A stretch of DNA of 64,000 bases from contig JAUWDY010000005.1 of the NCBI GenBank assembly GCA_030608565.1, positions 5,359 to 69,358 on the forward strand, read 5' to 3'. The notes below the pieces were generated by a model. It did no database searches and was not told where the DNA came from. It saw nothing but the letters and a program-made list of their open reading frames with translations. Positions 1 to 64,000 of the stretch are shown piece after piece (the stretch's first letter is position 1; the number at the start of each line of letters is the position of its first letter). The stretch is from Candidatus Bathyarchaeota archaeon (GTDB lineage: Archaea > Thermoproteota > Bathyarchaeia > Bathyarchaeales > Bathyarchaeaceae). A program made the translations under genes and the position numbers.

Positions 1-343
1 TGGTGTTTTGGGTATGGCTGTTGTCAAAGGGGTTGCTATGGTCATATCCTTTGTTCTGACGGTTGTTGTTCTCCGGAAGCGTATGCCGATAAGATTTGAC
101 GGAGAAGCGGTGTGGAAAAGCTGGGCTGCTGCTATTGGGATGTTTGTAGCCGTGTGGTTGGTGGAGTATGTGTATTTTAGTCCGTATCTGCTACCTCTCT
201 ATGTGGTTGTGGGCGGAGTCGTATATGCGGTTGCTTTGAGGCTTTTGGGAGCTGTGAACGAGAATGATATGAGGCTCATCCGGAATCTTTTGGGAAAGAA
301 GGGCACAGTAATAGTGAATGTTGTTGAAAAAGTTCTTGTTTAG
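1..343 (+). CDS. C-terminal fragment of a polytopic membrane protein, possibly a Wzx/MOP-type glycan flippase (5' end outside window)
   Basis: The frame is open to the window edge, with no in-frame stop upstream of track ORF 8..343. Three hydrophobic helices are followed by a short basic tail (NENDMRLIRNLLGKKG). The family call rests on resemblance and context only. Confidence 0.35.
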   Translation, partial: GVLGMAVVKGVAMVISFVLTVVVLRKRMPIRFDGEAVWKSWAAAIGMFVAVWLVEYVYFSPYLLPLYVVVGGVVYAVALRLLGAVNENDMRLIRNLLGKKGTVIVNVVEKVLV

Positions 344-631
344 TTGGTGCATGCATGCTAGAAAGCCCTGAAGCTATGGCCGAGTTACTACGTGATGAAA
401 TCAAGCGTAAGCTGGGTGTAAACGGTGGCCGGAGGGAATAGAAGATAATCAATGAGGATAACCTTGCTAGCTACCTTAGTGAAGGATGGCGATACGTGAA
501 TTCCTTGGAGACACTTAGAAGTCTCAGCTGTTTTCCTATGCTATTTATCCTAGTTTCCCTAGCGCACTAGACTGTGCGAATTTACCTTGGGTTAATTCGA
601 TCTACCTGTGCCAATTGCATGTCTAAGTCGG

Positions 632-647
632 TTCATGCATGCATGAA
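632..647. promoter_or_regulatory. Perfect 16-bp palindrome TTCATGCATGCATGAA (member of the recurrent intergenic TGCATGCA motif family)
   Basis: Read directly from the sequence. The reverse complement is identical. It is intergenic, 5 nt downstream of the stop of the minus-strand gene ending at 652. Its function is unknown. Confidence 0.3.
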
Positions 648-651
648 GTTA

Positions 652-1173
652 TCATAGAGTCATATATATGCCAATGGATGCCCATATTTTTACAGATGGA
701 GAACCGTTCGTTATGCTTATGCTTACGAAAGGCGATGGAATGTTATAGGTTCTACTGGTGTAAGATGTGGAAACCTCCCACGAAGGTTCTTCCATGAAGA
801 ACCAGTGTGTCTCACCCTCAGCCATAGGAAATTCACCCGTTACCCACACATATATCTCTGGCAATTGTGCCCTAATTACAACAGTCATTTGTTTGTACCC
901 TTGCGTTGCGTTGTATATGTCCAAGCGTGTTGCTGGGCTTATCCATAGCCATTCTGCCCACCAATACGTGCTATACTTCGTGTATACTGTTCTTGTTGGA
1001 TCTCCTGAACTGCCATATTCTCCTGCCAATATATACAGGTCGTCAGTGTCTACGTCGCCGTCTTCATCGTGGTCAAGTCAAGGATCATATCCTGTGCTTG
1101 CAGCTATGAAGAGTGTAGAAGTCAAACAGAAAGCCAAAGCAAGTACCAATATGTGTCTTTTCTTTGGCATCAT
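652..1173 (-). pseudogene. Small secreted protein with an N-terminal single dockerin-like Ca-loop; frame interrupted by an in-frame TGA at 1080..1078
   Basis: A GAGGTGAT box precedes ATGATG at 1173. The signal peptide MMPKKRHILVLALAFCLTSTLFIAASTGYDP runs into TGA. The same frame continues LDHDEDGDVDTDDLYILAGEYGSS... into track ORF 652..1029. Antisense track ORFs 767..1207 and 906..1109 look like shadow ORFs. Confidence 0.4.
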
Positions 1174-1223
1174 ATCACCTCTTTTCCTGCCACTCGTAGT
1201 GAAGTAGTTGCCAGGATCACTCG

Positions 1224-2045
1224 TTACAGGGCGGTTCTTCCTAGATTTCTTGCCACTATAACTAGGTCTCGCATATCCACTATTCCATCCTCGTTCAAGT
1301 CGGCATCAGGGTTGTATCCGGGCTCTCCCTGAAAGCAACCGTACGAGAGTGAAACTATGGTCAAGTCAAAGATGTTTACAATGCCATCGTCGTTGACATC
1401 ACCTGTAGGAGCAATATTTGTGAAGTAACCGTCTACTACTGTGAAAGTTATGGTTTCACCAGTGCTATCAAGCAGCTTTGTTGGCAGAGTTCCGTTGAGA
1501 CGTATCGTTAGGTCGGTGGAGCCGTAATCCACAATGAGAAACTCTATCGTGACGAGTTGACCACTTCCATTAACGCCAGAGTAGTCTCCGAGGACTGATT
1601 CGGCAACTGTTGCGTGTCCTGTTTCATTGCTTACGCGCATGATGTCAGCGATGCGAGAAGTGCCAAACGGCGAAGTGGTTTGAGCTAACAGATCACCGTA
1701 TGCGACGATTCTTGTGAAGTTCAACACAGTGGGGTTCCAAGTCAAATTGACATTCCAAGTATACAAGTCCGTCACATCTGAGATGTTTGCGTGAACCTGA
1801 AACGTATCGCTGATGTTGAAACCTAGGTCCCACCCGTAATTCCCAGAGATTTTCGAAGGGTCTACAAAGACGTTAGGCGTTTGCTGAGCTGTTTGCGTTG
1901 AAGCTGCATTTTCCATTGAGAACTTCGGAGTATCAATAAGACCTGAGCTGAGAACTAGTGGAACAGCCAACAAAACGAAGCAAATAGCTGTAATGCTGAA
2001 GATCTTCATGTTCTTTTTCATGTTCTTATCACCCTGTGCATACAT
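1224..2045 (-). CDS. Secreted cohesin + dockerin (adaptor-type) protein
   Basis: It has a signal peptide. The probable true start is the ATG at 2021, preceded by GGTGAT. Residues ~58-210 are cohesin-like (DVTDLYTWNVNLTWNPTVLNF ... GVNGSGQLVTIEFLIV ... VVDGYF). The C-terminus is a two-segment dockerin, GDVNDDGIVNIFDL...DADLNEDGIVDMRDL (nt 1227-1406). Confidence 0.75.
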   Translation of the reverse strand: MYAQGDKNMKKNMKIFSITAICFVLLAVPLVLSSGLIDTPKFSMENAASTQTAQQTPNVFVDPSKISGNYGWDLGFNISDTFQVHANISDVTDLYTWNVNLTWNPTVLNFTRIVAYGDLLAQTTSPFGTSRIADIMRVSNETGHATVAESVLGDYSGVNGSGQLVTIEFLIVDYGSTDLTIRLNGTLPTKLLDSTGETITFTVVDGYFTNIAPTGDVNDDGIVNIFDLTIVSLSYGCFQGEPGYNPDADLNEDGIVDMRDLVIVARNLGRTAL

Positions 2046-2050
2046 GCAGC

Positions 2051-4396
2051 TTATCTTGGTTGTTTCCGTTTTTTGTACGTGTGGAGTCCTGCTACTGCCA
2101 CGATTCCGCCTAGGCTTAGTAGGCTGAAGGTTTTGCCGTAGTTTCGGCCGATTATATACAGGTCTTTGTTGTCTACTACGCCGTCCATGTTGATGTCACC
2201 ATAAATCCAAGAAGGCTCCTTTATCAGCCATATGCGGACGCGAATGTAGTTCCAGTAGGGGTCGGTTTTGCCGCGATACAGGATGATTGTATTTTTTGTT
2301 AAGCCAGTCATAGTGAAGCCCATCTCAACATCAGTCTTAACCAGCCAAAAATCACCGCCGCCAGCGCCATAGGAGAGGGTGTAGCCCGCTAAAGCATATC
2401 CTCCATCACTCGTCTGAACCACAGAATATGCATAGTCATCGCTTTTCCCTCCATATGTTCGGCTCCACTGCGTGACTCCAAACGCATCAGTTCTAACCAA
2501 CCAGAAATCATAGCCACCAGCACCGGAGGAATTTGTGTAGCCCGCTAAAGCGTATCCTCCATCACTCGTCTGAACCACGGAATGGGCAACGTCGCTACCT
2601 GCTCTTCCGTATGTTTTGTTCCACTGCAAGGTTCCAACCGAATCAGTCTTTACTAGATAGAAATCATTGCTGCTAACACCGTAGGGGCTTGTGTAGCCTG
2701 CCAAGGCGTATCCTCCGTCGCCAGTTTCAATCACAGAAGCGGCAAAGGCGTCGGTTCCGTATGTTTTGTTCCACTGCGGAATACCCCAAATGTCAGTCTT
2801 AAGCAACCAGGAAGGAGCACTGTACGAGAGGAGTTGTCCTGCCATGGCGTATCCTCCGTCACTCGTTTGAATCACTGAAGAGGCAAAGTCATAGCCCATT
2901 CCCCCGAATGTTCGATTCCATTCCATATTGCCAACGGAATCGGTCTTAACAAACCAGAAATTAGAGTAGGTAGGAGTGCCAGTGCCATAGGAGAAGGTGT
3001 AGCCAACTAATGCGTATCCTCTATCAACAGTTTGGACAACAGAAACGGCATAGTCATTGTATGCTCCTCCGTACGTTTTTTTCCACTGCAGGTCTCCAGC
3101 GGAGTCTGTTTTAACCAGCCAAAAATCAGCGTCACCAGCACCAGAAGAATTTGTGTAGCCCGCTAAAGCGTATCCTCCATCACTCGTCCGAATCAAAGAA
3201 TTGACAGCGTCCTCGCTTGCTCCTCCATAAGTTCTGCTCCATCCAACAATGAGATTTACTCCACTGAAATTCCTTCGGTGTCCCACATTCATCTCACCAG
3301 TTATCTTAACCAGCCAGAAATCATTGGAATTAGGAGCGTCAGAAGCATAAAAGTAGGTGTATCCAGCTAACGCATATCCTCCGTCACTCGTCTCAACCAC
3401 AGAATAGGCAAAATCGTTCCACACTCCTCCGTACGCTCGGCTCCACTCCATATTACCAACTCCGTCGGTCTTGACCAGCCAGGAATTAGAGGCGGTAGGA
3501 GTGCCAGTGCCATAGGAGTAGGTGTAGCCAACTAATGCGTATCCTCCGTCACCTGTCTCAACCAAAGAGTAGGCAAAATCATCGCCTACGACTGCGTCTC
3601 CGTAGGTTTTATTCCACTGCGCGTTTCCAGCCAAATCGGTCTTAACAAGCCAGGCAGCAGAACCTGTGGAACCAGTCAAAGCGTAGCCTTCATCACCTGT
3701 CTGAACCAAAGAATAGGCAAAATCATCAGAGCCTGGTCCTGTGTATGCTCGACTCCACTGCATATTGCCCGCAGAGTCAGTCTTAACCAACCAGAAATTG
3801 CGGTATGTAGGAGTGCCAACACCGTAAGAGTAGGTGTAGCCTACCAAGGCGTATCCTCCGTCATCAGCTAGAACCACAGAATAGGCACGATCGCTGTACG
3901 TTCCTCCGTAGGTTCCATTCCACTGCACGTAACCAGCGGAGTCTGTTTTAACCAGCCAAAAATCAGCGTCACCAGCACCATAAGAGCTGGTTAGGCCTGC
4001 TATGGCGTATCCTCCATCACTCGTCTTAACCACAGAACGGGCATAGTCACCGCTTGCTCCTCCATAAGTTCTGGTCCATTCAATTGCGCCACCTATAGGA
4101 TCAAGACTCACTTTTCCACTGACATCCACAACCACATCAGTCGTGTTCAAACCGTGATTCAAAGTCACATACTGCCCACACTTCGTCGTAATGTCCACCC
4201 AGCCACTATCATAGCTCGGCGGATTCGTGAAATGCCCTACAGACTCAGAAGGCGACTCCTGCTGCGGTGCAGGTCCGCTCTCCTCCGCTAATGGCGGCGC
4301 AACCGTTCCAGCCAAGCCGAACACCACAGCAAAGATAGCCAGTAAAACCACTGCAACCAAATACTTACTACTCGCTCTCAAAGAATCTCTCTCCAA
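2051..4396 (-). CDS. Secreted beta-propeller repeat protein (SBBP-like repeats) with a single dockerin-like segment and a C-terminal TM anchor
   Basis: It has an N-terminal signal anchor. About 11 repeats of ~47 aa follow (W-x-[RK]-T-Y-G-G ... D-x-A-x-S-V-[VI]-Q-T-S-D-G-G-Y-A-L-A-G-Y-T ... D-F-W-L-V-K-T-D), spanning nt ~2327-4084. The C-terminus reads YGDINMDGVVDNKDLYIIGRNYGKT and then SLLSLGGIVAVAGLHTYKKRKQPR. Confidence 0.75.
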   Translation of the reverse strand: MERDSLRASSKYLVAVVLLAIFAVVFGLAGTVAPPLAEESGPAPQQESPSESVGHFTNPPSYDSGWVDITTKCGQYVTLNHGLNTTDVVVDVSGKVSLDPIGGAIEWTRTYGGASGDYARSVVKTSDGGYAIAGLTSSYGAGDADFWLVKTDSAGYVQWNGTYGGTYSDRAYSVVLADDGGYALVGYTYSYGVGTPTYRNFWLVKTDSAGNMQWSRAYTGPGSDDFAYSLVQTGDEGYALTGSTGSAAWLVKTDLAGNAQWNKTYGDAVVGDDFAYSLVETGDGGYALVGYTYSYGTGTPTASNSWLVKTDGVGNMEWSRAYGGVWNDFAYSVVETSDGGYALAGYTYFYASDAPNSNDFWLVKITGEMNVGHRRNFSGVNLIVGWSRTYGGASEDAVNSLIRTSDGGYALAGYTNSSGAGDADFWLVKTDSAGDLQWKKTYGGAYNDYAVSVVQTVDRGYALVGYTFSYGTGTPTYSNFWFVKTDSVGNMEWNRTFGGMGYDFASSVIQTSDGGYAMAGQLLSYSAPSWLLKTDIWGIPQWNKTYGTDAFAASVIETGDGGYALAGYTSPYGVSSNDFYLVKTDSVGTLQWNKTYGRAGSDVAHSVVQTSDGGYALAGYTNSSGAGGYDFWLVRTDAFGVTQWSRTYGGKSDDYAYSVVQTSDGGYALAGYTLSYGAGGGDFWLVKTDVEMGFTMTGLTKNTIILYRGKTDPYWNYIRVRIWLIKEPSWIYGDINMDGVVDNKDLYIIGRNYGKTFSLLSLGGIVAVAGLHTYKKRKQPR

Positions 4397-4649
4397 CCAA
4401 TACTCGTCACCTTAATCAATAAAGCCTTTATGGATCACAATTCTATACGAAAACTAGCATGAACAGCATCGATTCCAAACAGGAAACGGCTCTAATGTAG
4501 CGGTTGGGGTTTGGGGCTAAACGTTTAAGAAAGAGAGCTCTAAGCACGCATAAGGGTTTAACATACTTCGTGGACCTTTCTTATACACTTCATCATTTGA
4601 CGCCCAACTCTGACATGCATGCATTGGACTAGGTCTAAGCGATTAATAT

Positions 4650-4886
4650 ATGAAGAAGGGCAGCTTAGTGGTCATGAGGATAATGCACAAGATTAGCTTG
4701 TCTGTGTCTGCTCTGAAGAGTAGGATTAATTTTTTTTATGTTCTGGCTTTTGTGCCGCTTGTGCTAATTGGGTATTACAAATACGTTAGTGGATATAGCA
4801 TCCTTGGTGCATTGATTCCTTTCTATGGGTTTCTTCTTCTTTTCTCCAAAAGAGACAAGTTATCTCTATTCCCTGATGCTGGCTAG
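4650..4886 (+). pseudogene. Truncated archaeosortase/exosortase-like N-terminal fragment (78 aa)
   Basis: The fragment ...LKSRINFFYVLAFVPLVLIGYYKY...IPFYGFLLLFSKRDKLSLFP aligns by eye with the N-terminus of the full-length gene at 6223..7086 (...FKERINTFYLLAFIPFLLLTYYHI...IPIYGFILLLIKKQKLQLCHP). It stops after two helices, and no continuation is seen in any frame. Confidence 0.4.
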
Positions 4887-5010
4887 TTCTTTGGGTATGT
4901 CTCTCTCTTTAGACCCCCCCTATAATTTTTTTGTTCTTCACAAAGCTTGTTTCTCGTTTGTTTTTTGGAAATAAGCTTGAAAACGGTTTATCTCACGTCT
5001 GGAATTGACG

Positions 5011-5050
5011 GGAAAAGGCTGGAAAAGGTTGAAAAAGGTTGGAAAAGGCT
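5011..5050. repeat. 4 x 10-bp tandem repeat GGAAAAGGYT
   Basis: The sequence ggaaaaggct ggaaaaggtt gaaaaaggtt ggaaaaggct was read directly. It is intergenic, between the truncated archaeosortase remnant and the 3' end of the epimerase gene. Confidence 0.8.
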
Positions 5051-5163
5051 CGAATCGACAGCGGCTGTATTGGAGGACGCGGGGTTTCATGTGATGCTGC
5101 AAACGCGCGCGGGCTCCTTAACCGCAGGTTCCCTACCTAGGGGGGTGTTGAGTTGTATGATCG

Positions 5164-6135
5164 TTAGTAGCGCCATGGCCATCCGTGTTTTTCGTATCCC
5201 CACAGTTTGCCGTTTTTGAGGTACCATTGAATCATTTTTTTGATGCCTTCTTCGAATGTTGTTGTGGGTTTCCATTTCAGGAGTTTTTTGGCTTTTCTGT
5301 TTTCGGTGATGAGTGTGTCGACGTCTTTTGGTCTTAATCTGCTCTCCTCAATGACAACTTCTTTTTCTTGGGTGTTTGTTTCTTTTTTTATCAGGTTTAG
5401 TATGTCTTTCATTTTCCATGTTTTGCGTGTTCCGATGTTTATTATTTCGCCTTCTACGTTGGGTGTTTGAAGGGCGGCTATCATCGCCTCTACTGTATCT
5501 TCTACGTAGGTGAAGTCTCGGCTTGTTTCCAGGTTTCCAACATGTATAGTGGGTTCTTTGAGGCATTGTCTTATCATTTCTGGTATGAAGTAGGGTAGGC
5601 TTTCTCGTGGTCCGAAGGTGTTGAAGGGTCGTAGTATGACTACTGGGAGTTTGTGTTCCCAGTGGAGGGTTTGGGCCCACATGTCAGCGGTGGCTTTGGC
5701 TACTGCATATGTGCTATGAGGGTGTAGGGGGTGTTGTTCGTTCATAGGTGTATTTTGCGCGGTGCCGTAGACTTCGCTGCTACTTATGTGAATTAGTCGG
5801 TTGACGTTGTTGTCTAGGCAGGCTTTGAAGATGTTGAGGCTTCCTGTGGCGTTTACTTGTGCCGTTTGGAGTGGCAATTCGTAGCTTAGGGGCACGAAGG
5901 CTTGGGCGGCTAAATGCATTATGTATGGGTGCTTGTGAATTGCTGAGGAGACGGCTTTGAAATCTCTCACATCACCTTGTATGAACCTTAATTTTTTGTT
6001 CTTTGGCAGGTTGTCGCGTAGCCCTGAACTCAAGTCGTCAAAAACTGTTACTTCAAATTGTTCTTTGAGCAGTTTTCGAACTAGGGTGCTGCCTATGAAG
6101 CCTGCTCCCCCGGTTACCAAAACTTTCTTGTCCAT
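5164..6135 (-). CDS. NAD-dependent sugar-nucleotide epimerase/dehydratase (extended SDR, RfbB/GalE/UXS-like)
   Basis: It has the Rossmann motif VTGGAGFIGS and the catalytic S...YxxxK pair (SSSEVYG ... YAVAKATAD). The ~320-aa layout fits an extended SDR. Confidence 0.85.
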   Translation of the reverse strand: MDKKVLVTGGAGFIGSTLVRKLLKEQFEVTVFDDLSSGLRDNLPKNKKLRFIQGDVRDFKAVSSAIHKHPYIMHLAAQAFVPLSYELPLQTAQVNATGSLNIFKACLDNNVNRLIHISSSEVYGTAQNTPMNEQHPLHPHSTYAVAKATADMWAQTLHWEHKLPVVILRPFNTFGPRESLPYFIPEMIRQCLKEPTIHVGNLETSRDFTYVEDTVEAMIAALQTPNVEGEIINIGTRKTWKMKDILNLIKKETNTQEKEVVIEESRLRPKDVDTLITENRKAKKLLKWKPTTTFEEGIKKMIQWYLKNGKLWGYEKHGWPWRY

Positions 6136-6222
6136 TCAGAACCCCCGTGATAGTTTAGTTGTGTAACGGTTTTTGTTTATATGTGGGTTTCTGAGTGATA
6201 AAACTCTGTGGGGTTGTTCTGT

Positions 6223-7086
6223 TCACGTTTGACTGGTTTTCTTGGAGTATAGGTAGAGGAATGTGGTGAGCCATGTGATGAAGATGGCGTATCCTATAAC
6301 GTAGTGGATTTGTCCTCCTACTTCGGCTCCGTAGAAGTAGTCGGTTATGAGTATGATGAGGACTCGCAGAATGTTTAGGACAAGTACTCCTGACACGCCG
6401 ACTAGAGACCATGTTATTTTTGATTTTAGGTTGCCGGGTTCTTCAATTAGCAGAATCACTAATATTATGGAAAAGATTAGGACGCTGGAAATGCCTACAC
6501 AATACCAGTTAAAAACTGCTGTGATCGTTCCTCCTTGTATTGTGGGAAAACTGATTATGGGAAGATGATTTGGGAAGTAAATGGTTGCTTGGACACCAAA
6601 TGCGTTTAGAATGCCTTGTATAAGGTATGCGAATTGAGAAGTTATAAGGGGGGAGAGATGGGGCTCTAACCATTCTGAAATGAAGGAACTTGAGGTTGCG
6701 GCTATGATTAGAAATATGGATGAAGACGTTTCTTTTAGGGCTGAAGCTTCGAAGAATGTGAGGCATAATCCAAGAAGGTAGATGGCGTAGTTTGCTGCTG
6801 TATAGAAGCTGGCAGAAGGGAAAAACGGGACTAATGCGTAATAGATGAAAAAACTTCCGATTACTATAAGGAGGCCTAAGGCTTTTTGTATGGGTTTCGC
6901 CGGGTGACAAAGCTGTAGCTTTTGTTTTTTGATTAGAAGGAGAATGAAACCGTATATGGGGATGATTATGGCGAATGGCCATACGATGTGGTAGTATGTG
7001 AGCAGTAGGAACGGGATGAAAGCCAGTAGGTAGAAGGTGTTGATTCTCTCTTTGAATGTGGACAGAATTGTGTGGAATTTCAACAT
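6223..7086 (-). CDS. Archaeosortase/exosortase-family transpeptidase (polytopic membrane protein)
   Basis: The 287-aa product has ~8 hydrophobic helices. Candidate Cys/Arg/His residues occur in the order and context of exosortase/archaeosortase families: FNWYCVGISS ... LNILRVLI ... IHYVIGY. The gene is embedded in a glycan cluster. Confidence 0.65.
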   Translation of the reverse strand: MLKFHTILSTFKERINTFYLLAFIPFLLLTYYHIVWPFAIIIPIYGFILLLIKKQKLQLCHPAKPIQKALGLLIVIGSFFIYYALVPFFPSASFYTAANYAIYLLGLCLTFFEASALKETSSSIFLIIAATSSSFISEWLEPHLSPLITSQFAYLIQGILNAFGVQATIYFPNHLPIISFPTIQGGTITAVFNWYCVGISSVLIFSIILVILLIEEPGNLKSKITWSLVGVSGVLVLNILRVLIILITDYFYGAEVGGQIHYVIGYAIFITWLTTFLYLYSKKTSQT

Positions 7087-7101
7087 GGTTTCTTATTTCC
7101 T

Positions 7102-8217
7102 CTAAGGTTTGGTCAATGCTTTCCTTAGTGTGGATGCCATGTACTCCAGTTCGCTTTGGGTGAGTTGGGGAGAGTTTGAGACGTAAAAGCCGTTTTGGTT
7201 GGCTTCTTGGGCCACCGGACACTCGTTGATGTTGTATCCAAGGTGTTGGTAGGGTGGTTGTGTTGGTATAAAGGATAAGAGAGGTCTGGTTTCGATTCCT
7301 TGGTTTTCTAGGTATTCAACGGCTTTCTCTTTCTGTTTTCTTCTTTTCGTGATGATGTGATAGACGTAGTATACGTTGAAGGCGTAGCTTTTTGTGGTTG
7401 GCAATTTTACTTCCAAATCATTGAGTTGTTTGTTGAGGTATTCAACGTTTTTTCTCCTTTTTTGAATGTACGTATCCAGCTTTCGCATCTGCACGATGCC
7501 TATTGCTGCGTGGATATCAGACATTTTATAGTTGTAACCCAAGATTGGATGATGGAATTTACGGTGTCTGTCCATCCCATGATTTCGAAGCACCCGCATT
7601 TTTTCAGCTAGTTCTTTATCGCTTGTGAGTACGATGCCTCCTTCTCCTGTGGTGATCATTTTGTCTCCATAGAAGCTGAAGCAGGCGATGTGTCCGAGGG
7701 ATCCTGTCTTTCTGCCTTTGTATTTTGCTCCGAGAGCGTGAGCCGCATCTTCAACTACGTAAATGCCGTGTTTTTCAGCGGTCTCCATGATGGGGTCCAT
7801 GTCAATGGGATGACCAAACATATGGACTGGTAGTATGGCTTTTGTTCTTTTAGTGATCTTTTTTTCGACGATGGATGGGTTGACGTTTAGGGTTGTGGGT
7901 TCCACATCTGCGAATACTGGTTTTGCGTGGAGGTAGAGTATGGGGTTGGCAGTGGATACGCAAGATAGGGGCGTGGTTACCACTTCGTTGTCGTTTTGTA
8001 CGCCGATGGCGGCTAATGCTGTGTGGAGAGCGGTTGTTCCGCTTGTGGTGGCTATTCCGTATTTGGCATCGCAGTAGTTGGCGAATGATTTTTCAAATTC
8101 CTCAACTTTTTTGCCTTGTGTTATCCACCCGCTTTTCATCGTTTTTACTACCGCTTCTATTTCCTTAGTTCCTATGTCGGGTTTTGCGATTGGTATTTTC
8201 ACGTTAGGGTTCCTCAC
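7102..8217 (-). CDS. DegT/DnrJ/EryC1/StrS-family PLP-dependent sugar aminotransferase
   Basis: Motifs seen: GWITQGKKVEEFE, TSGTTALH, the PLP-lysine box FSFYGDKMITTGEGG, and LRNHG. The 371-aa length fits the family. Confidence 0.85.
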   Translation of the reverse strand: MRNPNVKIPIAKPDIGTKEIEAVVKTMKSGWITQGKKVEEFEKSFANYCDAKYGIATTSGTTALHTALAAIGVQNDNEVVTTPLSCVSTANPILYLHAKPVFADVEPTTLNVNPSIVEKKITKRTKAILPVHMFGHPIDMDPIMETAEKHGIYVVEDAAHALGAKYKGRKTGSLGHIACFSFYGDKMITTGEGGIVLTSDKELAEKMRVLRNHGMDRHRKFHHPILGYNYKMSDIHAAIGIVQMRKLDTYIQKRRKNVEYLNKQLNDLEVKLPTTKSYAFNVYYVYHIITKRRKQKEKAVEYLENQGIETRPLLSFIPTQPPYQHLGYNINECPVAQEANQNGFYVSNSPQLTQSELEYMASTLRKALTKP

Positions 8218-9323
8218 AACAGTGATTGATAAATGGCTTCCATCTTGTCAACGCATTTTTCCCATGAGGCTTTTTGCTTGACTATGTGAATGCATCGTTC
8301 GCCGAAATGCTTTCTAGTATCCTCATTCTCTATAAGCTGTATTATTTTTTCTGCTAGCATTTGGGAGTTTCGTGGTGGAAATAGAAAGCCGTTTGTTCCA
8401 TTTTCTATCCATTCTCTGTTTCCAGATATATCAGTGACTATTGGCGCAACACCGCAAGCCATGGCTTCTAAGAGGGAAACGGAAGTGGAGTCGATGAAGG
8501 GTGTGGAGACGTAGATGTCGGATGCAGCGAGATATTGTGCTACTTCAGGATGAGGGACTAACCCTACGAAGCGTACATGTTCACTAACACCTAATGCATC
8601 AACCAGATTTCGCAACTTACTTTCCAATGGTCCTACACCTTTGATTATGAATTTGACGTTTCCACATTTTTCTAATACGATCGGAATAGAGTGAAGTAAG
8701 CATTCTACATTGTAATGATCATTAAAGAGGGCCCTCGTGCTTATTATCACAGTGTCGTTTTCTTTGATCCCTAGTTTTCTCCGCACATTGGACCCATCTA
8801 CATCTGGACCAAAGATGTTGAGATCAACCCCGAACGGTATTACTTCAATTTTGTCTTGGGGAACCCCCGTTCTCATCCATATGTCTTTGAGGCAGTGAGC
8901 ATCCACTATAATCCGATGGGCCTTCATGCTTGTCATTCTTGCTAGGCTTCTTGTGAGAATATCGGCATCTGGAAGCGATAGTACTTCAGCACCCCAAGAG
9001 GTTAATATGTATGGGTGGCCGCTTAGGACGATAGGCAAACTATAATGGTGTTGAACGTGAAGGTGAATGAAGTCTGGGTTGACCCGTTTGAGAATTCTTA
9101 CGATTCTTAAGCTGTTAGGTATGAATTGTTGTGCAAAATTGGCTTTACGTAATGTTGGGAGAGCATACGCTTGTATGGACTTTGTTTTGGGAGCAACCCA
9201 GGCTCGGCTATCAGTTATTAACGATACGCTGTAGCCTCGTTGAACGAACGCCTTCATCCATCGGTGGGCGTGGATGGAAAGAGGGCTCACGTGGCACACT
9301 GTTGCCTTCGTCAAATGATCCAA
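8214..9323 (-). CDS. Glycosyltransferase, GT-B fold, family 4-like
   Basis: The C-terminal half shows the Glycos_transf_1 pattern with E-x7-E (SLLEAMACGVAPIVTDISGNREWIENGTNGFL). There is a 4-nt overlap with the downstream gene. Confidence 0.8.
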   Translation of the reverse strand: MDHLTKATVCHVSPLSIHAHRWMKAFVQRGYSVSLITDSRAWVAPKTKSIQAYALPTLRKANFAQQFIPNSLRIVRILKRVNPDFIHLHVQHHYSLPIVLSGHPYILTSWGAEVLSLPDADILTRSLARMTSMKAHRIIVDAHCLKDIWMRTGVPQDKIEVIPFGVDLNIFGPDVDGSNVRRKLGIKENDTVIISTRALFNDHYNVECLLHSIPIVLEKCGNVKFIIKGVGPLESKLRNLVDALGVSEHVRFVGLVPHPEVAQYLAASDIYVSTPFIDSTSVSLLEAMACGVAPIVTDISGNREWIENGTNGFLFPPRNSQMLAEKIIQLIENEDTRKHFGERCIHIVKQKASWEKCVDKMEAIYQSLL

Positions 9324-9413
9324 CCTTAACTCGAAGCTACGGTGATATAATCATAGTATGGTGAACCTCGTAGTTCTTAAAAATTATAGCATAACTGAGT
9401 AGTTGCATGTCTT

Positions 9414-11351
9414 TCAGGTAGATGTGCTCCTCTTATAGTGGAAAATGCAAAGTTTTTCTTTGTCTTTATAATCGAAGACCTGATAGGTTTCAAGATTGTT
9501 TTGTTGGGCTTGTGATTTTATGCGGTTGTATTCGTCTGTGCCTAGTCTTGGTTTTTCTATGATGAAGTAGGCGGTGGTGGCGTTGTTGATTTCCATGGCT
9601 TCAATTAGGGTTTCGTTTGAAGGATTGTGTTTCATTTTAATAAATAGCGTTACTCCGTGTGGATCTGCAGGGGAGAAGTAGAAGGCACGTTGATTTTTGA
9701 TTCCGACGAACATTATTCCAGCGAATATCATCCATTGGTCACAGATAACGATGTATGTTCCGTTTGTGGTTTCGTCTATGTATTTTGCGGCTTCGAGTTC
9801 GTATGAAGTTGTCTGTAAGGGACCCCAATGTGGATAGGCATAGTATACTGAGGCTGTAACCCAGCCAGAAACGATTGTGAAAACTAAGATGTACGCTGAA
9901 ACTGACCGCAAGTTTGCACTGCTAACAAGGTGACTTCGCGTGAATACTGAAGATACTTTGGAGAACATACGTGCGAAGAATGTTTTGCGTAAAAATGCTA
10001 TGGTGTTTTTGGGCAAGGTGATGAAGAGGTCCTGCATTTTCTGGATACCAGATCCAATGATTAGGGCTGTGAATGAGACGAGGAGAAAGTCTCTGAAGAG
10101 CCAAAGTCTTTCAAACTCAAGGAAAGGAACGTTTACCATGAATAGTTTCACGATTCTGTCGTCAATTATGATCATAAGCAATCCTAGAGAGAGAAGCAAC
10201 ATAGGTGGTTTGATGCTTCTCTTTGGTGATTTTTTTACACTTCTTATTAGAACATATGTTAATGCGATGAGGCCGAGAAGGGTGGGTGCCCCGAAAATCA
10301 GTGTGGTGATATATGCCTCGCGTGATATAAGGTCGAAGTAGCTTCCGAACAGGAGAGACAAGACCATCTCTATAGGTGAGTATTCGTAAAGTTTTTGTAT
10401 ACTGAAATATGTGTTTGCCGTAGGGAAGAAAAATCGGCGGTAAACTAAAGTAAAAGGCATGATGCTAATACAGAAGATGAAAGACAGAAGCAACACTAAT
10501 CTTGCACTTATTGGCGAATCCCATTTTTGTTTTTCATAGGTTTTGACGCTGTACGCTAGTATGAGGATGGAAAATGCTATGACCCCAGCTAAGTAGTGAG
10601 ACACGAATGAGACGAAAAAGAACGCTGCAACGAGGAAAAGGTCTTTTACTTCATTGGACTTCATATATTTCAAGAAAAAACATATGAACCCGAAGAAAAA
10701 AAGGTAGCTTAAACCGTTTGGGATAGATACTGCACCCCAAATAATGTTGGCTGGAAATAACGAGACTATAAGACCTGATAGTGCCGAAATGTTCTCGCTT
10801 CCGCCTAATGCTCTGGAGGTCATGAAAGCTATTATGGGAACAAATATTCCCCATAATAGCGGCAAAAGCAAGAGGTGTGTCCAATAAACGTCAATGCCAA
10901 GCATGCGAGCGAAAACCACGCTGAAGGACGCTTGAAAGTTTTCTCCTCTAAGCGAGACGTATAATTGCGAGGGAAGACTCCCTCGAGCCCAGCCGAGTCC
11001 ATGGAAAATTATGTTGTCAAAGACGAGTCGTGTCTGGCCTAACATTGTTTGTTGTGTGCCCACATTACCGGCAGGAAACATGATTACCATGAAGGAGTGA
11101 GAAATAATCGAGTGGAGAATTGTGAACAAGAGCTTGTATTCAATTTTTTCAACAGAGAGAATTATGGTCATTAAGAGAAAAGTTGCGATGATAAAGGTTG
11201 GCAGGAATGCCGGGTTGATGACGCCCCATACAGTGTATATCTCACCGGCACGCGATAGGTAAAGCAGGTAAAGTGAGAGAGTTATGGCGATTAGGTATAG
11301 TAGTCTGGCTATATGTAGTTGGGTAGGGCGTTTTTTTTCATTTGGCGGCAT
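9414..11351 (-). CDS. Large polytopic membrane protein with a C-terminal soluble domain; candidate glycan polymerase/GT-C-like enzyme (function unproven)
   Basis: The 645-aa product has >12 hydrophobic helices and then a ~160-aa soluble tail. It is paralogous to 13764..17303 (DVYWTHLLLLPLLWGIFVPI vs DMYWTYVFLVPVLWGIFVPV; ELEAAKYIDETTNGTYIV vs ALEVEVVKYIDEHTSSQYVV). No STT3 WWDYG motif was seen. Confidence 0.6.
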   Translation of the reverse strand: MPPNEKKRPTQLHIARLLYLIAITLSLYLLYLSRAGEIYTVWGVINPAFLPTFIIATFLLMTIILSVEKIEYKLLFTILHSIISHSFMVIMFPAGNVGTQQTMLGQTRLVFDNIIFHGLGWARGSLPSQLYVSLRGENFQASFSVVFARMLGIDVYWTHLLLLPLLWGIFVPIIAFMTSRALGGSENISALSGLIVSLFPANIIWGAVSIPNGLSYLFFFGFICFFLKYMKSNEVKDLFLVAAFFFVSFVSHYLAGVIAFSILILAYSVKTYEKQKWDSPISARLVLLLSFIFCISIMPFTLVYRRFFFPTANTYFSIQKLYEYSPIEMVLSLLFGSYFDLISREAYITTLIFGAPTLLGLIALTYVLIRSVKKSPKRSIKPPMLLLSLGLLMIIIDDRIVKLFMVNVPFLEFERLWLFRDFLLVSFTALIIGSGIQKMQDLFITLPKNTIAFLRKTFFARMFSKVSSVFTRSHLVSSANLRSVSAYILVFTIVSGWVTASVYYAYPHWGPLQTTSYELEAAKYIDETTNGTYIVICDQWMIFAGIMFVGIKNQRAFYFSPADPHGVTLFIKMKHNPSNETLIEAMEINNATTAYFIIEKPRLGTDEYNRIKSQAQQNNLETYQVFDYKDKEKLCIFHYKRSTST

Positions 11352-11727
11352 TTTTGGATTTCATCCCTTTGTTTAGGACTGAAGCGATGAAAGTTGTGAT
11401 ACAGAGAACTATTGCTGATCGTAGATTGTCGAGGTTGTAGATTATCATAACTGCCAATCCGGTTAGGCCTAGGATCACAATGAGAAGTAGGGTTCCTAAG
11501 AGGAGTTTTACAAGGAGGTTTTCGTTTTGAAAGAGGGCCATTCCAATGAAAGTTGAGTTTATTAGGAAGTATATGATGGTAGCTGGCACTCCTATAATTG
11601 GTGTAGAAGTGAGGTTTAGGTTTATGAAGATCATGAGGATGGATATGTAGGAGAGCATGGTGAAGGAGAGCTTTTTATCTAGTGTTATTGATTGTATTAG
11701 ATTTGTGAATAGAGATTTGTGTTCCAA
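11338..11727 (-). CDS. Small 4-helix membrane protein, homologous to the N-terminal region of the 1179-aa membrane protein (split-gene partner of 9414..11351)
   Basis: IFINLNLTSTPIIGVPATIIYFL...LLLIVILGLTGLAVMIIYNLD aligns by eye with IFANSLTLNSPFVGLFALMVYLG...FVFLVVLALAGILAVFVLQSE in 13764..17303. It overlaps the start of 9414..11351 by 14 nt. Confidence 0.55.
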   Translation of the reverse strand: MEHKSLFTNLIQSITLDKKLSFTMLSYISILMIFINLNLTSTPIIGVPATIIYFLINSTFIGMALFQNENLLVKLLLGTLLLIVILGLTGLAVMIIYNLDNLRSAIVLCITTFIASVLNKGMKSKNAAK

Positions 11728-11844
11728 TGTTTTGTCACTGTTTTGTTTTTAGTTAGTGGGATTTGACGGGCTTTATTTAATGCTTTTTGGATATTTGTTA
11801 TAGAATTTTGTTTCTGCATGTTTTATAAGTTGGGCGGTTAATAG

Positions 11845-12855
11845 TTGTTTATCGTTTGGAAGGAGAGGGGTTTGTTGAAGAGAAGATTTGCGACTATTTT
11901 GTTGGTTGTGGTTTTTTCCGTGTGGATTTCTATTGCTTTATTTGCTCAGCTCTCGGCGTCATCTCGGAAGAATCCACCTGGTAAGGTTTCGCCTGTTTCA
12001 GAGGCGTCGTTTATTGTTTTTACGGATGGTTCTTTGGTTTATGCTAGGAATGGGGAGACTGGTTTAGTGGATTTTTGGGGGTCTAATGCAAGTGAGGTGA
12101 TTCAGGCGACGATAGATGGATTGGGATTACATGGTGGAATGGTTTTGATTAAGGAGGGGTCTTATGTGATTTCTAGGACTATTAGGGTTCCTGGAAATGT
12201 TACGTTAAGTGGAGTTGGTTTCGCTACTCGGCTTGTTTTGGCTGATTATGCTGATCAAGAGGTTATTGAGAATAAGCATCCTGATGTGTCTGTGGATAGT
12301 AATATTGTGATTAAGGATTTACAGATTGAAGGGAACGGTAAACGGCAGACGGGTGGGGCGCTAGTTAGTGCGATTTTCTTTTCTAGGGTGAGTGATAGTC
12401 GGGTTGAGGGTTGTTGGATTCATGATGTGTCTCCCGGAAGTCCGGGGGCTCCTGCGATTCATGTTGTTTTTGGTAATAATCTCGTGGTGAGAGGGAATGT
12501 GATTTATGATAATCGTTATGCCGGGGTGTTTCTTTCTTTGGGCAGGTATGCTATCGTGTCGGATAATGTATTTGTTAATAATCATCGTGGGGTTTATCTT
12601 GCTAATCATGTGAGTGGTGTGGTTAGGGGAAATCAGATTCTTTCGGGCGATGAGGGTGTACGTATGTACGTTACGGCGTCGTATAATTTGATTGAAGGTA
12701 ATATGATTAGAGATAATCGAGAGGAGGGGATCATTGTGACTCATTCATCATGTGTGGGTAACTATTTGGTGAATAACTATTTGATCAATAATGTTGTTCA
12801 GATTTTGGATGATGGTACTGATACCGTTGTCAGCGGTAATGTGGAATCGCCCTGA
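11845..12855 (+). CDS. Membrane-anchored/secreted right-handed parallel beta-helix (PbH1) repeat protein
   Basis: It has an N-terminal signal anchor. PbH1 repeats seen: IVIKDLQIEGNG, VEGCWIHDV, VRGNVIYDNRYAGVFL, VSDNVFVNNHRGVYL, VRGNQILSGDEGVRMY, IEGNMIRDNREEGIIV. It is the only plus-strand gene inside the glycan cluster. Confidence 0.7.
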   Translation: MFIVWKERGLLKRRFATILLVVVFSVWISIALFAQLSASSRKNPPGKVSPVSEASFIVFTDGSLVYARNGETGLVDFWGSNASEVIQATIDGLGLHGGMVLIKEGSYVISRTIRVPGNVTLSGVGFATRLVLADYADQEVIENKHPDVSVDSNIVIKDLQIEGNGKRQTGGALVSAIFFSRVSDSRVEGCWIHDVSPGSPGAPAIHVVFGNNLVVRGNVIYDNRYAGVFLSLGRYAIVSDNVFVNNHRGVYLANHVSGVVRGNQILSGDEGVRMYVTASYNLIEGNMIRDNREEGIIVTHSSCVGNYLVNNYLINNVVQILDDGTDTVVSGNVESP

Positions 12856-13022
12856 GAATTAAGATTTGACCATTGCCAAAAATGGTTTGGCGACTGAGCC
12901 ACAGTGTGTGAGCTGAGCGCTTCTGCTGAGAGAGTTATGGCTGTTTTGTTCAAGAAATCAACTCACACTCAAGTTGAATTATGGTTTTGCATGGAGCGGA
13001 ATGCATGTAGTCCTCATGTTCC

Positions 13023-13721
13023 CTAATTGGAACGTACATTCGGGCCTGACCCCTTTCTGATCTGACTAATAAACCAAGAGGGTTTCATAGCTGGTAACAT
13101 TCGACCGAAGTTGTCCACAATTTTCCAGAGTCTAGTTGGAAGAAAGGCGAAAAGGGGGTATGCTGCTAGCACCGTGCCAGCATAAATGTGCCGTATTGTC
13201 CACAGATTTCTAGGCAACAAAGAGGATAGTCTTTGCTCATCGAAACTATGAAGATGCCCCCAAAGTGGCGTCAGCTTACCGCAATGGATGCATCGAGTTG
13301 CCACAATACGCTCTCTATAGGGCACTGATACAACAAGTGTCCCAGCCTCTTTCATTACCGACTCAATCTCCTCAAGAGTTTTACGAGGATTGCTCAAATG
13401 CTCAAGAAGTTCAAGGCAAGTAACCTTGTCAAAAATTTCGAATCGAAATGGAAGTTTATCTGAACTAGCATGAACAAAATCTGCATTCTTGATTCTTCTC
13501 TTCGCTTTCTTCAATCCATCTTTCGATATGTCTATTCCAACAATAAAGGTGGCAGGTCTGACCATGTAGCTTGTTTGGTAGCCACCACCACAACCCACAT
13601 CGAGGATCAGATCACCACTTTGTGGTTTCAGAAGGTTTGCCGTGATCTCTGCTCTTCTCCGTTCTCCCTGTACGCGGATAGGGTCTTTGATCTCCCAGAT
13701 CACACCTTTGGCTTCACACAT
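13023..13721 (-). CDS. Class I SAM-dependent methyltransferase
   Basis: It has SAM motif I (ILDVGCGGGYQT), the post-I motif (VGIDIS) and CLELLEH. It also has a Cys/His cluster, CIHCGKLTPLWGHLH. Confidence 0.8.
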   Translation of the reverse strand: MCEAKGVIWEIKDPIRVQGERRRAEITANLLKPQSGDLILDVGCGGGYQTSYMVRPATFIVGIDISKDGLKKAKRRIKNADFVHASSDKLPFRFEIFDKVTCLELLEHLSNPRKTLEEIESVMKEAGTLVVSVPYRERIVATRCIHCGKLTPLWGHLHSFDEQRLSSLLPRNLWTIRHIYAGTVLAAYPLFAFLPTRLWKIVDNFGRMLPAMKPSWFISQIRKGSGPNVRSN

Positions 13722-13763
13722 GGTAAACCTTCTACCTAGTCAATGACATTTTCATTCAATTTT

Positions 13764-16700
13764 TCACTCAATTGCATCGGGTATTCCGTCTCGATCCAGA
13801 TCTGTTGTCGTTTCTACTTCTTTTCTGCCAAAAAGCGATAATTGTGCGTCAGGTGGCAGAGTTATGAGAAGTGAAGTCATCTCGCCATATTCATTTTCTA
13901 CTACTATAAGTGACGATGGCTTCTCCGTCGCTTCTAAGCCCCCAACATACTCTGAGCCGCCATAGTTATAAAATGTAACCAAACTTCTATTCATGTTCCG
14001 TAGTCCATAGTCAATATCATCAGAATCTCTAAAAACATAACTCATCTCTAGCGGTTGGATATACCAAGCTGAGCAACCTAGCCTCACAAGAATCTTGTCT
14101 TTTTCGGGCAGATAGAAACCAAAGAACATTCGGTTCTGTGCGCCTCCTGAATATGTATAGTAATCTGGGAGACTGGGGGAGCCACCATCAGCCTCTTCAA
14201 AAGACCACCACTTGACCGGAGTTTCGCTTAGAGTTTTCGGTTTTGTAAACACCCAGTTAACGTCATCCCCGCCAAGTGTCCGTATAGCCTGGCTACCACC
14301 CGTTTCTACATTATATATTGTGTTGATCCAAGTTTTTCCGTTATCTATGCTATGACGTAGAGGTGGGAATGCCCCCGCGTAAACTTCATCGGGAAGCCAC
14401 ACTTCAACATAAGCCCACTGACTTCTATTCGCGGTGTTTTCGAGGTACAAGTCATACCGGAAATGTCCTTGCTCGCGAGTGAAATTGCAGTATTTCACAA
14501 TTTCATCATAGGTAAGAGAAGAGCTGCCAAGGCTTTGATTCAGAAGAGGTTGAAGCACAATGTTGTCTGTACGGCTCTGGGTGTAGAGGAATCCGTAGTT
14601 TCGAGAATTCACGTCATAGGAATCTTGGCCACCAACCAAGCCCGGGATGTAAAGTCGTCGGAAATCTCCGATTCTTAGGCTCCAGGTAGATTCTTGACCA
14701 ACTTCCCACTGTAGTTTGACAGAAGGGCTACCACTCTCAACAGCACCAATTAGAGAACTGTTTTCAAAATGCAGCCTGAACTGGAACCGTTCGCTGGGGA
14801 CCAACTCAGTTTCACGAGTCCATTCAATCCACCTGCTATTTGTGTAGTTGAAATATTCGATTGAAGTCAGGGTTCCTACGGGATTTCCATCAACAAATGT
14901 GGCATTGAAGTTCACGCTTTCGTAGAGGTCGCCCCAGAAGTCAACTATATCAAGAGTCCCAGTCTCTTGATTAATCATGACCCTCAGCAAATCGTTTTGC
15001 ACATAATAGGCAGCCGGAGTCTCCCAATAGAAAGCAGCTACGTCAGATCCTGTGGGCAAAGGTGGAATCTTGTAGTAGAAAACGTATAGTTCATTACCAC
15101 TATCATCTCTGAACTCTTTGTACAGACCGAACACTCTGGATGCTTGGCTCACAATCCGATCAAAGTCGACCCCCAATCTAAACGACGGTGCAATAAAATA
15201 TCCGATGTCTGCCCCACCCATCTCCATATATTCAAACATCTCTCTGGCTGAAGGCTCTACAGGGCCCCCTCTACCGACAGTAAAATACCATTTTTCAGGG
15301 TTGGGAATACCTAAAAATCCCCAACTGATCACAGTGGTGGCCTGTGGGGCCAGCACAACATACTGACTGCTCGTATGCTCGTCAATGTATTTCACGACCT
15401 CTACCTCAAGAGCCGTTGGCAACAGACCCTTTGTATAGTAATCATAGGTTTCGTAAGTTGACGCAACAACCCAAGCAGACAGCGAAACACATATCAATGT
15501 TCCCCCAAGAAACTTCTTCCTCGACAAAACCAGACTTCCTTTCGAGGTTGCGACAGTACCAACTATAAAAAAGATGGCAGACGCCACAACTAGAGCGGCA
15601 AACGGGAGGGCAAGCATATCTATGAATACTCTCAATCTGTCCGCCGAGAATAGACCACCCACGACAGCATACTTCAAAATCCTATGCTCAGCCAAGAGCG
15701 CCATGAAAGCCAGAAACAGGAACTTGCAAAATGTCCTATTGAATCTCTTCTTGCTTTTCAGAACATATACTAGTCCTATCAAACCGAGAACAGGATAGAT
15801 CTCATATAACACGGCATTAAGAACTGGGAGGTCTTCGGGTATTCCGAAAATTAGTGCCCAGGGGCTCGTTTCAAGAAGTTTACTAAGGCTGAATGCAGAG
15901 GTTCCTAGCATGGGGAGAAGTATACCCCTCAATATAACCAGAGAAGGCACTATGAATAGTGAAACAAGAAATGAAATAGCGAGCAAAGCGTAACTCGTTC
16001 TCGGATACTTGATCTTGAAGCGTCTGTTTCCTTTAAATCCAAAAGCCAGCACAAGGAGAGAGAGAGAAACAAGTGCAGGCACAAAGTGCGTGACCCCAAT
16101 AGCCACCAGCATCACCATAATCAGAAAATATATTCTCTTAGTTTTGCGTGTTGAGAACGAAAGCAAGAGTAAGTAGAGGAATAAGAAAAAGAAAAGAACA
16201 CCCAGAGAGTTAGCTTCTGTCAGTTTTCCCCAAGCTAAGAAATAGAGATTGGGGATTGATAGAAACGCCACTAGAATGGATGATCTTCTGGTCAGTCCTA
16301 CCATCTCAGCTATTCTATACGAAGTTACGGGGACGAATATTCCCCACAACACGGGCACTAGGAACACATAAGTCCAATACATGTCAACGCTCAGAGCGCC
16401 AGCGAAGGTTGCAATGAGTACGTGCTCAGTCACGCCTCTGAGAAACATGTTCAACAATCGGACAAGTGTTAATGTTGCTGGAGATGCCCAAAACACAGAT
16501 ATGGATCCTTGCGACGCTGTCTGCCAAACAAGCTGCACAACTGTCAATATTGTTCTTGCTCTACCCAAGTCGTACCATGGATCGTAGAAGATTATGCCTG
16601 GATACGAAACAATAACAATAAACAAGAGAGAAAAGATGGAGTGGATAATGGTGGCAAACAATTTCGTTCTAATCTTCCCGGGCACAAGAAGAAGCCATAC

Positions 16701-17303
16701 AAGAAAAGCTGTGGCAACGAAGTAGACTCTTAAGAAGGCAGGAGGTATGACATTCCATATAGGTCCTCTAACCCATCCAGATCTCACGCTGAACAAGAGA
16801 TAAAGGCCCCAGAGAAGCAAAACAAAGTAGATGCCCCAAAAGACATATGAAACATCAAAAGACAACTTCTTCCTCCAATTCTCCTTCACTTCAACCCTCT
16901 CATATCTCACAAAAAACAAGCTCAAGATAGAAGAGAAGCTAGTTGCGAGAACCATCCCTAACATATACCACAACTCACTCTGTAGAACAAAAACCGCCAA
17001 AATCCCAGCCAAGGCTAACACAACTAGAAAAACAAACAAACCAAAAACTATTCTGAAGAAGGGTTTCTCCTCCGAAAAGAAAACTCGACCCAAAACATCC
17101 CCATTCATGCCCAAATACACCATTAACGCAAAAAGCCCAACAAAAGGAGAGTTCAACGTAAGCGAGTTGGCGAAAATCAGAAGAACGGCTGCAAGAGGAA
17201 TAACTGTGAGAACGAGTCTTCGGTCCCTAACTATTCTCTCAAACATCTTCCAAACTCGTAGCCCAAATCTCCGAATACACGACACCATGGTGACCATTCT
17301 CAC
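13764..17303 (-). CDS. Giant (1179 aa) polytopic membrane protein with a ~480-aa extracytoplasmic C-terminal region; fused paralog of 11338..11727 + 9414..11351
   Basis: The first ~640 aa contain ~18 hydrophobic helices, followed by a long soluble region rich in N-x-S/T sequons. The protein ends DLDRDGIPDAIE. The start is a GTG in a GTGA overlap with the upstream stop. Paralogy motifs are listed under 9414..11351 and 11338..11727. Confidence 0.65.
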   Translation of the reverse strand: MRMVTMVSCIRRFGLRVWKMFERIVRDRRLVLTVIPLAAVLLIFANSLTLNSPFVGLFALMVYLGMNGDVLGRVFFSEEKPFFRIVFGLFVFLVVLALAGILAVFVLQSELWYMLGMVLATSFSSILSLFFVRYERVEVKENWRKKLSFDVSYVFWGIYFVLLLWGLYLLFSVRSGWVRGPIWNVIPPAFLRVYFVATAFLVWLLLVPGKIRTKLFATIIHSIFSLLFIVIVSYPGIIFYDPWYDLGRARTILTVVQLVWQTASQGSISVFWASPATLTLVRLLNMFLRGVTEHVLIATFAGALSVDMYWTYVFLVPVLWGIFVPVTSYRIAEMVGLTRRSSILVAFLSIPNLYFLAWGKLTEANSLGVLFFFLFLYLLLLSFSTRKTKRIYFLIMVMLVAIGVTHFVPALVSLSLLVLAFGFKGNRRFKIKYPRTSYALLAISFLVSLFIVPSLVILRGILLPMLGTSAFSLSKLLETSPWALIFGIPEDLPVLNAVLYEIYPVLGLIGLVYVLKSKKRFNRTFCKFLFLAFMALLAEHRILKYAVVGGLFSADRLRVFIDMLALPFAALVVASAIFFIVGTVATSKGSLVLSRKKFLGGTLICVSLSAWVVASTYETYDYYTKGLLPTALEVEVVKYIDEHTSSQYVVLAPQATTVISWGFLGIPNPEKWYFTVGRGGPVEPSAREMFEYMEMGGADIGYFIAPSFRLGVDFDRIVSQASRVFGLYKEFRDDSGNELYVFYYKIPPLPTGSDVAAFYWETPAAYYVQNDLLRVMINQETGTLDIVDFWGDLYESVNFNATFVDGNPVGTLTSIEYFNYTNSRWIEWTRETELVPSERFQFRLHFENSSLIGAVESGSPSVKLQWEVGQESTWSLRIGDFRRLYIPGLVGGQDSYDVNSRNYGFLYTQSRTDNIVLQPLLNQSLGSSSLTYDEIVKYCNFTREQGHFRYDLYLENTANRSQWAYVEVWLPDEVYAGAFPPLRHSIDNGKTWINTIYNVETGGSQAIRTLGGDDVNWVFTKPKTLSETPVKWWSFEEADGGSPSLPDYYTYSGGAQNRMFFGFYLPEKDKILVRLGCSAWYIQPLEMSYVFRDSDDIDYGLRNMNRSLVTFYNYGGSEYVGGLEATEKPSSLIVVENEYGEMTSLLITLPPDAQLSLFGRKEVETTTDLDRDGIPDAIE

Positions 17304-18466
17304 AATTCGTCCTCAACATACTTGTATCGAGACTTTCTGTATCTCTGCATCTCATAAACCTTCTGAAGGCCATCAGTTAGGAAGGAGGGAAACGTAGCAC
17401 TACTCACAAACATATAGTTATACCGCGACATTAGCCATTGTAGAAACTTTCCTGAACGAGAAAGCCCTAGAGTATAAACCCTCATAGGGCGCTCCTCAAA
17501 GCCATGCTCAAACTTAAACCTTCTCAGCGACCTATGAAGACTCGGTTTATCAGCCTCATAGCTTACTCTATCAAAAGAATAGTATATCCAAGCGAAACCG
17601 CCACCACAAGCATGACGAATCAAATACTCCAGCAACGCGTCATTAGGACACTTGGGCATTGACTCAGACAACGACATCATCAGCATCAATAGAATAAGCT
17701 CGTTGAACTCTAACGTTGCCGAATAAGCTATCAATCGCCCACGAAAGAATGCGCCATAAATCCTGAAGCTTTCTCCCAAGAGTTCTTTATGCTTATTCAA
17801 ATAGACCAAAAAAGCGTCCTCATCTGAATGTGGATAGCGAGGATAACGTCTCTGCCGAAGAAAAGACGACATGTTGCACAGATACATGTCAGATATCCAC
17901 TTCTCATAGGACTTAATTTCACGTACAGACACCCCCTCTTTTTCAGCCTTCCTTGTTCTATTCCTAGCATGTTTGGAAAAGCCCGTCTTCCAGATCTCTT
18001 CAAACGGTTTTCTATCACTATTAAGAACATCCATAAAGAGCGGCTGAACAGAAGCATTCCTCTTCTCAAGCCAAATATCCATGAGACGCTCATACCTTTT
18101 GGGAAGAAGAAAAGGAGCGCTTATCGTCAACAAATCGACATGATTCTCCTTCAGGGTATTTACAACCGAATCAAGCGCCTCAGGTATCATAGAAATAGCT
18201 TCAGGGCTATTAGGAAGAACAGAAGCGATGTCGTAGACAGGAACCGTGACCGATCTCAAACCAAACGATCTTTCCAAAGTAAATGGAAAAAGGAGACGGT
18301 TTTTCCCTTTCTCAAAGACCAATGGTAGAACATGTTTACCACTAAAGGATAGCACTTCATATTTGTGATGAGAAACTGCGTAGGGACTCGCTTGCACCAT
18401 CTTGTTCCACACAAGGGGGTTTCTTTCGACATAAAGTCTCATAATCACCACACACCCGTGTAGCAT
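17300..18466 (-). CDS. FemAB/CelD-like GNAT-fold (aminoacyl/acyl)transferase, divergent copy
   Basis: The central box FSKHARNRTRKAEKEGVSVREI matches LNKRARWGVRKAERVGLKVKV and LDKKCRNAIRKAMKSGVRIKEV in the two clearer paralogs. The probable start is the ATG at 18466, in a TAATG overlap with the upstream stop. The track ORF extends to 18523. Confidence 0.55.
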   Translation of the reverse strand: MLHGCVVIMRLYVERNPLVWNKMVQASPYAVSHHKYEVLSFSGKHVLPLVFEKGKNRLLFPFTLERSFGLRSVTVPVYDIASVLPNSPEAISMIPEALDSVVNTLKENHVDLLTISAPFLLPKRYERLMDIWLEKRNASVQPLFMDVLNSDRKPFEEIWKTGFSKHARNRTRKAEKEGVSVREIKSYEKWISDMYLCNMSSFLRQRRYPRYPHSDEDAFLVYLNKHKELLGESFRIYGAFFRGRLIAYSATLEFNELILLMLMMSLSESMPKCPNDALLEYLIRHACGGGFAWIYYSFDRVSYEADKPSLHRSLRRFKFEHGFEERPMRVYTLGLSRSGKFLQWLMSRYNYMFVSSATFPSFLTDGLQKVYEMQRYRKSRYKYVEDEL

Positions 18467-19698
18467 TAAACTATGGAGTTTAGCACTTCTTCTAACCTCA
18501 TGATTAAAACGTCCCAACTGCACATCTTCTCAATGTAGCTTCGGGCGTTGCGTGCAATCGATTGGGAGAAACTCTTGTCTCTAATTACCTTGAGAATAGC
18601 TGAAGAGAGCCCATTAATGTCGCCAGGTTCTACGCGCACTCCAGTATAACCATCAACAATAATGCTTTCTGAAACCGCACCACGACAGACTACGACTGGT
18701 TTCTCGCACGCCATGTATTCCAAAACGGTTAGAGGAGTGGAACCGTAGATTGTTGGGTAGGAGGTCGTAGACAGAGGACCAATTGTAACATCTGCCAAGG
18801 ATATCAACTCTGGAACAGATGAATGTTCCACACTATCTACAAATTTTACAAAATCGCTCACGCCTAAGCGCTCTGCTAGAGATGTCAACTTTGGCTGTTC
18901 AGGTCCTTCACCTACGAACAACATCACTAAATCCTTCATTTCCTTTATAATCTGAGGTAACGCTTTAATCAGTAATTCTGGATGCCTTTGTCTATAAAGA
19001 CCGCCGAGAAACAGCACAACAGTTTTATTTTCTAAGTCTAATCTTTTGCGAAGTTCATCGCATTTTATGCCGGGTTTGAAAAGTTTTGTATCTACGCCGT
19101 TCGGAAAAACTACTAGCCTTCTGTCCTCTATCCTGCCTTCTCTCTTTATAACGTCTCTTAACTCTGGACTTTGCACCAAAATGGGGCTGTCACCTCTTTT
19201 CAATACTTCCACGTTTATTTTGCCTAATGCTAAGTGATAGAGTCTTTTCAGTTTTTGGGGTTCGATGGTTTCAACTATGAAGTCGTAAATCTTCACAACT
19301 AATGGTATTTTCAGAATGCGACACAGGAGATATGCAGAAACTGTGGCTAAGTGGGTGGGATGATACATGGATATTATTGCGTCGAATTTCTCAGCGGTTC
19401 GGCTCTGATTTAGAAGTAGGGCATTCGCGATTAGTGGAACATGAGCAATTGTGTGGGTGAATAATGTTGTAAAGCCATCATACCACTGTGTAGTCAGTGG
19501 TGGAATTGGAAGCGAATTAATGATTTGAAGGTTGTTCGCTTTTTCTCTATATATTCTTGCGGTTCCGGGACAGTCAGCAGAGACAACGGTCACTGTGTGG
19601 CCTCTCTGGGCAAGTCTTCTGACGATTTCATATGTGGTAACTGTAGAGGCGTGAGTTGGTTCTGTTGAGAAGTATTGCGTTACGTAAAGCAGTTTCAT
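18466..19698 (-). CDS. Glycosyltransferase, GT-B fold, family 4-like
   Basis: The N-terminus MKLLYVTQYFSTEP...RLAQRGHTVTVV is typical of GT4. The C-terminal pattern is LTVLEYMACEKPVVVCRGAVSESIIVDGYTGVRVEPGD. Confidence 0.8.
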   Translation of the reverse strand: MKLLYVTQYFSTEPTHASTVTTYEIVRRLAQRGHTVTVVSADCPGTARIYREKANNLQIINSLPIPPLTTQWYDGFTTLFTHTIAHVPLIANALLLNQSRTAEKFDAIISMYHPTHLATVSAYLLCRILKIPLVVKIYDFIVETIEPQKLKRLYHLALGKINVEVLKRGDSPILVQSPELRDVIKREGRIEDRRLVVFPNGVDTKLFKPGIKCDELRKRLDLENKTVVLFLGGLYRQRHPELLIKALPQIIKEMKDLVMLFVGEGPEQPKLTSLAERLGVSDFVKFVDSVEHSSVPELISLADVTIGPLSTTSYPTIYGSTPLTVLEYMACEKPVVVCRGAVSESIIVDGYTGVRVEPGDINGLSSAILKVIRDKSFSQSIARNARSYIEKMCSWDVLIMRLEEVLNSIV

Positions 19699-20687
19699 TC
19701 GTTGTACCCTCTCGGCAACTCAGACATCGTTTTGACCACGAGTTTGCTTTCGTCTCTTTTACTCTTAACGTACGAAAGAACTTTCTCGAAGTTTGAAAAA
19801 AAATTTCCGTTCGCACCAAAGTCTCTAAGATGCGTATACATCGTGAAAACTTTTCCTTTTTGTATGGCCTTGTTTATTCCTTGTATTGCTTTGAATGTCA
19901 CTAATTTGAGTGGAATCATCGGCTTTTTGCCGTAAGCTAGGCATCCTGGTGTGCCAACAAGCCCATGAAGGGTCTCTTTTGGAGTTACAACGTGTGGAGG
20001 AAAAAGAAAGTAATAGGACAAAAGTTGCAGTGCTAGAGAGGAGTAGGTTTTCAGGTAGTTAGAGGGTGTCTTTTCTAATTTTGTACACGGGTACAGTTTT
20101 GGGGGCACATCTCTGAATGAGACAAAACCGTGTTTTTTTAACTCATCCAAATGTCCTACATAGTCTCTGGGAAAAGCAAAGGTTTTCGGAGAAATGTTGT
20201 ATTCGGCTTTCATGAGGTCTATACATTTGGTTATTTCCGCTTTTGCTAACTCCTCTGTACATTCAGGGTCTCCAAATTGTTGATGAGAGAAGGAGTGGCA
20301 CCCAATCTCGTGATGAACCTTGCTTCTTCTAACGTAATGGACGATTTTGTCCACAATGTCTTTGCCGTACCACGCAGGGTCTTCATTAACGTTTGTGCAA
20401 GGATCATATTTGTACCAGTCGCCGTTTAACCAAGAATATTTCGGATGCGGCATGTCAGAGTGAGGCAGTTCATTTGGGTTTTCTTTGCTGCACTGGTTTA
20501 AAATGAGATGCCCCAATATGTTCCATGTAGCAGCAACTTCGTAGTTTTCAAGTAAGGCAAAAACATTGTTTATGGCTTTCCTAACGTTTATCGAAATGCT
20601 TGTCACTTTTGTTAGATCGATTTTCTTTCTGTGTACAAAGGCCCATGCTAATTCTACGTCTATGCTTAGTGAAAAAACTCCTGGCAT
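19695..20687 (-). CDS. Polysaccharide deacetylase-like (CE4/NodB-related) protein, divergent
   Basis: Motifs seen: SLSIDVE (variant of motif 1), ATWNILGH, and HEIGCHSFSHQQF (metal-binding H-x-x-x-H-type motif). Confidence 0.6.
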   Translation of the reverse strand: MPGVFSLSIDVELAWAFVHRKKIDLTKVTSISINVRKAINNVFALLENYEVAATWNILGHLILNQCSKENPNELPHSDMPHPKYSWLNGDWYKYDPCTNVNEDPAWYGKDIVDKIVHYVRRSKVHHEIGCHSFSHQQFGDPECTEELAKAEITKCIDLMKAEYNISPKTFAFPRDYVGHLDELKKHGFVSFRDVPPKLYPCTKLEKTPSNYLKTYSSLALQLLSYYFLFPPHVVTPKETLHGLVGTPGCLAYGKKPMIPLKLVTFKAIQGINKAIQKGKVFTMYTHLRDFGANGNFFSNFEKVLSYVKSKRDESKLVVKTMSELPRGYNE

Positions 20688-20709
20688 GTTCTCACAGCGG
20701 TTTGTGTGT

Positions 20710-21741
20710 CTAAACGGCTTTCAGGTTTCTTGCATGGCGAAATAGTGTCCATGCGAGACTGCTTGTTCTCACCATATGTAGACCAGCGTAAAGAAGTCTT
20801 CGGTTTAGGTAATAGTAGTACCATTGGACATCGCCGTTCCACCGTCTTTTGTAGTGATAGACTCCAAGTAGGTATGGAACTTGTCTTGGAGGAAGCCCGT
20901 TCATATCGTAAATTGTCACGCCGTTCTCTTTGGCCCACTCTATGCTTTTCCATTGTAGTAGGTTGTTTGGATTGTATGAACGGAAGGCACTTTCAGAGGC
21001 GTTTTGAAGGAAAATCATGTTTTGGTTATAAATGAGGAATAATGAGCCTGCTATTGTGCGTTTCTGGTGTTGGGCTAAGAAAAGGCGTGCCATGTTCTTG
21101 TGATGCAGCTTGAACATTTCTCGGAAGAATTCTAGGGGTTCGGGAGGATATTGTTTCTCTTTACCATGGACCGAGAATATGTGATAGAATTGTTCCCATT
21201 CTTTCCAAACAGTCGCTACTTTCACTTTCAGTCCAACACGCTCGGCTTTTCTGACGCCCCATCTTGCTCTTTTATTGAGTGCTTGCCAAATATCTTGGAG
21301 TGGCCTGTCAAGGTTGATGATTATTGTTCGGAAAGGGTAGCAGAAGTAGCCTTCACTCTTGAACGTCTGTTCAAAACTGTTGTTTATTGGAGGAAACGGA
21401 ACAAACAGGAGGTTCAGAGCTCTCTTTTTTTTCTTGTTCAAAATCTTCAGTATGCTTCTCATCACAGCTTCCCTGTTTCCCTTAAGGTAGAGGGGACCTC
21501 CTCGGATTTCATAGGAATCAATCAGCCCCATCATCTTCTTTTTGAAGAACATCACCCCTCCAATCGCATTCCCATCGTCATAGACTATTGAGAAAAATGG
21601 CTTCATACCTAGACCATTTCTTTGCACTTGAGCCCATTCATAAGTCTGGAAAGCGTCACAAACTTCACTTTTCATCAACAATTCATTCCACTGTTGGACG
21701 TCAAGGTTATCGATATCAACTATCTTTACGTCGTACGCCAA
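20710..21741 (-). CDS. FemAB/CelD-like GNAT-fold transferase
   Basis: Motifs seen: FQTYEWAQV..., LNKRARWGVRKAERVGLKVKV, AGSLFLIYNQNMIFLQNASESAFRSYNPNNLLQWKSIEWAKENGVTIYDMNG, GVYHYKRRWNG. This pattern fits FemAB (PF02388) / Acetyltransf_6 (PF13480) proteins. Confidence 0.7.
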   Translation of the reverse strand: MAYDVKIVDIDNLDVQQWNELLMKSEVCDAFQTYEWAQVQRNGLGMKPFFSIVYDDGNAIGGVMFFKKKMMGLIDSYEIRGGPLYLKGNREAVMRSILKILNKKKKRALNLLFVPFPPINNSFEQTFKSEGYFCYPFRTIIINLDRPLQDIWQALNKRARWGVRKAERVGLKVKVATVWKEWEQFYHIFSVHGKEKQYPPEPLEFFREMFKLHHKNMARLFLAQHQKRTIAGSLFLIYNQNMIFLQNASESAFRSYNPNNLLQWKSIEWAKENGVTIYDMNGLPPRQVPYLLGVYHYKRRWNGDVQWYYYYLNRRLLYAGLHMVRTSSLAWTLFRHARNLKAV

Positions 21742-21750
21742 AACTTCACC

Positions 21751-22263
21751 TCAACTGACACTCGTTCTCTGACGAACCAATCCAACAACACTCATTAATA
21801 ATAAGACAATGCGATGTAAGAAACTTCCTGGCAATCTAGAACATAGTTCATGCAAAAAAGTATACACAAGTTTACCTTTAACATTCAACGGAATCATCAT
21901 AAGTACATAACCAAAATCTCTAAACTGTACAACTTCTCTGTACCCTACCTTTGAGGCTACATGTAAAGCTGGCAAATTCCAAAGATGTATGGCTCCAGCC
22001 ACGAAGTCCAGACCTCGTCTACGTGCTTCACTATAAGTTTTCGCCTCAAGTTTTGTGCCCAACCCTCTGCCACGATATTCTTCCTTTAGATAAGCTAGAG
22101 CGTAGTTAGATATTTTTGCAATACTACAACCACCTACTACCTTATTATCACTCGTAACACAAATAACCAATATTTGAGAGGATGAAAACGCATCCTTATA
22201 CTTCTTAGGGAACGTTTCAAGTTTATCTCTTAACTGTTCCCCACTACCTACAATAAATTTCAT
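21751..22263 (-). CDS. GNAT-family N-acetyltransferase with a hydrophobic C-terminal extension
   Basis: The acetyl-CoA-binding motif is EEYRGRGLGTKLEAK. It is paralogous to 24430..24963, sharing GEQLR, YRGRGLG, MMIPLN.KG and a C-terminal ...F/LH..CS.LP..FL.R tail. Confidence 0.7.
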   Translation of the reverse strand: MKFIVGSGEQLRDKLETFPKKYKDAFSSSQILVICVTSDNKVVGGCSIAKISNYALAYLKEEYRGRGLGTKLEAKTYSEARRRGLDFVAGAIHLWNLPALHVASKVGYREVVQFRDFGYVLMMIPLNVKGKLVYTFLHELCSRLPGSFLHRIVLLLMSVVGLVRQRTSVS

Positions 22264-22342
22264 GCAAGTCTTCCCTTCAGCCGTTCAGCTCACTTGAGAC
22301 AAAAATCATTCGCATCCACCAATCAATTAACAACCCGAACAT

Positions 22343-23317
22343 TCACCTACTCTTTAGAAAGTTAAAGAATCCTATAGCGAGTCCTATAAGCCAAGCAAAG
22401 TATCTAACATTAAAAGCAATAGGAAAAAGAAGCATACTCCAATCCTTATGTTTTTGGATTATCCTAATAGCCTGAGGCGTATGGTACAGGACAAGACAGA
22501 GAAAGGCCAGAAGCGACACCCAAACGACATTCAAAAGAAACCACAAGGGCGTAAGCACTATCAAAGATGCCAACATCAAGGGAACATACAGACTTGGTGG
22601 ATGCTGCTCCTTCCCACGCAAAAGCTCAGGATGCTGAAGAAAATTATTGATTTCATAAACCACAGTTGCGACTTGATTCTTGAAATACTTTCGCAACGAA
22701 GGAACCCATTCATGATAACATACAGCGTCCTTCTGTAAAACAACCTTCCAACCGGCTTCAAAAGCTCTATGGGCTAAGTCTTCATCGCTATTCCGTTTCA
22801 GTTTCTCATCAAAAAAACCAATCTCCTCGAGCATTTTCCTTCGATATGCTGTGGAGGCACTCGTGATGTAATCGACGTACTTCGACTCAAGTCTATCATA
22901 TCGATCCTCAGACTCGAAACCGACAACCTTCGCCCAAAAACTGGCATTGGATTTTGTGGCTAGATACCCGCTTACAATTCCAACTTTAGGATCGTTGAAC
23001 TCCCTCACTATTATGTCTAGCCAATCTCCCTTCAGGTAAATATCTGCGTCTATGATGACTACGATTTCTCGTTTGGCAACCCTTACTCCAGCATTCATCG
23101 TTGACGGGTAGCCACTATGTTCTTTCGCAATCAACTTCACAGGGTACTCTTTGACTATTCGAACCGTTTCATCCACAGAACCGTCATCCACTACGATTAC
23201 TTCAAGTTTATCATCTGGATAATTCAGCTTGGATATATGCTGGAGAACATCAGAAATAGTTAATTCACCATTGTAAACAGGAACAACCAAAGAAACGAAA
23301 GGTAAACGATTTTTCAT
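22343..23317 (-). CDS. Glycosyltransferase family 2 (GT-A) with C-terminal TM helices
   Basis: Motifs seen: VSLVVPVYNGE...VVDDGSVDET...IIDADI (DxD). Three C-terminal hydrophobic helices follow. Confidence 0.85.
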   Translation of the reverse strand: MKNRLPFVSLVVPVYNGELTISDVLQHISKLNYPDDKLEVIVVDDGSVDETVRIVKEYPVKLIAKEHSGYPSTMNAGVRVAKREIVVIIDADIYLKGDWLDIIVREFNDPKVGIVSGYLATKSNASFWAKVVGFESEDRYDRLESKYVDYITSASTAYRRKMLEEIGFFDEKLKRNSDEDLAHRAFEAGWKVVLQKDAVCYHEWVPSLRKYFKNQVATVVYEINNFLQHPELLRGKEQHPPSLYVPLMLASLIVLTPLWFLLNVVWVSLLAFLCLVLYHTPQAIRIIQKHKDWSMLLFPIAFNVRYFAWLIGLAIGFFNFLKSR

Positions 23318-23341
23318 TTTTCGCCCTCCATCCGGACACTT

Positions 23342-24463
23342 CTATGTTGCTATCGCACTAATTATACTTGGACCAACCTGCCTAACGAAAACTTGAGGCA
23401 ACAGAGACCACAATCGTGACAAAATCAAATATTTCCTTTGAAGAGGATCAGGAACCTCCGCATTTTTCATCATTAAGACATGGTTTTCTAACGGAACCTT
23501 GCAACCGCCCCAACCACTCTTAAAATGATATATTCCCCCATCTTCAGGTCTGGTTTGACCCAAATCCAAGGTTGCAAAATCGTTTTCCATCCCCCATTTA
23601 ATAAGGTGCCATAACAGAAGATTCGTCGGATTTAGCCTCGAATATTTTCGATCCATAACGTTGTTAAACCAGTACAATTTGTTCCCAAAATAAAACACGG
23701 TTATACCACCTATAGCCTTACCGTCAGACAACGCCAATATCATGCGCAACCCCTTTTGTTGAAACACGTCAAAAACGTTTCTAAAGAAAACCTCCGAATG
23801 CGGCGGAGAACCATGCCTGCTTTCAGTATCCAAGTGTAAACGATAATATTGCCCGATATCATCGAAGTCAACTTCCTTAATCCTAACACCCGACTTCATG
23901 GCTTTACGAATGGCATTTCTGCATTTCTTATCTAAACTTCCCCAAAGCTCAGACTCGCCTTTCGTCAGGTCCACCTCAAAGGTTAGATATCTTCGCATAG
24001 GTCTAAAAACCGAAGTTGGAAACGTCAGGGAAAGAGAAAATCTAGGTTGCCTCAATTCCACGTAGTCTACCCCAAGAGCCCTAGCTAAGGCACTGAGACG
24101 CTTAGAAAAAATAGCTAAAGTCAATTTCACATCTGAAGAATCAATTGAATTCGCTAAAAGTGGACCACCATACTCCGCAAAGGGAAGCGAAACAAGTTTG
24201 TCAGCGAATATCCTGCTTCTGATGTAGATCAGCGGTAGAACTCCTACGATCTCCTCACCTCGTTTCACAGCAAAATAATATCGCTGATACCGATACGTCT
24301 TGCAAAGAACATCGCCCCATTCCCACAGATGGTAGAAACTGGCCCAAGGATTAGACGTAACCCATTCATTCCACAAATCTTTATCATCGCCAAAAAACGG
24401 AACTATCGAAAAACTCAACTCAAGCCCGCCTAATCTTCTTGAACAGTCCTCTTGTAGAACCAC
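23342..24463 (-). CDS. FemAB/CelD-like GNAT-fold transferase
   Basis: Motifs seen: FYHLWEWGDV..., LDKKCRNAIRKAMKSGVRIKEV, IGGITVFYFGNKLYWFNNVMDRKYSRLNPTNLLLWHLIKWGMENDFATLDLGQ, GIYHFKSGWGG. The real start may be internal, because the track ORF overlaps the upstream gene by 34 nt. Confidence 0.7.
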   Translation of the reverse strand: MVLQEDCSRRLGGLELSFSIVPFFGDDKDLWNEWVTSNPWASFYHLWEWGDVLCKTYRYQRYYFAVKRGEEIVGVLPLIYIRSRIFADKLVSLPFAEYGGPLLANSIDSSDVKLTLAIFSKRLSALARALGVDYVELRQPRFSLSLTFPTSVFRPMRRYLTFEVDLTKGESELWGSLDKKCRNAIRKAMKSGVRIKEVDFDDIGQYYRLHLDTESRHGSPPHSEVFFRNVFDVFQQKGLRMILALSDGKAIGGITVFYFGNKLYWFNNVMDRKYSRLNPTNLLLWHLIKWGMENDFATLDLGQTRPEDGGIYHFKSGWGGCKVPLENHVLMMKNAEVPDPLQRKYLILSRLWSLLPQVFVRQVGPSIISAIAT

Positions 24464-24963
24464 CCATGGACACGCGTTAAGAATAAGTCAGGCAGAAAGG
24501 AGCACACATCCTTCAAAAACTCACATACAAATCTACCTTTGAGGTTTAAAGGAATCATCATTAAAATAAGATTGGGTTTTCTAAGGTATGCAACCTCTTT
24601 GAACCCGCACTTGGAATAAAGGTGAAATGCCGTTATATTATCAGAAGAAACAGACAAGGTTACGAAATTGAGCCCCCGCTTCTGCGCTACATCAATTGTT
24701 TTCGCCAAGACTTCTGAGCCCAATCCTCGACCACGATAACCTTCTTCAACATACAAAACAAGAACATTGAATATGCTCCTTATGCCACAAGCAGCTACTG
24801 CGTCATTATCGTTGACTATGAAAACGACCAGTAACCCAGAAGAAGCAAGTTCGCTTGCCAACGGAAACCCTTGCACTTTTCCTCTCAATTGCTCGCCATG
24901 ACCACAAAGAAACTTCACGTATGGTTCCCCAAACAATTGATATGCTAGGCTATCAACCATCAT
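24430..24963 (-). CDS. GNAT-family N-acetyltransferase (paralog of 21751..22263)
   Basis: Motifs seen: EEGYRGRGLGSEVLAK, HLYSKCGFKEV, MMIPLNLKG. See the paralog notes under 21751..22263. Confidence 0.7.
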   Translation of the reverse strand: MMVDSLAYQLFGEPYVKFLCGHGEQLRGKVQGFPLASELASSGLLVVFIVNDNDAVAACGIRSIFNVLVLYVEEGYRGRGLGSEVLAKTIDVAQKRGLNFVTLSVSSDNITAFHLYSKCGFKEVAYLRKPNLILMMIPLNLKGRFVCEFLKDVCSFLPDLFLTRVHGWFYKRTVQED

Positions 24964-25823
24964 ATATTTATCCCATAAGCTTCTTCAAGCATGCTCATCA
25001 CGGGCACTCTCTTGCAATCGCTGAAAGTTTTTAGAATATGTTCGATAGCTTTAAGCGTATATTCTCCACATCGCCTAGTAACATGAAAAGGAATCCCATC
25101 AAATTTTGGAACGTTCGAGTCTACATCTAATGGATGGAAGTAAAGAACGACAGGTAAGCCCTTACGTAATAGAAGCCTAACCGCTGTCTTCACATAGTCC
25201 ACACCTAAATTCCTCAAAAACCACCCTCCTCCTGCCGGCAGACGAATGTGTGGAAAAACCGCAACAGGAACCTCAAAAAAATCCCTGTGCTCAGACTGCT
25301 TCACAAGGTTTTGCCTGCTTGGACGGTACGGATGAAGCGGAGCACCGTAGTAGCCAAACCACCCAGGTATTTTGATGGACGGCGCGACGGAAGAATCATA
25401 TAGATACCCAATCCTCTCAAGCACATCAAGAACCTCCGTGTTAATTTGAAAATTCGGAGCTCGAAAACCCTTAGGCGTCTCTCCAGTTATCTTTTCTAAC
25501 AAACTTCGATTCCTTTTCTCCATCTTTTCTAACTCATCAAAGGGAATCTTAGTGAAGTCCCGGTGCATGTACCCATGAGAAGCTATCTCGTGACCTAAAT
25601 CATGAATTTCTTCAACAATTTCTGGAAAGGCCTCGGCAACTTCGCCTAACACGAAGAAAGTTGAGCTTACGTGATAATCTTCAAATATCTTCAAAATGCT
25701 CCGAAGAGGTTTAAAGAAGGTTCCCTTAGGAAGCTTATAATCATAGTATTTTAGGATCTCCTCTTCTCCAGGAGGCCACAAGTCATGATAGATTTCTTCA
25801 ACATCAACGGTGAGGCTCATCAA
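24960..25823 (-). CDS. Polysaccharide deacetylase (CE4), exosortase-locus-like subtype
   Basis: Motifs seen: LTVDVEE...SSTFFVLGEVAEAFPEIVEEIHDLGHEIASHGYMH. This resembles the deacetylase family found in PEP-CTERM/exosortase loci (from memory). Confidence 0.8.
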   Translation of the reverse strand: MMSLTVDVEEIYHDLWPPGEEEILKYYDYKLPKGTFFKPLRSILKIFEDYHVSSTFFVLGEVAEAFPEIVEEIHDLGHEIASHGYMHRDFTKIPFDELEKMEKRNRSLLEKITGETPKGFRAPNFQINTEVLDVLERIGYLYDSSVAPSIKIPGWFGYYGAPLHPYRPSRQNLVKQSEHRDFFEVPVAVFPHIRLPAGGGWFLRNLGVDYVKTAVRLLLRKGLPVVLYFHPLDVDSNVPKFDGIPFHVTRRCGEYTLKAIEHILKTFSDCKRVPVMSMLEEAYGINI

Positions 25824-25848
25824 TACTCTTAACCACTAGTTTCCACTT

Positions 25849-26856
25849 CTATCTATGCGCCGCACATCTTCCATTTACAATTTCAAATATGGCTTCTTTT
25901 GGGCTCTTCAACGCTTCAATTTTGAAGAAGCCTTTGATATCTCCAATGTCAGTATGCATGGCACGCTTATCTCCGACGCTGAAAAGGATGGGCAATCCCT
26001 TGTCGACGACCTTGATCTCGGGATTAACTTTTCCGGTCGTATGAAGGATAATAGCCTCCTTAACGATTTCTGCCAACTCTAAAATTGTTATTGGCTTAGG
26101 ATGGAACAAATTGAAGATGTGCCTTTCTGAAGTTTCTGTGCCTGTTCCTTCATCCATGATTTCTTTTATGCGCGAATGAAAAGCTTTGCAAACGTCGTCT
26201 ATAGCTATGTAGAGCATGGGTCGATACATGCTGTGCAGGTATGGTGTTATCGGTTTTCCTTTCAGTCCATTTGTTATGAAAATGTTGGCCGCAGCTTTTT
26301 CGGGCATATGCTCACCTAGGACGGTGCCCAACCTCATTATATTATAGGTCTTTTCGCTAGCTATATCATCATAAAAGCGCATAAGCCCTTCCTGAATCAT
26401 TTTAGACACAACGTAGAGTTTGGCCCTATCCTCCACCTTGTCTGGACGATAACCAAACGAAACGTCTATTACTCCGCCGTATTCTCGCTCACCGAAAACG
26501 TGCCAAGTACCAGTGAGAATGAGTGCTGAAGTTTCAGGAGTCTCTTTAACAAGCCTGCATAGGTTCTGGGTGCCAAGAACATTCACTTCATACGCTCGCT
26601 CCTTCACCTCATCGATAGCTGGAATCTGAATGATAGCCGTGTGAATCACAACCCTCGGCTTTCCAAGCTTATCTCTAACCTCGTCAAATCGTGTTATGTC
26701 ACAGGTTCTATGCTCAACATCAACATCCTTCAACAACGGAGGAGCAGGAACAACATCAAACGTAACCACATCATAATAACGACTCAAATGCCCGGCAAGT
26801 GCTGATCCCACAAAGCCAGCGCCAATAATGGCTACGTCATAAGGCCTCAATCTCAC
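25849..26856 (-). CDS. NAD(P)-dependent epimerase/dehydratase/oxidoreductase (SDR-like)
   Basis: It has the N-terminal Rossmann motif VAIIGAGFVGSALAG and a YxxxK motif (YVVSKMIQE). It is 335 aa. Confidence 0.7.
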   Translation of the reverse strand: MRLRPYDVAIIGAGFVGSALAGHLSRYYDVVTFDVVPAPPLLKDVDVEHRTCDITRFDEVRDKLGKPRVVIHTAIIQIPAIDEVKERAYEVNVLGTQNLCRLVKETPETSALILTGTWHVFGEREYGGVIDVSFGYRPDKVEDRAKLYVVSKMIQEGLMRFYDDIASEKTYNIMRLGTVLGEHMPEKAAANIFITNGLKGKPITPYLHSMYRPMLYIAIDDVCKAFHSRIKEIMDEGTGTETSERHIFNLFHPKPITILELAEIVKEAIILHTTGKVNPEIKVVDKGLPILFSVGDKRAMHTDIGDIKGFFKIEALKSPKEAIFEIVNGRCAAHR

Positions 26857-26865
26857 CGCCTCAAA

Positions 26866-27636
26866 TTAGTCTTTCACAAACGAGCGAGCTTGTAAACTTT
26901 GTGGATACTTCCATCCAGGAGACTTGAGCAACGCAAGGTTTTGAGGCAACGCCTCACCAAAGCTCGTGTATTCAACGTCAAACGTGAAGGCTATCCCATT
27001 GGCGCTCAACAATTCATGGGCTCTAACAAAGGTCATGCCACTTTCCAACAAAGGCTCCAATATTGCTTTAATGTATTTTTTTCGCCCCATTCTCCAAACA
27101 TGCATGCAGATCGCAGCCCCCACTGATTTACTGCATTCTGACGTCCATTTAGCAACAAGCTCCTCGGGTTTAAAGTGCATAAGATCCAGCCCATGGGTAT
27201 CCAAAGGAGATACAACAGGAATGACCAGAGCCCTGAACCCGTTTGGACGATACTTCACCAAACCATACTCAGAACTGTCATAATCCATGTTTAGATCTTC
27301 GCAAGCTAAGTAGGTCGCCCTATTCCGAACCAAGAATGGAGCCCGAAAGCCTCTAATTTCTTGGTATTTACTGAGAACCGTGATACTTTTTAGGATGTCT
27401 TCTTTCGCTTCTGCACGACTCACTTCAGAGAAGTCACCGTGAGCATAACTGTGGGAACCGATTTCATGGTCATGTTTACATATTTTCTGAAGTATTTCCG
27501 GATGCTTTTCAGCAACTCTACCAGTGATAAAAAAGGTTGCGTGGACACCATGCTCAGAAAGTGCTTCTAAAATGTTATCAATATGCTTGTGAACATTAAA
27601 CGAAAGCCTTTCGCTCACTCCTCTTATAATCCACAT
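26866..27636 (-). CDS. Polysaccharide deacetylase (CE4)
   Basis: Motifs seen: HATFFITGRVAEKHPEILQKICKHDHEIGSHSYAHGDF. This is the NodB-type H-x-x-x-H motif in a TFF...G context. Confidence 0.75.
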   Translation of the reverse strand: MWIIRGVSERLSFNVHKHIDNILEALSEHGVHATFFITGRVAEKHPEILQKICKHDHEIGSHSYAHGDFSEVSRAEAKEDILKSITVLSKYQEIRGFRAPFLVRNRATYLACEDLNMDYDSSEYGLVKYRPNGFRALVIPVVSPLDTHGLDLMHFKPEELVAKWTSECSKSVGAAICMHVWRMGRKKYIKAILEPLLESGMTFVRAHELLSANGIAFTFDVEYTSFGEALPQNLALLKSPGWKYPQSLQARSFVKD

Positions 27637-27650
27637 TTCTAACCCTCAAA

Positions 27651-28400
27651 TCATTCCCAGTTTGCCATCGAGGTAACGTATTTCTCGATTTCTTTATCCT
27701 TCTGAAAAGCCTTGATTTCCGCCGGGACTCCGTAAGCCACCGCTTTAGGTGGTATGTCTTTTGTAACTACTGATCCTGCGCCTATTAGCGCGTATTTTCC
27801 TATGGTTACGCCTGGTAAGATCTTTGTTCCCGCACTTATTCGAACATAATCCTCAATTGTAGCTCCGTTGAGACCTTGTCCGAGAATTATCTTTTTGTTG
27901 TCAAGAAATACGCATCCGGGTGCTATGAACACCCCGTTTCCTATCCTCACCGACTGAGCAACGTAACATTGACTTTGTATCATCGACCCGCTTCCCACCC
28001 TGATGTATCCATCCAGAATCGCTTGTGTTCCAACGATGCAGTTATCTCCAATGGTTACATGCTCCCTAATCAATACGCTATGCCCGGTGCGTAAGTTCTT
28101 CCCGACGACCACATGTCTGTAAATAGTTGAGCCAGACCGTATTATTGACCCTTCGCCTATCTTTGTAACAGGTTCCTTTACTATCAAGTCTGAAACCTTT
28201 GGGCTGGTTGCAGAAAAATCCGCTTTCTGAAGTTCAAGTTTAGATGGATGCCCGATTATGCAGCGGCTACCTATGACGCAATTGTCTCCTATAACTGAGC
28301 CGGACAAGATTTCAGCAAATCGACCTATGCTAACGTTATTGCCTATCTTCGCCTCATCGTCCACGTAAGCTTTAAATCTCATTCCCGGTTTTCCGCCCAA
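27651..28400 (-). CDS. Left-handed beta-helix (hexapeptide-repeat) sugar N-acetyltransferase
   Basis: Many [LIV]-G-x-x-x-x hexapeptide repeats are present ([53 protein letters not shown]). Confidence 0.8.
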
Positions 28401-28419
28401 GCTAAAATCTCACTGCTCG

Positions 28420-29565
28420 CTATCCTAGATTTTCAACGAAGTCCCTGACACCAGTTACAATGTGGTCCATTTCATCCTTCGTTAGCGATGCGTACATAGG
28501 TAAAGTAAGAACTTGCTTAGAAATTTTTTCGGTCATCGGCAGTTCTCCACCTTGAAACCCAAATTTCTCTTTATAGAACCCTGTTAAATGCACTGGAGAG
28601 AAATACACCTTGGTCATCACACCTTTTTCAGCCAAGTAGCCTTTAAGACCGTCTCTAGTTTTCTCTCCATCCCTAGCCCTTACAGTATACATTTGATAAA
28701 CGTGGAAAAATCCCTCAGGAGGATTAGGTGGCTCAATCTTGCTCAGGTTCGACAGGCTCTTCGACATGTAAGCGGCGTTTCTCCTCCTCATCGCTATGAC
28801 CTTGCCCAGCTTTTCAAGTTGGGAGACTCCGAGAGCCGCAATTATGTTGCACATGCGCCAGTTGTATCCTAAAGCCACATAATCCATAACCTTTGCTGAC
28901 GTGAAATAATTCTCTGTTTCAAGCCTGCCATGAGACCGTATAAGCTTTAACCTTTCGTAGACGTCACGTTGGTCGGTCGCGATCATCCCGCCCTCTCCCG
29001 TGGTAATCACCTTGTTCCCACAAAAACTGAACATAGCTGCATCACCAAACGACCCTACACGCTTTCCATCGACTTTAGCCCCAAGAGATTCAGCAGCATC
29101 CTCCAAAAGCAACAGCTTATGATCTTCAGCTATTTCCTTCAGCTCCCTGATTTGGCAAGCTGAACCTCCATAATGGATTGGCATTATAGCCTTCGTCTTC
29201 CCCGTAATTCTCTCTTTCACATCTTCAGGATCCAAACCACACGTTTTCTCCTCTATGTCCGCAAACACCGGTTTAGCATTTACGAAAAGCACCGAGTTGG
29301 CCGTAGCTATGAAAGTGAAGGAAGGAACAATCACCTCGTCACCTTCCTTTATTCCGTAGGCCAATAACATAGCATGCAAGGCGGAGGTGCCTGAGTTGAA
29401 AGCTGCCACGTATTTCTTTCCAATGTACTCTGCAAGCATGGTTTCAAACTTTTCCACGTTAGGCCCAATCGCCCAGTACGACCCTTGCATAATAACCTCT
29501 AACACGTGATTAACGTCTTCTTCATCCCAGTAAATCTTGTAGAAGGGGACTCTCCAGCTCCGCAT
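28420..29565 (-). CDS. DegT/DnrJ/EryC1/StrS-family PLP-dependent sugar aminotransferase
   Basis: Motifs seen: NSGTSALH, the PLP-lysine box FSFCGNKVITTGEGG, and IRSHGR. It is 381 aa. Confidence 0.85.
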   Translation of the reverse strand: MRSWRVPFYKIYWDEEDVNHVLEVIMQGSYWAIGPNVEKFETMLAEYIGKKYVAAFNSGTSALHAMLLAYGIKEGDEVIVPSFTFIATANSVLFVNAKPVFADIEEKTCGLDPEDVKERITGKTKAIMPIHYGGSACQIRELKEIAEDHKLLLLEDAAESLGAKVDGKRVGSFGDAAMFSFCGNKVITTGEGGMIATDQRDVYERLKLIRSHGRLETENYFTSAKVMDYVALGYNWRMCNIIAALGVSQLEKLGKVIAMRRRNAAYMSKSLSNLSKIEPPNPPEGFFHVYQMYTVRARDGEKTRDGLKGYLAEKGVMTKVYFSPVHLTGFYKEKFGFQGGELPMTEKISKQVLTLPMYASLTKDEMDHIVTGVRDFVENLG

Positions 29566-29566
29566 C

Positions 29567-29986
29567 TTAGGTTTTCACTTTTCGCCTATTTTTCCGCTTG
29601 CTTTTTCCCTTTTTCCCAGGGTTCCCTGATACTATATCACTCGCTCCGCTTTGTTTCTGACCATATTTGGCTACCGAAATTTCCATAGTCAGCTTCATCA
29701 ACTGGCTATGTAGCTCAGATATTCGATAAGAAATATAGAAAAACGCGAGTATGAAGAAGAAGAATCCTGTTGCCATTACAGCAGATACTAGTTCTTCCGT
29801 GCCAAATAATATTAGAAACAGTGAAAACAAAGCCGGCACCCCAGAGAACAAGCCTAAGACAACTCCAGTTATGAACCAGAAAACGAAACCTTTGCCCTCA
29901 ATCTTTCGTTTTTTCAAGAGGTAAAAATCCATAGCTAATATGAATAGGGCGAAAAAAAGACCGATTAACGAGTAATTGCTTACCAT
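29567..29986 (-). CDS. Small membrane protein, DUF2304-like GT2 partner
   Basis: Four hydrophobic helices are followed by a helical segment (ISELHSQLMKLTMEI) and a Lys/Arg-rich tail. It lies immediately downstream of a DPM1-like GT2, a pairing I recall for DUF2304. Confidence 0.5.
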   Translation of the reverse strand: MVSNYSLIGLFFALFILAMDFYLLKKRKIEGKGFVFWFITGVVLGLFSGVPALFSLFLILFGTEELVSAVMATGFFFFILAFFYISYRISELHSQLMKLTMEISVAKYGQKQSGASDIVSGNPGKKGKSKRKNRRKVKT

Positions 29987-29995
29987 TTGACTCCG

Positions 29996-30718
29996 TCACC
30001 CACTGATTTGTGCAAGTAGGGTAGTTATAAGCCTTAAGGGGTAAACCAGCAGTTTGCCCAACGGGTAACTCTTAGACCGCCCATATCTCCGCGGAAGCAC
30101 CTCAATAGGCACCTCCTTCATCCTTAGGCCATTCTTTGATGCAAGCAATGTTTCTACGACCCAAAAAACTGAATCCTCTATGTATCTTCTTTCCAAATAA
30201 ATCGGCAACAAGGTTTCAATGGCCTTCCGATTCCAAGCTCGCATCCCCGAAGTGATATCTGTTATCTCCATCTTCCGCAATAAAGACACAAGCGTCGAAG
30301 AAAATACTCTTCCACTCTCCTTTACTAATGAGCAGTTCTCACTGTTGATCGTTAGGTAACGCGAACCCACAGTCATATCCACCCCATCATCAACCAGTGG
30401 ATCCAGCAGTTTCGAAATTTCCTCAGGTTTATGCTGCCCATCCGCATCTATCTTCACCGTGCAATCATAGCCTTGCCGTGCAGCAACCAAATAACCAGTC
30501 TGTATGGCGATGCTGCCCCCGCAGTGGAATGGTAGCGAGACTACGTCTGCCCCTGCTTCCCTAGCTTTTTGCGCAGTTCCGTCTTCGGAACCGTCGTCGA
30601 TAACAACAACCTTGAAGCTTGGGTACAAGGCAAGCGTGGACTCTACAACTTCCCCCACTGTTTTCTCTTCATTGTACGCGGGGATCATAACCAAAACTTT
30701 ACGTGACACCCTACGCAC
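29996..30718 (-). CDS. Glycosyltransferase family 2, polyprenyl/dolichyl-phosphate sugar synthase-like
   Basis: Motifs seen: VLVMIPAYNEE...VVVIDDGSEDGT...KIDADGQH. The ~240-aa soluble GT-A layout fits the family. Confidence 0.85.
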   Translation of the reverse strand: MRRVSRKVLVMIPAYNEEKTVGEVVESTLALYPSFKVVVIDDGSEDGTAQKAREAGADVVSLPFHCGGSIAIQTGYLVAARQGYDCTVKIDADGQHKPEEISKLLDPLVDDGVDMTVGSRYLTINSENCSLVKESGRVFSSTLVSLLRKMEITDITSGMRAWNRKAIETLLPIYLERRYIEDSVFWVVETLLASKNGLRMKEVPIEVLPRRYGRSKSYPLGKLLVYPLRLITTLLAQISG

Positions 30719-31649
30719 TAGCCATCAACAGTTTTCTTTTCTCAGTGAGTTTGCACTTTTCAATGAACCTGGGTACACCCACCCTTGGATCCATCGCCTT
30801 ACAACCTAACAGATTCCTCATCTCTGAAACATCCGCAAAAATCCCATACTCCCCGTTCTGCGAAGATTTGTGGACAACTTCAGTACGTGGAAAACTTTCA
30901 CAAACCATCTTGGCAACTTTGTTGATGGATAAGCCTACTCCCGAACCCACATTAATAACCTTATGATAAGCCGCAACATTACCCAACGACTTGATGAAGG
31001 CGTCCACAACATCATTCAAATGCACAAAATCTCGGAGCTGCCCGCCCCCATTTATGACCAAAGGCTTACCTTCAAACGCCATCCTAACAAACGCAGAAAT
31101 GACGCCTTGCTCCATCAAAAAATCTCCATAAACATTAAAGACCCTAAGAACCGTTGTGCTGATGCCATAATCCTCCGCATACCCACGAATAAGCGACTCA
31201 GCAGCCAACTTGTGCCACCCATAAATATTCGTAGGCCTCGGCTCCACCCCCTCATCAACCTCCGGCTCCACAACATCACCATAAACCGCCGCAGTAGACG
31301 GAAAAACCAAGTGCTCAGCATCAACAATTCTCATCGCTTCTAACACGCTGTGAACACTTGAAACATTTAGACTGAAGCTCCTGTTCGGATTTTTTCTACA
31401 ATCTGAAATTGACGCTAACCCAACCATGCTAATGACTTTGGAAACCTCTTCTTTTCGCATAACGTTCAAAAGCCTGTCAGAGTCAAAAACATCTCCCTTA
31501 AAACTCACAACATTTCCAACTCTCTTATCCGTAGCATTAACATCATAAACCACAATTCTAGGCAGAGCAGTTTTCGCCAAAGTCTCCACAATATGTGAAC
31601 CTATGAAACCAGCACCACCCGCAACGAGTATGTTCTCAGTCAACGCCAT
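30711..31649 (-). CDS. NAD-dependent sugar-nucleotide epimerase/dehydratase (extended SDR)
   Basis: Motifs seen: VAGGAGFIGSHIV, S...YxxxK (PSTAAVYG ... YGWHKLAAE). It is 312 aa. Confidence 0.85.
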   Translation of the reverse strand: MALTENILVAGGAGFIGSHIVETLAKTALPRIVVYDVNATDKRVGNVVSFKGDVFDSDRLLNVMRKEEVSKVISMVGLASISDCRKNPNRSFSLNVSSVHSVLEAMRIVDAEHLVFPSTAAVYGDVVEPEVDEGVEPRPTNIYGWHKLAAESLIRGYAEDYGISTTVLRVFNVYGDFLMEQGVISAFVRMAFEGKPLVINGGGQLRDFVHLNDVVDAFIKSLGNVAAYHKVINVGSGVGLSINKVAKMVCESFPRTEVVHKSSQNGEYGIFADVSEMRNLLGCKAMDPRVGVPRFIEKCKLTEKRKLLMASA

Positions 31650-31664
31650 TCACCTGAATACACT

Positions 31665-32099
31665 TCATCCTTGGTTGACCGCCGTCACACCGAGAAAACG
31701 TACGAAGCCTAAATCATGCTTCCATCTCGAAGCACTCACGTTTCCCAATTTCTCAGCAATCCCACAAACTTCATCAGCGATTTCGCGGCCAATTCTCATC
31801 GCAGCTTCCAAGAAACTAGGCTCAAGGGTCTTCAAGATCTTAGCAAGAATATTTGAGATTATTTTGGCGAGAATGCGGCTTCTAACCTTCTCTACGCAAC
31901 GTATGGTCAGGTCTACGATGCTTCGTTCTACCTTCGATAAAGTTTTGAACCAAAGCCTCTGTCTGACGGCTTTAGCCCTAGTTTTCATTAACCCCTGCCT
32001 AGTCAGCAATGAACCGTTTCTCCTCTCACTCTTCAGCAAGATTCCCGCAGCAACGAGAATCCAACCACTTGTAATTAGAAACGGGCGTAATTTAAACAT
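31665..32099 (-). CDS. Hypothetical protein with an N-terminal TM helix
   Basis: This is the track ORF on the operon strand. It has one hydrophobic helix and then a basic helical region. I recognise no motif. The competing plus-strand ORF 31603..32130 looks like a shadow. Confidence 0.3.
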   Translation of the reverse strand: MFKLRPFLITSGWILVAAGILLKSERRNGSLLTRQGLMKTRAKAVRQRLWFKTLSKVERSIVDLTIRCVEKVRSRILAKIISNILAKILKTLEPSFLEAAMRIGREIADEVCGIAEKLGNVSASRWKHDLGFVRFLGVTAVNQG

Positions 32100-32363
32100 T
32101 ACTTCAGAAGATTATATAACTAAGTTCTAGTGTGTCAGAAACGGGTTCCGTTGTATTCTACGTTGTTGTGCATCGTTTGATTCAAACCTTCCTCTTTTCA
32201 TATTTAACAACTAACTTCTATTCCAAAACACCCGCAACCTGAAACACGATTCTGAACCACAGAGAAAAACACACATGCATCAGAGAAAGATTAGATGAGG
32301 TAGAAAAAAAAGATAGGATGTTCCCGGCTGGCAGTTCACCAACACAGGCTCGCATCTGCGTTA

Positions 32364-32810
32364 CTAGGGGACAGAGAAACTACCACTGTCAATCGTTTTT
32401 CCCTCTTTATTAGTAGTCCACCAAACTCCTGAATAGCTTGGTAAGTCGGTTATTATGGCGAAATCAGCGTTCCACTCTCCATCCCATATCGGCTTATTCC
32501 TTGTCTGCCAAATGATCCCAGTCGGCTTCGGATCCCACAAACAACGCCAACCCTTCGGTTTGATAATTCGCCTTATCCTTGCTCCAAAGACTGACACATG
32601 AAAATCATATATTCCATCAGTATTGTTTCCACTGTTGGTGACATTAAAAAATGTCCGGTATCCCTTCCACCTCTTCTCATATTCAGGCTTGCTAATCTCC
32701 ACGGAATCAGCAAACACCGGCTGAACAACGAACGCTTCAACCACAAGCAAAGACAGCAACACAAGGACAGAGAACGCTGTAACACGTAGCATTTTTCTCA
32801 TTTCTCTCAC
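32364..32810 (-). CDS. Small secreted protein of unknown function
   Basis: It has a signal peptide (LRVTAFSVLVLLSLLVVEAFVVQPVFA/DS), a Trp-rich ~115-aa mature region and no recognised domain. Confidence 0.55.
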   Translation of the reverse strand: MREMRKMLRVTAFSVLVLLSLLVVEAFVVQPVFADSVEISKPEYEKRWKGYRTFFNVTNSGNNTDGIYDFHVSVFGARIRRIIKPKGWRCLWDPKPTGIIWQTRNKPIWDGEWNADFAIITDLPSYSGVWWTTNKEGKTIDSGSFSVP

Positions 32811-33008
32811 CTCCGTTACCTTAGAACATTAGCTCTCGTTTTCTTCAATTCTACTTTTAACTCTTTATAGATGATAGTTCTAGAAAAAACCTAAAGCAAA
32901 CACGAAGAGTCCCACTACAATCTTTGCATACATGCCTCTTTTTTGAAGCTTTTGCGTTCGCGCACATAGAAAAAAGGGGGAAGTAACCTGAGGAAGTGTT
33001 TCAGTTGT

Positions 33009-33497
33009 TTATGGCAAATACCAGACTGCCCATTGATATACAAATGAACTCCAGTTGCCTACACCCACCCAGAAATTCGTCACGGCTTTCCTCGAGTGCC
33101 CAGGCTTGATGGTGCCCAGCCATGTAACATAACTGTCTTGCCACATTTCATCCGAGTTCCGGATGCACACAAGTTGCGCAAGCTCAACTGGATCTGTCAC
33201 AGTATGCAGGACGCCCCCTTCATCATAATACCGGAGCTGCAACACTTCGACTAGGTAAACTGCTTCAGTCAATGGAATACCTCCGATGTTTTCAATATCC
33301 CAATGGTTAAGAACCATCCAGGCGGCTCCACCTTCAATCTTATGCCAGTTGGCGTGCGTCCAATCTCCCTCCTGATAATGCGTGTTATAGACGGCCTTAA
33401 CATACCCTGAAAAGTCTGTAGCGCTTGCAGGAATTATGTTTATGGCAAACAGTGCAATCAACACTCCTGAGAGAAGACAAGAAAGTCTCAGTTTCAT
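33009..33497 (-). CDS. Small secreted protein of unknown function
   Basis: It has a signal peptide (MKLRLSCLLSGVLIALFAINIIPASA/TD), a Trp/His-rich mature region and no recognised domain. Confidence 0.55.
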   Translation of the reverse strand: MKLRLSCLLSGVLIALFAINIIPASATDFSGYVKAVYNTHYQEGDWTHANWHKIEGGAAWMVLNHWDIENIGGIPLTEAVYLVEVLQLRYYDEGGVLHTVTDPVELAQLVCIRNSDEMWQDSYVTWLGTIKPGHSRKAVTNFWVGVGNWSSFVYQWAVWYLP

Positions 33498-33771
33498 AGA
33501 TCTTTCACCTCCTTTCTCCTTCTAAAATGCACATCTGGTGTATCAAGCAATATACGCTTAAGACTTGTGAAACTATCTTCTACTGCATGCACCTATTTTC
33601 CGAACTTGTAGGATTACCTGCAGGATTTTTAATGTTAAAAGCAACAAATTCAACATCAAAATAATCTATGCATGCAAAGTAGAACTATTTTACATAAGAA
33701 TATATCAGCAACAGAAATATTGATTATCCTCCACAACAATACTAAGAATCAAAGAGAATGGAGAGAATTAA

Positions 33772-34236
33772 ATGCGCAAATACTCAGTGTTAATGATGTT
33801 AGGGCTCCTTTCAATGCTACTGATTGGATTGCAACTCTCAGCTTCACCAACAACCGCGTCAGCAATAGAGGCTGGACAAGTAAAGTTCGAACCCAAATTC
33901 TTCCGCCTTGACAACCCAGAACCAGTCATAGTCCACGTAAAGTTTCCGCAACCATACGAAAGAAACACAACGGATATAGACCCATCCACAGTTCGGTTAG
34001 AAGGCTCTATTCCACCATTGAACACTTGGACAACACGTGCTCCCCCGGAATTCATCGCTGAGTTCAACGGAGGTGCAGTGGCATCTATAATCTGGGCAAA
34101 AATATACCACATGGGAATAACAACACCAAAACCTTGGGCTCCCACGAAAGTAGAACTGGAGATTTCCGGCAAACTCTTCGACGGAACCGAATGGCACGGC
34201 ATCGGCGAAATCAAAATACTGATACCAGAAACCTAG
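33772..34236 (+). CDS. Small secreted beta-sandwich-like protein, tandem paralog A
   Basis: It has a signal peptide. It shares blocks with 34420..34887: KFEPKFFRLD / KFNPNRIDLS, STVRLEGSIPP / STILLEGSLPP, FIAEFNGGAVASIIWAKIYHMG / LVAEFDGTGVVNIIWGKITHMG. Confidence 0.6.
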   Translation: MRKYSVLMMLGLLSMLLIGLQLSASPTTASAIEAGQVKFEPKFFRLDNPEPVIVHVKFPQPYERNTTDIDPSTVRLEGSIPPLNTWTTRAPPEFIAEFNGGAVASIIWAKIYHMGITTPKPWAPTKVELEISGKLFDGTEWHGIGEIKILIPET

Positions 34237-34419
34237 ACAGCAACCGACACTTCAATAATAGACCTCTATCATGAAAGGAAAACGCAGACAACGACACGAT
34301 AAAGGCAATATTTCCCTAATCTCTAACCTAAACAACATCCGTATACATGCATCTGTTTTATAGAATTTAATACGATAACTTTTATATGGTCGCACGGTTA
34401 GACTATAGGATGAGCGAAA

Positions 34420-34887
34420 ATGAGAAAGGGGACTCTTGTCTATTCAGTGATTCTTCTCGCCATTCTGACAAGTTTAGTAGCATTTTCGCCAGCAGGCGCA
34501 ACAACCATAACTGGTAGCGCTAAATTCAACCCGAACAGGATAGATTTGTCTCTGCCCGCTCCGAGTGTGGTAAAGGCATCAATAAGATTTGAGAGCGGCC
34601 AGGATGCACAGGTAAGATGGATAAATGTTTCCACTATATTACTCGAAGGTTCGCTTCCTCCTGACAACACCTACTTTAGCACAATTAACACTCTCGTTGC
34701 CGAGTTCGACGGAACTGGAGTTGTAAACATCATATGGGGCAAAATCACTCACATGGGAGCCCTTGCACCACCCTATAAGATCTGGCTCACAATAACCGGA
34801 AATCTGGAAGACACGTATGGTGGAACACCTTTCTCAGTTACAGGCACCATCAGAATCGAAGTTCACCATTCTCCGCCGCCACCCTAG
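34420..34887 (+). CDS. Small secreted beta-sandwich-like protein, tandem paralog B
   Basis: It has a signal peptide. Paralogy is described under 33772..34236. It ends HHSPPPP. Confidence 0.6.
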   Translation: MRKGTLVYSVILLAILTSLVAFSPAGATTITGSAKFNPNRIDLSLPAPSVVKASIRFESGQDAQVRWINVSTILLEGSLPPDNTYFSTINTLVAEFDGTGVVNIIWGKITHMGALAPPYKIWLTITGNLEDTYGGTPFSVTGTIRIEVHHSPPPP

Positions 34888-35039
34888 ATCAAGAGTTCAT
34901 CTGCTCTTACAATCTCTAATTAAGTTCGATGCATCATAGTGTTATAGAACATAGTTACTGTAAGGTTAATCTGAATGTTATAGAGAATAGTTAATACAAG
35001 GTTTATCTGCATGCATAGTGAGAGGAGGGAGACTAGCGT

Positions 35040-36749
35040 ATGCGCTGTCAACGATTTCTACTGACTCTGCTGCTTCTAACGTTGTTCTCAGCAACGCTCA
35101 TAGCATGGCTTATTGTTCCAGCTGCAGCAGACACCCTCCAAGTGCCGCATGAATACCCAACTATACAAGCCGCTGTGAACGCAGCTGGAACTGGAGACAT
35201 AATAGAAGTTGATGCTGGAACGTACCTTGAAAACGTCGTAGTAAACAAAACAGTAACCATAAAGGGCGACAGCGCCACGAGTACTGTCGTTGATGGCGGC
35301 GGCAACGATGTAGTCTTCAACATACAGGAAGATAATGTGGAATTATGTGATTTGACAATTCGTAACGGGGGAAGCTACAGCGGCGTCACCATTTACTATC
35401 CTTTCAACGGTTTGACAATCTGCAATACCCGAATTATAGATAATGTTGTTGGCGTCGTCGTATCCGAGGCAGACGGCAATGTAATCGAAGACAATGTTTT
35501 CATCAACAATCAGATGTATGGCATCGATGTGACATATTCAATCAACACCATTATTAGAGATAACCAGATATCAGAAAGTGCTTATGGCATTGAAATTTCT
35601 GACACTTCAGGCAGTCAAGTTGTCAACAACACCATTTCTGATACTTCATATGGCGTATATGTGCCCTTCTCAAACAACAATAACATAAACACAAACACAC
35701 TCGCCAGCAATTCTTGGAACATCTACCTCACATACTCAAACAGTAACATCATAGAATACAACAATGTGTCAGGAGGCACAGTAGGCATCCAAGTCATGTA
35801 CTCAGAAGGCAACTCAGTCTTGAACAACACTGTAAGCAGCAGCTCTTACGGCATCTATCTAGGATATTGTGGTGCCAACACTGTCATCGGCAACACAGCA
35901 TCACTGAACGATTGGAGCATCGAACTCTACAGTTCCGCCGGAAGCACAATCATTGAAAACCTCATAAACGATAACACTTGGGGCGCCTGGGTAGCAGAAA
36001 ACTCTGATGGAAACAGTATCTACCACAACAACTTCATCAACAACGCGAAAGGAGCCTTCCAAGACCTGACCAGCTCAAACACTTGGAACACTCCCACAGC
36101 ACCTTACCAAGGAAACTACTGGGACGACTACAAAGGCACAGACACTGACGGCGACGGCACAGGCGACACCTACCTGCCCTGGGAAGGCGTAGACTGGCAC
36201 CCTTTAATGAAGCCTCTTGGAGTCTACCGTGACGTTGCTGTAATAAGTGTCACACCCTCCGACACTCAAGCATACGTTGGAGAAATGGTTAATATCACAG
36301 TCGTTGCAGAAAACCAGGGAACATCGGCAGAAACCTTCAATGTCACCGCAAAGTACGAAAACGTTACCCTCGGAATCTTTGGAACCATTGGAACACAGGA
36401 AGTTACAAACTTGGATCCTGAGCAAGACATTACTTTAACATTCATCTGGAATACCACAGACGTACAACCATGCGTTCACTATACAATCAAAGCTGAAGCA
36501 AGCCTTGTTCCTGATGAATTCGACACGTCGGATAACACTTACACCGACGGCACAGTGAAAATCAAAATGGAGGGAGACGTAAACGGCGACGGTTCCGTAG
36601 ATGTTATGGATCTATCTATAGTTTCTTTGGCTTACGGAAGCTTCGAGGGAGAACCAGACTATAATCCAGATGCGGACTTGAACAAAGACGGAGTCGTGGA
36701 CATGCGCGACCTAGCAACAGTAGCTATGAACCTAGGAAACACGTGCTAG
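35040..36749 (+). CDS. Secreted NosD-like parallel beta-helix protein + CARDB-like domain + C-terminal dockerin
   Basis: It has a signal peptide. Then come VPHEYPTIQAAVNAAGTGDIIEVDAGTYLENV and >10 PbH1 repeats, followed by GNYWDDYKGTDTDGDGTGDTYLPW. A CARDB-like module follows (RDVAVISVTPSDTQAYVGEMVNITVVAENQG). The dockerin is GDVNGDGSVDVMDL...DADLNKDGVVDMRDL (nt 36567-36746). Confidence 0.8.
   Translation: MRCQRFLLTLLLLTLFSATLIAWLIVPAAADTLQVPHEYPTIQAAVNAAGTGDIIEVDAGTYLENVVVNKTVTIKGDSATSTVVDGGGNDVVFNIQEDNVELCDLTIRNGGSYSGVTIYYPFNGLTICNTRIIDNVVGVVVSEADGNVIEDNVFINNQMYGIDVTYSINTIIRDNQISESAYGIEISDTSGSQVVNNTISDTSYGVYVPFSNNNNINTNTLASNSWNIYLTYSNSNIIEYNNVSGGTVGIQVMYSEGNSVLNNTVSSSSYGIYLGYCGANTVIGNTASLNDWSIELYSSAGSTIIENLINDNTWGAWVAENSDGNSIYHNNFINNAKGAFQDLTSSNTWNTPTAPYQGNYWDDYKGTDTDGDGTGDTYLPWEGVDWHPLMKPLGVYRDVAVISVTPSDTQAYVGEMVNITVVAENQGTSAETFNVTAKYENVTLGIFGTIGTQEVTNLDPEQDITLTFIWNTTDVQPCVHYTIKAEASLVPDEFDTSDNTYTDGTVKIKMEGDVNGDGSVDVMDLSIVSLAYGSFEGEPDYNPDADLNKDGVVDMRDLATVAMNLGNTC
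36649..36746 (+). repeat. ~98-nt near-identical dockerin 3' cassette, copy 1 (partner 40662..40759)
   Basis: The string gagaaccagactataatc[c/t]agatgcggacttgaacaa[a/g]gacggagtcgtggacatgcgcgacctagcaa... was read in both genes. Confidence 0.8.
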
Positions 36750-36764
36750 TTGCATTCGCGCCTT

Positions 36765-37898
36765 CTATTTTCTCGAGGATTTGTATCTCCAAAAACCAAA
36801 TACGATAATGATTATGGCTCCTGCACCGAATCCAACAACAGGAATCCACCATAAAGGCACGTTAGCTTCAGAAGGTTCTTGCTCATAGACACTCATAAGC
36901 GGATGGTAATCTATGCCTTGCCATGGCAGGTAGGTGTCACCTATTCCGTCGCCGTCAGTGTCTTCACCAACATAGTCACTCCAGTAATTGCCCTCCTGAG
37001 CCGCGTTGTGCCAACTATTCTGTGAAATCTCTATGTACACTTGATCTTTGTTATTGATGAAGTTATTATGATAAAAGGTGTTCCCGCTGGAATTTTGAAT
37101 TGACAAGCCATATGTGCAGTTGAGCAGTGTGTTTTCATAGAAAGTGTTGTTGTGAGAGCTTTCGAGGTAAATGGCTCGCCAGTTGATTGAGAGTAACCGG
37201 TTTTTTCGGATGATATTGTTGTGAGACATGCGTATATCCATTCCCTCATCATTTCCTAAGATAGTTACGTTTTCTATGACGGAATGTGTTGTGGAGACTA
37301 GCAATATGCCTTGTTCATTACTGGTTAAATTCATGTTCTTTGCCATTATGTTCGTGGAATTAATCAACGCCACGTATCCTGCGTCATCTGGCACTTGTTT
37401 TTCATGCTGATTCACCCAGAAATACATGGGTTTTCCATCAACTATGTTAGAAGAATCTATGTCGTGGACGAAATGCGAAATGGAATCGCCCCACACCGCA
37501 AAATTCCACTTGTTGCCTGACATTTCATTGTTTTCAAGCAAGACATTTTGGGAATACCATAAAACTATTCCATATGTACCGTTCTGTACGCTGAAACCTC
37601 TGATTTCCACGTTGTCAGCTTCTACGCGGATAACAGTTCTGGTCTTGGCAACAACAGTCTTATCGGGTCCTTCACCAATAAGCTTGAGCGACTTTTTTAT
37701 TATCAGGTTTTCAAAGTATGTTCCAGCTGCCACTTGTATGATGTCGCCCGGACCCGCATTGTCTATTGCCTGCTGAATTTGCACGTAGTCTTCGGGAACT
37801 CTAATTACATTTGGTTCTGCTGCCAAAGAAGACGTACCTGCAAGCCAAACAACTAGTAGGATACTTGCTGTCAACGCCATGAAGCAGTTAGGTTTCAA
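36765..37898 (-). CDS. Secreted NosD-like parallel beta-helix protein with a C-terminal TM anchor
   Basis: It has a signal peptide. Motifs seen: VPEDYVQIQQAIDNAGPGDIIQVAAGTYFENL, PbH1 repeats, and GNYWSDYVGEDTDGDGIGDTYLPW. The tail is PLWWIPVVGFGAGAIIIIVFGFWRYKSSRK. Confidence 0.75.
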   Translation of the reverse strand: MKPNCFMALTASILLVVWLAGTSSLAAEPNVIRVPEDYVQIQQAIDNAGPGDIIQVAAGTYFENLIIKKSLKLIGEGPDKTVVAKTRTVIRVEADNVEIRGFSVQNGTYGIVLWYSQNVLLENNEMSGNKWNFAVWGDSISHFVHDIDSSNIVDGKPMYFWVNQHEKQVPDDAGYVALINSTNIMAKNMNLTSNEQGILLVSTTHSVIENVTILGNDEGMDIRMSHNNIIRKNRLLSINWRAIYLESSHNNTFYENTLLNCTYGLSIQNSSGNTFYHNNFINNKDQVYIEISQNSWHNAAQEGNYWSDYVGEDTDGDGIGDTYLPWQGIDYHPLMSVYEQEPSEANVPLWWIPVVGFGAGAIIIIVFGFWRYKSSRK

Positions 37899-38086
37899 TT
37901 TTTTCCGCCCTCTGATACTGCAGAGTATTTAGCTTTCTTAAAGATGCTTCCACTTTAGGATAGAAAAGCTATTTGCTTTGCACAAATGTAAACTCCGCGA
38001 TTATTCGCGTTTGGTTTCATAGAAGATTGTTCTAACAAGATTTATACTCTTGAATTCTTCATGCATTAGATGATAAGTGGTTTAAT

Positions 38087-40765
38087 TTGAAGATGAAACG
38101 TGTTGCTCAAACCGTTTATTTTATGACTATGATTCTAATTTTGTCAGCGCCGGCGATTCTATTTTCTTGTGCTGACGAAACGCGCAGTGTTAATGTGGTT
38201 AGCCTCCAAAACGCCGAATCTTCAGGAGATTTTGTTGAGCCTGTTATTTATCACGTATACTCTATAGATCGAGATTTCAACAACATTCAGGATCGTCTCG
38301 AAAGCTTGATTTTGCAAACGTTGCAGGTCAACGAGAGCGCGGTTTTACCTGTTGTAGTTACTCTGTATGGTTCTGTTTCGTCTCAAGACTTGGAATATTT
38401 CAGAGAGCTAGGTGGGAATATACAGCATGTCTACGATCATGTGACATATGGTTTTGCAGGAGAAATTCCTGCGTCTAAGATATCATTGTTTGCAAGTCTG
38501 GAAAGAGAGAAACTTTCTATGATTGAATATGACTTGCCTCTTCGCTATCATTTGGACGTCAGTACTCCTCTCATTCGGGCAAGGCCTACTGTGTGGAACA
38601 CGTATGGCTACATGGGATCTCCAAACCAATCTATCGCCATCCTTGACACAGGCATTGATGACTCCCATCTCGACCTTGGGCCATATCAAAACCTAAATTT
38701 TTCAAGCAAGATGGTGGGCTGGTATGATGCAACCTCTGATAATTCGTTGACGCCGGAAGACTATGGAGAACATGGAACCCACGTTGCAGGCATAGCAGCT
38801 GGAACGGGAACGACAAACAATCTGCAAGGATCGGGTAATATACAAACCACATTCACGTATGTTTTGCCCCCGGTTGGATATGGCTACATGGACATTATTG
38901 ATGTAATGAACCCAGGAGTTATCGAATTAAATGTTAGGTGGGATGGAACCAACGACGTGTTGCTAAGGTTGTATGATCCTTCTGGAGAATGGGTTACACA
39001 AACTAGTGGAAAAAGCCAGCCGTTAATCTTAACTTACAACACGACTGACACGCCTTATCCGACAGGACGTTACGAAGTTCTTGTGGGCAACTTGGCGGGT
39101 CCATCGGGCACTCCGTTTTCATGCATAGAAACCTATCCTTATGAAGGACGTAGCGACGGCTATAACCTCTTCAGCGGAGTTGCACCCAACTCCAAGCTTG
39201 TGGGTGTTAAAGTGTTTGATAACACAGGTTCTGGAACATTTGCAACTCTTTTGGATGCAATGGATTGGATAATTGAAAATCGCCAAACTTATCACATAGT
39301 TGTTGCCAGCATGAGCTTATCACTAGAAGATGGCGCAACTGATACCACGCTTGACCTGAAAGCAGACACTATGGTGCAGAATGGAATTGTAACTGTAGTT
39401 TCAGCGGGCAACGATTATCCAGATTATACTGTAGGCTCGCCTGGAACTGCTGCTTATGTCATAACAGTTGCGGCTACTAATGATCTAAACGGCGTTACCT
39501 CGTATAGTAGTAATGGAGACCAAGCAAAAAATGAGTATGGATTAGTTAAGCCTGATGTTGCTGCTCCGGGTGGAACTTTTGATCCAGCCTATGGAAATCG
39601 TATTATTTCAGCTGATAGTAATGATGTAGACGGCGCGTACAGTGGTTTTTCGGATCAGAATGTAGATGATTATCAACAGATGGGGGGCACATCTATGTCT
39701 GCACCTCATGTTGCTGGGTTGGCTGCCTTGGTTGTTCAAGCCTTGGGCAGTTGGAACTGGACTTTTGAAGAGGCGTTGAAGGTGAAAATGTTGATTGGTA
39801 TGACTGCTTCTGAAACGCAGAAAGGAGAGGGTTCAAACGTGCCTCTGTTAAATCGTGGAGAAAAGGATAGCAAGGAAGGGTATGGGCGGGTTAACGCGGA
39901 TGCTGTTATAGAAGCTGCAACTATGAACTATAGCGTAGGGGAGGAAGTTAATGGCACGTTTGGTTCTGGATCTTCAGATAAGAAAGTTTGGGCTCGACAA
40001 GTTCATTTAACAACAGGCTCCAAATATGTGTTCAATTTGACTGTTCCAGTTGACGCAGATTATGACCTTTTTGTATATAATGGTACGGCAGACAGTTACG
40101 GGCAACCAGTTATCTTGACCAAAAGTGTTAATGCTTCTTTGGGTGCAGACGAGATTATGCAGTTTGCTCCTAACGCTTCAGGCACCTATTATATAGTGGC
40201 TAAGTGGGTGAGCGGTGAAGGTACATTCACCTTGTCCAGTGCCACATCTATTTTGCGTGATGTAGCTGTGACCGATGTAACGGTGTCGGATACGGCGGTG
40301 TATGTCGGGGAAACCGTGAACATTACCGTGGCTGTACAGAATTATGGAGGTGTCCCTGAAAGTTTTGATGTAACGGTTTTTTACAATAGTACTGTTATTG
40401 AAGTGAGAAATGTAAGTGATCTTGCGGTTGGAGCATCTGAAGTTTTAACCTTTAGCTGGGGCACTTCTGGAGTGCAGCCTTGTACCAAAAACTACACAAT
40501 AAAAGCTGAAGCTAGTGTCGTGTCTGACGAGTCTAATATATCTAATAATGTCCTGATCGACGGAGATGTTAAAGTTAAGATGCAAGGAGATGTGAACGGT
40601 GATGGCATTGTGAACGTTTTAGATTTGTCTGTTGTTTCTATGTCCTATGGGAGTTTTGAAGGAGAACCAGACTATAATCTAGATGCGGACTTGAACAAGG
40701 ACGGAGTCGTGGACATGCGCGACCTAGCAAAAGTGGCCATGAACCTTGGAAACACTTGCTCATGA
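38087..40765 (+). CDS. Secreted subtilisin-family (S8) serine protease with an inserted beta-sandwich, PPC-like domain, CARDB-like domain and C-terminal dockerin
   Basis: The catalytic triad contexts are AILDTGIDDSH (Asp), GEHGTHVAGIAAG (His) and GGTSMSAPHVAGLAA (Ser). A ~100-aa insert follows the His. A DYDLFVYNG-type pre-peptidase C-terminal-like domain is present, then a CARDB-like RDVAVTDVTVSD...NITVAVQNYG. The dockerin is GDVNGDGIVNVLDL...DADLNKDGVVDMRDL (nt 40580-40762). Confidence 0.9.
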   Translation: MKMKRVAQTVYFMTMILILSAPAILFSCADETRSVNVVSLQNAESSGDFVEPVIYHVYSIDRDFNNIQDRLESLILQTLQVNESAVLPVVVTLYGSVSSQDLEYFRELGGNIQHVYDHVTYGFAGEIPASKISLFASLEREKLSMIEYDLPLRYHLDVSTPLIRARPTVWNTYGYMGSPNQSIAILDTGIDDSHLDLGPYQNLNFSSKMVGWYDATSDNSLTPEDYGEHGTHVAGIAAGTGTTNNLQGSGNIQTTFTYVLPPVGYGYMDIIDVMNPGVIELNVRWDGTNDVLLRLYDPSGEWVTQTSGKSQPLILTYNTTDTPYPTGRYEVLVGNLAGPSGTPFSCIETYPYEGRSDGYNLFSGVAPNSKLVGVKVFDNTGSGTFATLLDAMDWIIENRQTYHIVVASMSLSLEDGATDTTLDLKADTMVQNGIVTVVSAGNDYPDYTVGSPGTAAYVITVAATNDLNGVTSYSSNGDQAKNEYGLVKPDVAAPGGTFDPAYGNRIISADSNDVDGAYSGFSDQNVDDYQQMGGTSMSAPHVAGLAALVVQALGSWNWTFEEALKVKMLIGMTASETQKGEGSNVPLLNRGEKDSKEGYGRVNADAVIEAATMNYSVGEEVNGTFGSGSSDKKVWARQVHLTTGSKYVFNLTVPVDADYDLFVYNGTADSYGQPVILTKSVNASLGADEIMQFAPNASGTYYIVAKWVSGEGTFTLSSATSILRDVAVTDVTVSDTAVYVGETVNITVAVQNYGGVPESFDVTVFYNSTVIEVRNVSDLAVGASEVLTFSWGTSGVQPCTKNYTIKAEASVVSDESNISNNVLIDGDVKVKMQGDVNGDGIVNVLDLSVVSMSYGSFEGEPDYNLDADLNKDGVVDMRDLAKVAMNLGNTCS
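40662..40759 (+). repeat. ~98-nt near-identical dockerin 3' cassette, copy 2 (partner 36649..36746)
   Basis: See copy 1. Confidence 0.8.
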
Positions 40766-40818
40766 TTTTATTTAATGGTTGTATAGAATATTTTTCGAGC
40801 TAGTTAGTTGTTTGCTGC

Positions 40819-43800
40819 TTATAGGTTATCCAAAACATGTTGAGCATCTGTGAGGAGGATGTCTGCGGCTTCAATGGTTATATGCTTGCCAGATTGGGCT
40901 TTTAGCTGATTAATGAATGCTTTGAGCATTTTCTTTGCCACTTCGGGTTTTCCTTGTTCAATCTTCTTTTGGGCAGCGTACAGCTTGTCTATTAGACCTG
41001 ACGCAACGTCCTCTTCATCAATATAGCCTAAGTCATAGAACTTTTCTACAAGGCCGATCAAGCTGTCGATTGTCGCTATTACGTTGAATTCGACTGTTTC
41101 AGTGGCGGAGTTTCCAGCGTTATCTACAGCAGTAACGGTCAATGTGTGTAGTCCCAAGCTGAAGGTGAAAAGCTCAATTAAGTCACCGTTCTCAACAGTT
41201 ATTCCGTCTAACGTTGCGGAGATTGATGCTACTCCAGATTCTGTGTCAACAGCGTTGAAATCAAGAGTTATACTCTCTGAATGTAGGTAATCTCCGGCTA
41301 CTGGTTCGTTGATTGTGATTGTTGGTGGTGTCACATCTACTCCTGAAATCTCGGTGAAAACAGCCGTTAACGAGTGATCGTCATTCATGGTAACTGTGTA
41401 GGGGTCGGCTGAACCAACATCAACACCATCTAGAAGCCAGTGGTCCAGCAGCCAACCACCATCAGGAATAGCATCAACAGGAACCCCTAAACCCTCATCA
41501 TACAGGTGAACGCCAGGAGCAGGAACAGTAGTACCAGAACCAACAACGCTGATGGTCAAAGTATATTGGGTTGGAGGAATCTCAGTAAAGACGGCAGTTA
41601 ACGTGTGATCGTCATTCATAGTGACCGTGTAGGGATCAGCGGAACCGACGTCAACACCATCAAGAAGCCAGTGATTCAGCATCCAACCACTATCGGGAAT
41701 AGCGTCGACGGGAACCCCTGAGCCCTCATCATGTTGGTAGGTGCCAGGGGTGGGAACAGTAGTACCCGAACCAACAACACTAATGGTTAGAGTGTACTGG
41801 GTTGGAGGAAGCTCACCAAAGACAGCTGTCAACGTATGATCAGTATTCATGGTAACCGTATAGGGATCAACCGAGCCAACATCAACACCATCGAGCAACC
41901 AGTGATCTAGCATCCAGCCACTGTCGGGAATTGCATCGACTGGAACTTCTGAGCCTTCATCATAGAGGTAAGTGCCGGGAGAAGGCTCGGTAGTACCTGC
42001 CCCAACAACATCGATAGTCAATTCATACTGAGTTGGAGGAAGTTCGACGAAAACAGCGGTTAGGGTGTGATTGGCATCCATGGTAACCGTGTAAGGGTCA
42101 GCAGAACCAACATCAACACCATCCAGAAGCCAATGACTCAACTCCCAACCACTATCAGGAATAGCGTCAACTGGAACCTCCGAGCCCTCATCATAGAGGT
42201 GAACGCCAGGAGCAGGAACAGTAGTACCAGAACCCACAACGTCGATAGTTAAGGTATATTGTGTCGGCGGAGGCGTGGAGAAGTATCCGCCTGTCGTGTC
42301 GTGAGATATCGGATCTCCACTAGAATCTAGGAGAATGGAATCGTATAAGGGTAGGTCGGATTCTCCGGTGTCTAATACGTTGAAGGTTACGGTGAAAAGG
42401 TTTCCGCTACCGCTCACTCCAGGATACTTGCCTAAGGTGACACAGGCAACATAAGCATAATCGTCGTCGATGATGTATGTGAAGTATGTTCCCACAGGGG
42501 ACGTAGTTTGATCTTTTATGAAAGGGCCTTCTTCGACATCAAATGGTCCCAGAACAGTCTTGTTGAAGCCCAGTTTAACCTCATACGCGAAGAGATCCTC
42601 AACGTTTTGGATATTTATGTTGAGGGTGAAGGAATCACCAGGACCAGCACTGACCACAGAAGGATCAACATACATCAGAACCGCTGAAACCTCAGTAAAG
42701 ACAGCGGTTAACGAGTGATCGTCATCCATAGTAACCGTGTAAGGATCCGCTGAACCAACATCAACACCATCAAGCAACCAGTAATCCAACATGTAACCAC
42801 TGTCGGGAATAGCATCAACAGGAACCCCTAAACCCTCATCATGCAGGTAGCTGCCGGGAGAAGGATCAGTAGTGCCTGACCCGGTAACACTGATAGTTAG
42901 AGTGTACTGAGTTGGAGGAATCTCAACAAAATAGGCAGTTAAAGCATGATCAGCATTCATAGTAACCGTATAAGGATCACCAGAACCAACATCAACGCCA
43001 TCCAGAAGCCAATGACTCAACTCCCAACCACTATCGGGAATAGCATCAACAGGAACCCCTAAACCCTCATCATACAGATGGGTGCCAGGAGCAGGATCGG
43101 TGGTTCCGGAGCCAACAACCCCAATAGTTAGTTCATACTGGGTTGGAGGAATCTCAGTAAACACTGCAGTCAAAGTGTGATTGTCATCCATGGTGACTGT
43201 ATAGGGATCAGCGGAACCAACATTAACACCATCCAGAAGCCAATGGTTCAACTCCCAACCACTATCAGGAATAGTGGCAACAGGAACCTCCGAGCCTGCA
43301 TCATACTGGTGGGTGCCAAGAGAAGGATTAGTAGTGCCTGATCCAACAACCTCAATCGTCAAAGTATACTCAGTTGGCATCTCAACGAAGACAGCTGTTA
43401 AAGTGCGATTATCATTCATGATGACCGTGTATGGGTCAGCAGAACCAACATCAACACCGTCAAGAAGCCAATGACTCAACTCCCAACCACTATCAGGAAT
43501 GGAGGCAACCTCAACTTCTGTCCCTGCGTCAAAGGTGTAAGTGTCTGGGGATGGAACAGTGGTTCCAGAGCCGACAACGCTGAGGGTTAGAGTGTATTGG
43601 ATTGGAGGAATCACAACAAAATAGGCGGTTAACGTGTGATCAGCATTCATGGTAACCGTGTACGGATCAGCAGAACCAACATTGACGCCATCAAGCAACC
43701 AGTAATCCAACATGTAACCACTATCAGGAATGGCATCAACAGGAACCAGCGTACCCTCATCATACAGGTGAACGCCAGGAGCAGGAACAGTAGTACCAGA

Positions 43801-44874
43801 ACCAACAACGCCAATCGTGAGCTCATACTGAACTATTGTCTCAATAAAGACGGCGGTTAAAGTGTGATCATCATCCATAGTAACTGTATAAGGGTCAGCC
43901 GAGCCAACGTTAACACCATCCAGAAGCCAATGACTCAACTCCCAACCACCATCAGGAATAGCATCAACAGGAACCCCTAAACCCTCATCATACAAGTGAG
44001 TGCCGGGAGCAGGATCGGTAGTACCAGAACCAACAACGCCGATAGTTAAAGTGTACTGGGTTCCACCGATGTTGCTGAAGAATCCGCTTTCCTTGATTAG
44101 CTCTCCTTCCGCATCTCCCTTAGTTTCTCCTATGCCGTTTATGATGTATGTGAATGACCAGTCAATGTCCAAAGTTGTCTCCGCTTCAGCTTGTACATGG
44201 AATGTGAATGTGGATAGCCAACCGTTGCCTTGGGCACCGGGTGCGGGTCCACTGCTTGTTGTACCAGCCATGATGTCTCCCCAATCCTGATCTATGAGTG
44301 CTGTTGGCGTGAGGTTAGGCTGGGGATAAGCCCCCCCATTCGCAGCCACAGTATAGGTGTTCACAAGGTTGTCCTTCATAGTTAGCTGGGTACCTAAAAC
44401 AGAAGCAACCTGGTTCTCCTCGCTATTACTGTCATCTTCAATCAAAACTGCGTAACCTGCCGTAAACTTTGATCCATCAGCAACGTTCACTATTTTCTGG
44501 CCTGAAGCAGCATCCGCAGTTAGAAGACCCCATGGTCCTACTCTAGGAGCAACTAGGAAGTCACCCCATATAACCGTGGCATCTATGTCCAACACAGAGG
44601 GCTCCCACTTCATGTAAACCTGCCAGGCATAAACATCAGTGCCTTCATTAAAGTCGGCGTCAGAAATCATTATGTCAACTGTGAAGCTGTTGCCTGGCGT
44701 CAAGCCTGAATCAATAACGCTTGGAGGGTCCACATATATGGTTGGGAGGACGGCAGCTTGTGCCAAGTTTGTGTGGGGCAAGGGGCTGCTGGCAAATATA
44801 TTGATGAAAACGAATGTAAGGACTAGAAAGAGTAGGGGCCATTTTAGGAGACGAAGTTTCAATTTTGTTACCAC
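40819..44874 (-). CDS. 1351-aa scaffoldin-like secreted protein: insert-bearing cohesin-like module, 6 repeats, second cohesin, 4 repeats, Ig-like domain, helical C-terminal domain
   Basis: It has a signal peptide. Residues 41-267 form cohesin-like module 1, which carries a ~100-aa insert. Residues 273-729 and 871-1176 hold ten ~78-aa repeats (QYTLTI.VVGSGTT.P.PG...YDEG..VPVDAIPDSGW.L.HWLLDGV.VGSADPYTVTM...H.LTAVF), resembling InlB-B/Listeria-Bacteroides-type repeats. Residues 731-866 form cohesin 2 (EGPFIKDQTTSP subtype). The C-terminal helical part (KMLKAFINQLKAQSGKHITIEAADILL) resembles FIMAH-type domains. There is no dockerin and no TM tail. Confidence 0.8.
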   Translation of the reverse strand: MVTKLKLRLLKWPLLFLVLTFVFINIFASSPLPHTNLAQAAVLPTIYVDPPSVIDSGLTPGNSFTVDIMISDADFNEGTDVYAWQVYMKWEPSVLDIDATVIWGDFLVAPRVGPWGLLTADAASGQKIVNVADGSKFTAGYAVLIEDDSNSEENQVASVLGTQLTMKDNLVNTYTVAANGGAYPQPNLTPTALIDQDWGDIMAGTTSSGPAPGAQGNGWLSTFTFHVQAEAETTLDIDWSFTYIINGIGETKGDAEGELIKESGFFSNIGGTQYTLTIGVVGSGTTDPAPGTHLYDEGLGVPVDAIPDGGWELSHWLLDGVNVGSADPYTVTMDDDHTLTAVFIETIVQYELTIGVVGSGTTVPAPGVHLYDEGTLVPVDAIPDSGYMLDYWLLDGVNVGSADPYTVTMNADHTLTAYFVVIPPIQYTLTLSVVGSGTTVPSPDTYTFDAGTEVEVASIPDSGWELSHWLLDGVDVGSADPYTVIMNDNRTLTAVFVEMPTEYTLTIEVVGSGTTNPSLGTHQYDAGSEVPVATIPDSGWELNHWLLDGVNVGSADPYTVTMDDNHTLTAVFTEIPPTQYELTIGVVGSGTTDPAPGTHLYDEGLGVPVDAIPDSGWELSHWLLDGVDVGSGDPYTVTMNADHALTAYFVEIPPTQYTLTISVTGSGTTDPSPGSYLHDEGLGVPVDAIPDSGYMLDYWLLDGVDVGSADPYTVTMDDDHSLTAVFTEVSAVLMYVDPSVVSAGPGDSFTLNINIQNVEDLFAYEVKLGFNKTVLGPFDVEEGPFIKDQTTSPVGTYFTYIIDDDYAYVACVTLGKYPGVSGSGNLFTVTFNVLDTGESDLPLYDSILLDSSGDPISHDTTGGYFSTPPPTQYTLTIDVVGSGTTVPAPGVHLYDEGSEVPVDAIPDSGWELSHWLLDGVDVGSADPYTVTMDANHTLTAVFVELPPTQYELTIDVVGAGTTEPSPGTYLYDEGSEVPVDAIPDSGWMLDHWLLDGVDVGSVDPYTVTMNTDHTLTAVFGELPPTQYTLTISVVGSGTTVPTPGTYQHDEGSGVPVDAIPDSGWMLNHWLLDGVDVGSADPYTVTMNDDHTLTAVFTEIPPTQYTLTISVVGSGTTVPAPGVHLYDEGLGVPVDAIPDGGWLLDHWLLDGVDVGSADPYTVTMNDDHSLTAVFTEISGVDVTPPTITINEPVAGDYLHSESITLDFNAVDTESGVASISATLDGITVENGDLIELFTFSLGLHTLTVTAVDNAGNSATETVEFNVIATIDSLIGLVEKFYDLGYIDEEDVASGLIDKLYAAQKKIEQGKPEVAKKMLKAFINQLKAQSGKHITIEAADILLTDAQHVLDNL
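41347..42264 (-). repeat. Four in-frame tandem coding repeats (~231-234 nt each) in the scaffoldin gene
   Basis: These are protein repeats 7-10 (aa 871-1176), the same family as 42688..44058. Confidence 0.85.
42688..44058 (-). repeat. Six in-frame tandem coding repeats (~231-234 nt each) in the scaffoldin gene
   Basis: These are protein repeats 1-6 (aa 273-729). Recurrent nucleotide strings such as ccatccagaagccaatgactcaactcccaaccactatc are visible. Confidence 0.85.
44084..44640 (-). repeat. ~555-bp dispersed direct repeat, copy 1 (insert-bearing cohesin-like module), roughly 90% identical by eye to 46412..46968
   Basis: The two copies align with a constant offset of 2328 nt. For example, cccccccattcgcagccacagtataggtgttcacaaggt and agaagcaacctggttctcctcgctattactgtcatcttcaatcaaaactgcgtaacctgcc occur in both. 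Confidence 0.8.
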
Positions 44875-44948
44875 TCTCCTTATCTCTTCAAGTTACATCT
44901 TATTAGGGGGCGATTTAAGGATTTCTCTGTAAAAGGAATATTCTGCTT

Positions 44949-46091
44949 CTATCTCGCAAACGCTAGCTTCGCAGGGTACTTCGGTTGTTTTCGTTTGTGT
45001 TTGCTCCACCAGATGTAGATGATGACTCCTATTAGAGCGATTTCTAAGGCAGCTCCAAAGGGAAACTCTGGTACAGCGCTGATGGTTACTGAGCCGTCAG
45101 TGGTGGTGTGCTCCATTCTATTGGCTAATCGTTTGTTGGTGAAGTCGTATCCGACAAGTTTTGTATCTGTGAGGTTTAGGCCTGTTGTTCCTGAAGTTCC
45201 ATCTACAGTGAAAGTGATTGTGGCCAAGGTTCCGCTGCCTGATGCTCCTGCGGTGTCTCCGGTGAGAGTGCATGTGACCCAATATCGTCCGTGGGTTGCA
45301 TTGTAGGTGTCGGTGTTGTTTAATACGCTGAAGAAAGTTGTGCCCGCGGATGACAGGAAGGTTCCTTGAGTAACGCTGCCATTGGTTAAGATGTTGTTTT
45401 TGTAGTAGAGTTTGAACTCCCAGCCGTAGAGGTCATCTACGCTGGCGATGTCTATGTCAACAGTAAATGGTGAAGAAGGATCAGATAAACTGGATGGACT
45501 CACACTCATTGTGCCCTTCTGATAAGCGGTTACGGTCACCCAAGCCTCGTACTCGTAGAAGTAGGCGGCGCCTCCACCGCCAGTACCACCTTCAACACGT
45601 AACCTAATGTCTGTTATGTCTGTCCAGCTCCACACTCCATCATTAGGTTCACTTTGGCTAAGCCACACCCTCTCTGGGCTCGTGTAGTCATAGTCTACAC
45701 CAGACCCGATCCAATCCTGCAATACAACCGGGCCGGCAGTTCCTACGTAATAAACAATCCTGTAATTCTCCCCTGTGCCACCCTTTCCAGATTTATAATT
45801 CATCTTGAAGTCGACGAAGGCTATACCCTTTGTTGTAGGTGCTCCGCTTATGCTAAATGTTTTTACTTCTTCATATTCGCTTTTGTCATATGCTATCCGC
45901 GCATAAGTAGCGGTACTGCCATCGTAGGCATCTGCTGGATCATCAACGCCAGCATCTGCAACATGAGCCGTTGGACTAGAATCATATGTAGCCATTGCTG
46001 GGCTTGCGTAAGCTACGTTAAGGAATAGAAGCGTTAATGTTCCATAAAGAACAAGTAAAAAGATTAAACATTTTTTGATCTTATTCAACAC
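44949..46091 (-). CDS. Surface-anchoring cohesin protein: unknown N-terminal domain + cohesin + PEF-CTERM-like sorting tail
   Basis: It has a signal peptide. Residues 193-338 are a cohesin (VDDLYGWEFKLYYKNNIL ... ASGSGTLATITFTV ... TDGSVTIS). The tail is AVPEFPFGAALEIALIGVIIYIWWSKHKRKQPK. Confidence 0.75.
   Translation of the reverse strand: MLNKIKKCLIFLLVLYGTLTLLFLNVAYASPAMATYDSSPTAHVADAGVDDPADAYDGSTATYARIAYDKSEYEEVKTFSISGAPTTKGIAFVDFKMNYKSGKGGTGENYRIVYYVGTAGPVVLQDWIGSGVDYDYTSPERVWLSQSEPNDGVWSWTDITDIRLRVEGGTGGGGAAYFYEYEAWVTVTAYQKGTMSVSPSSLSDPSSPFTVDIDIASVDDLYGWEFKLYYKNNILTNGSVTQGTFLSSAGTTFFSVLNNTDTYNATHGRYWVTCTLTGDTAGASGSGTLATITFTVDGTSGTTGLNLTDTKLVGYDFTNKRLANRMEHTTTDGSVTISAVPEFPFGAALEIALIGVIIYIWWSKHKRKQPKYPAKLAFAR
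44952..45077 (-). other. PEF/PEFG-CTERM-like tripartite sorting signal (motif, TM helix, basic cluster), putative archaeosortase substrate site
   Basis: The signal reads VPEFPFG + AALEIALIGVIIYIWW + SKHKRK. Related tails occur at 49633..49743 (LPEAPFG...KMKKSK) and 52710..52808 (SEPFP...YMRRKRT). Confidence 0.55.
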
Positions 46092-46225
46092 TTATCCTCT
46101 CTCTCTTTCGTAATGTTATTAGGGAAAAATCACATAAAAACGTTATGCAGATCAGTTCTATGTCTCTCTCCTATTCAGCACAAAGTTGTCTTCTTACAAA
46201 AATAAAAAAGGGTATTGGGGTTTTA

Positions 46226-47164
46226 CTAGTAGTTTGCGTAGACTCCGTATTGAAGGGACACCAACGTTAAGTCGATGACGTTAACATAGCCATCGTTGTT
46301 TATGTCTTCTGGGCCTTCATATCCGGGTCCAGACTCGACTTTTAGCGCTACAGAAGACAGGTCGAATATGTCAACAGCGCCATCTGCATTCAAGTCTTCA
46401 TCCTTCGGTAGAAGGAAGTAGCCGCTTTCCTTGATTAGCTCTCCTTCCTCATCTCCCTTAGTTTCTCCTAAGCCATTTATGAGGTATGTGAATGACCAGT
46501 CAATGTTCAAAACTGTCTCCCCTTCAGCTTGTACATAAAATGTGAATGTGGATAGCCAACCGTTGCCTTGAGCACCGGGTGCCGGTCCATGACTTGTTGT
46601 ACCAGCCATGATGTCACCCCAACCATGATCTACGAGCGCCGTTGGCGTGAGGTCAGGCTGAGGATAAGCCCCCCCATTCGCAGCCACAGTATAGGTGTTC
46701 ACAAGGTCGTTCAACATAGTTAGCTGGGTACCTAAAACAGAAGCAACCTGGTTCTCCTCGCTATTACTGTCATCTTCAATCAAAACTGCGTAACCTGCCG
46801 CGAACTTTGATCCATCAGCAACGCTCACTATTTTTTGGCCTGAAGCAGCATTCGCAGTTAGAAGACCCCACGGCCCCACTCTAGGAGCATCCAGAAAGTC
46901 ACCCCATATAACCGTGTCATCTATGTCCAACACCAGAGGATCCCACTTCATGTAAACCTGCCAAGCAAAAACATCAGTGTGTAAATCGTAATCCGCATCA
47001 TAAACATAGATATCGACGTAGAAGATCCCACCCGTTCTTCCAGTATAGTACGTAGGTTCAACTTTGAAGGATGGTGTGGTGTCTGTTGAACCGAAATTTA
47101 TGAAGACTAGACTTAAGAGTAGTGAAAGAAGTAATGATATCCATAGGTTTTTAGTTACTTTCAT
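46226..47164 (-). CDS. Secreted insert-bearing cohesin-like module + divergent dockerin (adaptor-type)
   Basis: It has a signal peptide. Its module is near-identical to scaffoldin module 1 (DVFAWQVYMKWDPLVLDID...GNGWLSTFTFYVQAEGETVLNIDWSF). The dockerin is DLNADGAVDIFDL...EDINNDGYVNVIDL (nt 46229-46405). Confidence 0.75.
   Translation of the reverse strand: MKVTKNLWISLLLSLLLSLVFINFGSTDTTPSFKVEPTYYTGRTGGIFYVDIYVYDADYDLHTDVFAWQVYMKWDPLVLDIDDTVIWGDFLDAPRVGPWGLLTANAASGQKIVSVADGSKFAAGYAVLIEDDSNSEENQVASVLGTQLTMLNDLVNTYTVAANGGAYPQPDLTPTALVDHGWGDIMAGTTSHGPAPGAQGNGWLSTFTFYVQAEGETVLNIDWSFTYLINGLGETKGDEEGELIKESGYFLLPKDEDLNADGAVDIFDLSSVALKVESGPGYEGPEDINNDGYVNVIDLTLVSLQYGVYANY
46412..46968 (-). repeat. 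~555-bp dispersed direct repeat, copy 2 (see 44084..44640)
   Basis: The alignment is the same as described for copy 1. Confidence 0.8.
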
Positions 47165-47240
47165 TCATTCGTCACCTACTATTTTATTCATGTTCCCGTC
47201 CTTAAATAGATTTACCCAAAAAAAATTTGGGGGCTTCGCT

Positions 47241-48137
47241 TTAAGGTACAACGGCGAAGCTGAAGGTTTTCACCTTCTCTCCTGGCGACCAATAGGTTCC
47301 ACTCCAACTATACCAAGCTTTAGCGCTCACATAGTATTTCCCAGCATCCGCAGGTACCAATGGCCCGAAATCCGCTGACAACTCAACTATTACAAGAGGT
47401 GTAACGACAACCTCATCCGTGCTCACAGTGGTCAACAACGTATCGTCGCGCATAATGTCGAACACTACCTTAACGTAGAGGTCAAGGTGGTCAAGGTTTT
47501 TCACCTTAGCATTAAGCGTCTGAATCGCATCTTCGTCTTTTGATACAACAAAGTGGTGGTGTTCTGGCCATGCGCTTCGTCTTACTACGTCAGCACGTGC
47601 AGTTGTATAGAAGTATCCGCCCGCTGTGTCGTGAGACATCGTTGTTCCAGTAGAATCTAGGAGAATAGTATCGTATAGAGGTAGGTCGCACGCTCCAGCA
47701 TCCATGACATTAAAGGTTATACTGACCAGGACTCCGCTGCCGCTAATTCCAGGATATTTCCCTAAGGTGACGCAGGCAACATAAATGTAGTCGCCGCTGA
47801 CGATATACGTGAAGTATGTTCCCATGGGAGATGTGGTCTGATCCTTTATGAAAGGTCCCTCGTCGACACTAACTGGCGTCAGAAGATTGTCATTAAAGCC
47901 TAGTTTAACTTCGTAGGAGAACAGGTCGACAACATCTTGAATGTTTACGGTGATTGTGAAGGAGTCGCCTGGATTCGCAATGTTTTCTTCAAGGTCAACG
48001 GAAAGCAGAGGCAAAGTGACGGGTGCAAATGCTGTGCTCACACTGGATAGAACCATAAGAGACAACAGGAGTAAAGGAAGCCATCTAAGATTTTCCTTTC
48101 TCAAACTCTCACCTTCTCGTGTTGATAATTTACACAC
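47241..48137 (-). CDS. Secreted cohesin (EGPFIKDQTTSP subtype) + C-terminal Ig-like domain
   Basis: The probable start is the TTG at 48104, after GAAGGTGAG. It has a signal peptide. Residues 43-178 are a cohesin (nt 47604-48011). The C-terminal ~115-aa domain ends KTFSFAVVP. There is no dockerin and no TM tail. Confidence 0.7.
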   Translation of the reverse strand: MCKLSTREGESLRKENLRWLPLLLLSLMVLSSVSTAFAPVTLPLLSVDLEENIANPGDSFTITVNIQDVVDLFSYEVKLGFNDNLLTPVSVDEGPFIKDQTTSPMGTYFTYIVSGDYIYVACVTLGKYPGISGSGVLVSITFNVMDAGACDLPLYDTILLDSTGTTMSHDTAGGYFYTTARADVVRRSAWPEHHHFVVSKDEDAIQTLNAKVKNLDHLDLYVKVVFDIMRDDTLLTTVSTDEVVVTPLVIVELSADFGPLVPADAGKYYVSAKAWYSWSGTYWSPGEKVKTFSFAVVP

Positions 48138-48203
48138 ATTGCTATTTTATTCTTTTGGTATTATCTTCTATTACAAAATTACAGATAAGGTACTATCAGC
48201 CAC

Positions 48204-49457
48204 TCATGTAGCCCCAAGGTTCATAGCGACCAACACGAGGTCACGCATATCAACAACGCCATCAGCATTAATGTCGCACTCAGGATCATATTCTGGCTCA
48301 CCTTCAAAAGAGCCAAAAGCAATCGACACCAACGTGATGTCAACCACATTGACAACTCCATCACTGTTGACGTCTCCTACGAGGGAGGTCTTGTAGTAAA
48401 TGTCATAGTTTCCCCAATCTGGTTGGTCTGCCCTATCTGAGGTCCACACTACCCAGATTTTGACAAGATGTGTCTGAACCACTGAGGGCCATATGTCATC
48501 GTACTTGTCTGTGGTGAATTGAAAAATATCTAACCATGTAACACCATCGTCAGATGAGTGCATGTAGTAGATGTCATCGGTTGCTGTTTCCGCGGGTTCA
48601 CGTTGTGACCAGAAAATCCGTATTTTTCTATCTATAGTTTGGAGAACATATGGGTTTGAATCGATCCTTGGGCCACTTGTTATTTGGGTGTCCTCAGACC
48701 ATGAAGCACCAAAGTTAGAAGAGGTTTTATGGTATAAGTCGTAGTTGCCGGTTCTATCAGAGGCCCAGACAACCCAAATCGTATTATCGGACGTTTCTGT
48801 GAGAGAAGGCATTTTGTCGAGACTTGAATCCGTAGTGAGTCGTATGTCGTCAGACCAAGAGGTTTCGTTGTTGTAAGAAAGTTTTCGATACAAATCGTAG
48901 CCTCCACTTCTATCAGAGGCCCAGACAACCCAAATTGACTCATCAGACATCTGGTGGATAGCGGGTTTTAGGTCGTGACCAGAATAGAAAGTTAGTTGAG
49001 TATCGTTAGACCATGAAGCACCAAAGTTTGGGGAAGTCTTGTAGAAAATCTCGTAGTTGCCGGTTCTATCAGAGGCCCAAACAACCCAAATTGTGCCATC
49101 TGAAGCTTGACAAGCGGAAACCCCTGAATTAGCGGTGCCATTTATAGTTAACTGGGTTTCTTGTGACCAGCTAACTCCCCAATTAGTTGAAGTTACATAG
49201 AAGAGATTATAACTGTCAATTATTTTTCTGGTCCAGAAAATCCACAATGTTCCATTATGTGTCTCAATGATGGCTGGAATTCCATCGAAATCCACGTAAG
49301 TGGTTAATCTAACTTCATCATCTGACCATGTTACGGCGCCAACGAGAATTGTTGATACGATTAGTAACAATGTAAACAAAACTGATGCGATAAGTCTCAT
49401 TTTGAAATCTATTTCTACTTGAAAAAGCTGCCCCAGATTCTTCCTCCCTCCTCTCAA
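48204..49457 (-). CDS. Secreted BNR/Asp-box beta-propeller (sialidase-like fold) + C-terminal dockerin
   Basis: Asp-box-like repeats seen: STNWGVSWS, SPNFGASWS, SYNNETSWS, SSNFGASWS, SSDDGVTWL. IWVVWASDR strands recur. The dockerin is GDVNSDGVVNVVDI...CDINADGVVDMRDL (nt 48207-48380). Confidence 0.8.
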   Translation of the reverse strand: MRGGRKNLGQLFQVEIDFKMRLIASVLFTLLLIVSTILVGAVTWSDDEVRLTTYVDFDGIPAIIETHNGTLWIFWTRKIIDSYNLFYVTSTNWGVSWSQETQLTINGTANSGVSACQASDGTIWVVWASDRTGNYEIFYKTSPNFGASWSNDTQLTFYSGHDLKPAIHQMSDESIWVVWASDRSGGYDLYRKLSYNNETSWSDDIRLTTDSSLDKMPSLTETSDNTIWVVWASDRTGNYDLYHKTSSNFGASWSEDTQITSGPRIDSNPYVLQTIDRKIRIFWSQREPAETATDDIYYMHSSDDGVTWLDIFQFTTDKYDDIWPSVVQTHLVKIWVVWTSDRADQPDWGNYDIYYKTSLVGDVNSDGVVNVVDITLVSIAFGSFEGEPEYDPECDINADGVVDMRDLVLVAMNLGAT

Positions 49458-49629
49458 CAGTCTAATGTTAAGTGAACCATTTTACCTTTTCGCTTCTACT
49501 TCCAACGAATGCATGTGCACTGTTTAGCATGCCGTCCAGAATTGTTTACGCTTCTTCAAAATCTCTCCTGTTCAAACCATTTTAGATGTAGCCCACACAC
49601 AAAAAAAGGAGACGCGTGAAAACCCTAGA

Positions 49630-52578
49630 CTAGACTGGTTTGGATTTCTTCATTTTCACCAAGTAAACTGCCATTACTGCGATTACTATTGCCATTCCGA
49701 TAGTCGTGTAGTGAAAGATGCCGAAAGGCGCCTCCGGCAATTCTTGTATGAGAACTCCAATGGTTCGCGAATTGTCCACACTATAGGTTTCTCCAGGTAA
49801 AGGTTCGGCTAATGCTTTGACTGTGTAAATGCCGGCCGCTATATTTCGTGTATCCCACGTAAGGCTTATTGTCTCATTTACGCCTGTAGCTAAAGGCGCG
49901 GTGAGGGCTCGTGTAAGTCGAGTGTTGTTATAGTAAATTGTCACATTAAACGATTCTATTGCAGTGCCCTTGTTCAAGGCGATCACATTTATTGTTAGCA
50001 ATTCTCCTTTGGTTGCTTTGATTTTTGATACTTCAATGTCGAGAATAGCTATGTCTTGGATCGCCACGTTCACGCTCAGTTCAGGACTTTCAGCTGAAAG
50101 AGTTATTGAATCGCCTTTCCAAGAGGCTTTGATTTGGTAGATGCCAGATTCTGTTGGCATCCAATCAAAGGAGTATTGACCGTTTTGACTTGTTGAGACA
50201 TTTGCAAGAGACATCCAAGCGGTCTCCTCAACACGTGTATATTCAATGGCCACAATCACGCTAGCACGAGCAGGTGAAATGGACCCGCTGATAGTTGTGT
50301 TGAAGCCAAGGGGAACGGTTGTAGGCGAAGTGGATATGGCAATTGTGCTAGACGATTTTGGCACTATTACAGTCTCTGTTTTCGTATGGTCTAAGCCGTC
50401 GTCGTCAACTACCTTCAATTTCACAGCGTAGGTGCCAGGCATACTGTAAGCATGGGTTGCAGTCACGCCCGTGGCGTTTGCCTCATCACCAAAATCCCAT
50501 ATGTAATTCATGATCTCTCCTTCAGGGTCTCCTGGTGCATAGCTGGCTGACGCGTCAAAAGTGACTACTTCGCCCATGTTTGGCTCACTGGGCGAGAAAG
50601 TGAAAAAAGGTACAGGGAGCAACCGAATCAGAACAGTCAAGTTTTGCACGTTGTTCGTCGTATTAGCTTCGTCAACAACAGGGGGTACATATGCAGTTAC
50701 ATTGTATACACCTTCAACAGTGGAGTTCATTGCCCTAAACCAACTGAAGCTCAATGTTGTGGTGGCTCCGGCTGACAGTGTTACCGCAGTCTGATTTGCT
50801 ATAGGTTCGGTTGAATTGGCATAAACAAACACGTCGAAAGTGTCGTCTATATTGCCTTTGTTTTCAATCTCAACTTCTATGGTTGAAATTCTTCCTACAA
50901 CGATGTCGGTTGGACTGACTTCTATATTGGTAATTGCTATATCGTGTACAGGAACTTCGGTGGCGACTATTGGATCGCCAAAAAGTGTGTTGTCGACTGT
51001 GTTTTTCTCTTCGCTGGGACGAAAAACATGAGGTTTGATAAAATCGACTAAGTAGGCGTTTGCCCATATAGCGTAAGATCCTGGTGTAATGTCTCTTGGT
51101 TGAAGAGGGTTGATTCTCACTGGAAGCCAATCAACATAAATTGGCGTTGCGTTGACTCCAACCTGGATGTACCTTATACGAACCCTTGTTTTATTCATCA
51201 GGCTGGGCTCCCATAAGAGGCTGCCAGTTACGTCAACCCAGAAAAATGCATCGGTTACAGATGTGATGTTATAGACGATATCTTCGCTCCAAGTCTTTCC
51301 GTTGTAAACGCTCATGTTTAACTGATCATCTCCGCCTACATCAGTTTTCACTTCTATTCCAACTTCCACTTTGGATACGCAAGTCCACCCGATGGTGTCA
51401 AATTCGTAGCCTCTAAATTCTTGATATGTGTTATTGGTGCTGGTGTAGGTATAGAGATCATCTGAAGTGGAAGCGTTGAGCGGATAAGTCCACGCTCCAA
51501 CACCTTCTATAGAAGGACTCAACATTGTTTGATTGATATACGTATTCCAAAGGAACGTAAGGGTTTCATTGTCTCCGGGACTTAAACCGTCCACAAATTC
51601 AGTGTTTATCGGTATACTGTTGTAGAAGGCGGTCACGTTGAATGTGTCGTGGTGACTACCATTGTTCAGAACGGTCACATCGATTCTTGCTATTTCACCC
51701 GTGTGAACTTCGTCTGGGGTTTCTATCTCCAAGATGGCTATGTCATGGAATTTAACGTCCACCTCAAGCGAGACGGTGTTGTTTTCGCCATCGTCGTCAG
51801 TGATTGAAAGCGTCACATTGTATGAGGTAAGAAGAGTAGTAGATACGTTGTAAGCATGAGTTGTGATCACGTCCGTTCCATTTGTTCCATCATCAAAATC
51901 CCATACGTAACTGACTATGCTACCTCCATCAGGGTCGTAGCTGGCAGAGGCGTCAAAAGATATAGTTTCACCAACTATTGGACGCCCATAGGTATCAGGG
52001 GTAAAGGAGAAAGCAGCCACGGGTGCAGTTGTGTGGAAATCTCCGTCAGATGTGCTATGTGAAATTTCAACAACAGAAGAATCCAACAATATTGTGCCAT
52101 AGAGGTGTAGAGTGGATTCTCCTGCGGCTTTTACAGTGAAGGTTACGGTGAAAAGGTTTCCGCTGCCGCCTACTCCAGGATACTTGCCCAAAGTGACGCA
52201 GGCAACATAAACATAATCGTCAGCGATTGTGTATGAAAAGTATGTTCCCATCGGAGACGTAGTTTGATCTTTTATGAAAGGCCCTTCCTCAACATCAGTT
52301 GCTTCCAGAACGTTCTTATCGAATCCTACTCTAGCCTCATACGAGAAGAGATCTGTGACATCGGCGACGCCGATCTCAATGATAAAAGATTCAGTAGGGT
52401 TCGCCACATTGTTCGCAGGATCTACCGCAATTGTTGTGTCAGGAGAAGCTGATGCATGTAATGGAAAGGGTAAAATCACGCCTAGTGCAGCTACAAGTAC
52501 TATTGACAGTAAAAGAAAAGTTATGCTGAACCTTTTGGGATGATGTAACTTACGTAATCTCATAAGCCCTCTCTCCAA
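49630..52578 (-). CDS. 982-aa surface protein: cohesin + PKD + CARDB-like domains + unknown domain + PKD + Ig-like domains + PEF-CTERM-like tail
   Basis: The probable start is the ATG at 52563, after GGAGAGAGGG. The cohesin spans aa 48-183 (nt 52030-52437). PKD motifs are present (FDASASYDPDGGSIVSYVWDFDDGT; FDASASYAPGDPEGEIMNYIWDFGDE). Several CARDB-like modules occur (HDIAILEIE..., HDIAITNIE..., QDIAILDIE...). The tail is LPEAPFGIFHYTTIGMAIVIAVMAVYLVKMKKSKPV. I counted >20 N-x-S/T sequons by eye. Confidence 0.8.
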   Translation of the reverse strand: MERGLMRLRKLHHPKRFSITFLLLSIVLVAALGVILPFPLHASASPDTTIAVDPANNVANPTESFIIEIGVADVTDLFSYEARVGFDKNVLEATDVEEGPFIKDQTTSPMGTYFSYTIADDYVYVACVTLGKYPGVGGSGNLFTVTFTVKAAGESTLHLYGTILLDSSVVEISHSTSDGDFHTTAPVAAFSFTPDTYGRPIVGETISFDASASYDPDGGSIVSYVWDFDDGTNGTDVITTHAYNVSTTLLTSYNVTLSITDDDGENNTVSLEVDVKFHDIAILEIETPDEVHTGEIARIDVTVLNNGSHHDTFNVTAFYNSIPINTEFVDGLSPGDNETLTFLWNTYINQTMLSPSIEGVGAWTYPLNASTSDDLYTYTSTNNTYQEFRGYEFDTIGWTCVSKVEVGIEVKTDVGGDDQLNMSVYNGKTWSEDIVYNITSVTDAFFWVDVTGSLLWEPSLMNKTRVRIRYIQVGVNATPIYVDWLPVRINPLQPRDITPGSYAIWANAYLVDFIKPHVFRPSEEKNTVDNTLFGDPIVATEVPVHDIAITNIEVSPTDIVVGRISTIEVEIENKGNIDDTFDVFVYANSTEPIANQTAVTLSAGATTTLSFSWFRAMNSTVEGVYNVTAYVPPVVDEANTTNNVQNLTVLIRLLPVPFFTFSPSEPNMGEVVTFDASASYAPGDPEGEIMNYIWDFGDEANATGVTATHAYSMPGTYAVKLKVVDDDGLDHTKTETVIVPKSSSTIAISTSPTTVPLGFNTTISGSISPARASVIVAIEYTRVEETAWMSLANVSTSQNGQYSFDWMPTESGIYQIKASWKGDSITLSAESPELSVNVAIQDIAILDIEVSKIKATKGELLTINVIALNKGTAIESFNVTIYYNNTRLTRALTAPLATGVNETISLTWDTRNIAAGIYTVKALAEPLPGETYSVDNSRTIGVLIQELPEAPFGIFHYTTIGMAIVIAVMAVYLVKMKKSKPV

Positions 52579-52706
52579 TCTCTATTTTGTCTAATACACT
52601 TTTAACTTAAAAGTTTCGCTATAGAAGAGTTCTCAAATAAAACTAGATAAATGACACATTAGCAGCTAGACGTGCAAAATAAAAAAGAAAAGGTTTGTTA
52701 GGTTTG

Positions 52707-54011
52707 TCAAGTGCGTTTTCTTCTCATGTAAAAGACTACGACGGCTAAGACTATGATTACGCCTATGGCGCCACCGATGACTAGGGTTGTTGGAAATGGT
52801 TCGGAAACCACGTTTACCGTAACAGTTCCGTCTTTGAACTCATTGTCGTCAGTGTCAACTTCGCCTTCGACTGTTGATGCAATAGCCTTTATCTGATAGT
52901 CTCCTTCAGCAACGCCTGTTGTGTCCCAGCTGAAAGTCAATGTTTCTTCGCTTCCAGGGCTCAAACCATCAACTTGCTGAGTGGCTATCGTGTTGGTGCC
53001 ATAGTATGTTGTTACGCCAAAGTCTTCTGATTCAGTGCCATCATTCCGAGCCGTTACATCAATGGAAACGGTTTCCCCAGCGTTAACTACTGCTTTCGAC
53101 ACTACAACGTTAGTTACTGCCACGTCATGAGCATAAGCGATACTCAGTGTTACCTCCTTTGTGCTGAAAAGTTCATACCAAATCCGCGGCATATCAGTAG
53201 TGTTGAATTGAGACTGCACAAGCGCAGACGCTGTGGCATCGTCGATGACAGTTAAAGAGGCAGTGAAAATTCCGCCAGTTGTGTAGGTATGTTCAGTAGT
53301 TGCCGTAGTGACCGAAGCATTTGTTCCATCTCCGAAATCCCAATAGTACTCAGCAATTTCCAATGGTGAGGTGGCACTGCTTGCTGAAGCGTTGAAGGTT
53401 GTCGGCTGATCTATTCCAGGAGGGTCAGGAGAATATGTGAAGTCAGCTACGGGTGGAATTAGAGTGTTGATAAAAAGACCGTTTTGGACAATGAGTTCAA
53501 GATCTTCAAAGTCGGGGGGAGGATTAGGGCTGTTCTGAGCTGTCAGATAAGTCAGATATATCTCTGTACCTGGGAGTGGATCGGTTTCAAACTTCAGGAG
53601 GGATTCTCCCTCAGCCACAACTTCAAACTCTACTGTCGCCAAAACTCCGCTGCCACTTATTCCTTGGTATTCACCGATTGTTGACCAGCCGAAAAGCGCT
53701 GAGGATTCTTCGATGTTCTGAACCCCAAATGTTCCATCAGGTTGCCACGCCAGGAAGTCTCCTTCTGTGACGTTGACAAAATTCAGTACGTCTGAATTGA
53801 AGGTTAGGTTTATCTGCCAAGCGTAGAGAAAATCGGCACCGGAAACAGTCACGTTGACTTTGAAGGATTCATCGACTGTTTTGTACACGATTGCTGGGTC
53901 AAAACTGATTTTTGCTGTAGCAGAAGAAGAGACAGTTTCAAGATTTATTAGAGTTGCTGCAAGAAGAAATGCCGAAAAGACAATTATGAGTAGCTTCTTT
54001 TTAAAGTTCAT
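52707..54011 (-). CDS. Surface protein: cohesin + PKD + CARDB-like domain + C-terminal TM/basic tail
   Basis: It has a signal peptide. The cohesin reads ADFLYAWQINLTFNSDVLNF ... GISGSGVLATVEFEVVAEGES. The PKD motif is FNASASSATSPLEIAEYYWDFGDGT. The CARDB-like module is HDVAVTNVVVSK...DVTARNDG. The tail is SEPFPTTLVIGGAIGVIIVLAVVVFYMRRKRT. Confidence 0.8.
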   Translation of the reverse strand: MNFKKKLLIIVFSAFLLAATLINLETVSSSATAKISFDPAIVYKTVDESFKVNVTVSGADFLYAWQINLTFNSDVLNFVNVTEGDFLAWQPDGTFGVQNIEESSALFGWSTIGEYQGISGSGVLATVEFEVVAEGESLLKFETDPLPGTEIYLTYLTAQNSPNPPPDFEDLELIVQNGLFINTLIPPVADFTYSPDPPGIDQPTTFNASASSATSPLEIAEYYWDFGDGTNASVTTATTEHTYTTGGIFTASLTVIDDATASALVQSQFNTTDMPRIWYELFSTKEVTLSIAYAHDVAVTNVVVSKAVVNAGETVSIDVTARNDGTESEDFGVTTYYGTNTIATQQVDGLSPGSEETLTFSWDTTGVAEGDYQIKAIASTVEGEVDTDDNEFKDGTVTVNVVSEPFPTTLVIGGAIGVIIVLAVVVFYMRRKRT

Positions 54012-54128
54012 ATTTCTCAGCTCTCAACATGGTTCTAGTATACTGTAGTTGTTGAACTAATGACGAGACATTTAAATTTATCTGTCTTACGATTTTCGTG
54101 CTAAAAAGGAGGATTTCACGTTGATTCT

Positions 54129-55751
54129 TCAAGTTTCTCCAAGATAATAGGCTACTATTCTGAGGTCTCGCATATCTACGATTCCATCTTTGTTTATGTC
54201 TGCACTCAAGTTGTAGCCAGGTTCACCCTCAAAGGTGCCGTATGCCAGTGAGACTAGTGTTAAATCTACAACGTTAATCTGACCATCCTCATTTACGTCG
54301 CCTGCCAGAGAGGTTCTGCAGAAAGCTTCCCAGTCCTCACCGAGGGGGTTTGACGTCCACACAACCCAGATTTTCGTATCTATGGTTTGCATGACGGCAG
54401 GCCACGTTTCATCGTCGTTGCTTGCAGCAAAATCAATCTCTCCAGACCATGAAGCGCCATCGTCAGAAGAGGACTTGTAGCAGATATCAGTGTTCCCCAA
54501 TGGTGCCCCAGAAGTATAGAATATCATTATGTTCTCGTCTATGGTCTGGAGGATTGCTGGGTGTACGTTGGTGTTTGTGTTGTTAGTTAGTGTTGTGTCA
54601 GCAGACCATGTGAACCCATTATAAATCTTGTAGAAAATATCATAGGTTCCTGTCCTCATTGAAGTCCAGGCTACCCATATATCTCCGTCTTTCATTTGAC
54701 CTACGCTTGGACCCTTGTCATGGGCAGGATCTGTCGTCAATTGGTTCGTTGGGGCATCTGCCCATGATTCGCCCTCTGCTATTATCTTGTAGCAGATATT
54801 ATGACTGCCTGACACATAGCTTTGCCACACGATCATAATTGTGCCATTAGCCAGCTGAATGATCGCTGGGCGCAAGTCATCGACATTATTATCAGTTAGC
54901 GGAAAATCTTTAGACCATGTTACTCCATTGTCATGCGAGGCTTTATAGTAGATATCATAATCCAAGGAAGGTGAAGAAGGCGAAGAAGCGGTCACGTGCG
55001 AGGTTTTGCTGGTCTGACTGGTTCCTTCAGTGACTACAATCTCCAAGTAGACGTCCACGATATGTATTGTATGGTCGCCTTTTCCCATTACAGTTAGAGT
55101 GTAATTTCCAGGTGTGGCTGTGGAATTCACTGTCACCATCAAGGTTGAGTTGGCTGTTCCATTGATTGGTGGCGTGACCTGAGTTGGAATGAGGGTTGTG
55201 CTTACGTTCGCTGGTTCAGGCGGCACAATCGAGAGGGTCACAGGATCGCTAAAATTATGTACTGAAGTCACAGTTATTGTTGAGTTGTCAGACCCCCCTT
55301 GTGGGATAGTCAAATTCTGAGGCAACGCGTCCATAATGAAGTTTGGGGTCGGAGGTGGAGGTGGTGGTTGCCTGCTTGAAGTCCATACAACCCATATTGT
55401 GCCGTTTTGAGCTTGCATAATTGATGGGTTTTGGTCGTGACCATCACAAAAATTATCTGTTAAGTTCATCGCTTCAGACCATGTACTACCTTGATCACTC
55501 GTGATATTGTAGTACAACGTAAGGTTACTATCGATCTCCTTTGACCAAACAAGCCACACTCTTAAGTCTTCTGTTTGTGCAAGTGTGGGAAAACTGTCCG
55601 CAATCAAGTTTGATGTGAGTTGTTTGGTGTTTGCAGACCATGATATGGCCTGCACTTGCATGAAAATTGAGGATGCAACGACTAGAATAAGGAAAGCGCA
55701 TGTGACGTTGATTGAGCGTTCACGACGCATTTTGATTATGTCTCCTGTCAT
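54129..55751 (-). CDS. Secreted BNR/Asp-box beta-propeller with an inserted Ig-like domain + C-terminal dockerin
   Basis: Asp-boxes seen: TSDQGSTWS, SHDNGVTWS, SSDDGASWS. A PPPPPPTP linker leads into a ~110-aa Ig-like insert. The dockerin is GDVNEDGQINVVDL...ADINKDGIVDMRDL (nt 54132-54305). Confidence 0.8.
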   Translation of the reverse strand: MTGDIIKMRRERSINVTCAFLILVVASSIFMQVQAISWSANTKQLTSNLIADSFPTLAQTEDLRVWLVWSKEIDSNLTLYYNITSDQGSTWSEAMNLTDNFCDGHDQNPSIMQAQNGTIWVVWTSSRQPPPPPPTPNFIMDALPQNLTIPQGGSDNSTITVTSVHNFSDPVTLSIVPPEPANVSTTLIPTQVTPPINGTANSTLMVTVNSTATPGNYTLTVMGKGDHTIHIVDVYLEIVVTEGTSQTSKTSHVTASSPSSPSLDYDIYYKASHDNGVTWSKDFPLTDNNVDDLRPAIIQLANGTIMIVWQSYVSGSHNICYKIIAEGESWADAPTNQLTTDPAHDKGPSVGQMKDGDIWVAWTSMRTGTYDIFYKIYNGFTWSADTTLTNNTNTNVHPAILQTIDENIMIFYTSGAPLGNTDICYKSSSDDGASWSGEIDFAASNDDETWPAVMQTIDTKIWVVWTSNPLGEDWEAFCRTSLAGDVNEDGQINVVDLTLVSLAYGTFEGEPGYNLSADINKDGIVDMRDLRIVAYYLGET

Positions 55752-55829
55752 AATTGTTAAATAAGATAAAAAAAAAGAGGGGATTGGATTTTCCCTACGA
55801 TTGTTTTGCTATTTTTGCTAGTCTGGTTC

Positions 55830-57224
55830 TTAAGGTACAATCCAGAAGTGCATTGTCTTCTGGGTTGATCCCCAAGAGTTCCATTTGAAGCCTTCGCTAG
55901 TGTATTCGATGGTTGCTGTGAGTTCGTATGTGCCGATGTGGTCTTCGCCTGAAAGCCATGTGACAGGGTCCAACTCAAGCTCCATGCCTGGGTTAACCAC
56001 GAATTCAGGTGGAGTAACAGGCGTTATAGCTGCAAACTCAACCTTCAATCGCACGCTGTCTATCTGCATAACATCAGGTGCGTCACCGTGGTAGTTGTAG
56101 ACGAGCATCTCAATATCGTTGAGGTCTGCTTCATTAGCTAGGTTTGGTTCTTGTTGTAGGACGCTTTCGCCGTCGATCCACCTAGTTCCGTACCAACCCC
56201 AGTCGGTAGTTCCCCAGCTGGATCCCCACCATGCAAACGCGGGCAGACCGTAAAGGTCAATGTCCACGTTCTCGGTGAAGCCATTTGGGAATCGCGAGTA
56301 GGTTTCTACCCATATGTTTGCGATCTCTTTGCCTCCAAGAGTAATATCTTCGAAGCCGAATAGAGATGCCCACTGGGCGTTAGCGTCGCCTTCAATGTAG
56401 TTGCCGTCGGGTTCTCCGAACAGGTTGGTTGGATCACCGTTGAATTCATAGTACCATTCGTTGAACTCGTTAACGTATAGGTATTCGAATGGTAGTGGTT
56501 CTCCAAGGCCACCGCCGGAGTAGGTTTGTCCAGCGTATATTCGGATGGTCCTGCTGTCTTCCAGTCGGGTTATGTCATAGCGTACCCTAACAGTTAGGGG
56601 AATGTCACCTTCGTTTATTACCTTGGCTTGGATTGGGAACACTGTTCCCGCTTTAACCTTGCGACCTTCAGGCATGTTTGCCCTGATCAGCCGTGCGGTT
56701 GGGCCTTGGTAGAAGGCGTCGGAAGTCTTGTGTGGCAGATAGTTGCCCTCTGGGTCCAACATAATGGTGTCCATCAGTGTTACTGGGCTTTCTCCAGATT
56801 CCACGACGAACAACTTGAATGTTGCCAGTATTCCGCTGCCAGATGCACCTACTCTTGGTGGGGTGCTCATCCTCATTATGACAACGGTGAATGTTCCTTC
56901 GAAAGAGTCAGTTGTGTATGTGAAGTAGGTCAGATGTGATCCACCATCATTCATGAAGCTTCCTTCTAGAATGTTGGATGCTGTTAGCACGGACACATAT
57001 GGCTGAACCTTCACAGTGAACTGAACTGCCCAAAGGTTTTCAGCATTGTCTATATTGACGGACATAGCGAATTCGTCGCCAGCGTGACCTTCCAGTTTAT
57101 CTGGCGTAATAGATATGGTGGTTGCGGGCGCTGCAGTCGTTGGGTTGATGCCAACCATCATGACGGTGAGCATCATTGCAATCAAGGATAGCAATAATAT
57201 GTTTTTTCCTCTCACTCTAATCAC
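55830..57224 (-). CDS. Secreted cohesin + uncharacterised ~300-aa C-terminal region
   Basis: It has a signal peptide. The cohesin reads AENLWAVQFTVKVQPYVSVL ... GASGSGILATFKLFVVESGES. The C-terminal region is Trp-rich and ends KTMHFWIVP (compare KTFSFAVVP in 47241..48137). The gene starts 9 nt after the stop of the binding-protein gene. Confidence 0.7.
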   Translation of the reverse strand: MIRVRGKNILLLSLIAMMLTVMMVGINPTTAAPATTISITPDKLEGHAGDEFAMSVNIDNAENLWAVQFTVKVQPYVSVLTASNILEGSFMNDGGSHLTYFTYTTDSFEGTFTVVIMRMSTPPRVGASGSGILATFKLFVVESGESPVTLMDTIMLDPEGNYLPHKTSDAFYQGPTARLIRANMPEGRKVKAGTVFPIQAKVINEGDIPLTVRVRYDITRLEDSRTIRIYAGQTYSGGGLGEPLPFEYLYVNEFNEWYYEFNGDPTNLFGEPDGNYIEGDANAQWASLFGFEDITLGGKEIANIWVETYSRFPNGFTENVDIDLYGLPAFAWWGSSWGTTDWGWYGTRWIDGESVLQQEPNLANEADLNDIEMLVYNYHGDAPDVMQIDSVRLKVEFAAITPVTPPEFVVNPGMELELDPVTWLSGEDHIGTYELTATIEYTSEGFKWNSWGSTQKTMHFWIVP

Positions 57225-57233
57225 CTCAATATT

Positions 57234-59372
57234 TTATGGGTATTCCTTTTGCCAGAGCAAGTGGTAGGCTGCGATGTATATGTCTCTCATGTCTACGATC
57301 TCGTCTGAGTTAAAGTCTGCAGCAGCGTTGTAGCAGGGTTTTATTATAGTACATCCGTAAGCGAAGCTCACGAAAGTCAAGTCGATGACGTTTACGACAC
57401 CGCTTTTGTCGTAGTCACCAACTTCCCAGAACATATCTGCCTTTAGAGTCGCTATAGCAGCAGTTGACATGAAGTAGTTCTCGTTCTTCCACATGTCGTC
57501 ATACATGTTCACTGCATCATAGAATTGGAATATCCATGGACCTGTTCCGAACAGGTTTGTTGGAGTTGGGTTTGGACCATCTGTGTAGCCAGATGCAACA
57601 TTGTAAGCCTCAGTTGGATCATAGTCTAGAACAGCCGCTCTCTCAAGTGGATCACTTGAGCTGCCAAACCGATTCCAAATGTGTTCTGGAATCAATGGGG
57701 CGAGACCAGAATAGTCATAGAATAGACCGATACCCTCTTCACTAGCTTCTATAGTGACATGTGTGTTATTTGTTACGACAACATCATCAAGTGTCATCCA
57801 TGTTGCGGCATACCTAGGCACTTGGTAGTCTCTGAGGAATTCTAAACAGAATTCGACATCGTAAGCCGTGAACGGCTTGCCGTCTTGCCAATCAACATCG
57901 TTCCTTAGAGTGAAATCTATATCCATTCCACCCACGGTCGACGTGATTGTCCAGTCTGACGCGATCCATGAAATGTCATTATGGTTGTACGGGTTCACAG
58001 CCGTCAAACCATCCTGGGTCTGTCCTATAATGTTCCATTCGTATACTGTGGTAGCATAGCATGGGTTGAGTGAGCCTGGATCGTCACCGTTAATGTAGAC
58101 TACGACATTCTTTGTGCCTTCTGTCCTTTCATATCCTGCTTCCCAATTGAGATTGAAGAACGTCCAACTGTTGTCTGAGCCGTAACCAGGCGATTTAACG
58201 ATGCCTTCAAGGTGTTCAGCGAACACGTTGAAATATGACCTGGAATACAGCAACATGTATGCCAACGCGAAGTTATCTGCGTTAGGATACGTGACTTCGT
58301 CATCAGTATACAGCATCTCTTGGACTTCTTTGGCGGCAGTTTCTATGTCGTCCGTGTCAAGGCTGAACTTAACTGTCTCAACGAGTGCATCGATGGCTGC
58401 ATCATGGAGTCCAGTAGCACCATCTGCTCCGGATAAGATCATGCAGTCTTGGCTTGAGTGAAGGAACGAATACAGTTGGTCAGGTATCCTTCCCATACCG
58501 TAGAAGACCATGTAAGCGTCGAAGTGGGCATAGTCGTACACATCTTCTAGGTATTCGCTGAAGTCTCGGCCAAGGCTTTCGAAGCCGCTGTTACCGTTGT
58601 CTGCAGTTGCTGCCAGTCCTATATTGCGTAGGTCTGCAACAAACTCTTGACCATGCTGGTAGGATGTTGGTGCAACTCCTATGAGTGGCGTCCATATCTC
58701 CAAGTGTGGTATAGGGGAGTTGTCGGGGGACCTCCAGAAGTCGTCATCCGTGACGGTTCCGCTGCTGTCGTCGTCAACAAAGGTGTAGCCAGCGTCCATG
58801 AGTATACCGCATGACGTGCCGTCACCGGCTGTAGACGTGAATGGGTTGCCTGGGTTATACGGATGCTCTGGAACACCAGGGTTGTAGTATTTGCTTTGAG
58901 CAGGTGGAACAAGTGAACGAACAGGTGTTACAATGTAACCATAGATTGGAGGGATAATCCCCAATTGGTCATAGCAATGGATAAGCGCATGTCTAAATTC
59001 CATATCCTGAAGAGGCCAATAAGTTATGTCAGTCCTCCAAGTATAGTTTGCCGCTATGGCCTCAGCGCTTTCACCTCGAATAGTGGCTGTGTCCCTGATG
59101 TTGTAGGCGATGAAGCCCATGTGAAAACCTAGGTCTTCTGTTACAGTCATACCATCGGCATCTTGCTTTTCAATATCTCCTGTTCTTATCTGGTCAGGTG
59201 AAAAGTCAGCTATACCAGTCTGCATTGCAATCAAAGCTGCGTCAGGTGATCTAATCACCATGTGACGTAGGATATCCATCTCCGGACCATTTTGCGAAAA
59301 GGTCGTTGAAACCATCAGAATCGGCGCAAGCATTGAAACTAGCATTATAGCTAATATAACTTTAGATTTCAA
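57234..59372 (-). CDS. ABC transporter substrate-binding protein, family 5 (OppA/DppA-like), apparently circularly permuted, with a C-terminal dockerin
   Basis: It has a signal peptide without a lipobox Cys. SBP_bac_5-type motifs seen: INGDDPGSLNP...DGLTAVNP...WIASDWTI...DFTLRNDVDWQDGKPFTAYDVEF, FGTGPWIF, and PLQDMEFRHALIHCYDQ. The C-terminus is a dockerin-like module (next feature). Confidence 0.8.
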   Translation of the reverse strand: MKSKVILAIMLVSMLAPILMVSTTFSQNGPEMDILRHMVIRSPDAALIAMQTGIADFSPDQIRTGDIEKQDADGMTVTEDLGFHMGFIAYNIRDTATIRGESAEAIAANYTWRTDITYWPLQDMEFRHALIHCYDQLGIIPPIYGYIVTPVRSLVPPAQSKYYNPGVPEHPYNPGNPFTSTAGDGTSCGILMDAGYTFVDDDSSGTVTDDDFWRSPDNSPIPHLEIWTPLIGVAPTSYQHGQEFVADLRNIGLAATADNGNSGFESLGRDFSEYLEDVYDYAHFDAYMVFYGMGRIPDQLYSFLHSSQDCMILSGADGATGLHDAAIDALVETVKFSLDTDDIETAAKEVQEMLYTDDEVTYPNADNFALAYMLLYSRSYFNVFAEHLEGIVKSPGYGSDNSWTFFNLNWEAGYERTEGTKNVVVYINGDDPGSLNPCYATTVYEWNIIGQTQDGLTAVNPYNHNDISWIASDWTITSTVGGMDIDFTLRNDVDWQDGKPFTAYDVEFCLEFLRDYQVPRYAATWMTLDDVVVTNNTHVTIEASEEGIGLFYDYSGLAPLIPEHIWNRFGSSSDPLERAAVLDYDPTEAYNVASGYTDGPNPTPTNLFGTGPWIFQFYDAVNMYDDMWKNENYFMSTAAIATLKADMFWEVGDYDKSGVVNVIDLTFVSFAYGCTIIKPCYNAAADFNSDEIVDMRDIYIAAYHLLWQKEYP
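57237..57422 (-). other. Divergent two-segment dockerin module at the C-terminus of the ABC binding protein
   Basis: The module reads GDYDKSGVVNVIDLTFVSFAYG ... ADFNSDEIVDMRDIYIAAYHL. Both 12-residue loops keep D/N/S at positions 1, 3, 5, 9 and 12, and each is followed by a helix. The same layout is seen in the six other dockerins in the window. Confidence 0.65.
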
Positions 59373-59548
59373 GTTCTCTCTTTTCTCCTTTCTTTTTTAT
59401 CAGCAGAGAAAATATACGGATGTCGCACAATATAAAAGTTGCCCACTGACACATATATAACAAAGATATAGAAATTTGTTCTACAAAGAAGTAGATAACT
59501 TTAAATGGTCTTGAAGAAAACGACTTATGGAGTAAAGGATGTGAGCAG
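59373..59548. promoter_or_regulatory. Divergent promoter region between the dockerin-SBP gene and the permease/ATPase genes
   Basis: This is a 176-bp A/T-rich spacer. It contains TATA-like boxes (cacaATATAAAAGttg near 59430, acaTATATAAca near 59455, aacTTTAAATgg near 59500). SD-like boxes face both ways (AAGGAG for the minus gene, GGAGTAAAGGATG for the plus gene). The transcription start sites are not determinable from sequence. Confidence 0.4.
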
Positions 59549-60547
59549 ATGCGAGAGTATCTACTCAAGAGGATTATAATCTCGATTTTTATCTTGTGGG
59601 TGGTTGCCACCTTAAATTTTGTCATATTCCAAGTCGTTTCTCCACTCAGTCCAGAAGACACATACGCTCCTTTGAATCTTGATATCCCACCAGAAACGCT
59701 AGAACTTATAAGAGAGCTATACGGCCTCAACGAGCCCATGCACATGCGATACATCAAATACATAAAAAACATGTTCACCTTCGACTTTGGAATATCATTC
59801 GTGAGCAGAAAACCAGTAGTCGTAGAAATGTCACAAAGGCTTCCGGCGACAGTGTTGCTTCTCGGTTCTTCAATGGTTGCAACTATTCTCATAGGCACTC
59901 CTATAGGAATACTTGCTGCTTCAAAGAGAGGATCTAAGAAAGATATAGTCACAATCGGCGCTGGTCTCTTCACGTGGGGCGTCCCAGTCTTCTTCATCCA
60001 ACTCTTGTTCATGCTGTTCTTTTCTTACTACTGGATGAAAATCTTCGGCGTCCCGCTTTTCCCTGTTAGGGGACTCTACAGCATTCCCCCGCTTGCCAAT
60101 CCTTTGGCATTTATGGCTGACGTAGCGTGGCATATAGGATTACCGCTTATAACCCTAGTAGTTGGTGGTTTCGGAGCTTGGGCGTTATACACAAGAAACA
60201 TCTTGTTGGACGCTCTTACACAAGACTATATAATCACAGCTAGGGCAAAAGGACTAAGTGAAAGAACCGTACTATACAGACATGCGTTCAGAAGCACACT
60301 TCCACCAATAGTGACCATAATAGCCCTCTCGATTCCTGGAATAATCACGGGAGCAATGATAACAGAATGGATATTCACACTGCCGGGAATCGGAAGGTGG
60401 TACCTAGACGCCTTAACAGGCTCGGATTATCCGGTACTTCAAGCAGTGCTCTTCATGTTCGCCATTCTAACAATACTCTGCAATCTAATCGCAGACCTTT
60501 TATATGGAATCCTAGACCCTCGAATACGAGTAGGCGTGAGAAGATAA
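59549..60547 (+). CDS. Opp/Dpp-type ABC transporter permease (OppB/DppB-like)
   Basis: The 332-aa product has 6 hydrophobic helices. It has the binding-protein-dependent transport signature region ITARAKGLSERTVLYRHAFRSTLPPIV and a C-terminal DLLYGILDPRIR. Confidence 0.9.
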   Translation: MREYLLKRIIISIFILWVVATLNFVIFQVVSPLSPEDTYAPLNLDIPPETLELIRELYGLNEPMHMRYIKYIKNMFTFDFGISFVSRKPVVVEMSQRLPATVLLLGSSMVATILIGTPIGILAASKRGSKKDIVTIGAGLFTWGVPVFFIQLLFMLFFSYYWMKIFGVPLFPVRGLYSIPPLANPLAFMADVAWHIGLPLITLVVGGFGAWALYTRNILLDALTQDYIITARAKGLSERTVLYRHAFRSTLPPIVTIIALSIPGIITGAMITEWIFTLPGIGRWYLDALTGSDYPVLQAVLFMFAILTILCNLIADLLYGILDPRIRVGVRR

Positions 60548-60560
60548 GGAGAAAGCAAAA

Positions 60561-61985
60561 ATGGCTTCAATCTTTTCTAAAGACAAAAGAATCATATACA
60601 CAAGAAGAATCCGAGAATTCTGGTTTGAATTCAAAAGCAAAAAAATTGGTCTGGCAGGTCTTGCACTAATCATAATCTACGTCCTAGTAGCAGTCTTTGC
60701 TCCTTTTCTAACACCGTACAATCCGATCACCCAACCTCGACTGGCTCAAGCCACTGCAATGCCTGAATGGATAACCGTTTTCCCAGGATACCAAGACTAT
60801 GGAAAAACCCAAAGAGAAATCCTCAACTGGAACGTGGAAAAGGGCTCCGAATTTGTTGAGGGATGGGGAAGCTCTGCTGAAATACAATACGAAGCAGGAA
60901 AACCTCAACTAGTTCAAGTAGAGTTAAGCAGCCAATTTTCGTATATGCAAATGGCTCCAAACGAGTTTTTCACACTATTCAGGTATGAAGTAGCAAACAT
61001 CAAAGACATAGAGTGTTCCATTGCACTATCACTTATCCCTCCTGAAGCAAACAGTTCTTACATCTTTTGGAGATCAGAAACACTGACTGCCGAAAAATCA
61101 CAAGATGTCACCGTAGACTCCAAGGACCCCATATTCATAAAGAGACTAGGATTTAAACTTCAAGAAAACCTTGGCAACATAATCTTCTCCCAAAAAGGAG
61201 ACTACACATTTATTCTGCTAATACAATTCAGGCCATTGTCAAATGATGCAATGGCTAAAGTGGTTATAAAAAACAGCCAAATCGTCCTATTGGGCCGCGT
61301 ACATGGAATTCTAGGGACAGACTACCTAGCAAAGGACATCTGGTCACACCTTGTTTGGGGTAGTCGAATTTCCTTGTCAATAGGCTTACTTGCAGCCCTC
61401 GTGGGAACCGTTATAGGTATATTCGTGGGAGTCACATCCGGATATCTCGGCGGATTGACAGACGAGGTACTTATGCGCACAGTTGATATACTCTTGTGCC
61501 TACCACTACTACCACTATTGCTAGCACTTGTCCACCTCTACGGAAGAAATGTGTACTACATAGTTCTGTTCATAGGAATCTTTGGTTGGCAAGGTCTAGC
61601 CCGAGTAATAAGGTCTCAGACCTTATCCATCAGGGAAACACCATACATCGAATCAGCTAGAGCCTCGGGCGCTAGCGGCTTCTACATAATGCAAAAACAC
61701 ATAGTCCCAAACATAATCCCAGTAGCCTTTGCATCCATGATCCTCGCAGTCCCAAGTGCCATTCTTTTCGAGGCGGCATTAAGCTTTCTTGGCTTTGGTG
61801 ATCCTAGGGTAGTAACATGGGGAATGATGCTTCAACACGCCTTTGGATTTGGAGGATTCAGTCAACTAGCTTGGTGGTGGATAGTACCTCCTGGACTAGC
61901 CATCATAGGCTTATGCATGGCCTTCGTATTCATTGGACACGCCTTCGACGAGATTGTAAATCCAAGGCTGAGGAGAAGACGATAA
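60561..61985 (+). CDS. Opp/Dpp-type ABC transporter permease (OppC/DppC-like) with a ~180-aa extracytoplasmic insertion after TM1
   Basis: TM1 spans aa ~30-50. A non-hydrophobic stretch then runs to aa ~245. The canonical core follows: GILGTDYLAKDIWSHLVWGSRISL ... YIESARASGASGFYIMQKHIVPNI ... DEIVNPRLRRR. Confidence 0.85.
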   Translation: MASIFSKDKRIIYTRRIREFWFEFKSKKIGLAGLALIIIYVLVAVFAPFLTPYNPITQPRLAQATAMPEWITVFPGYQDYGKTQREILNWNVEKGSEFVEGWGSSAEIQYEAGKPQLVQVELSSQFSYMQMAPNEFFTLFRYEVANIKDIECSIALSLIPPEANSSYIFWRSETLTAEKSQDVTVDSKDPIFIKRLGFKLQENLGNIIFSQKGDYTFILLIQFRPLSNDAMAKVVIKNSQIVLLGRVHGILGTDYLAKDIWSHLVWGSRISLSIGLLAALVGTVIGIFVGVTSGYLGGLTDEVLMRTVDILLCLPLLPLLLALVHLYGRNVYYIVLFIGIFGWQGLARVIRSQTLSIRETPYIESARASGASGFYIMQKHIVPNIIPVAFASMILAVPSAILFEAALSFLGFGDPRVVTWGMMLQHAFGFGGFSQLAWWWIVPPGLAIIGLCMAFVFIGHAFDEIVNPRLRRRR

Positions 61986-62954
61986 ATGGCATTGCTAGAT
62001 GTTGAGAACCTCAAAATGTATTACGGGACATTGAGAGGACAAGTCAGAGCAGTTGATGACGTAAGCTTTCAAGTAGCCTCAAAAGAATCCCTAGGACTAG
62101 CAGGCGAATCTGGATGTGGAAAAACAAGTGTAGCTCTCACTATACTTAGGTTGTTACCATGGAACGCCAAAATAGTAGGTGGAAGCATAAAGCTAGCAGG
62201 CGAAGACATCGTAAAGATGAGTGAATCGCAGCTCCAGAAGGAAATCCGTTGGAAAAGAATCTCCATGATATTCCAAGGCGCTATGAACGCACTGCACCCA
62301 ACATATACCGTAGGCGCCCAAATAACAGAGGCCATACTCACGCATGAAAAAGTTGGAAAAGAAGAAGCTTTGGAGAGAGCCACCAAGCTTATAGAACTCG
62401 TTGGAATGGAACCCTCAAGAGTCAAGCGATATCCCCACGAACTCAGCGGAGGAATGAAACAACGAGCCGTAACTGCTATGGCCTTAGCTTGTAATCCAGA
62501 TCTAGTTATAGCAGACGAACCCACCACCGCATTAGACGTAATTGTGCAAGCACAAGTATTGGAAGTCATGAAAGACCTACGAAACCGACTCGGCATATCT
62601 ATGTTAGTAATTTCACATGACCTAGCACTAATTGCGGAAACCTGCAACAAGATTGCAATCATGTATGCAGGCAAGATAATAGAAAACGGAGATGTAACCT
62701 ACATCTTCAAAGAACCACTGCACCCTTATACGCAAAAACTAATCACGGCTTTTCCAAGTGTCATAGGACCCAGAACCGAACTTTCATCTATCCATGGATT
62801 TCCACCAGACCTGTTAAAGCCTCCACCTGGATGCAGATTTCACCCAAGATGCGAACATGCAATGGAAATCTGCCGCAAGAAAGAACCACCACTCATAGAA
62901 GTTGGTAACAATAGATATGTAGCATGTCACCTTCATGAAGGGAGAAAAACTTGA
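61986..62954 (+). CDS. Opp/Dpp-type ABC transporter ATP-binding protein (OppD/DppD-like)
   Basis: Motifs seen: Walker A GESGCGKTS, signature LSGGMKQR, Walker B LVIADEPTTALD, H-loop ISHDL. The C-terminal oligopeptide-ABC motif is PPPGCRFHPRC. Confidence 0.92.
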   Translation: MALLDVENLKMYYGTLRGQVRAVDDVSFQVASKESLGLAGESGCGKTSVALTILRLLPWNAKIVGGSIKLAGEDIVKMSESQLQKEIRWKRISMIFQGAMNALHPTYTVGAQITEAILTHEKVGKEEALERATKLIELVGMEPSRVKRYPHELSGGMKQRAVTAMALACNPDLVIADEPTTALDVIVQAQVLEVMKDLRNRLGISMLVISHDLALIAETCNKIAIMYAGKIIENGDVTYIFKEPLHPYTQKLITAFPSVIGPRTELSSIHGFPPDLLKPPPGCRFHPRCEHAMEICRKKEPPLIEVGNNRYVACHLHEGRKT

Positions 62955-63946
62955 AAGACATAACAATCGAAACCCGCGATTTAGTAAAACATTTCCCAAT
63001 AAAAATGGGTTTCTTTCAAACCCTACGTACAAAAGAAGCACCAAAAGTCCACGCAGTAGATGGAGTAAGCCTACACATAAAGAAGGGGGAAATCCTCGGA
63101 CTTGTAGGCGAAAGCGGCTGCGGAAAAACCACCACTGGAAAGGTACTAGTTGGACTGCTTGAACCCACTGGAGGGCAAGTGTTCTTTGGAGGTACTGACT
63201 TGGCAAGCCTTCCTGATAAAGAAATGCGGAAGCTACGACGAAAAATACAAATAATATTCCAAGATCCGTACGAATCCTTAGACCCAAGAATGAGTGTCTA
63301 CGACATTGTTGCAGAGCCTGTGCGAATCCAAAAAGTCGTGAAAAGTGAAAGAGAAGTAGGCGAGAAAGTGAGAAAAGCCCTGGAAGAGTTTGACCTAGTT
63401 CCCCCAGAAGAATACATGTACAGATTTCCTCATGAACTAAGCGGCGGCCAAAGACAACGAGTATCCATAGCCAGATCTTTCGTTCTAGATCCCGAGTTTC
63501 TCGTAGCCGACGAACCCGTGTCAATGCTCGATGCTTCCATCAGAAGTGAAGTCTTAAAGCTATTGCTAACAATGCAGAAGAAACTACACACATCATTTCT
63601 CTACATAACCCATGACATAGCGTTAGCTCGACACATGTGCAATCGAATTGCAGTCATGTACCTAGGCAAAGTTGTCGAAAAAGGACTCACTGAAGACGTG
63701 ATACACAAGCCACTTCACCCATACACAGATGCCCTAATCGCTGCAGTGCCAGTTCCAGACCCAACAGCAAGACGCATCAGAGTTACTATACAAGGAGAGG
63801 TCCCCAGCGCAATCAATCCCCCGCCTGGATGCAGATTTAGTACACGATGCCCCCACGTCATGGAAATCTGCCGCAAGAAAGAACCACCACTCATAGAAGT
63901 TGCTGAAAACAGACAAGTAGCGTGCCATCTACACACAAAAAAATAG
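62951..63946 (+). CDS. Opp/Dpp-type ABC transporter ATP-binding protein (OppF/DppF-like)
   Basis: Motifs seen: Walker A GESGCGKTT, signature LSGGQRQR, Walker B LVADEPVSMLD, H-loop ITHDI. The C-terminal motif is PPPGCRFSTRCP. It overlaps the upstream gene by 4 nt. Confidence 0.92.
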   Translation: MKDITIETRDLVKHFPIKMGFFQTLRTKEAPKVHAVDGVSLHIKKGEILGLVGESGCGKTTTGKVLVGLLEPTGGQVFFGGTDLASLPDKEMRKLRRKIQIIFQDPYESLDPRMSVYDIVAEPVRIQKVVKSEREVGEKVRKALEEFDLVPPEEYMYRFPHELSGGQRQRVSIARSFVLDPEFLVADEPVSMLDASIRSEVLKLLLTMQKKLHTSFLYITHDIALARHMCNRIAVMYLGKVVEKGLTEDVIHKPLHPYTDALIAAVPVPDPTARRIRVTIQGEVPSAINPPPGCRFSTRCPHVMEICRKKEPPLIEVAENRQVACHLHTKK

Positions 63947-64000
63947 ACTGCCTCCTTTTCCTCCTAGAAAAAACGCAAACATCCAGACAAATTTATCTAG

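Follow-up and report, generated by a model that had tools for sequence, protein, structure and literature searches.

A scaffoldin-like protein with two divergent cohesins in a cohesin-dockerin gene cluster of a Bathyarchaeia archaeon

The stretch of archaeal DNA that we analysed (64,000 nucleotides in all, hereafter the window) contains a scaffoldin-like gene whose product is identical to the NCBI protein P0001, encoded on a contig of 81.7 kb. From its N- to its C-terminus, the protein consists of a signal peptide, an N-terminal cohesin (cohN), six repeats, a central cohesin (coh2), four repeats, an Ig-like domain and a FIMAH domain. A first-pass annotation, made from the sequence alone, had proposed this order of domains, and Pfam, hhalign and AF2/Foldseek together bear it out. 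The features of the gene are as follows.

40819..44874, minus strand: scaffoldin-like open reading frame, GTG start, 1351 aa
44755..44874, minus strand: signal peptide, aa 1-40, predicted cut between MVTKLKLRLLKWPLLFLVLTFVFINIFASSPLPHTNLAQA and A; sole hydrophobic segment at aa 5-33
44074..44754, minus strand: cohN, aa 41-267, a jelly-roll split by an inserted domain
44281..44541, minus strand: 'rider'-like beta-barrel in cohN, ~aa 112-198 (boundaries from hhalign)
44077..44641, minus strand: gene-conversion tract; partner is the cohesin-dockerin gene, window positions 46415-46979
42688..44058, minus strand: first array, six Flg_new_2/InlB-B-type repeats, aa 273-729 (Pfam PF18998, TRF)
42277..42684, minus strand: coh2, aa 731-866, EGPFIKDQTTSP type (Pfam Cohesin)
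41347..42261, minus strand: second array, four Flg_new_2 repeats, aa 872-1176 (Pfam PF18998, TRF)
41074..41325, minus strand: Ig/PKD-like beta-sandwich, aa 1184-1267 (AF2, Foldseek)
40822..41070, minus strand: four-helix C-terminal FIMAH domain, aa 1269-1351, followed directly by the stop codon at 40819-40821

The signal peptide is predicted to be cleaved next to an (A/S)-Q-A motif that stands immediately N-terminal of the cohesin and is kept in P0124, P0125, P0132 and the L085 ortholog. The mature protein, of ~139 kDa, is acidic, and the single cysteine lies in the central cohesin. The annotation had also held that the protein lacks both a dockerin and a membrane anchor, and we agree: no dockerin HMM matches it and no F-hand motif is present, nor is there a TM segment, lipobox or known sorting signal downstream of the signal peptide. 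Its C-terminus is native, since 11 orthologous tails all finish at the same ...V(I/L)xNL position.

The two modules that had been read as cohesins of different types are both cohesins, and they have diverged so strongly that only short BLAST segments of one can be aligned to the other, at 36-38% identity. The central module matches Pfam Cohesin PF00963 over aa 740-840 (E 1.7e-11, 44.9 bits, cutoff 24.1). Its identity is 69% with the cohesin of a 298-aa gene at 47241-48137 and 64% with that of a membrane-anchored gene at 49630-52578, and there is a weak PDB sequence match to a scaffoldin cohesin of Bacteroides cellulosolvens (2y3n_A, 1tyj_A). For cohN (aa 41-267) there is no Pfam match. Aligned by hhalign to the window cohesin profile, it scores a probability of 99.1% (E 1.2e-17), with an insertion at ~aa 112-198. 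Its AF2 model (pLDDT 77) retrieves in Foldseek, among solved structures, almost exclusively cohesins: 5g5d_A is the top PDB match (E 2.3e-5), followed by 3ghp, 5lxv, 4u3s, 2b59, 1ohz and 1anu. By both tests, then, cohN is a true cohesin that carries an inserted beta-barrel of ~85 aa.

Within the cohN family, conservation is strongest in this insert, which contains the invariant columns and has the core LT.DA..GQK.V.V.DG..F..G..V.I.DD...E.N.V.S..GN.LTM..NL.N.YT.AANG. Foldseek aligns 85-103 columns of it with the K1 lyase and tailspikes of phages (7w1c, 7w1d, 4y9v), the identity being 20-22% and the rmsd 2.4-3.3; it also matches phrog_1082 (tail) at E 3e-5. Like the rider of the Klebsiella phage K1 capsule lyase (7W1C/7W1D; PF24149), it is a small beta-barrel in a loop of a host beta-fold, and the two structures match locally (rmsd 2.5-3.3 Å), but the host fold is a beta-helix in the lyase and a cohesin in the archaeon, and the match to Pfam K1-lyase_Rider (E 6.7e-4, 20.4 bits) falls under the cutoff of 27. 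Its sequence lies much further from K1 lyase than from unannotated domains in surface proteins of archaea and bacteria. Many unrelated proteins (surface, phage-tail and beta-helix) carry the domain by itself, with identities of 45-68%.

Much of cohN is shared at the DNA level with the neighbouring cohesin-dockerin gene: blastn aligns 566 nt at 91.9% identity. Across this tract the identity at third codon positions is 0.77-1.0, whereas codons 1-75, outside it, are only ~46% identical in DNA. Since the tract is ~92% identical, we infer a recent gene conversion between the scaffoldin-like gene and gene 46226. This event is new relative to the first-pass annotation, as are the archaeal origin of the gene, the conservation of its neighbourhood and the identity of the insert in cohN.

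The repeats, 6 + 4 as assembled with a period of 76-77 aa, begin at aa 273, 349, 426, 502, 579 and 656 in the first array and at aa 872, 949, 1026 and 1103 in the second. TRF reports the first array at 42707-44062 (period 231 nt, 5.9 copies, 73% matches) and the second at 41360-42258 (3.9 copies, 77% matches); the repeats are joined by short Pro-rich linkers, which in the first array have 4-5 residues (EIPPT and similar). Pfam Flg_new_2 (PF18998, Divergent InlB B-repeat) matches ten stretches (E 1.7e-95, 313 bits), which confirms the suspected resemblance to the InlB-B family. All ten repeats cover profile positions 1-72 of 73, and they differ from others of the Listeria InlB B-repeat/Flg_new clan (PF09479, PF18998) in that they flank cohesins in a protein from an archaeon. 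The more specific assignment to the Listeria/Bacteroides repeat TIGR02543 fails, as that HMM does not match the repeats. Nor are the repeats "nearly identical" or of high nucleotide similarity, as had been stated: pairwise identity is 67-88% in protein (mean 79%) and 67-84% in DNA (mean 77%), and the longest exact word common to two repeats is 59 nt.

It is important to ask whether such a gene might be an artefact of assembly, that is, a chimera or a collapsed or expanded repeat count, mis-joined through the repeats or the 566-nt tract. There are grounds for the concern: the 92%-identical tract lies 1.8 kb away, and P0124, on a 2-kb contig, joins a signal peptide and N-terminus of the target type to a dockerin end. 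Moreover, the contigs of relatives are routinely broken in the repeats; of 18 metagenome contigs with a coding region for the tail, 15 stop within the array of repeats, and one ortholog has a 100-N scaffold gap within a repeat. Thus, the warning that repeat similarity makes this gene fragile in assembly holds for the family. The repeats of the copy analysed here, however, are diverged enough to assemble, and the window contains no Ns. An unbroken frame runs through the 4 kb of the gene, and synteny is kept on either side of it.

Orthologs from independent assemblies bear on the same question. L085 has a complete ORF of 1333 aa on a 90-kb contig, and L081 encodes a signal peptide, a cohesin, four repeats, two modules, a cohesin, repeats, a gap, Ig and FIMAH. 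The junction from cohN to the first repeat recurs exactly in L085 and L081, reading GFFSNIGGTQYTLTI in the window protein and GYFSNIGVSQWTLSV in L085. L083 and L084 share this tail as well as the convergent gene for an S8-dockerin protein. Two related proteins follow a similar plan: that of L095 is minimal, with signal peptide, cohesin and Ig-FIMAH tail, and P0110 has a cohesin, two repeats, a cohesin and FIMAH. Because independently assembled orthologs share the ends, the neighbours and the cohesin-to-repeat junction, we conclude that the gene is not chimeric, and we regard an artefact as very improbable. The domains are identified, and the architecture and synteny are conserved.

The C-terminal tail begins with an Ig domain modelled with high confidence (AF2 pLDDT 97.8, strands at model residues 9-90), for which Foldseek finds PKD, Fn3 and Big domains (9kvu, 3pdd, 4u6t). 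The region aa 1184-1262 is Glucodextran_B-like in Pfam, under the cutoff, and scores 34.5 bits against an OmpL47-type barrel in NCBIfam (cutoff 40); the copy in an ortholog matches Big_7. The helical domain that follows, for which a FIMAH-like identity had been suggested, is FIMAH itself (PF22888, aa 1269-1348, E 5.7e-9, 36.9 bits, cutoff 24.8). AF2 gives it four helices (model residues 93-174), with a pTM of 0.88 together with the Ig domain. By sequence we found no PDB relative of the helical domain, and significant fold matches of the tail are confined to the Ig part. In ~30 relatives the domain is 54-94% identical and always at the extreme C-terminus. We found no characterised function and no literature for FIMAH; a stand-alone FIMAH protein lies in an unrelated bacterial metal-resistance context.

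The gene is surrounded by a cluster of ~15 cohesin or dockerin genes, of which the following are its closest companions.

44949..46091, minus strand: upstream 380-aa cohesin protein (Pfam Cohesin) with a C-terminal PEF motif, TM helix and basic tail
46226..47164, minus strand: 312-aa protein, insert-bearing cohesin and divergent 'type B' dockerin (BLASTP)
47241..48137, minus strand: 298-aa secreted protein, coh2-type cohesin and C-terminal Ig-like domain (Pfam Cohesin, E 4e-12)
38087..40765, plus strand: S8 subtilase with CARDB and 'type A' dockerin, convergent downstream neighbour (Pfam)

Eight genes encode dockerin or dockerin-like proteins: 35040 (NosD-like), 38087 (S8 protease), 48204 and 54129 (BNR), 57234 (SBP_bac_5), 1224 (cohesin and dockerin), 46226, and 2051 with a single F-hand. 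The S8 subtilase is a candidate cargo of the scaffoldin-like protein, and its convergent arrangement recurs in L083 (91% aa identity) and in L084 and L085 (74%). The gene of the OppA-like SBP_bac_5 protein with its dockerin (57234-59372) adjoins those of an Opp ABC transporter (59549-63946). The window OppD is 85%, 80% and 80% identical to proteins of three Candidatus Bathyarchaeota MAGs, and several relatives of the repeat protein carry Bathyarchaeia names; on these grounds we assign the DNA to a Bathyarchaeia archaeon. In the 312-aa protein, the cohesin is 79% identical to cohN over 223 aa (BLASTP), whereas its dockerin shares no more than 31-35% identity with the others of the cluster. Its family comprises only ~11-23 clusters, nearly all with module plus dockerin, and its profile matches PDB dockerins. 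No protein in the window has two dockerins; the L085 homolog of gene 46226 carries two.

These dockerins bear on the idea that the protein is a surface adhesin, whose repeats, Ig domain and rider-like barrel bind polysaccharide, detritus or partner cells while its cohesin folds bind no dockerin. Repeats of the InlB-B/Flg_new kind, like Ig domains, are typical adhesin modules, and the barrel would suit such a role, being the best-conserved element of cohN and recurring in beta-helix proteins and the tail proteins of phages. However, eight dockerin-bearing genes share the cluster, coh2 scores above the gathering cutoff of Pfam and has a close paralog in the cohesin of a membrane-anchored protein, and an adhesin without cell attachment could hold the cell to nothing. 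We therefore consider an adhesin improbable.

There are seven further cohesin proteins in the cluster, three with C-terminal TM anchors (44949, 49630 and 52707). The 380-aa protein ends in SAVPEFPFGAALEIALIGVIIYIWWSKHKRKQ and is the candidate membrane anchor of the system; the TIGR03024 HMM does not match it. Its gene lies directly upstream of the scaffoldin gene in L081 and L085 too, and both genomes contain orthologs of the 298-aa protein.

The scaffoldin-like protein might instead be released, building soluble complexes of dockerin-tagged enzymes away from the cell. A precedent is ScaE (Cthe_0736) of C. thermocellum, a cell-free, secreted, cohesin-only scaffoldin that has, like the window protein, neither dockerin nor cell anchor; it differs in its seven similar type II cohesins and in lacking repeat spacers and a FIMAH tail. 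The missing attachment signals favour release, as do the orthologs, which likewise stop at Ig-FIMAH with nothing after. On the other hand, a link to the cell surface is suggested both by the strict conservation of the Ig-FIMAH tail and by the equally strict adjacency to the PEF/TM-anchored cohesin gene in the window, L081 and L085, and enzyme release would be costly in the energy-poor sediment that we assume as habitat. Release is thus unlikely in our view, if less so than an adhesin role.

We favour, with a probability of roughly 55%, the reading of the protein as a scaffoldin-like adaptor, secreted and non-catalytic, that belongs to a cohesin-dockerin system at the cell surface. It would display two very different cohesins, kept apart by strings of six and four repeats that may act as spacers, and each cohesin would be expected to bind a different dockerin type. 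Our guess from sequence classes is that coh2 most likely binds the abundant 'type A' dockerins of the S8 protease, BNR, NosD-like beta-helix and OppA-like binding proteins encoded nearby, so that hydrolases and peptide-binding proteins would accumulate in the complex, outside the cell but close to it. Against this adaptor reading, a cohesin-only protein cannot be tethered by classical logic unless its dockerin partner is anchored or has two dockerins. Because the Ig-FIMAH tail stands where other proteins of the cluster have a dockerin or anchor, and is kept in every ortholog, it is the best candidate for an attachment or oligomerisation module.

The adaptor resembles the bacterial cellulosomal scaffoldins (CipA/ScaA of Clostridium thermocellum; the sca clusters of Acetivibrio and Ruminococcus) in being secreted and non-catalytic with more than one cohesin, in its clustering with anchoring cohesin proteins and dockerin-tagged enzymes, and in the cohesin jelly-roll (fold matches 5g5d, 2b59, 1ohz, 1anu). 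Unlike them, it is archaeal, bears just two cohesins that differ greatly in type, lacks a CBM, X-dockerin and SLH, and ends in Ig-FIMAH. Its spacers are InlB-B repeats rather than Thr/Pro linkers or X modules, and its candidate cargo consists of protease, BNR, beta-helix and solute-binding proteins rather than glycoside hydrolases. Since we found no carbohydrate-binding module and no glycoside hydrolase, we regard the system as non-cellulosomal. ANME genomes encode scaffoldin-like multi-cohesin proteins, with a dockerin and up to five cohesins, alongside dockerin-tagged OppA/NikA binding proteins (Chadwick et al. 2022, PMC9012536). That network too is archaeal and non-cellulosomal, and shares an OppA-like dockerin protein beside Opp ABC genes; the window protein, from a different phylum, differs in lacking a dockerin and in its own repeat spacers, cohesin insert and FIMAH tail. 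If the adaptor reading is true, dockerin-tagged proteases and binding proteins are most likely gathered outside the Bathyarchaeia cell.

The target gene lies on the minus strand at 40819..44874, begins with GTG and encodes 1351 aa, just as the first-pass annotation placed it; NCBI holds an identical protein (P0001, on an 81.7-kb contig). The domain order proposed for it (signal peptide, insert-bearing cohesin-like module, six repeats, a second cohesin, four repeats, Ig-like domain, helical C-terminal domain) is borne out, almost every element by Pfam, with the Ig-like segment (aa 1184-1262) just below the Pfam threshold. The two cohesins are indeed of different types: the central one (coh2) is recognised by Pfam, and the N-terminal one (cohN) by hhalign and by its fold. 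The protein was also said to lack a dockerin and a membrane anchor, and we agree: there is no Dockerin_1 HMM match, F-hand motif, SLH domain or C-terminal transmembrane (TM) segment in the target, whose sole hydrophobic segment is N-terminal (aa 5-33). A lipoprotein anchor can be rejected, as there is no lipobox and the only Cys sits inside coh2; so can a hidden downstream dockerin, as the stop codon is only 53 nt from the convergent protease gene. A Pfam search of the protein returns no catalytic domain, and no CBM matches it. We conclude that the feature is real and that its architecture was correctly read at the first stage.

Features of the target protein
44281-44541, minus strand (target aa ~112-198): insert domain, present also at 46649-46876 in gene 46226
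Target aa 273, 349, 426, 502, 579 and 656: starts of the six repeats of the first array
Target aa 872, 949, 1026 and 1103: starts of the four repeats of the second array

For coh2 the assignment is simple, PF00963 matching aa 740-840 with 44.9 bits (cutoff 24.1, E 1.7e-11). The same model finds nothing in aa 41-272 at E<=0.01, and a profile of the cohN family matches no cohesin among PDB sequences. When that profile is aligned by hhalign with one built from the ordinary cohesins of the window, the probability is 99.1% (E 1.2e-17); both jelly-roll halves of cohN are aligned, and ~aa 112-198 stand out as an insert that follows the conserved GDF(L) motif. The AlphaFold2 (AF2) model of cohN has a pLDDT of only 77, and nearly all of the model's Foldseek matches in the PDB are solved cohesins (5g5d, 3ghp, 5lxv, 4u3s, 2b59, 1ohz, 1anu), with TM about 0.55-0.64 for the top ones, normalised to the target. 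At the level of fold and profile, cohN is thus a cohesin into which another domain has been inserted, which demonstrates that a cohesin fold can host a domain whole.

The inserted domain has affinities of its own. A sub-region of cohN, 85-103 columns long, finds structural counterparts in capsule depolymerases and tailspikes of phages (7w1c, 7w1d, 4y9v) with an rmsd of 2.4-3.3 Å and 20-22% identity. The rider domain in the K1 capsule lyase of a Klebsiella phage is a beta-barrel of six strands that interrupts the beta-helix; it contacts the polysaccharide as well as stabilising the trimer (PMC8822698). The local match to 7w1c and 7w1d supports a resemblance of the modelled insert to this rider, without implying membership of its family: Pfam's K1-lyase Rider model (PF24149) scores 20.4 bits against a cutoff of 27, over profile positions 5-35 alone, and the match to a phage tail PHROG is also sub-threshold. 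A search of viral folds in BFVD with the cohN model gave mostly high-rmsd matches.

Relatives of the complete module are rare. A collection of 5.8 billion proteins holds eleven homologs of cohN, nearly all ~320 aa long with a terminal dockerin; the GTDB representative genomes yielded none. When 1.84 billion representatives were searched exhaustively with HMMER, the whole insert-bearing module was found in ~23 clusters, while many cohesins match just its two flanks and ~55 of the top 150 matches are to the insert only, at 45-68% identity. These insert-only matches lie in LamG/DUF2341 proteins, SBP_bac_5-dockerin proteins, phage tail-tube and prophage-tail proteins, and NosD-type beta-helix proteins, and the family has a common motif (LT.DA..GQK.V.V.DG..F...V.I.DD...E.N.V.S..GN.LTM..NLAN.YT.AANG). 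Judged by this occurrence in many unrelated proteins and by the motif they have in common, the insert is, in sequence terms, an autonomous, promiscuous domain of ~70 aa without a Pfam model of its own. Among named domains the K1-lyase rider comes nearest to it, at a match below the Pfam threshold. The module is widespread and unannotated, and phage tail proteins have it too.

The target belongs to a cohesin-dockerin gene cluster which occupies 35-59 kb of the window plus 1.2-4.4 kb, and whose members are listed here by gene start or range. The OppD protein of the window is 85%, 80% and 80% identical to those of three Candidatus Bathyarchaeota MAGs, the next best matches being other Bathyarchaeia.

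Cohesin and dockerin genes of the window
1224: cohesin-plus-dockerin adaptor
35040: NosD-like beta-helix protein, dockerin-tagged
38087: S8 subtilase with CARDB, dockerin-tagged
44949, 49630 and 52707: cohesin with C-terminal TM anchor
46226-47164: insert-bearing cohesin plus dockerin
47241 and 55830: secreted cohesin proteins
48204 and 54129: BNR (BNR_2) proteins, dockerin-tagged
57234-59372: OppA-like SBP_bac_5 protein with degenerate dockerin, adjoining OppB/C/D/F ABC transporter genes (59549-63946)

The dockerins fall into two groups. Those of type A have 51-78% mutual identity, with the SBP protein at 57234 a divergent relative (40-46%); within the window, type B is represented by 46226 only, 31-35% identical to type A. 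Among the cohesins, coh2 shares 69% identity with the one in 47241 and 64% with the one in the TM-anchored 49630. The proteins encoded at 47241-48137 and 55830-57224 end in a common C-terminal domain of ~115 aa (...WPEHHHF..., terminating in FSFAVVP or HFWIVP), which also terminates a NosD-like beta-helix protein at 11648-13015 of a 90-kb metagenome contig, L085; judged by sequence, the system may have in it a C-terminal module of a third type. The gene at 2051-4396 encodes a 781-aa secreted protein in which one dockerin-like F-hand (DINMDGVVDNKD) runs directly into a TM helix, with KKRKQPR as the tail, an unusual half-dockerin beside a membrane anchor; with just one F-hand before the helix, we rejected it as an anchored dockerin partner. 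A large glycan-biosynthesis cluster (~5100-31700) lies beside the cohesin-dockerin genes, and comprises GT1, GT2 and GT4 glycosyltransferases, two DegT aminotransferases, several epimerases/dehydratases, FemAB-like acyltransferases, a polysaccharide deacetylase and two large multi-TM proteins without a Pfam match.

Given its repeats, the target might be suspected of being a chimeric assembly, and its orthologs bear on this question. The complete ortholog in L085 (1333 aa) consists of a signal peptide, a cohesin of the cohN subtype without the insert, beta-repeat modules (one of them Flg_new_2), a cohesin, PKD/CARDB modules, more repeat modules, Ig and FIMAH (PF22888), and its cohesin-to-repeat junction, GYFSNIGVSQWTLSV, matches GFFSNIGGTQYTLTI of the target. 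On a 26-kb scaffold, L081, we find a signal peptide, a cohesin, four Flg_new_2 repeats, two other modules, a cohesin, at least two Flg_new_2 repeats with a 100-N gap in a repeat (L081 7890-7989), Ig and FIMAH. The upstream order is alike in the window, L081 and L085: the scaffoldin is preceded by a cohesin gene whose product ends in a VPEFP motif, a TM helix and a basic tail, and this in turn by a cohesin-dockerin gene. The convergent downstream S8-dockerin protease recurs in three contigs (L083, L084 and L085) at 74-91% identity. These orthologs, with the matching junction in L085 and the conserved synteny, therefore argue strongly against a chimera. Two relatives are built alike: L095 carries a minimal version, signal peptide plus cohesin plus Ig-FIMAH tail, split over two ORFs, and the database protein P0110 has a signal peptide, a cohesin, two repeats, an insert-bearing cohesin and FIMAH. 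Compared across the family, the spacers are free to vary, and the cohesins and Ig-FIMAH tail are kept.

The neighbouring TM-anchored cohesin gene at 44949-46091 has counterparts at L081 3686-4981 and L085 5773-6438. Its C-terminal VPEFP, TM helix and KHKRK are features kept in both, and the terminal motif (S/G)(A/V)VPEFP(F/L/M)G is found in all three. This C-terminus looks like a putative PEF-CTERM (archaeosortase) signal; the TIGR03024 HMM does not match 44949-46091, and scores 13.4 bits (cutoff 23) on 52707-54011. The L081 counterpart has a ~230-aa insert in its cohesin, after EGPFL, so that cohesins of this lineage seem often to have acquired inserted domains.

The cohN module has a close paralog only 1.8 kb away. 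It is 79% identical to the cohesin of 46226, and a 566-nt tract is 91.9% identical between 44077-44641 in the target (gene nt 234-798) and 46415-46979 in gene 46226-47164 (gene nt 186-750). Third-codon positions in the tract are 77-100% identical and synonymous sites have hardly changed, whereas over their first 75 codons (225 nt at the 5' end) the two genes have only about 46% DNA identity and are unrelated at the DNA level. This contrast indicates, as a reading of the sequences, that recent gene conversion keeps the two insert-bearing cohesins alike. Since the insert is found in the cohesins of both genes in the window, and is absent from both counterparts in L081 and L085, cohN and the 46226 cohesin probably share the same binding partner. 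A 331-aa protein (P0124, ENA, 2066-bp contig) closely copies the target in its signal peptide and first cohesin strands (compared with window 44650-44874), yet has a dockerin at its end, as gene 46226 does; either natural recombination or a mis-assembly through the shared 566-nt tract would account for it.

The 6 + 4 repeats counted at the first stage are all present in the assembled sequence: ten stretches match Flg_new_2 (Divergent InlB B-repeat, PF18998), with 313.5 bits in total (E 1.7e-95; gathering cutoff 23.6 bits). An InlB-B-type resemblance had been proposed, and these matches above the gathering score confirm it; TIGR02543 (Listeria/Bacteroides repeat), suggested along with it, gives no match at E<=1. 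To call the repeats nearly identical was an overstatement, as their pairwise identity is 67-88% in protein and 67-84% in DNA, and the longest exact word common to any two of them is 59 nt. Their period is 76-77 aa, with Pro-rich linkers of 4-5 residues.

It was also warned that such an array would assemble poorly. We scanned metagenomes for tail relatives with a narrow tail alignment as seed, and 15 of the 18 tail-encoding contigs start <820 nt upstream of the tail, i.e. within the repeat array, even some as long as 110 kb and 34 kb. What databases list as 'homologs' of the tail are mostly fragments starting within a repeat, C-terminal pieces mis-called as small proteins (e.g. P0137, which starts 'MDDNHTLTAVF'). 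Because of these broken contigs and fragmentary entries the warning holds for the family, although the present copy was assembled gap-free with zero Ns. In practice, genes of this scaffoldin family will usually be truncated in short-read assemblies.

The C-terminal tail has proved to contain a FIMAH domain, as had been surmised: PF22888 matches aa 1269-1348 over profile positions 1-80 of 81, above its gathering score (36.9 bits, cutoff 24.8, E 5.7e-9). The AF2 model of the tail (33 aligned homologs; pLDDT 97.8, pTM 0.88) has two parts in contact with each other, a sandwich of Ig/PKD type at aa 1185-1266 and a domain of four helices at aa 1269-1350. Significant PDB fold matches are restricted to the Ig part, and neither sequence nor profile searches found a PDB relative of the helical part. 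All aligned tails terminate at the same residue. A literature search for FIMAH/PF22888 surfaced only fimA/fimH papers, and a stand-alone FIMAH protein, P0164, comes from an unrelated context, a bacterial metal-resistance region.

Cohesin-dockerin assemblies are understood almost solely as bacterial cellulosomes, and archaeal knowledge comes from a few Archaeoglobus binding tests and ANME genome surveys. The literature we searched contains no description of such systems in Bathyarchaeia. Like a cellulosomal scaffoldin, the target is secreted and non-catalytic, with two cohesins; unlike one, it lacks a CBM and any dockerin, SLH or C-terminal TM segment of its own, and the dockerin proteins of the 64-kb window include no glycoside hydrolase. 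ANME genomes encode dockerin-tagged OppA proteins and scaffoldin-like proteins, the latter with a dockerin plus multiple cohesins in one chain (PMC9012536). The system proposed here resembles these, and the window likewise pairs an OppA-like dockerin protein with Opp transporter genes. In contrast to the ANME scaffoldin-like proteins, however, the target, with its two cohesins, has no dockerin, belongs to a different phylum, and carries InlB-B spacers, an Ig-FIMAH tail and a cohesin bearing an insert. Most economically, it can be read as a scaffoldin-like adaptor that is secreted and serves an archaeal, non-cellulosomal cohesin-dockerin system of the cell surface. The cargo encoded nearby (subtilase, BNR, beta-helix and, beside Opp, peptide-binding proteins), together with a C25 peptidase-dockerin protein in L081, suggests extracellular scavenging of proteins and polymers. 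That peptidase, encoded in the orthologous cluster at L081 10234-14436, is a gingipain-like Peptidase_C25 of 1400 aa with CARDB and a dockerin, and with it the candidate cargo gains another class of protease.

As to its retention, such an adaptor, having cohesins only, would in the classical scheme require a partner that is anchored or carries two dockerins; L085 encodes one double-dockerin protein, and none was seen in the window. The main rival to a surface-bound adaptor takes the anchorless chain at face value, as a released, 'cell-free' scaffoldin. On the other side stands the Ig-FIMAH tail: because it is sited where the cluster's other proteins carry a dockerin or anchor, and is kept in every ortholog, it is the likeliest candidate for an attachment or oligomerisation module. 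A bolder proposal makes the tail a new, non-dockerin attachment module and, in its boldest version, the ligand of the insert-bearing cohN; this is a long shot, to which we would give about one chance in ten. The scaffoldin would then dock onto a membrane-anchored base via the cohesin-dockerin adaptor 46226, which carries the same cohesin as cohN (92% DNA identity via gene conversion), and could polymerise head to tail, so that a filamentous archaeal 'proteolysome' would display dockerin-tagged proteases and peptide-binding proteins near the Opp transporter.

The locus represents a conserved, syntenic cohesin-dockerin cassette in Bathyarchaeia, whose cargo points toward protein and peptide acquisition and away from cellulose breakdown, and whose scaffold ends in an uncharacterised conserved Ig-FIMAH module in place of a dockerin or anchor. 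Bathyarchaeia are among the most abundant archaeal groups in sediments, and extracellular protein scavenging is an activity attributed to them; if the bold proteolysome reading is true, it would provide a mechanism for that scavenging.

Follow-up and report, generated by a model that had tools for sequence, protein, structure and literature searches.

A putative archaeosortase signal and family-specific membrane anchors on cohesin proteins of a Bathyarchaeia locus

How could the secreted proteins of an archaeal cohesin-dockerin cluster be held at the cell surface, and do their cohesin proteins share one sorting signal? The question is raised by a 64,000-nucleotide stretch of a Candidatus Bathyarchaeota archaeon genome (here called the window, with positions counted from its first nucleotide), whose left half (~5-32 kb) is a glycan-biosynthesis locus including an archaeosortase and whose right half (~33-59 kb) is densely packed with cohesin and dockerin genes. 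Logan contigs of SRR14876854 and an NCBI contig of 81.7 kb also carry the window genes. According to the original prediction, three cohesin proteins of the cluster end in one shared PEF-like signal that is dedicated to anchoring subunits.

Three cohesin proteins and their C-terminal tails

The three proteins and the parts of their tails are as follows.

44949..46091, minus strand: protein 1, 380 aa, with signal peptide, beta-sandwich, cohesin and PEFPxG-type C-terminal tail (Pfam, AF2, Foldseek)
44952..45077, minus strand: tail 1 as a whole (translation)
45054..45071, minus strand: P-E-F-P-F-G motif of tail 1, residues 341-346 (ortholog conservation)
45006..45059, minus strand: transmembrane (TM) helix of tail 1, FGAALEIALIGVIIYIWW (AF2 helix, residues 345-365)
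44988..45005, minus strand: basic cluster of tail 1, SKHKRK (R/K-rich in all orthologs)
44952..44987, minus strand: hypervariable post-basic extension of tail 1, QPKYPAKLAFAR, 12 residues (ortholog comparison)
49630..52578, minus strand: protein 2, 982 aa, with N-terminal cohesin, PKD, CARDB and TM/basic tail (Pfam)
49633..49743, minus strand: tail 2, TM/basic, with PEAPFG at 49720..49737 (translation)
52707..54011, minus strand: protein 3, 434 aa, with N-terminal cohesin, PKD, CARDB and TM/basic tail (Pfam)
52710..52808, minus strand: tail 3, TM/basic, with E-P-F-P at 52791..52802 (translation)

The translations end in ..TISAVPEFPFGAALEIALIGVIIYIWWSKHKRKQPKYPAKLAFAR, ..IQELPEAPFGIFHYTTIGMAIVIAVMAVYLVKMKKSKPV and ..VNVVSEPFPTTLVIGGAIGVIIVLAVVVFYMRRKRT, respectively, and the tails have the layouts AVPEFPFG-AALEIALIGVIIYIWW-SKHKRK-QPKYPAKLAFAR (tail 1), ELPEAPFG-IFHYTTIGMAIVIAVMAVYLV-KMKKSKPV (tail 2) and VSEPFP-TTLVIGGAIGVIIVLAVVVFY-MRRKRT (tail 3). 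They match the tails that had been read from the sequence, except that tail 1 was thought to end at SKHKRK and has 12 further residues inside the coordinates assigned to it. A cohesin (PF00963, cutoff 24.1) was identified in all of them, with 35.5, 40.2 and 37.1 bits for proteins 1, 2 and 3, and a Pfam dockerin match in none, both as anticipated, but the cohesin of protein 1 is not N-terminal: it extends from residue 201 or 204 to residue 337, behind an unrelated beta-sandwich (~residues 34-198) of unknown family. This arrangement is confirmed by the AlphaFold (AF2) model of protein 1 (pLDDT 89.7), whose top Foldseek match is the Archaeoglobus fulgidus cohesin 2xdh (E = 2e-8). Each of the three tails has a basic cluster, which in tail 1 and its orthologs is followed by a variable stretch.

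In tail 1, P341-E342-F343 directly precede the C-terminal TM helix, which starts right after PEFP in the AF2 model, at residue 345. More than 60 orthologs of protein 1, with identity as low as 42%, retain this tripartite signal, and their consensus reads [AG]-V-P-E-F-P-[FLM]-G-x-A-L-E-[IV]-x-L...Y-x-W-W, followed by the basic cluster. E342, F343, P344, E350 and L353 are invariant in the tail 1 family, V340, P341 and G346 are conserved in at least 90% of 32 orthologs (42-74% identity), and Y359 and W361 are conserved within the TM helix. The mean majority fraction is 0.74 for tail 1, 0.61 for the whole of protein 1 and 0.27 for the post-basic extension, which varies from a few to ~35 aa among orthologs. 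The invariant intramembrane Glu, the conserved Y.WW and a post-basic extension of this length are atypical, and possibly belong to a TM that is retained.

None of the window tails, for which a PEF-like signal class had been suggested, reaches the PEF-CTERM cutoff (TIGR03024, 23 bits), and none of the three matches PEFG-CTERM (TIGR04296, cutoff 25 bits). Trimmed after the basic cluster, tail 1 scores 13.3 bits with TIGR03024, full length and from model position 1, and untrimmed it has no match to this model; tail 2 does not match any of the curated sorting-domain models, and tail 3 scores 16.4 bits with TIGR03024 by its TM/basic part only. Curated models are able to detect such short tails: cohesin-linked tails from related metagenome contigs exceed the cutoffs of PEF-CTERM (23.7 vs 23), PEFG-CTERM (28.5 vs 25) and Heimdall-CTERM (24.9 vs 24); related tails score from 8.6 to 28.5 bits with PEFG-CTERM. 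By the curated cutoff, tail 1 is a divergent relative of the PEF-CTERM class and not a member of it. Its standing as a PEF-like sorting-signal candidate is supported, whereas tails 2 and 3, to which the same role had been given, are not PEF-type. A profile of the tail alone, run against a set of 5.8 billion proteins, recovered two short fragments only, the profile being too short for this search (E-value ceiling 10, 40-aa minimum).

The common motif ascribed to all three proteins holds for two of them: tails 1 and 2 have PE.PFG, while tail 3 has S-E-P-F-P, which is out of register with it. PE.PFG occurs twice in the window ORFs (19.9 k residues) vs 0.003 expected from shuffles, and both copies, in proteins 1 and 2, directly abut a C-terminal TM. 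Since the count is so far above expectation and the motif codons differ, the resemblance between tails 1 and 2 is due neither to chance nor to recent gene conversion, and the latter is ruled out.

The relatives of protein 2 give a different picture of tail 2. A search with full-length protein 2 returned mostly PKD-repeat proteins, and about 40 of the 150 matches had a C-terminal tail, which was enough to define the family-2 tail, whose hallmark is a TM that opens with hFLY and closes with Y[FL][LV]K.[RK]KPK. Of the family-2 relatives, P0375 (93.6% identical) alone retains PEAPFG, which is missing from about 10 relatives at 31-60% identity, including L006 (57%) and P0313 (60%), in which unrelated linkers such as ESSGASLD or QAQAQLNV replace it; a syntenic ortholog is among these relatives, and the TM of P0313 is nearly identical to that of protein 2. 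Tail 2 also has Ala at the position of the invariant Phe of the tail 1 family (P-E-A, no PEF). Tail 2 seems to be a family-specific type-I TM anchor of the FLY...YFLKxRKPK type, and its PEAPFG would be a recent, lineage-restricted acquisition of uncertain function.

Orthologs of protein 3 have E-x-F-P, or at minimum F-P, directly before the TM (SEPFP in L006, AEAFP in L015, SEAFP in L043, EQQFP in L024 and APAPFP in L084), which makes tail 3 a putative family-specific type-I TM anchor of the E-x-F-P type. A register-shifted PEF was considered for tail 3 and rejected, with the model aligning only from F-P onward (10.9 to 16.4 bits). The three window tails are three anchor families and not one class, as the original prediction had it, because tails 1, 2 and 3 conserve different motifs.

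The suggestion that extra residues after PEF define a variant proved right as to the residues and wrong as to the signature, which is P-E-F-P-x-G (x = L, F, M, W, V) and not PE[FA]PFG. Among all fetched sequences, 75 distinct PE[FY][PA]xG tails have x = L (32), F (29), M (10), W (1), V (1) or Q (2), the two with Q being unrelated, non-TM sequences, so that P-E-F-P and G are constant and the second Phe is not. The TM of the PEFPxG tails is of one of two kinds, G-x-A-L-E...Y-x-W-W or G-L...A-P-x-I-P...Y-[IL]-W-R, and in related contigs these tails were seen on four or more architectures: the protein 1 family, which includes ~210-aa short and 530-700-aa long versions, L025 with PKD and CARDB, L095 (240 aa, without Pfam match or detectable cohesin), and distant paralogs (L089 and P0185). 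Such a spread over differing proteins is the pattern expected of a sorting signal.

Anchors on cohesin and dockerin proteins

The cluster also encodes the following NosD-like and dockerin proteins.

35040..36749, plus strand: NosD-like beta-helix protein with C-terminal dockerin, candidate cargo (Pfam)
36765..37898, minus strand: NosD-like beta-helix protein with TM/basic tail, without PEF motif and without cohesin (Pfam NosD)
38087..40765, plus strand: subtilase S8 with CARDB and dockerin, candidate cargo (Pfam)
48204..49457, minus strand: BNR-repeat protein with dockerin, candidate cargo (Pfam)
54129..55751, minus strand: BNR-repeat protein with dockerin, candidate cargo (Pfam)

Looser TM/basic tails had been proposed for two more proteins, of which 36765..37898 indeed has one, without the PEF motif, but 2051..4396 has only a marginal TM, its hydrophobic stretch being merely 13-15 residues. 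The NosD-like pair differs in attachment: 36765..37898 has a non-PEF anchor and its paralog 35040..36749 has a dockerin. Three other window cohesin proteins (40819..44874, 47241..48137 and 55830..57224) have no tail, and the 64-kb window holds a single strict PEF tail.

The survey comprised 501 non-redundant ORFs from the window and 80 metagenome loci retrieved by means of the protein 1 alignment; the loci were thus chosen by cohesin similarity, ORF calling was crude, and domains were called with custom cohesin and dockerin HMMs, spot-checked with Pfam. A TM+basic tail was found on 59 of 103 cohesin-only ORFs (32 of 53 when counting only ORFs that had not selected their locus), on none of 127 dockerin-bearing ORFs (0/86 on the same count) and on 31 of 271 ORFs with neither domain (28/223). 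The difference between cohesin-only and dockerin ORFs is significant by Fisher test (p = 6e-27 for all ORFs and p = 1e-17 for the non-selecting ones), which bears out across related loci that anchors and dockerins exclude each other. Surface proteins are either directly anchored or docked via a dockerin, and cohesin-only proteins are the main anchored class; the rule at this locus places the anchor on cohesin-only proteins and on no dockerin protein.

The anchors themselves are diverse. Those of the 59 cohesin-only ORFs comprise 20 of PEF type, 3 of E-x-F-P type, 1 with PE.PF (protein 2) and 35 of other types, including a recurrent N-K-L-E-L-L-A-P-[WY]. PEF tails are strongly enriched on cohesin-only proteins (these account for 9 of the 12 PEF-tailed ORFs that had not selected their locus, p = 3e-6), and true PEF tails are also present on NosD-like beta-helix proteins without cohesin (L028 and L036). 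The notion of a class reserved for cohesin anchors does not survive these data: PEF occurs on NosD-like proteins, PEFPxG occurs without a Pfam cohesin, most cohesin anchors are of other types, and no single tail class is dedicated to cohesin-only proteins.

The archaeosortase and its linkage to PEFPxG tails

Two neighbouring genes of the glycan-biosynthesis locus are of interest for the processing of tail 1.

6223..7086, minus strand: archaeosortase-family protein, 287 aa, unclassified Bathyarchaeia subtype, candidate processing enzyme (TIGR04178, PF09721)
7102..8217, minus strand: DegT-type aminotransferase, immediate neighbour of the archaeosortase (conserved adjacency)

The archaeosortase scores 44.6 bits with TIGR04178 (cutoff 23) and 49.6 bits with PF09721 (cutoff 25.7) and fails all subtype models, the nearest archaeosortase subtype being ArtC (TIGR03762) with 25.6 bits against a cutoff of 100; it does not match ArtE. 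C196, R241 and H261 are invariant in 25 archaeosortase homologs (48-93% identity). Altogether 158 homologs were found, and all named ones are from Bathyarchaeota; the window protein is 94% identical to one of Candidatus Bathyarchaeum sp. E44_bin4, the only locus found when genome contigs were scanned with the archaeosortase alignment.

No archaeosortase gene was found in the 80 cohesin loci, and linkage was therefore tested from the archaeosortase side. Co-occurrence of the tails with this archaeosortase, which had been proposed as a check, was seen at the contig level for PEFPxG: archaeosortase and PEFPxG-tail proteins share a contig in five loci, within 10 kb in three of them. In these three, the PEFPxG-tail protein lies upstream of the archaeosortase by 4.4 kb (L095), 7.6 kb (L089) and 9.3 kb (L093), and the archaeosortases show 48-53% identity; the distance is 38 kb in the window and ~50 kb on the 90-kb contig Ga0209991_10000010. 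The same gene order recurs in L095, L089 and L093, with the PEFPxG protein, a 150-aa secreted protein, NosD(-dockerin), S8(-dockerin), DegT and archaeosortase followed by a 115-aa protein, GT2, deacetylase and glycosyltransferases. The archaeosortase follows DegT directly in 7 of the 7 loci examined. The other two loci are uninformative on this linkage: the contig of L094 ends 2 kb upstream of the archaeosortase, and in L088 nothing but sugar-metabolism genes is present in the 10 kb upstream. The best NCBIfam matches in the glycan locus include FemAB (TIGR03019, 192.5 bits) and deacetylase (TIGR03006, 149.6 bits), both below their equivalog cutoffs, and the setting of the archaeosortase resembles, by analogy, an XrtA-like glycan locus, in parallel to bacterial exosortase loci.

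A proposed surface-display system and its relation to known systems

On balance, we lean towards a cohesin-dockerin surface-display system of Bathyarchaeia, in which tail 1 would be an archaeosortase-processed PEF-type signal and tails 2 and 3 would be type-I TM anchors. Cohesin-only proteins with a C-terminal membrane anchor would serve as cell-bound docking sites, and the dockerin-bearing cargo would consist of secreted enzymes and binding proteins (S8 protease, NosD-like beta-helix, BNR and OppA-like binding proteins). All proteins of the system, in every one of which an N-terminal hydrophobic signal sequence is seen, would be exported by Sec, and the C-terminal helix would then hold protein 1 in the membrane with the basic cluster inside the cell. 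From the sequences, domains, conservation and gene linkage observed here, we infer that PEFPxG is recognised at the outer membrane face by the archaeosortase 6223..7086 (Cys196/Arg241/His261), which may cleave near PEF and transfer protein 1 to a lipid or glycan acceptor, with loss of the TM, the basic cluster and the variable extension. Proteins 2 and 3 would remain type-I TM proteins, and dockerin proteins would bind to the exposed cohesins.

Tail 1 is probably cut and lipid-anchored by the archaeosortase encoded nearby. The wider proposal that an archaeosortase subtype specific to Bathyarchaeia, encoded in an XrtA-like glycan locus, has PEFPxG-TM-basic as its cognate signal, and that the two jointly fix cohesin docking proteins covalently to the envelope, is put forward tentatively, its chances being a little below even. 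To our knowledge, processing has been shown experimentally only for ArtA with PGF-CTERM, and for no PEF-type signal.

Alternatively, all three tails might be ordinary uncleaved type-I TM anchors, with motifs kept for structure or for a partner and an archaeosortase that serves other substrates. All window sorting-domain scores are sub-threshold, Glu350 and Y.WW within the TM and the variable cytoplasmic extension fit a retained helix, and no PEF motif is present in families 2 and 3 or on most cohesin anchors of related loci. We nevertheless consider this explanation rather unlikely, given the position of PEF, the tripartite layout and the full-length PEF-CTERM alignment of tail 1, the related tails that exceed curated cutoffs, the linkage of PEFPxG and archaeosortase that persists across 48-100% enzyme identity, and the occurrence of one tail type on several architectures. 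That the shared PE.PFG is merely inherited or coincidental sequence travelling with the cohesin module, with no signal role, agrees with the same cohesin subtype preceding most PEFPxG tails and with the poor conservation of PEAPFG in its own family, but is very improbable in view of a motif conserved far above the post-basic extension and also above the protein average, of its excess over expectation with differing codons, and of the presence of PEFPxG on both L025 (PKD/CARDB) and the 240-aa L095, which has no detectable cohesin.

For the system with a processed tail 1, the closest known counterparts are PEF-CTERM/ArtC and PEFG-CTERM in the form of the signal, XrtA/PEP-CTERM in its setting, and sortase- or SLH-anchored scaffoldins in function. 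As in PEF-CTERM, tail 1 has P-E-F at the outer edge of a C-terminal TM and then a basic cluster, and an archaeosortase-family enzyme with Cys, Arg and His, nearest to ArtC, is encoded in the same genome. On the other hand, tail and enzyme score below the respective cutoffs (13.3 vs 23 and 25.6 vs 100 bits), tail 1 has a fixed P-x-G after PEF, the invariant intramembrane Glu, Y.WW and a variable post-basic extension, and the lineage is Bathyarchaeia. While tail and enzyme thus lie outside PEF-CTERM and ArtC, layout and linkage indicate the same kind of system.

PEFG-CTERM (TIGR04296) has been reported in ammonia-oxidising Nitrososphaeria (PMC6593220, PMC9122916). Tail 1 shares with it the P-E-F..G motif, TM and basic tail, and some cohesin tails in related metagenome loci pass the model, as given above; however, tail 1 reads PEF-P-x-G and does not match the model, and no ArtE-type enzyme was detected. 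With bacterial XrtA/PEP-CTERM the window has in common a tripartite C-terminal P-E-x signal, a sorting enzyme within a glycan-biosynthesis locus, and FemAB-like and polysaccharide-deacetylase genes that best match XrtA-associated families. It differs in its archaeal host, in PEF instead of PEP, in FemAB and deacetylase scores below equivalog cutoffs, and in cohesin proteins as candidate substrates.

The ScaE scaffoldin of Ruminococcus flavefaciens is sortase-anchored, and clostridial scaffoldins are SLH-anchored. Like these, the window proteins combine a cohesin without dockerin, C-terminal surface anchoring and dockerin proteins encoded nearby, and at the sequence level this is the composition of a cellulosome-type anchoring scaffoldin. 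Unlike these, the window has a putative pairing of archaeosortase with membrane lipid in place of sortase and peptidoglycan or SLH, its anchors are single-cohesin, and its cargo comprises protease, beta-helix, BNR and solute-binding proteins, with no recognisable cellulases. By analogy, the window system may be an archaeal counterpart of sortase-anchored cellulosome scaffoldins with a putatively processed tail, and, if true, sortase-anchored cellulosomes would have an archaeosortase-based equivalent in archaea.

ANME archaea have abundant cohesins and dockerins, with dockerin fused to OppA-like binding proteins and no cellulolytic context (PMC9012536, PMC5244752). The window likewise has many cohesins (six) and dockerins (seven to eight), OppA-like fusions and no cellulolytic context, but no anchoring signal was proposed in those studies, whereas the window shows anchors and a linked archaeosortase. 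In the searchable literature on ANME and other archaea, no anchoring signal for cohesin-dockerin proteins is described, and the system proposed here, if true, would for the first time define how archaeal cohesin-dockerin assemblies are attached.

The locus also offers a candidate pair of enzyme and signal in Bathyarchaeia, which are abundant but uncultured. Curated sorting-signal models miss the tails of this group, and the tails are consequently annotated as hypothetical TM proteins; a dedicated tail profile would improve surface-proteome prediction for Bathyarchaeia. As for protein 2, its PEAPFG would, if the proposal is true, mean that a second anchor had been convergently recruited to the same archaeosortase.

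Recurring C-terminal sequences of the cohesin proteins

A strikingly conserved anchor is common to the large cohesin/PKD/CARDB proteins, in which the transmembrane segment begins with h-F-L-Y and the cytoplasmic end reads Y-[FL]-[LV]-K-x-[RK]-K-P-K-(P). So specific a cytoplasmic end is unusual in a plain anchor. This anchor was identified in the window and among related metagenome loci (L) and protein relatives (P):

Window 49633..49743, C-terminal end of protein 2
L006 3438-6458
P0313, P0237, P0268, P0323 and P0369

A second recurring tail, N-K-L-E-L-L-A-P-[WY] followed by a transmembrane segment and a K/R-rich end, is borne by single-cohesin proteins of about 216 aa in the related loci:

L055 2323-2973
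L063 611-1282
L067 9869-10495
L074 123-773
L075 2-550
L079 9926-10618
L080 2936-3586

This tail may represent another sorting signal; none of the curated sorting-domain models matched it above cutoff, the nearest being LPXTG (15.6 bits vs 15.9). Cohesin proteins with neither anchor nor dockerin also have similar short C-terminal ends (..KTFSFAVVP, ..MHFWIVP and ..KTFSFAVK):

Window 47241..48137
Window 55830..57224
L084 5861-6739

The sole near-exception to the mutual exclusion of dockerin and anchor is the repeat protein 2051..4396 (781 aa), the C-terminal end of which carries one dockerin-like calcium loop (GDINMDGVVDNKDL), after which come a hydrophobic segment just 13-15 residues long and KKRKQPR. 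The arrangement resembles half a dockerin joined to a marginal anchor.

Module duplication and a dockerin-bearing solute-binding protein

The 1351-aa protein 40819..44874 contains ten InlB-B-like repeats as well as an internal cohesin, and ends in FIMAH. Its residues 36-266 match the N-terminus of 46226..47164, a dockerin protein, with 77% identity, and its cohesin shares 67% identity with that of 47241..48137. The sequence comparison points to recent duplication of modules within the cluster.

An OppA-like protein with a C-terminal dockerin adjoins ABC permease and ATPase genes in the window:

57234..59372 and 59549..63946, OppA-like solute-binding protein (SBP_bac_5) with C-terminal dockerin, and ABC genes

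An OppA-like protein with a dockerin beside ABC transporter genes has been reported in ANME archaea (PMC9012536), and the arrangement there, beside permease and ATPase genes, is the same as that in the window.

Glycan locus and neighbors of the archaeosortase

The archaeal glycan locus surrounding the archaeosortase resembles a bacterial exosortase EPS locus in its build:

Window 17300..27636, glycan locus with FemAB-like and polysaccharide-deacetylase genes, notably 23342..24463, 20710..21741, 24960..25823 and 26866..27636

The best NCBIfam matches of both were XrtA/PEP-CTERM-system-associated families, namely TIGR03019 for the FemAB-like protein (192.5 bits vs cutoff 260) and TIGR03006 for the polysaccharide deacetylase (149.6 bits vs cutoff 276).

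Toxin-antitoxin pairs (MazE/PIN, MNT/HepT, TumE) are inserted next to the archaeosortase in related contigs, while no such insertion was found beside that of the window:

L089 7875-8540 and 11858-12578
L090 13892-18256

Two small conserved proteins without assigned function accompany the system. The larger, about 150 aa long, is secreted, has a Pro-rich C-terminal stretch and adjoins the PEFPxG protein, and the smaller, about 115 aa long (..ERWGN..W[KR]HD.GF[IV]RFLG[IV]N), directly follows the archaeosortase. Both kinds are listed together, for the window and for loci with archaeosortase homologs:

Window 33772..34236, 34420..34887 and 31665..32099
L089 2390-2842 and 12926-13267
L093 750-1208 and 11115-11462
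L095 5600-6067 and 11072-11419

Follow-up and report, generated by a model that had tools for sequence, protein, structure and literature searches.

The gene at 57234..59372, on the reverse strand of the window (the whole stretch of DNA analysed, 64,000 nucleotides from a Bathyarchaeia archaeon), encodes a family-5 solute-binding protein (SBP) whose chain is circularly permuted and whose new C-terminus carries a dockerin. We consider it probable, at roughly 0.6, that this SBP-dockerin is the exported receptor of an OppBCDF-type importer, tethered through its dockerin to a cell-bound cohesin. In cells that lack a closed periplasm, the receptor of an ABC importer is, on the current view, kept in place by a lipid anchor, by a transmembrane (TM) helix or by being fused to the permease. 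Tethering through cohesin and dockerin, if true, would represent a fourth solution, non-covalent and potentially exchangeable. The dockerin-bearing and TM-anchored states can be compared directly inside one protein family, so that recombinant modules offer a way to test the idea. Bathyarchaeia are abundant in sediments and are credited with breaking down detrital polymers, and a conserved cluster linking surface-displayed propellers and hydrolases to an importer bears on how these archaea feed.

The gene and the parts of its product are as follows.

57234..59372, reverse strand: SBP-dockerin gene (ORF list; Pfam SBP_bac_5 and Dockerin_1)
59295..59372, reverse strand: signal peptide, residues 1-26 (MKSK, hydrophobic core, TFS/Q; hydropathy and Cys scan)
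58128..59294, reverse strand: residues 27-415, corresponding to the last two-thirds of canonical family-5 proteins (PDB alignments)
57429..58127, reverse strand: residues 416-648, corresponding to the first third of canonical family-5 proteins (PDB and Pfam alignments)
57237..57422, reverse strand: dockerin, residues 651-712, Ca loops and tail (Pfam, window HMM, AlphaFold2)
57381..57416 and 57282..57317, reverse strand: dockerin Ca loops, residues 653-664 and 686-697

The product is 712 aa long and begins at a TTG codon (ORF list), with GGAG 13 nt 5' of the start and a TTTATATT box about 60 nt 5' of it; the NCBI protein P0001 is 100% identical, its start having been called at Met10. An earlier, sequence-only reading had placed the product among the family-5 binding proteins and had noted that it carries a signal peptide but neither a lipobox cysteine nor a C-terminal TM helix; each of these points is confirmed. 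Against Pfam PF00496 (SBP_bac_5) the protein scores 92.2 bits (E=4.7e-26; cut-off 32.4). Its AlphaFold2 model (mean pLDDT 92.2, pTM 0.88) retrieves DppA, NikZ, AppA and OppA in Foldseek at E ~1e-13, and all 50 of the best 50 matches are family-5 binding proteins (E 5e-14 to 1e-11). The best PDB sequence matches of the SBP part bind peptide, nickel, mannoside or chitin; the peptide capture proposed by the sequence-only reading is an assumption. The signal peptide holds the only strongly hydrophobic 19-mer of the protein and is modelled as a low-confidence helix. There is no Cys in residues 1-35 (Cys scan), and the hydropathy scan gave no C-terminal TM segment; export would proceed by way of a cleavable Sec signal peptide. 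The segment 659-677 was rejected as a TM helix, its hydrophobicity being marginal and its residues forming dockerin helix 1 at pLDDT >90. The ORFs 59362..60012 (reverse strand) and 58201..58461 (forward strand) were rejected as antisense shadows of oppB and of the SBP gene.

The circular permutation of the binding fold was overlooked by that reading. In the native order the SBP_bac_5 match falls into two stretches whose order is swapped (Pfam and PDB alignments), and the chain is not colinear, N to C, with either the profile or the solved structures. In the PDB alignments, query residues 103-160 align to chain positions 274-331 and 279-372 to 372-466, followed by 425-515 to OppA 24-110 and 608-643 to NikA 159-193; the best Pfam stretch places residues 469-640 on profile 5-148. 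The old termini are fused near residues 405-420. Once the sequence is re-ordered, one colinear match runs over profile 5-344/368 and reaches 102.1 bits, against 92.2 bits for the two stretches of the native order. The chain starts at about canonical position 195, proceeds to the old C-terminus, continues from the old N-terminus and ends past the domain-II equivalent, and a Ca-binding, type-I-like dockerin then follows the new C-terminus. Against canonical binding proteins Foldseek aligns only ~380 columns of the model at TM ~0.5, as is expected when a sequence-order-dependent aligner meets a permuted chain.

The permutation is a property of a large family: after clustering at 50% identity, about 100 representatives fall below E=1e-30 and 312 fall below E=1e-10. 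The best 150 representatives are all homologues (150/150), and those inspected are colinear across the junction. The breakpoint at profile position ~140-148 is common to distant family members, and all tested subfamilies agree; in TM-anchored relatives, for instance, residues 34-265 match profile 141-363. Tandem duplication and assembly artefact were both rejected, as the re-ordered sequence matches one full copy of the profile; an artefact is further countered by hundreds of independent metagenomic proteins that keep the same order. We found no description of the permuted family in the literature searched, and no solved structure represents it; literature searches on naturally permuted OppA-type proteins gave no relevant result, which is absence of evidence only. 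A permuted cluster-C family bears on how far the lobes and hinges of binding proteins tolerate re-threading, and its chain order matters for the automatic annotation of cluster-C proteins.

The divergent dockerin claimed from the sequence alone is upheld by two loop-helix units and by homology to other dockerins in the window. Both loops are 12 residues long, with the D/N pattern at positions 1, 3, 5, 9 and 12, and a helix follows each (662-670 and 695-703 in the AlphaFold2 model); D653, D664 and D697 are invariant. The search with Dockerin_1 that had been proposed along with the claim gave 20.3 bits (PF00404, E=6.3e-4) and so stayed under the cut-off of 22.9, although several homologues have a precomputed PF00404 match. 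Against an HMM built from five window dockerins, each of which passes the Pfam cut-off, the module scores 49.6 bits, the best shuffle reaching 11.4. A phmmer search of the PDB matches it to the dockerin 2y3n_B (E=0.0019).

The position of the dockerin acquires meaning from the rest of the family. Among 207 members that reach 550 aa or more, 166 have a strict dockerin loop within their final 90 residues, and many further members carry divergent dockerins, judged by eye. Eight members of the permuted family end instead in a TM helix and a basic tail, without a dockerin; two of these are named, as Geothermarchaeales and Thermoprotei. One TM-anchored member (P0175) is the first gene of an SBP-oppB-oppC-oppD-oppF operon, and another (P0239) stands before a fused permease. 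The anchor of the Thermoprotei and Geothermarchaeales relatives occupies the site at which the Bathyarchaeia proteins have their dockerin. This alternation is comparative evidence in favour of the dockerin as the means of retention, and tethering, as read from these sequences, is supported indirectly. The dockerin most likely replaces the TM helix as the anchor, by way of a cohesin on a cell-bound protein, and such a tether would keep the receptor close to the permease in a cell without a closed periplasm.

The neighbouring genes supply both the candidate transporter and the candidate cohesins.

61986..62954 and 62951..63946, forward strand: OppD-like and OppF-like ATPases (ORF list, synteny)
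60561..61985, forward strand: OppC-like permease, 474 aa (OppC_N 18-60, BPD_transp_1 286-472)
60729..61349, forward strand: extracytoplasmic insert of OppC, ~205 aa, between TM1 and TM2, residues 57-263 (hydropathy)
59549..60547, forward strand: OppB-like permease (BPD_transp_1 E=3.2e-37, and BPD_transp_1_N)
59373..59548, no strand: divergent intergenic region, 176 bp, from the SBP gene to oppB (ORF list)
55830..57224, reverse strand: Coh464, 464 aa, a single cohesin at ~36-173 (Pfam, AlphaFold2, Foldseek)
54129..55751, reverse strand: BNR-repeat propeller with C-terminal dockerin (BNR_2 E=4.3e-12, Dockerin_1 E=3e-10, synteny)
52707..54011, reverse strand: cohesin-PKD-CARDB protein with C-terminal TM anchor and basic tail (Pfam, segment 404-432, synteny)
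49630..52578, reverse strand: 982-aa protein with cohesin, two PKD, three CARDB and an Ig domain, and a C-terminal TM anchor (Pfam, hydrophobic segment 950-978, synteny)
48204..49457, reverse strand: second BNR propeller with dockerin (BNR_2 E=3.8e-14, Dockerin_1 E=1.1e-9)

Two statements of the sequence-only reading concern this neighbourhood and hold: OppBCDF-like genes are transcribed divergently across the 176-bp spacer (ORFs, Pfam, synteny), and a cohesin gene follows 9 nt downstream of the SBP gene (cohesin fold at TM 0.78-0.81). Five loci, namely the window, L005, L012, L021 and L022, have one gene order in common, oppFDCB / SBP-dockerin / Coh464 / BNR-dockerin / cohesin-TM, over SBP identities of 37-65%; in L022 the equivalent of the second BNR propeller is the last gene seen. 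The divergent SBP/opp layout recurs in L005, L010, L012, L013 and L021. The OppD and OppF orthologues of L005 and L012 are syntenic at 72-82% identity, and their equivalents in L020 and L021 are annotated ABC_tran and oligo_HPY. In L020 and L021 the OppC next to the permuted SBP is similarly long, at 483 and 475 aa. Within the window the ORF list has no other binding-protein gene beside the opp transporter, and the SBP-dockerin would be the extracellular receptor of this divergently transcribed importer.

Coh464 is the favoured, prime candidate partner of the SBP dockerin. It consists of an N-terminal hydrophobic helix, the cohesin and all-beta C-terminal domains. Its score against Pfam PF00963 (Cohesin) is 21.2 bits (E=3.5e-4), slightly below the cut-off of 24.1, and some orthologues have a precomputed PF00963 match. 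Its AlphaFold2 model (pLDDT 88.8) matches in Foldseek two solved cohesins, 2xdh of Archaeoglobus fulgidus (TM 0.78, rmsd 2.7 A, 23% identity) and 1ohz of C. thermocellum (TM 0.81), as well as numerous cohesin-dockerin complexes. Coh464 comes after the SBP gene in L005, L012, L021 and L022, and in ten cases an SBP homologue and a Coh464 homologue come from contigs of identical length, presumably one and the same contig. The two are fused in P0156, which reads SBP-dockerin::Coh464(residues 25-457)::CARDB::dockerin, and similar SBP-dockerin::cohesin fusions are found among metagenomic proteins (P0107, P0005, P0066, P0079, P0087). A terminal dockerin is gained in those fusions where the N-terminal helix of Coh464 is lost.

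How Coh464 itself would be held at the cell is a matter of its N-terminus. Hydropathy and domain searches gave neither a C-terminal TM helix nor a dockerin in Coh464, and the protein can tether only if its N-terminal helix stays embedded in the membrane, since it has no C-terminal anchor. The helix is conserved (identity 0.56 vs 0.45-0.53 in its own mature part), and Coh464, putatively co-transcribed with the SBP gene, may remain membrane-bound through it. This segment could also be a conventional signal peptide that is cleaved off (TTA/AP-type sites), in which case Coh464 would tether nothing. Alternative partners would be the single-cohesin proteins with a C-terminal TM anchor whose genes lie just downstream; a hydrophobic helix and a basic tail end three cohesin proteins of the window (44949..46091, 49630..52578 and 52707..54011). 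In the C-terminally anchored proteins the cohesin sits at the distal tip of a PKD and CARDB stalk, an awkward geometry for the delivery of ligand to a permease. Cohesin binding, the choice of partner cohesin, the tethering role and the ligand are points that we infer, and the plug-in surface retention of a transport receptor is a prediction from sequences and models. The earlier proposal that the receptor shares one scaffold with a dockerin-tagged subtilase is not supported: the window island comprises 6 dockerin and 7 cohesin proteins (further cohesins are encoded at 47241..48137 and 40819..44874), each of the seven has a single cohesin match (Pfam), no multi-cohesin scaffoldin is visible among them, and the conserved partners are the BNR-propeller dockerins and not the subtilase.

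A rival account concerns what the receptor is for. The SBP-dockerin might mainly be a ligand-capture or targeting subunit, comparable to a carbohydrate-binding module, of an extracellular cohesin-dockerin assembly with BNR propellers, a subtilase and beta-helix proteins, its role in transport retention being secondary or absent. Besides the location of the gene within such an island, at least four paralogues occur in one MAG (L005, L006, L009, L014), the sequenced flanks of paralogues P0014/L001, P0087/L002-4, L007, L008 and L015 have no ABC genes, and some members are fused at the N-terminus to a GH25 lysozyme (P0120), a PQQ propeller (P0021) or InlB repeats (P0060). Given such paralogues and fusions, some members of the family may be binding modules rather than transport receptors. 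For the window protein we nevertheless hold the capture-subunit account to be unlikely, because the window copy and its orthologues have kept the divergent oppBCDF genes over 37-65% identity, classical opp operons are headed by the TM-anchored relatives, and the window transporter has no other adjoining binding protein. Opp systems, moreover, commonly have orphan binding-protein paralogues that share a single permease, an established pattern into which paralogues lacking ABC neighbours would fit.

Two further accounts give the dockerin another role. An uncleaved N-terminal signal anchor could hold the receptor, with the dockerin recruiting soluble cohesin proteins such as Coh464; this would suit a Coh464 that lacks a C-terminal anchor and an SBP signal peptide whose cleavage is putative. 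We give it little credence: the N-terminal segment of the SBP is weakly conserved (identity 0.30 vs 0.56 in the mature part), small residues stand at -3/-1 (TFS/Q; AFA/T and VSA/Q in homologues), large add-ons, domains of 130-500 aa, are tolerated between signal peptide and SBP in P0021, P0060, P0088, P0099 and P0120, and it is the dockerin position that the C-terminal TM helix of the relatives occupies. It would be more surprising still if the tail bound no cohesin and were an intramolecular, EF-hand-like Ca-binding stabiliser of the permuted fold. The tail is near-universal in the Bathyarchaeia family, its Dockerin_1 score is below the cut-off, and it ends in LLWQKEYP, a family-specific sequence whose conserved WQ[KR]EYP is missing from the other window dockerins and lies in beta-bridges in the AlphaFold2 model. 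Yet the module is homologous, at 49.6 bits, to dockerins on unrelated window proteins; it has VDMRD and the A-Y helix positions in common with the adjoining BNR dockerin; cohesin genes adjoin it, are co-conserved with it and are sometimes fused to it; and the TM-anchored family members fold without any dockerin tail.

With the dockerin-tethered receptor as the preferred reading, a bolder joint interpretation may be put forward tentatively, as a possibility that we ourselves doubt. Permutation and dockerin could be one design, in which the receptor lineage was re-threaded so that the tether exits from the new C-terminus, and in Bathyarchaeia a non-covalent plug took the place of the fixed membrane helix. 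A genome with several paralogous SBP-dockerins might then dock them, through a membrane-proximal Coh464 held by its N-terminal helix, over one OppBCDF whose OppC has the additional extracellular domain (~205 aa). If true, this would be an importer with exchangeable receptors, physically coupled to dockerin-tagged extracellular hydrolases.

Dockerin-bearing binding proteins have a precedent, and the belief of the sequence-only reading that no example had been described has to be given up. According to Chadwick et al. 2022 (PMC9012536), dockerins in ANME archaea are commonly carried by binding proteins of the NikA/OppA and TroA types. In ANME-1 GB37 the protein KNCLMAJC_01306 has a dockerin at 34-86 and a canonical SBP at 92-578, and the cohesin genes KNCLMAJC_01308 and 01309 adjoin it (PMC9012536 S4 Data). 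The two systems are alike in being archaeal family-5 SBPs with a dockerin and with cohesin genes alongside, and both are known from genomics only. They differ in that the ANME dockerin is N-terminal and the PF00496 match there covers 0.94-0.99 of the model and reaches the C-terminus, whereas the window protein has a C-terminal dockerin, a circularly permuted fold and a host of another phylum. This suggests that the dockerin-tagged SBPs of ANME and of Bathyarchaeia are independent inventions that arose twice.

Other known systems share single elements. Crenarchaeal Opp-class binding proteins (Sulfolobus, Aeropyrum) have an SPase I signal and a C-terminal TM anchor (reviewed in PMC3387779); they belong to the same transporter class and likewise combine an N-terminal signal with a C-terminal retention device, which is a TM helix there and a dockerin in the window protein. 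The bacterial cluster-C proteins OppA, DppA, NikA and AppA (PDB 5f1q, 4oeu, 1xoc, 8are) share the fold family and OppBCDF-type partners. The window chain is permuted relative to them, at 14-18% identity and with an SBP part of ~620 aa vs ~500, and they are retained by a lipid anchor or the periplasm, the window protein presumably by its dockerin. The clostridial cellulosome type I and A. fulgidus pairs (1ohz, 2xdh) share the duplicated 12-residue Ca loop with its helix and the cohesin beta-sandwich. Unlike the clostridial cellulosome, the window has no multi-cohesin scaffoldin and no cellulases, its anchors are TM helices and not SLH or sortase signals, and its cargo includes a transport receptor.

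The family-5 (OppA/DppA/NikA) substrate-binding protein with a C-terminal dockerin (SBP) and the neighbours most relevant to its function are encoded as follows.

57234..59372, minus strand: SBP-dockerin gene, an ORF of 712 aa with a TTG start
55830..57224, minus strand: Coh464, a single-cohesin protein of 464 aa
60561..61985, plus strand: OppC, 474 aa

The TTG start is preceded by a GGAG at 13 nt and, at about 60 nt, by a TATA-like TTTATATT. The start of the identical NCBI protein P0001 (100% identity) is called at Met10 instead, but the TTG is favoured because all SBP homologues carry a basic n-region at the N-terminus. Residues 1-26 are the sole strongly hydrophobic segment in a hydropathy scan, and no cysteine within residues 1-35 and no C-terminal TM helix were found by the same inspection. 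The sequence-only reading, which had described a family-5 receptor with a signal peptide, lacking both a lipobox cysteine and a C-terminal TM helix, is thus confirmed in its observation as a whole; Pfam SBP_bac_5 matches with E=4.7e-26 (92.2 bits, cut-off 32.4), and the distances it gave are exact, oppB being 176 bp away and the next ORF 9 nt.

The identity of the C-terminal module requires more care. Pfam Dockerin_1 matches residues 652-700 with E=6.3e-4 and 20.3 bits, slightly below the 22.9 cut-off, whereas an HMM trained on five further window dockerins scores residues 652-705 at 49.6 bits; 2000 shuffled versions of the SBP tail reached 11.4 bits at most. The two loops, DYDKSGVVNVID and DFNSDEIVDMRD, carry D/N/S at positions 1, 3, 5, 9 and 12, the model, confident here at pLDDT 93-95, places a helix after each loop, and G652, D653, D664 and D697 do not vary across 60 homologues. 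The earlier claim that the last 60 residues form a dockerin therefore holds through the window HMM and the two modelled loop-helix units, though not through the Pfam cut-off, and both fold family and dockerin identity are close to certain. After the dockerin comes a tail, LLWQKEYP (residues 705-712, nt 57237..57260, minus strand), engaged in beta-bridges in the model, with the consensus WQ[KR]EYP in most family members and absent from the other dockerins in the window.

What the sequence-only reading missed, being silent on chain order, is that the binding fold is very probably circularly permuted, as judged from alignments and modelling. Against solved structures, SBP residues 425-515 align with OppA 24-110 and 608-643 with NikA 159-193, while 103-160 align with OppA 274-331 and 279-372 with NikZ 372-466. 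The SBP_bac_5 match likewise falls into two stretches, with protein residues 469-640 on profile positions 5-148; when the protein is re-ordered (416-648 followed by 27-415), a single colinear match covers profile positions 5-344 of 368, and the score rises from 92.2 bits in native order to 102.1. The native chain is modelled as one confidently folded body (pLDDT 92.2, pTM 0.88), for which Foldseek returns family-5 binding proteins only (E ~1e-13); its alignment spans just ~380 columns with a target TM of ~0.5, as expected of a sequence-order-dependent aligner given a permuted chain. The junction between the old termini falls around residues 405-420, at a dip in model confidence, and the new termini lie at about canonical position 195, which we take to be just past domain II by the OppA/DppA domain definitions. 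No solved structure colinear with the permuted family was found by PDB sequence comparison, and no description of a natural permutation of OppA-type proteins in the literature searched.

A word-indexed search for the permuted family gave 168 homologues of ~700 aa, from Bathyarchaeota wherever named, and an exhaustive search gave 99 cluster representatives at E<1e-30 and 312 at E<1e-10; the alignments inspected among the top 150 representatives are colinear across the permutation junction. Genome matches are all Bathyarchaeota/Bathyarchaeia MAGs, one of which (JASFPO01) has four or more paralogues. The breakpoint recurs in distant members: in the homologues P0175, P0241, P0239, P0208 and P0248, residues 29-266 fall on profile positions 138-363, and in P0099 and P0189, the latter from a distant dockerin-bearing subfamily, likewise of Bathyarchaeia, the stretch directly before the dockerin falls on positions 4-142. 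This shared breakpoint points to one ancestral permutation.

Is the dockerin a retention device? Crenarchaeal Opp-class binding proteins follow an established rule of an SPase I signal peptide and a C-terminal TM anchor (PMC3387779). In the permuted family, compared by sequence, the C-terminal module alternates between such an anchor and a dockerin, which fits that rule. Of the 207 members that reach 550 aa or more, 166 carry a strict dockerin loop within the final 90 residues, many of the remainder have divergent loops by eye, and in eight the C-terminus is a hydrophobic helix and basic tail. Two of the eight are P0175 (Candidatus Geothermarchaeales), heading an operon SBP-oppB-oppC(483 aa)-oppD-oppF, and P0239 (Thermoprotei), whose gene stands before a fused permease gene; these contexts suggest that the permuted fold functions as a genuine ABC receptor. 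The alternation is the strongest indirect argument that the dockerin is what retains the SBP; to retention through a cohesin we assign a probability of about 0.6. Alternation is seen again in the window, where a NosD/beta-helix protein (35040..36749, plus strand) ends in a dockerin and a second such protein next to it (36765..37898, minus strand) in a TM helix and basic tail. The C-terminus of a 781-aa protein without a Pfam match (2051..4396, minus strand) has one dockerin-like loop (GDINMDGVVDNKDLYIIGRNYG) and, immediately after it, a TM helix and basic tail.

Across the divergent 176-bp spacer are the genes for OppB, OppC (unusually long), OppD and OppF, and the SBP is probably their cognate receptor. 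Between TM1 and TM2, OppC carries an extracytoplasmic insert of ~205 aa (residues 57-263, nt 60729..61349) with no match in Pfam, and OppC proteins of similar length stand beside permuted SBPs at two further loci (483 aa in L020, 475 aa in L021). By analogy with the P2 loop of MalF, the insert might give the permuted receptor a surface to dock on. Paralogous SBP-dockerins at L001/L009, L002-L004, L007, L008 and L015 have no ABC genes in their sequenced flanks, and may share one permease or serve as binding modules. Family-5 ligands include peptides, nickel complexes and oligosaccharides; the paralogues P0120, P0021 and P0060 carry GH25 lysozyme, PQQ beta-propeller and InlB B-repeat add-ons before the permuted SBP-dockerin, and the fusion to lysozyme is a hint that some members take up fragments of cell wall (muropeptides).

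The dockerin and cohesin genes form an island and mostly alternate along it.

35040..59372: six dockerin proteins (NosD/beta-helix, subtilase S8, a 312-aa protein, two BNR propellers, SBP) and seven cohesin proteins with one cohesin match each, three ending in a TM helix and basic tail
40819..44874, minus strand: InlB-repeat cohesin protein, 1351 aa, with about ten InlB B-repeats, one cohesin, a C-terminal FIMAH domain and no TM anchor

This alternation is a hint that adjacent genes encode cognate pairs, one dockerin to one cohesin, and not a multivalent scaffoldin. A survey of relatives found the order oppFDCB / SBP-dockerin / Coh464 / BNR-dockerin / cohesin-PKD-CARDB-TM at L005 (SBP identity 65%), L012 (37%), L021 (SBP P0100) and L022 (SBP P0069); where the contig runs on, another large cohesin protein and another BNR-dockerin come next, and divergent oppBCDF is kept in L010 and L013 too. 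Ten SBP and ten Coh464 homologues come from contigs of identical length, suggesting many more adjacent pairs. The predicted tethering through cohesin gains comparative backing from the conserved cluster and the anchor alternation, but the proposed sharing of a scaffold with the subtilase finds no support: there is no multi-cohesin scaffoldin in the window, the subtilase gene is 17 kb off, and the conserved companions are BNR propellers.

The choice of partner is less settled. Coh464 had been named as a cohesin, and although its Pfam score is marginal (21.2 vs 24.1 bits), its AlphaFold2 model (pLDDT 88.8) resembles the Archaeoglobus fulgidus non-cellulosomal cohesin 2xdh (TM 0.78, 23% identity) and C. 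thermocellum type I cohesins (1ohz, TM 0.81), which bears the assignment out. It has no C-terminal anchor, but its N-terminal hydrophobic helix (residues 8-24) is kept at 0.56 identity, against 0.45-0.53 for the mature domains; in the SBP, by contrast, identity is far lower in the signal peptide (0.30) than in the mature part (0.56). The natural fusion P0156 continues from SBP-dockerin into Coh464 residues 25-457 and then has CARDB and another dockerin; P0005, P0066, P0079 and P0087 are SBP fusions with a cohesin and terminal dockerin. A terminal dockerin is gained in fusions that necessarily lose the Coh464 helix. Both features favour Coh464, which may be a signal-anchored cohesin judging from its sequence, as a membrane-proximal, N-terminally anchored partner. 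Still, A-x-A-like sites (TTA/AP, ALA/AP) make cleavage of the helix possible, and the TM-anchored cohesins are alternatives, although their cohesin sits at the distal end of a PKD+CARDB stalk. The SBP dockerin also shares a VDMRD motif and A-Y helix positions with the adjacent BNR dockerin, so cohesin specificities may overlap. Coh464 as the partner thus remains a tentative choice, at somewhat less than even odds. Its residues ~240-400 form a conserved all-beta region (motif ...FEDITLGG...WGTTDWGW...IDSVRLKVEF) with no Pfam match. Similar modules occur in one or several copies in the fusions P0107 (an SBP fusion with the C-terminal domain of Coh464), P0134, P0136 and P0156, and possibly in a related form at residues ~360-480 of a 982-aa cohesin protein (49630..52578, minus strand). 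In the BNR protein, the dockerin alone matched PDB sequences.

The supposition that no such receptor had been described proved wrong, as dockerin-bearing NikA/OppA binding proteins are known from ANME archaea (Chadwick et al. 2022, PMC9012536). There, NikA/OppA and TroA binding proteins are common among dockerin carriers, and S4 Data of that study lists ~20 dockerin-bearing family-5 proteins, in which PF00496 is one match from ~residue 130 covering 0.94-0.99 of the model (PMC9012536). In KNCLMAJC_01306 of ANME-1 GB37, an N-terminal dockerin (34-86) precedes the SBP (92-578 of 580 residues), and cohesin genes adjoin (PMC9012536). What is new here is the combination, in Bathyarchaeia, of a permuted fold and a dockerin at the C-terminus, within a conserved importer-cohesin-dockerin cluster. 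The Bathyarchaeia proteins differ from those of ANME archaea in the position of the dockerin, in chain topology and in lineage, and these three differences, drawn from sequence comparison, may be read as convergence on one solution.
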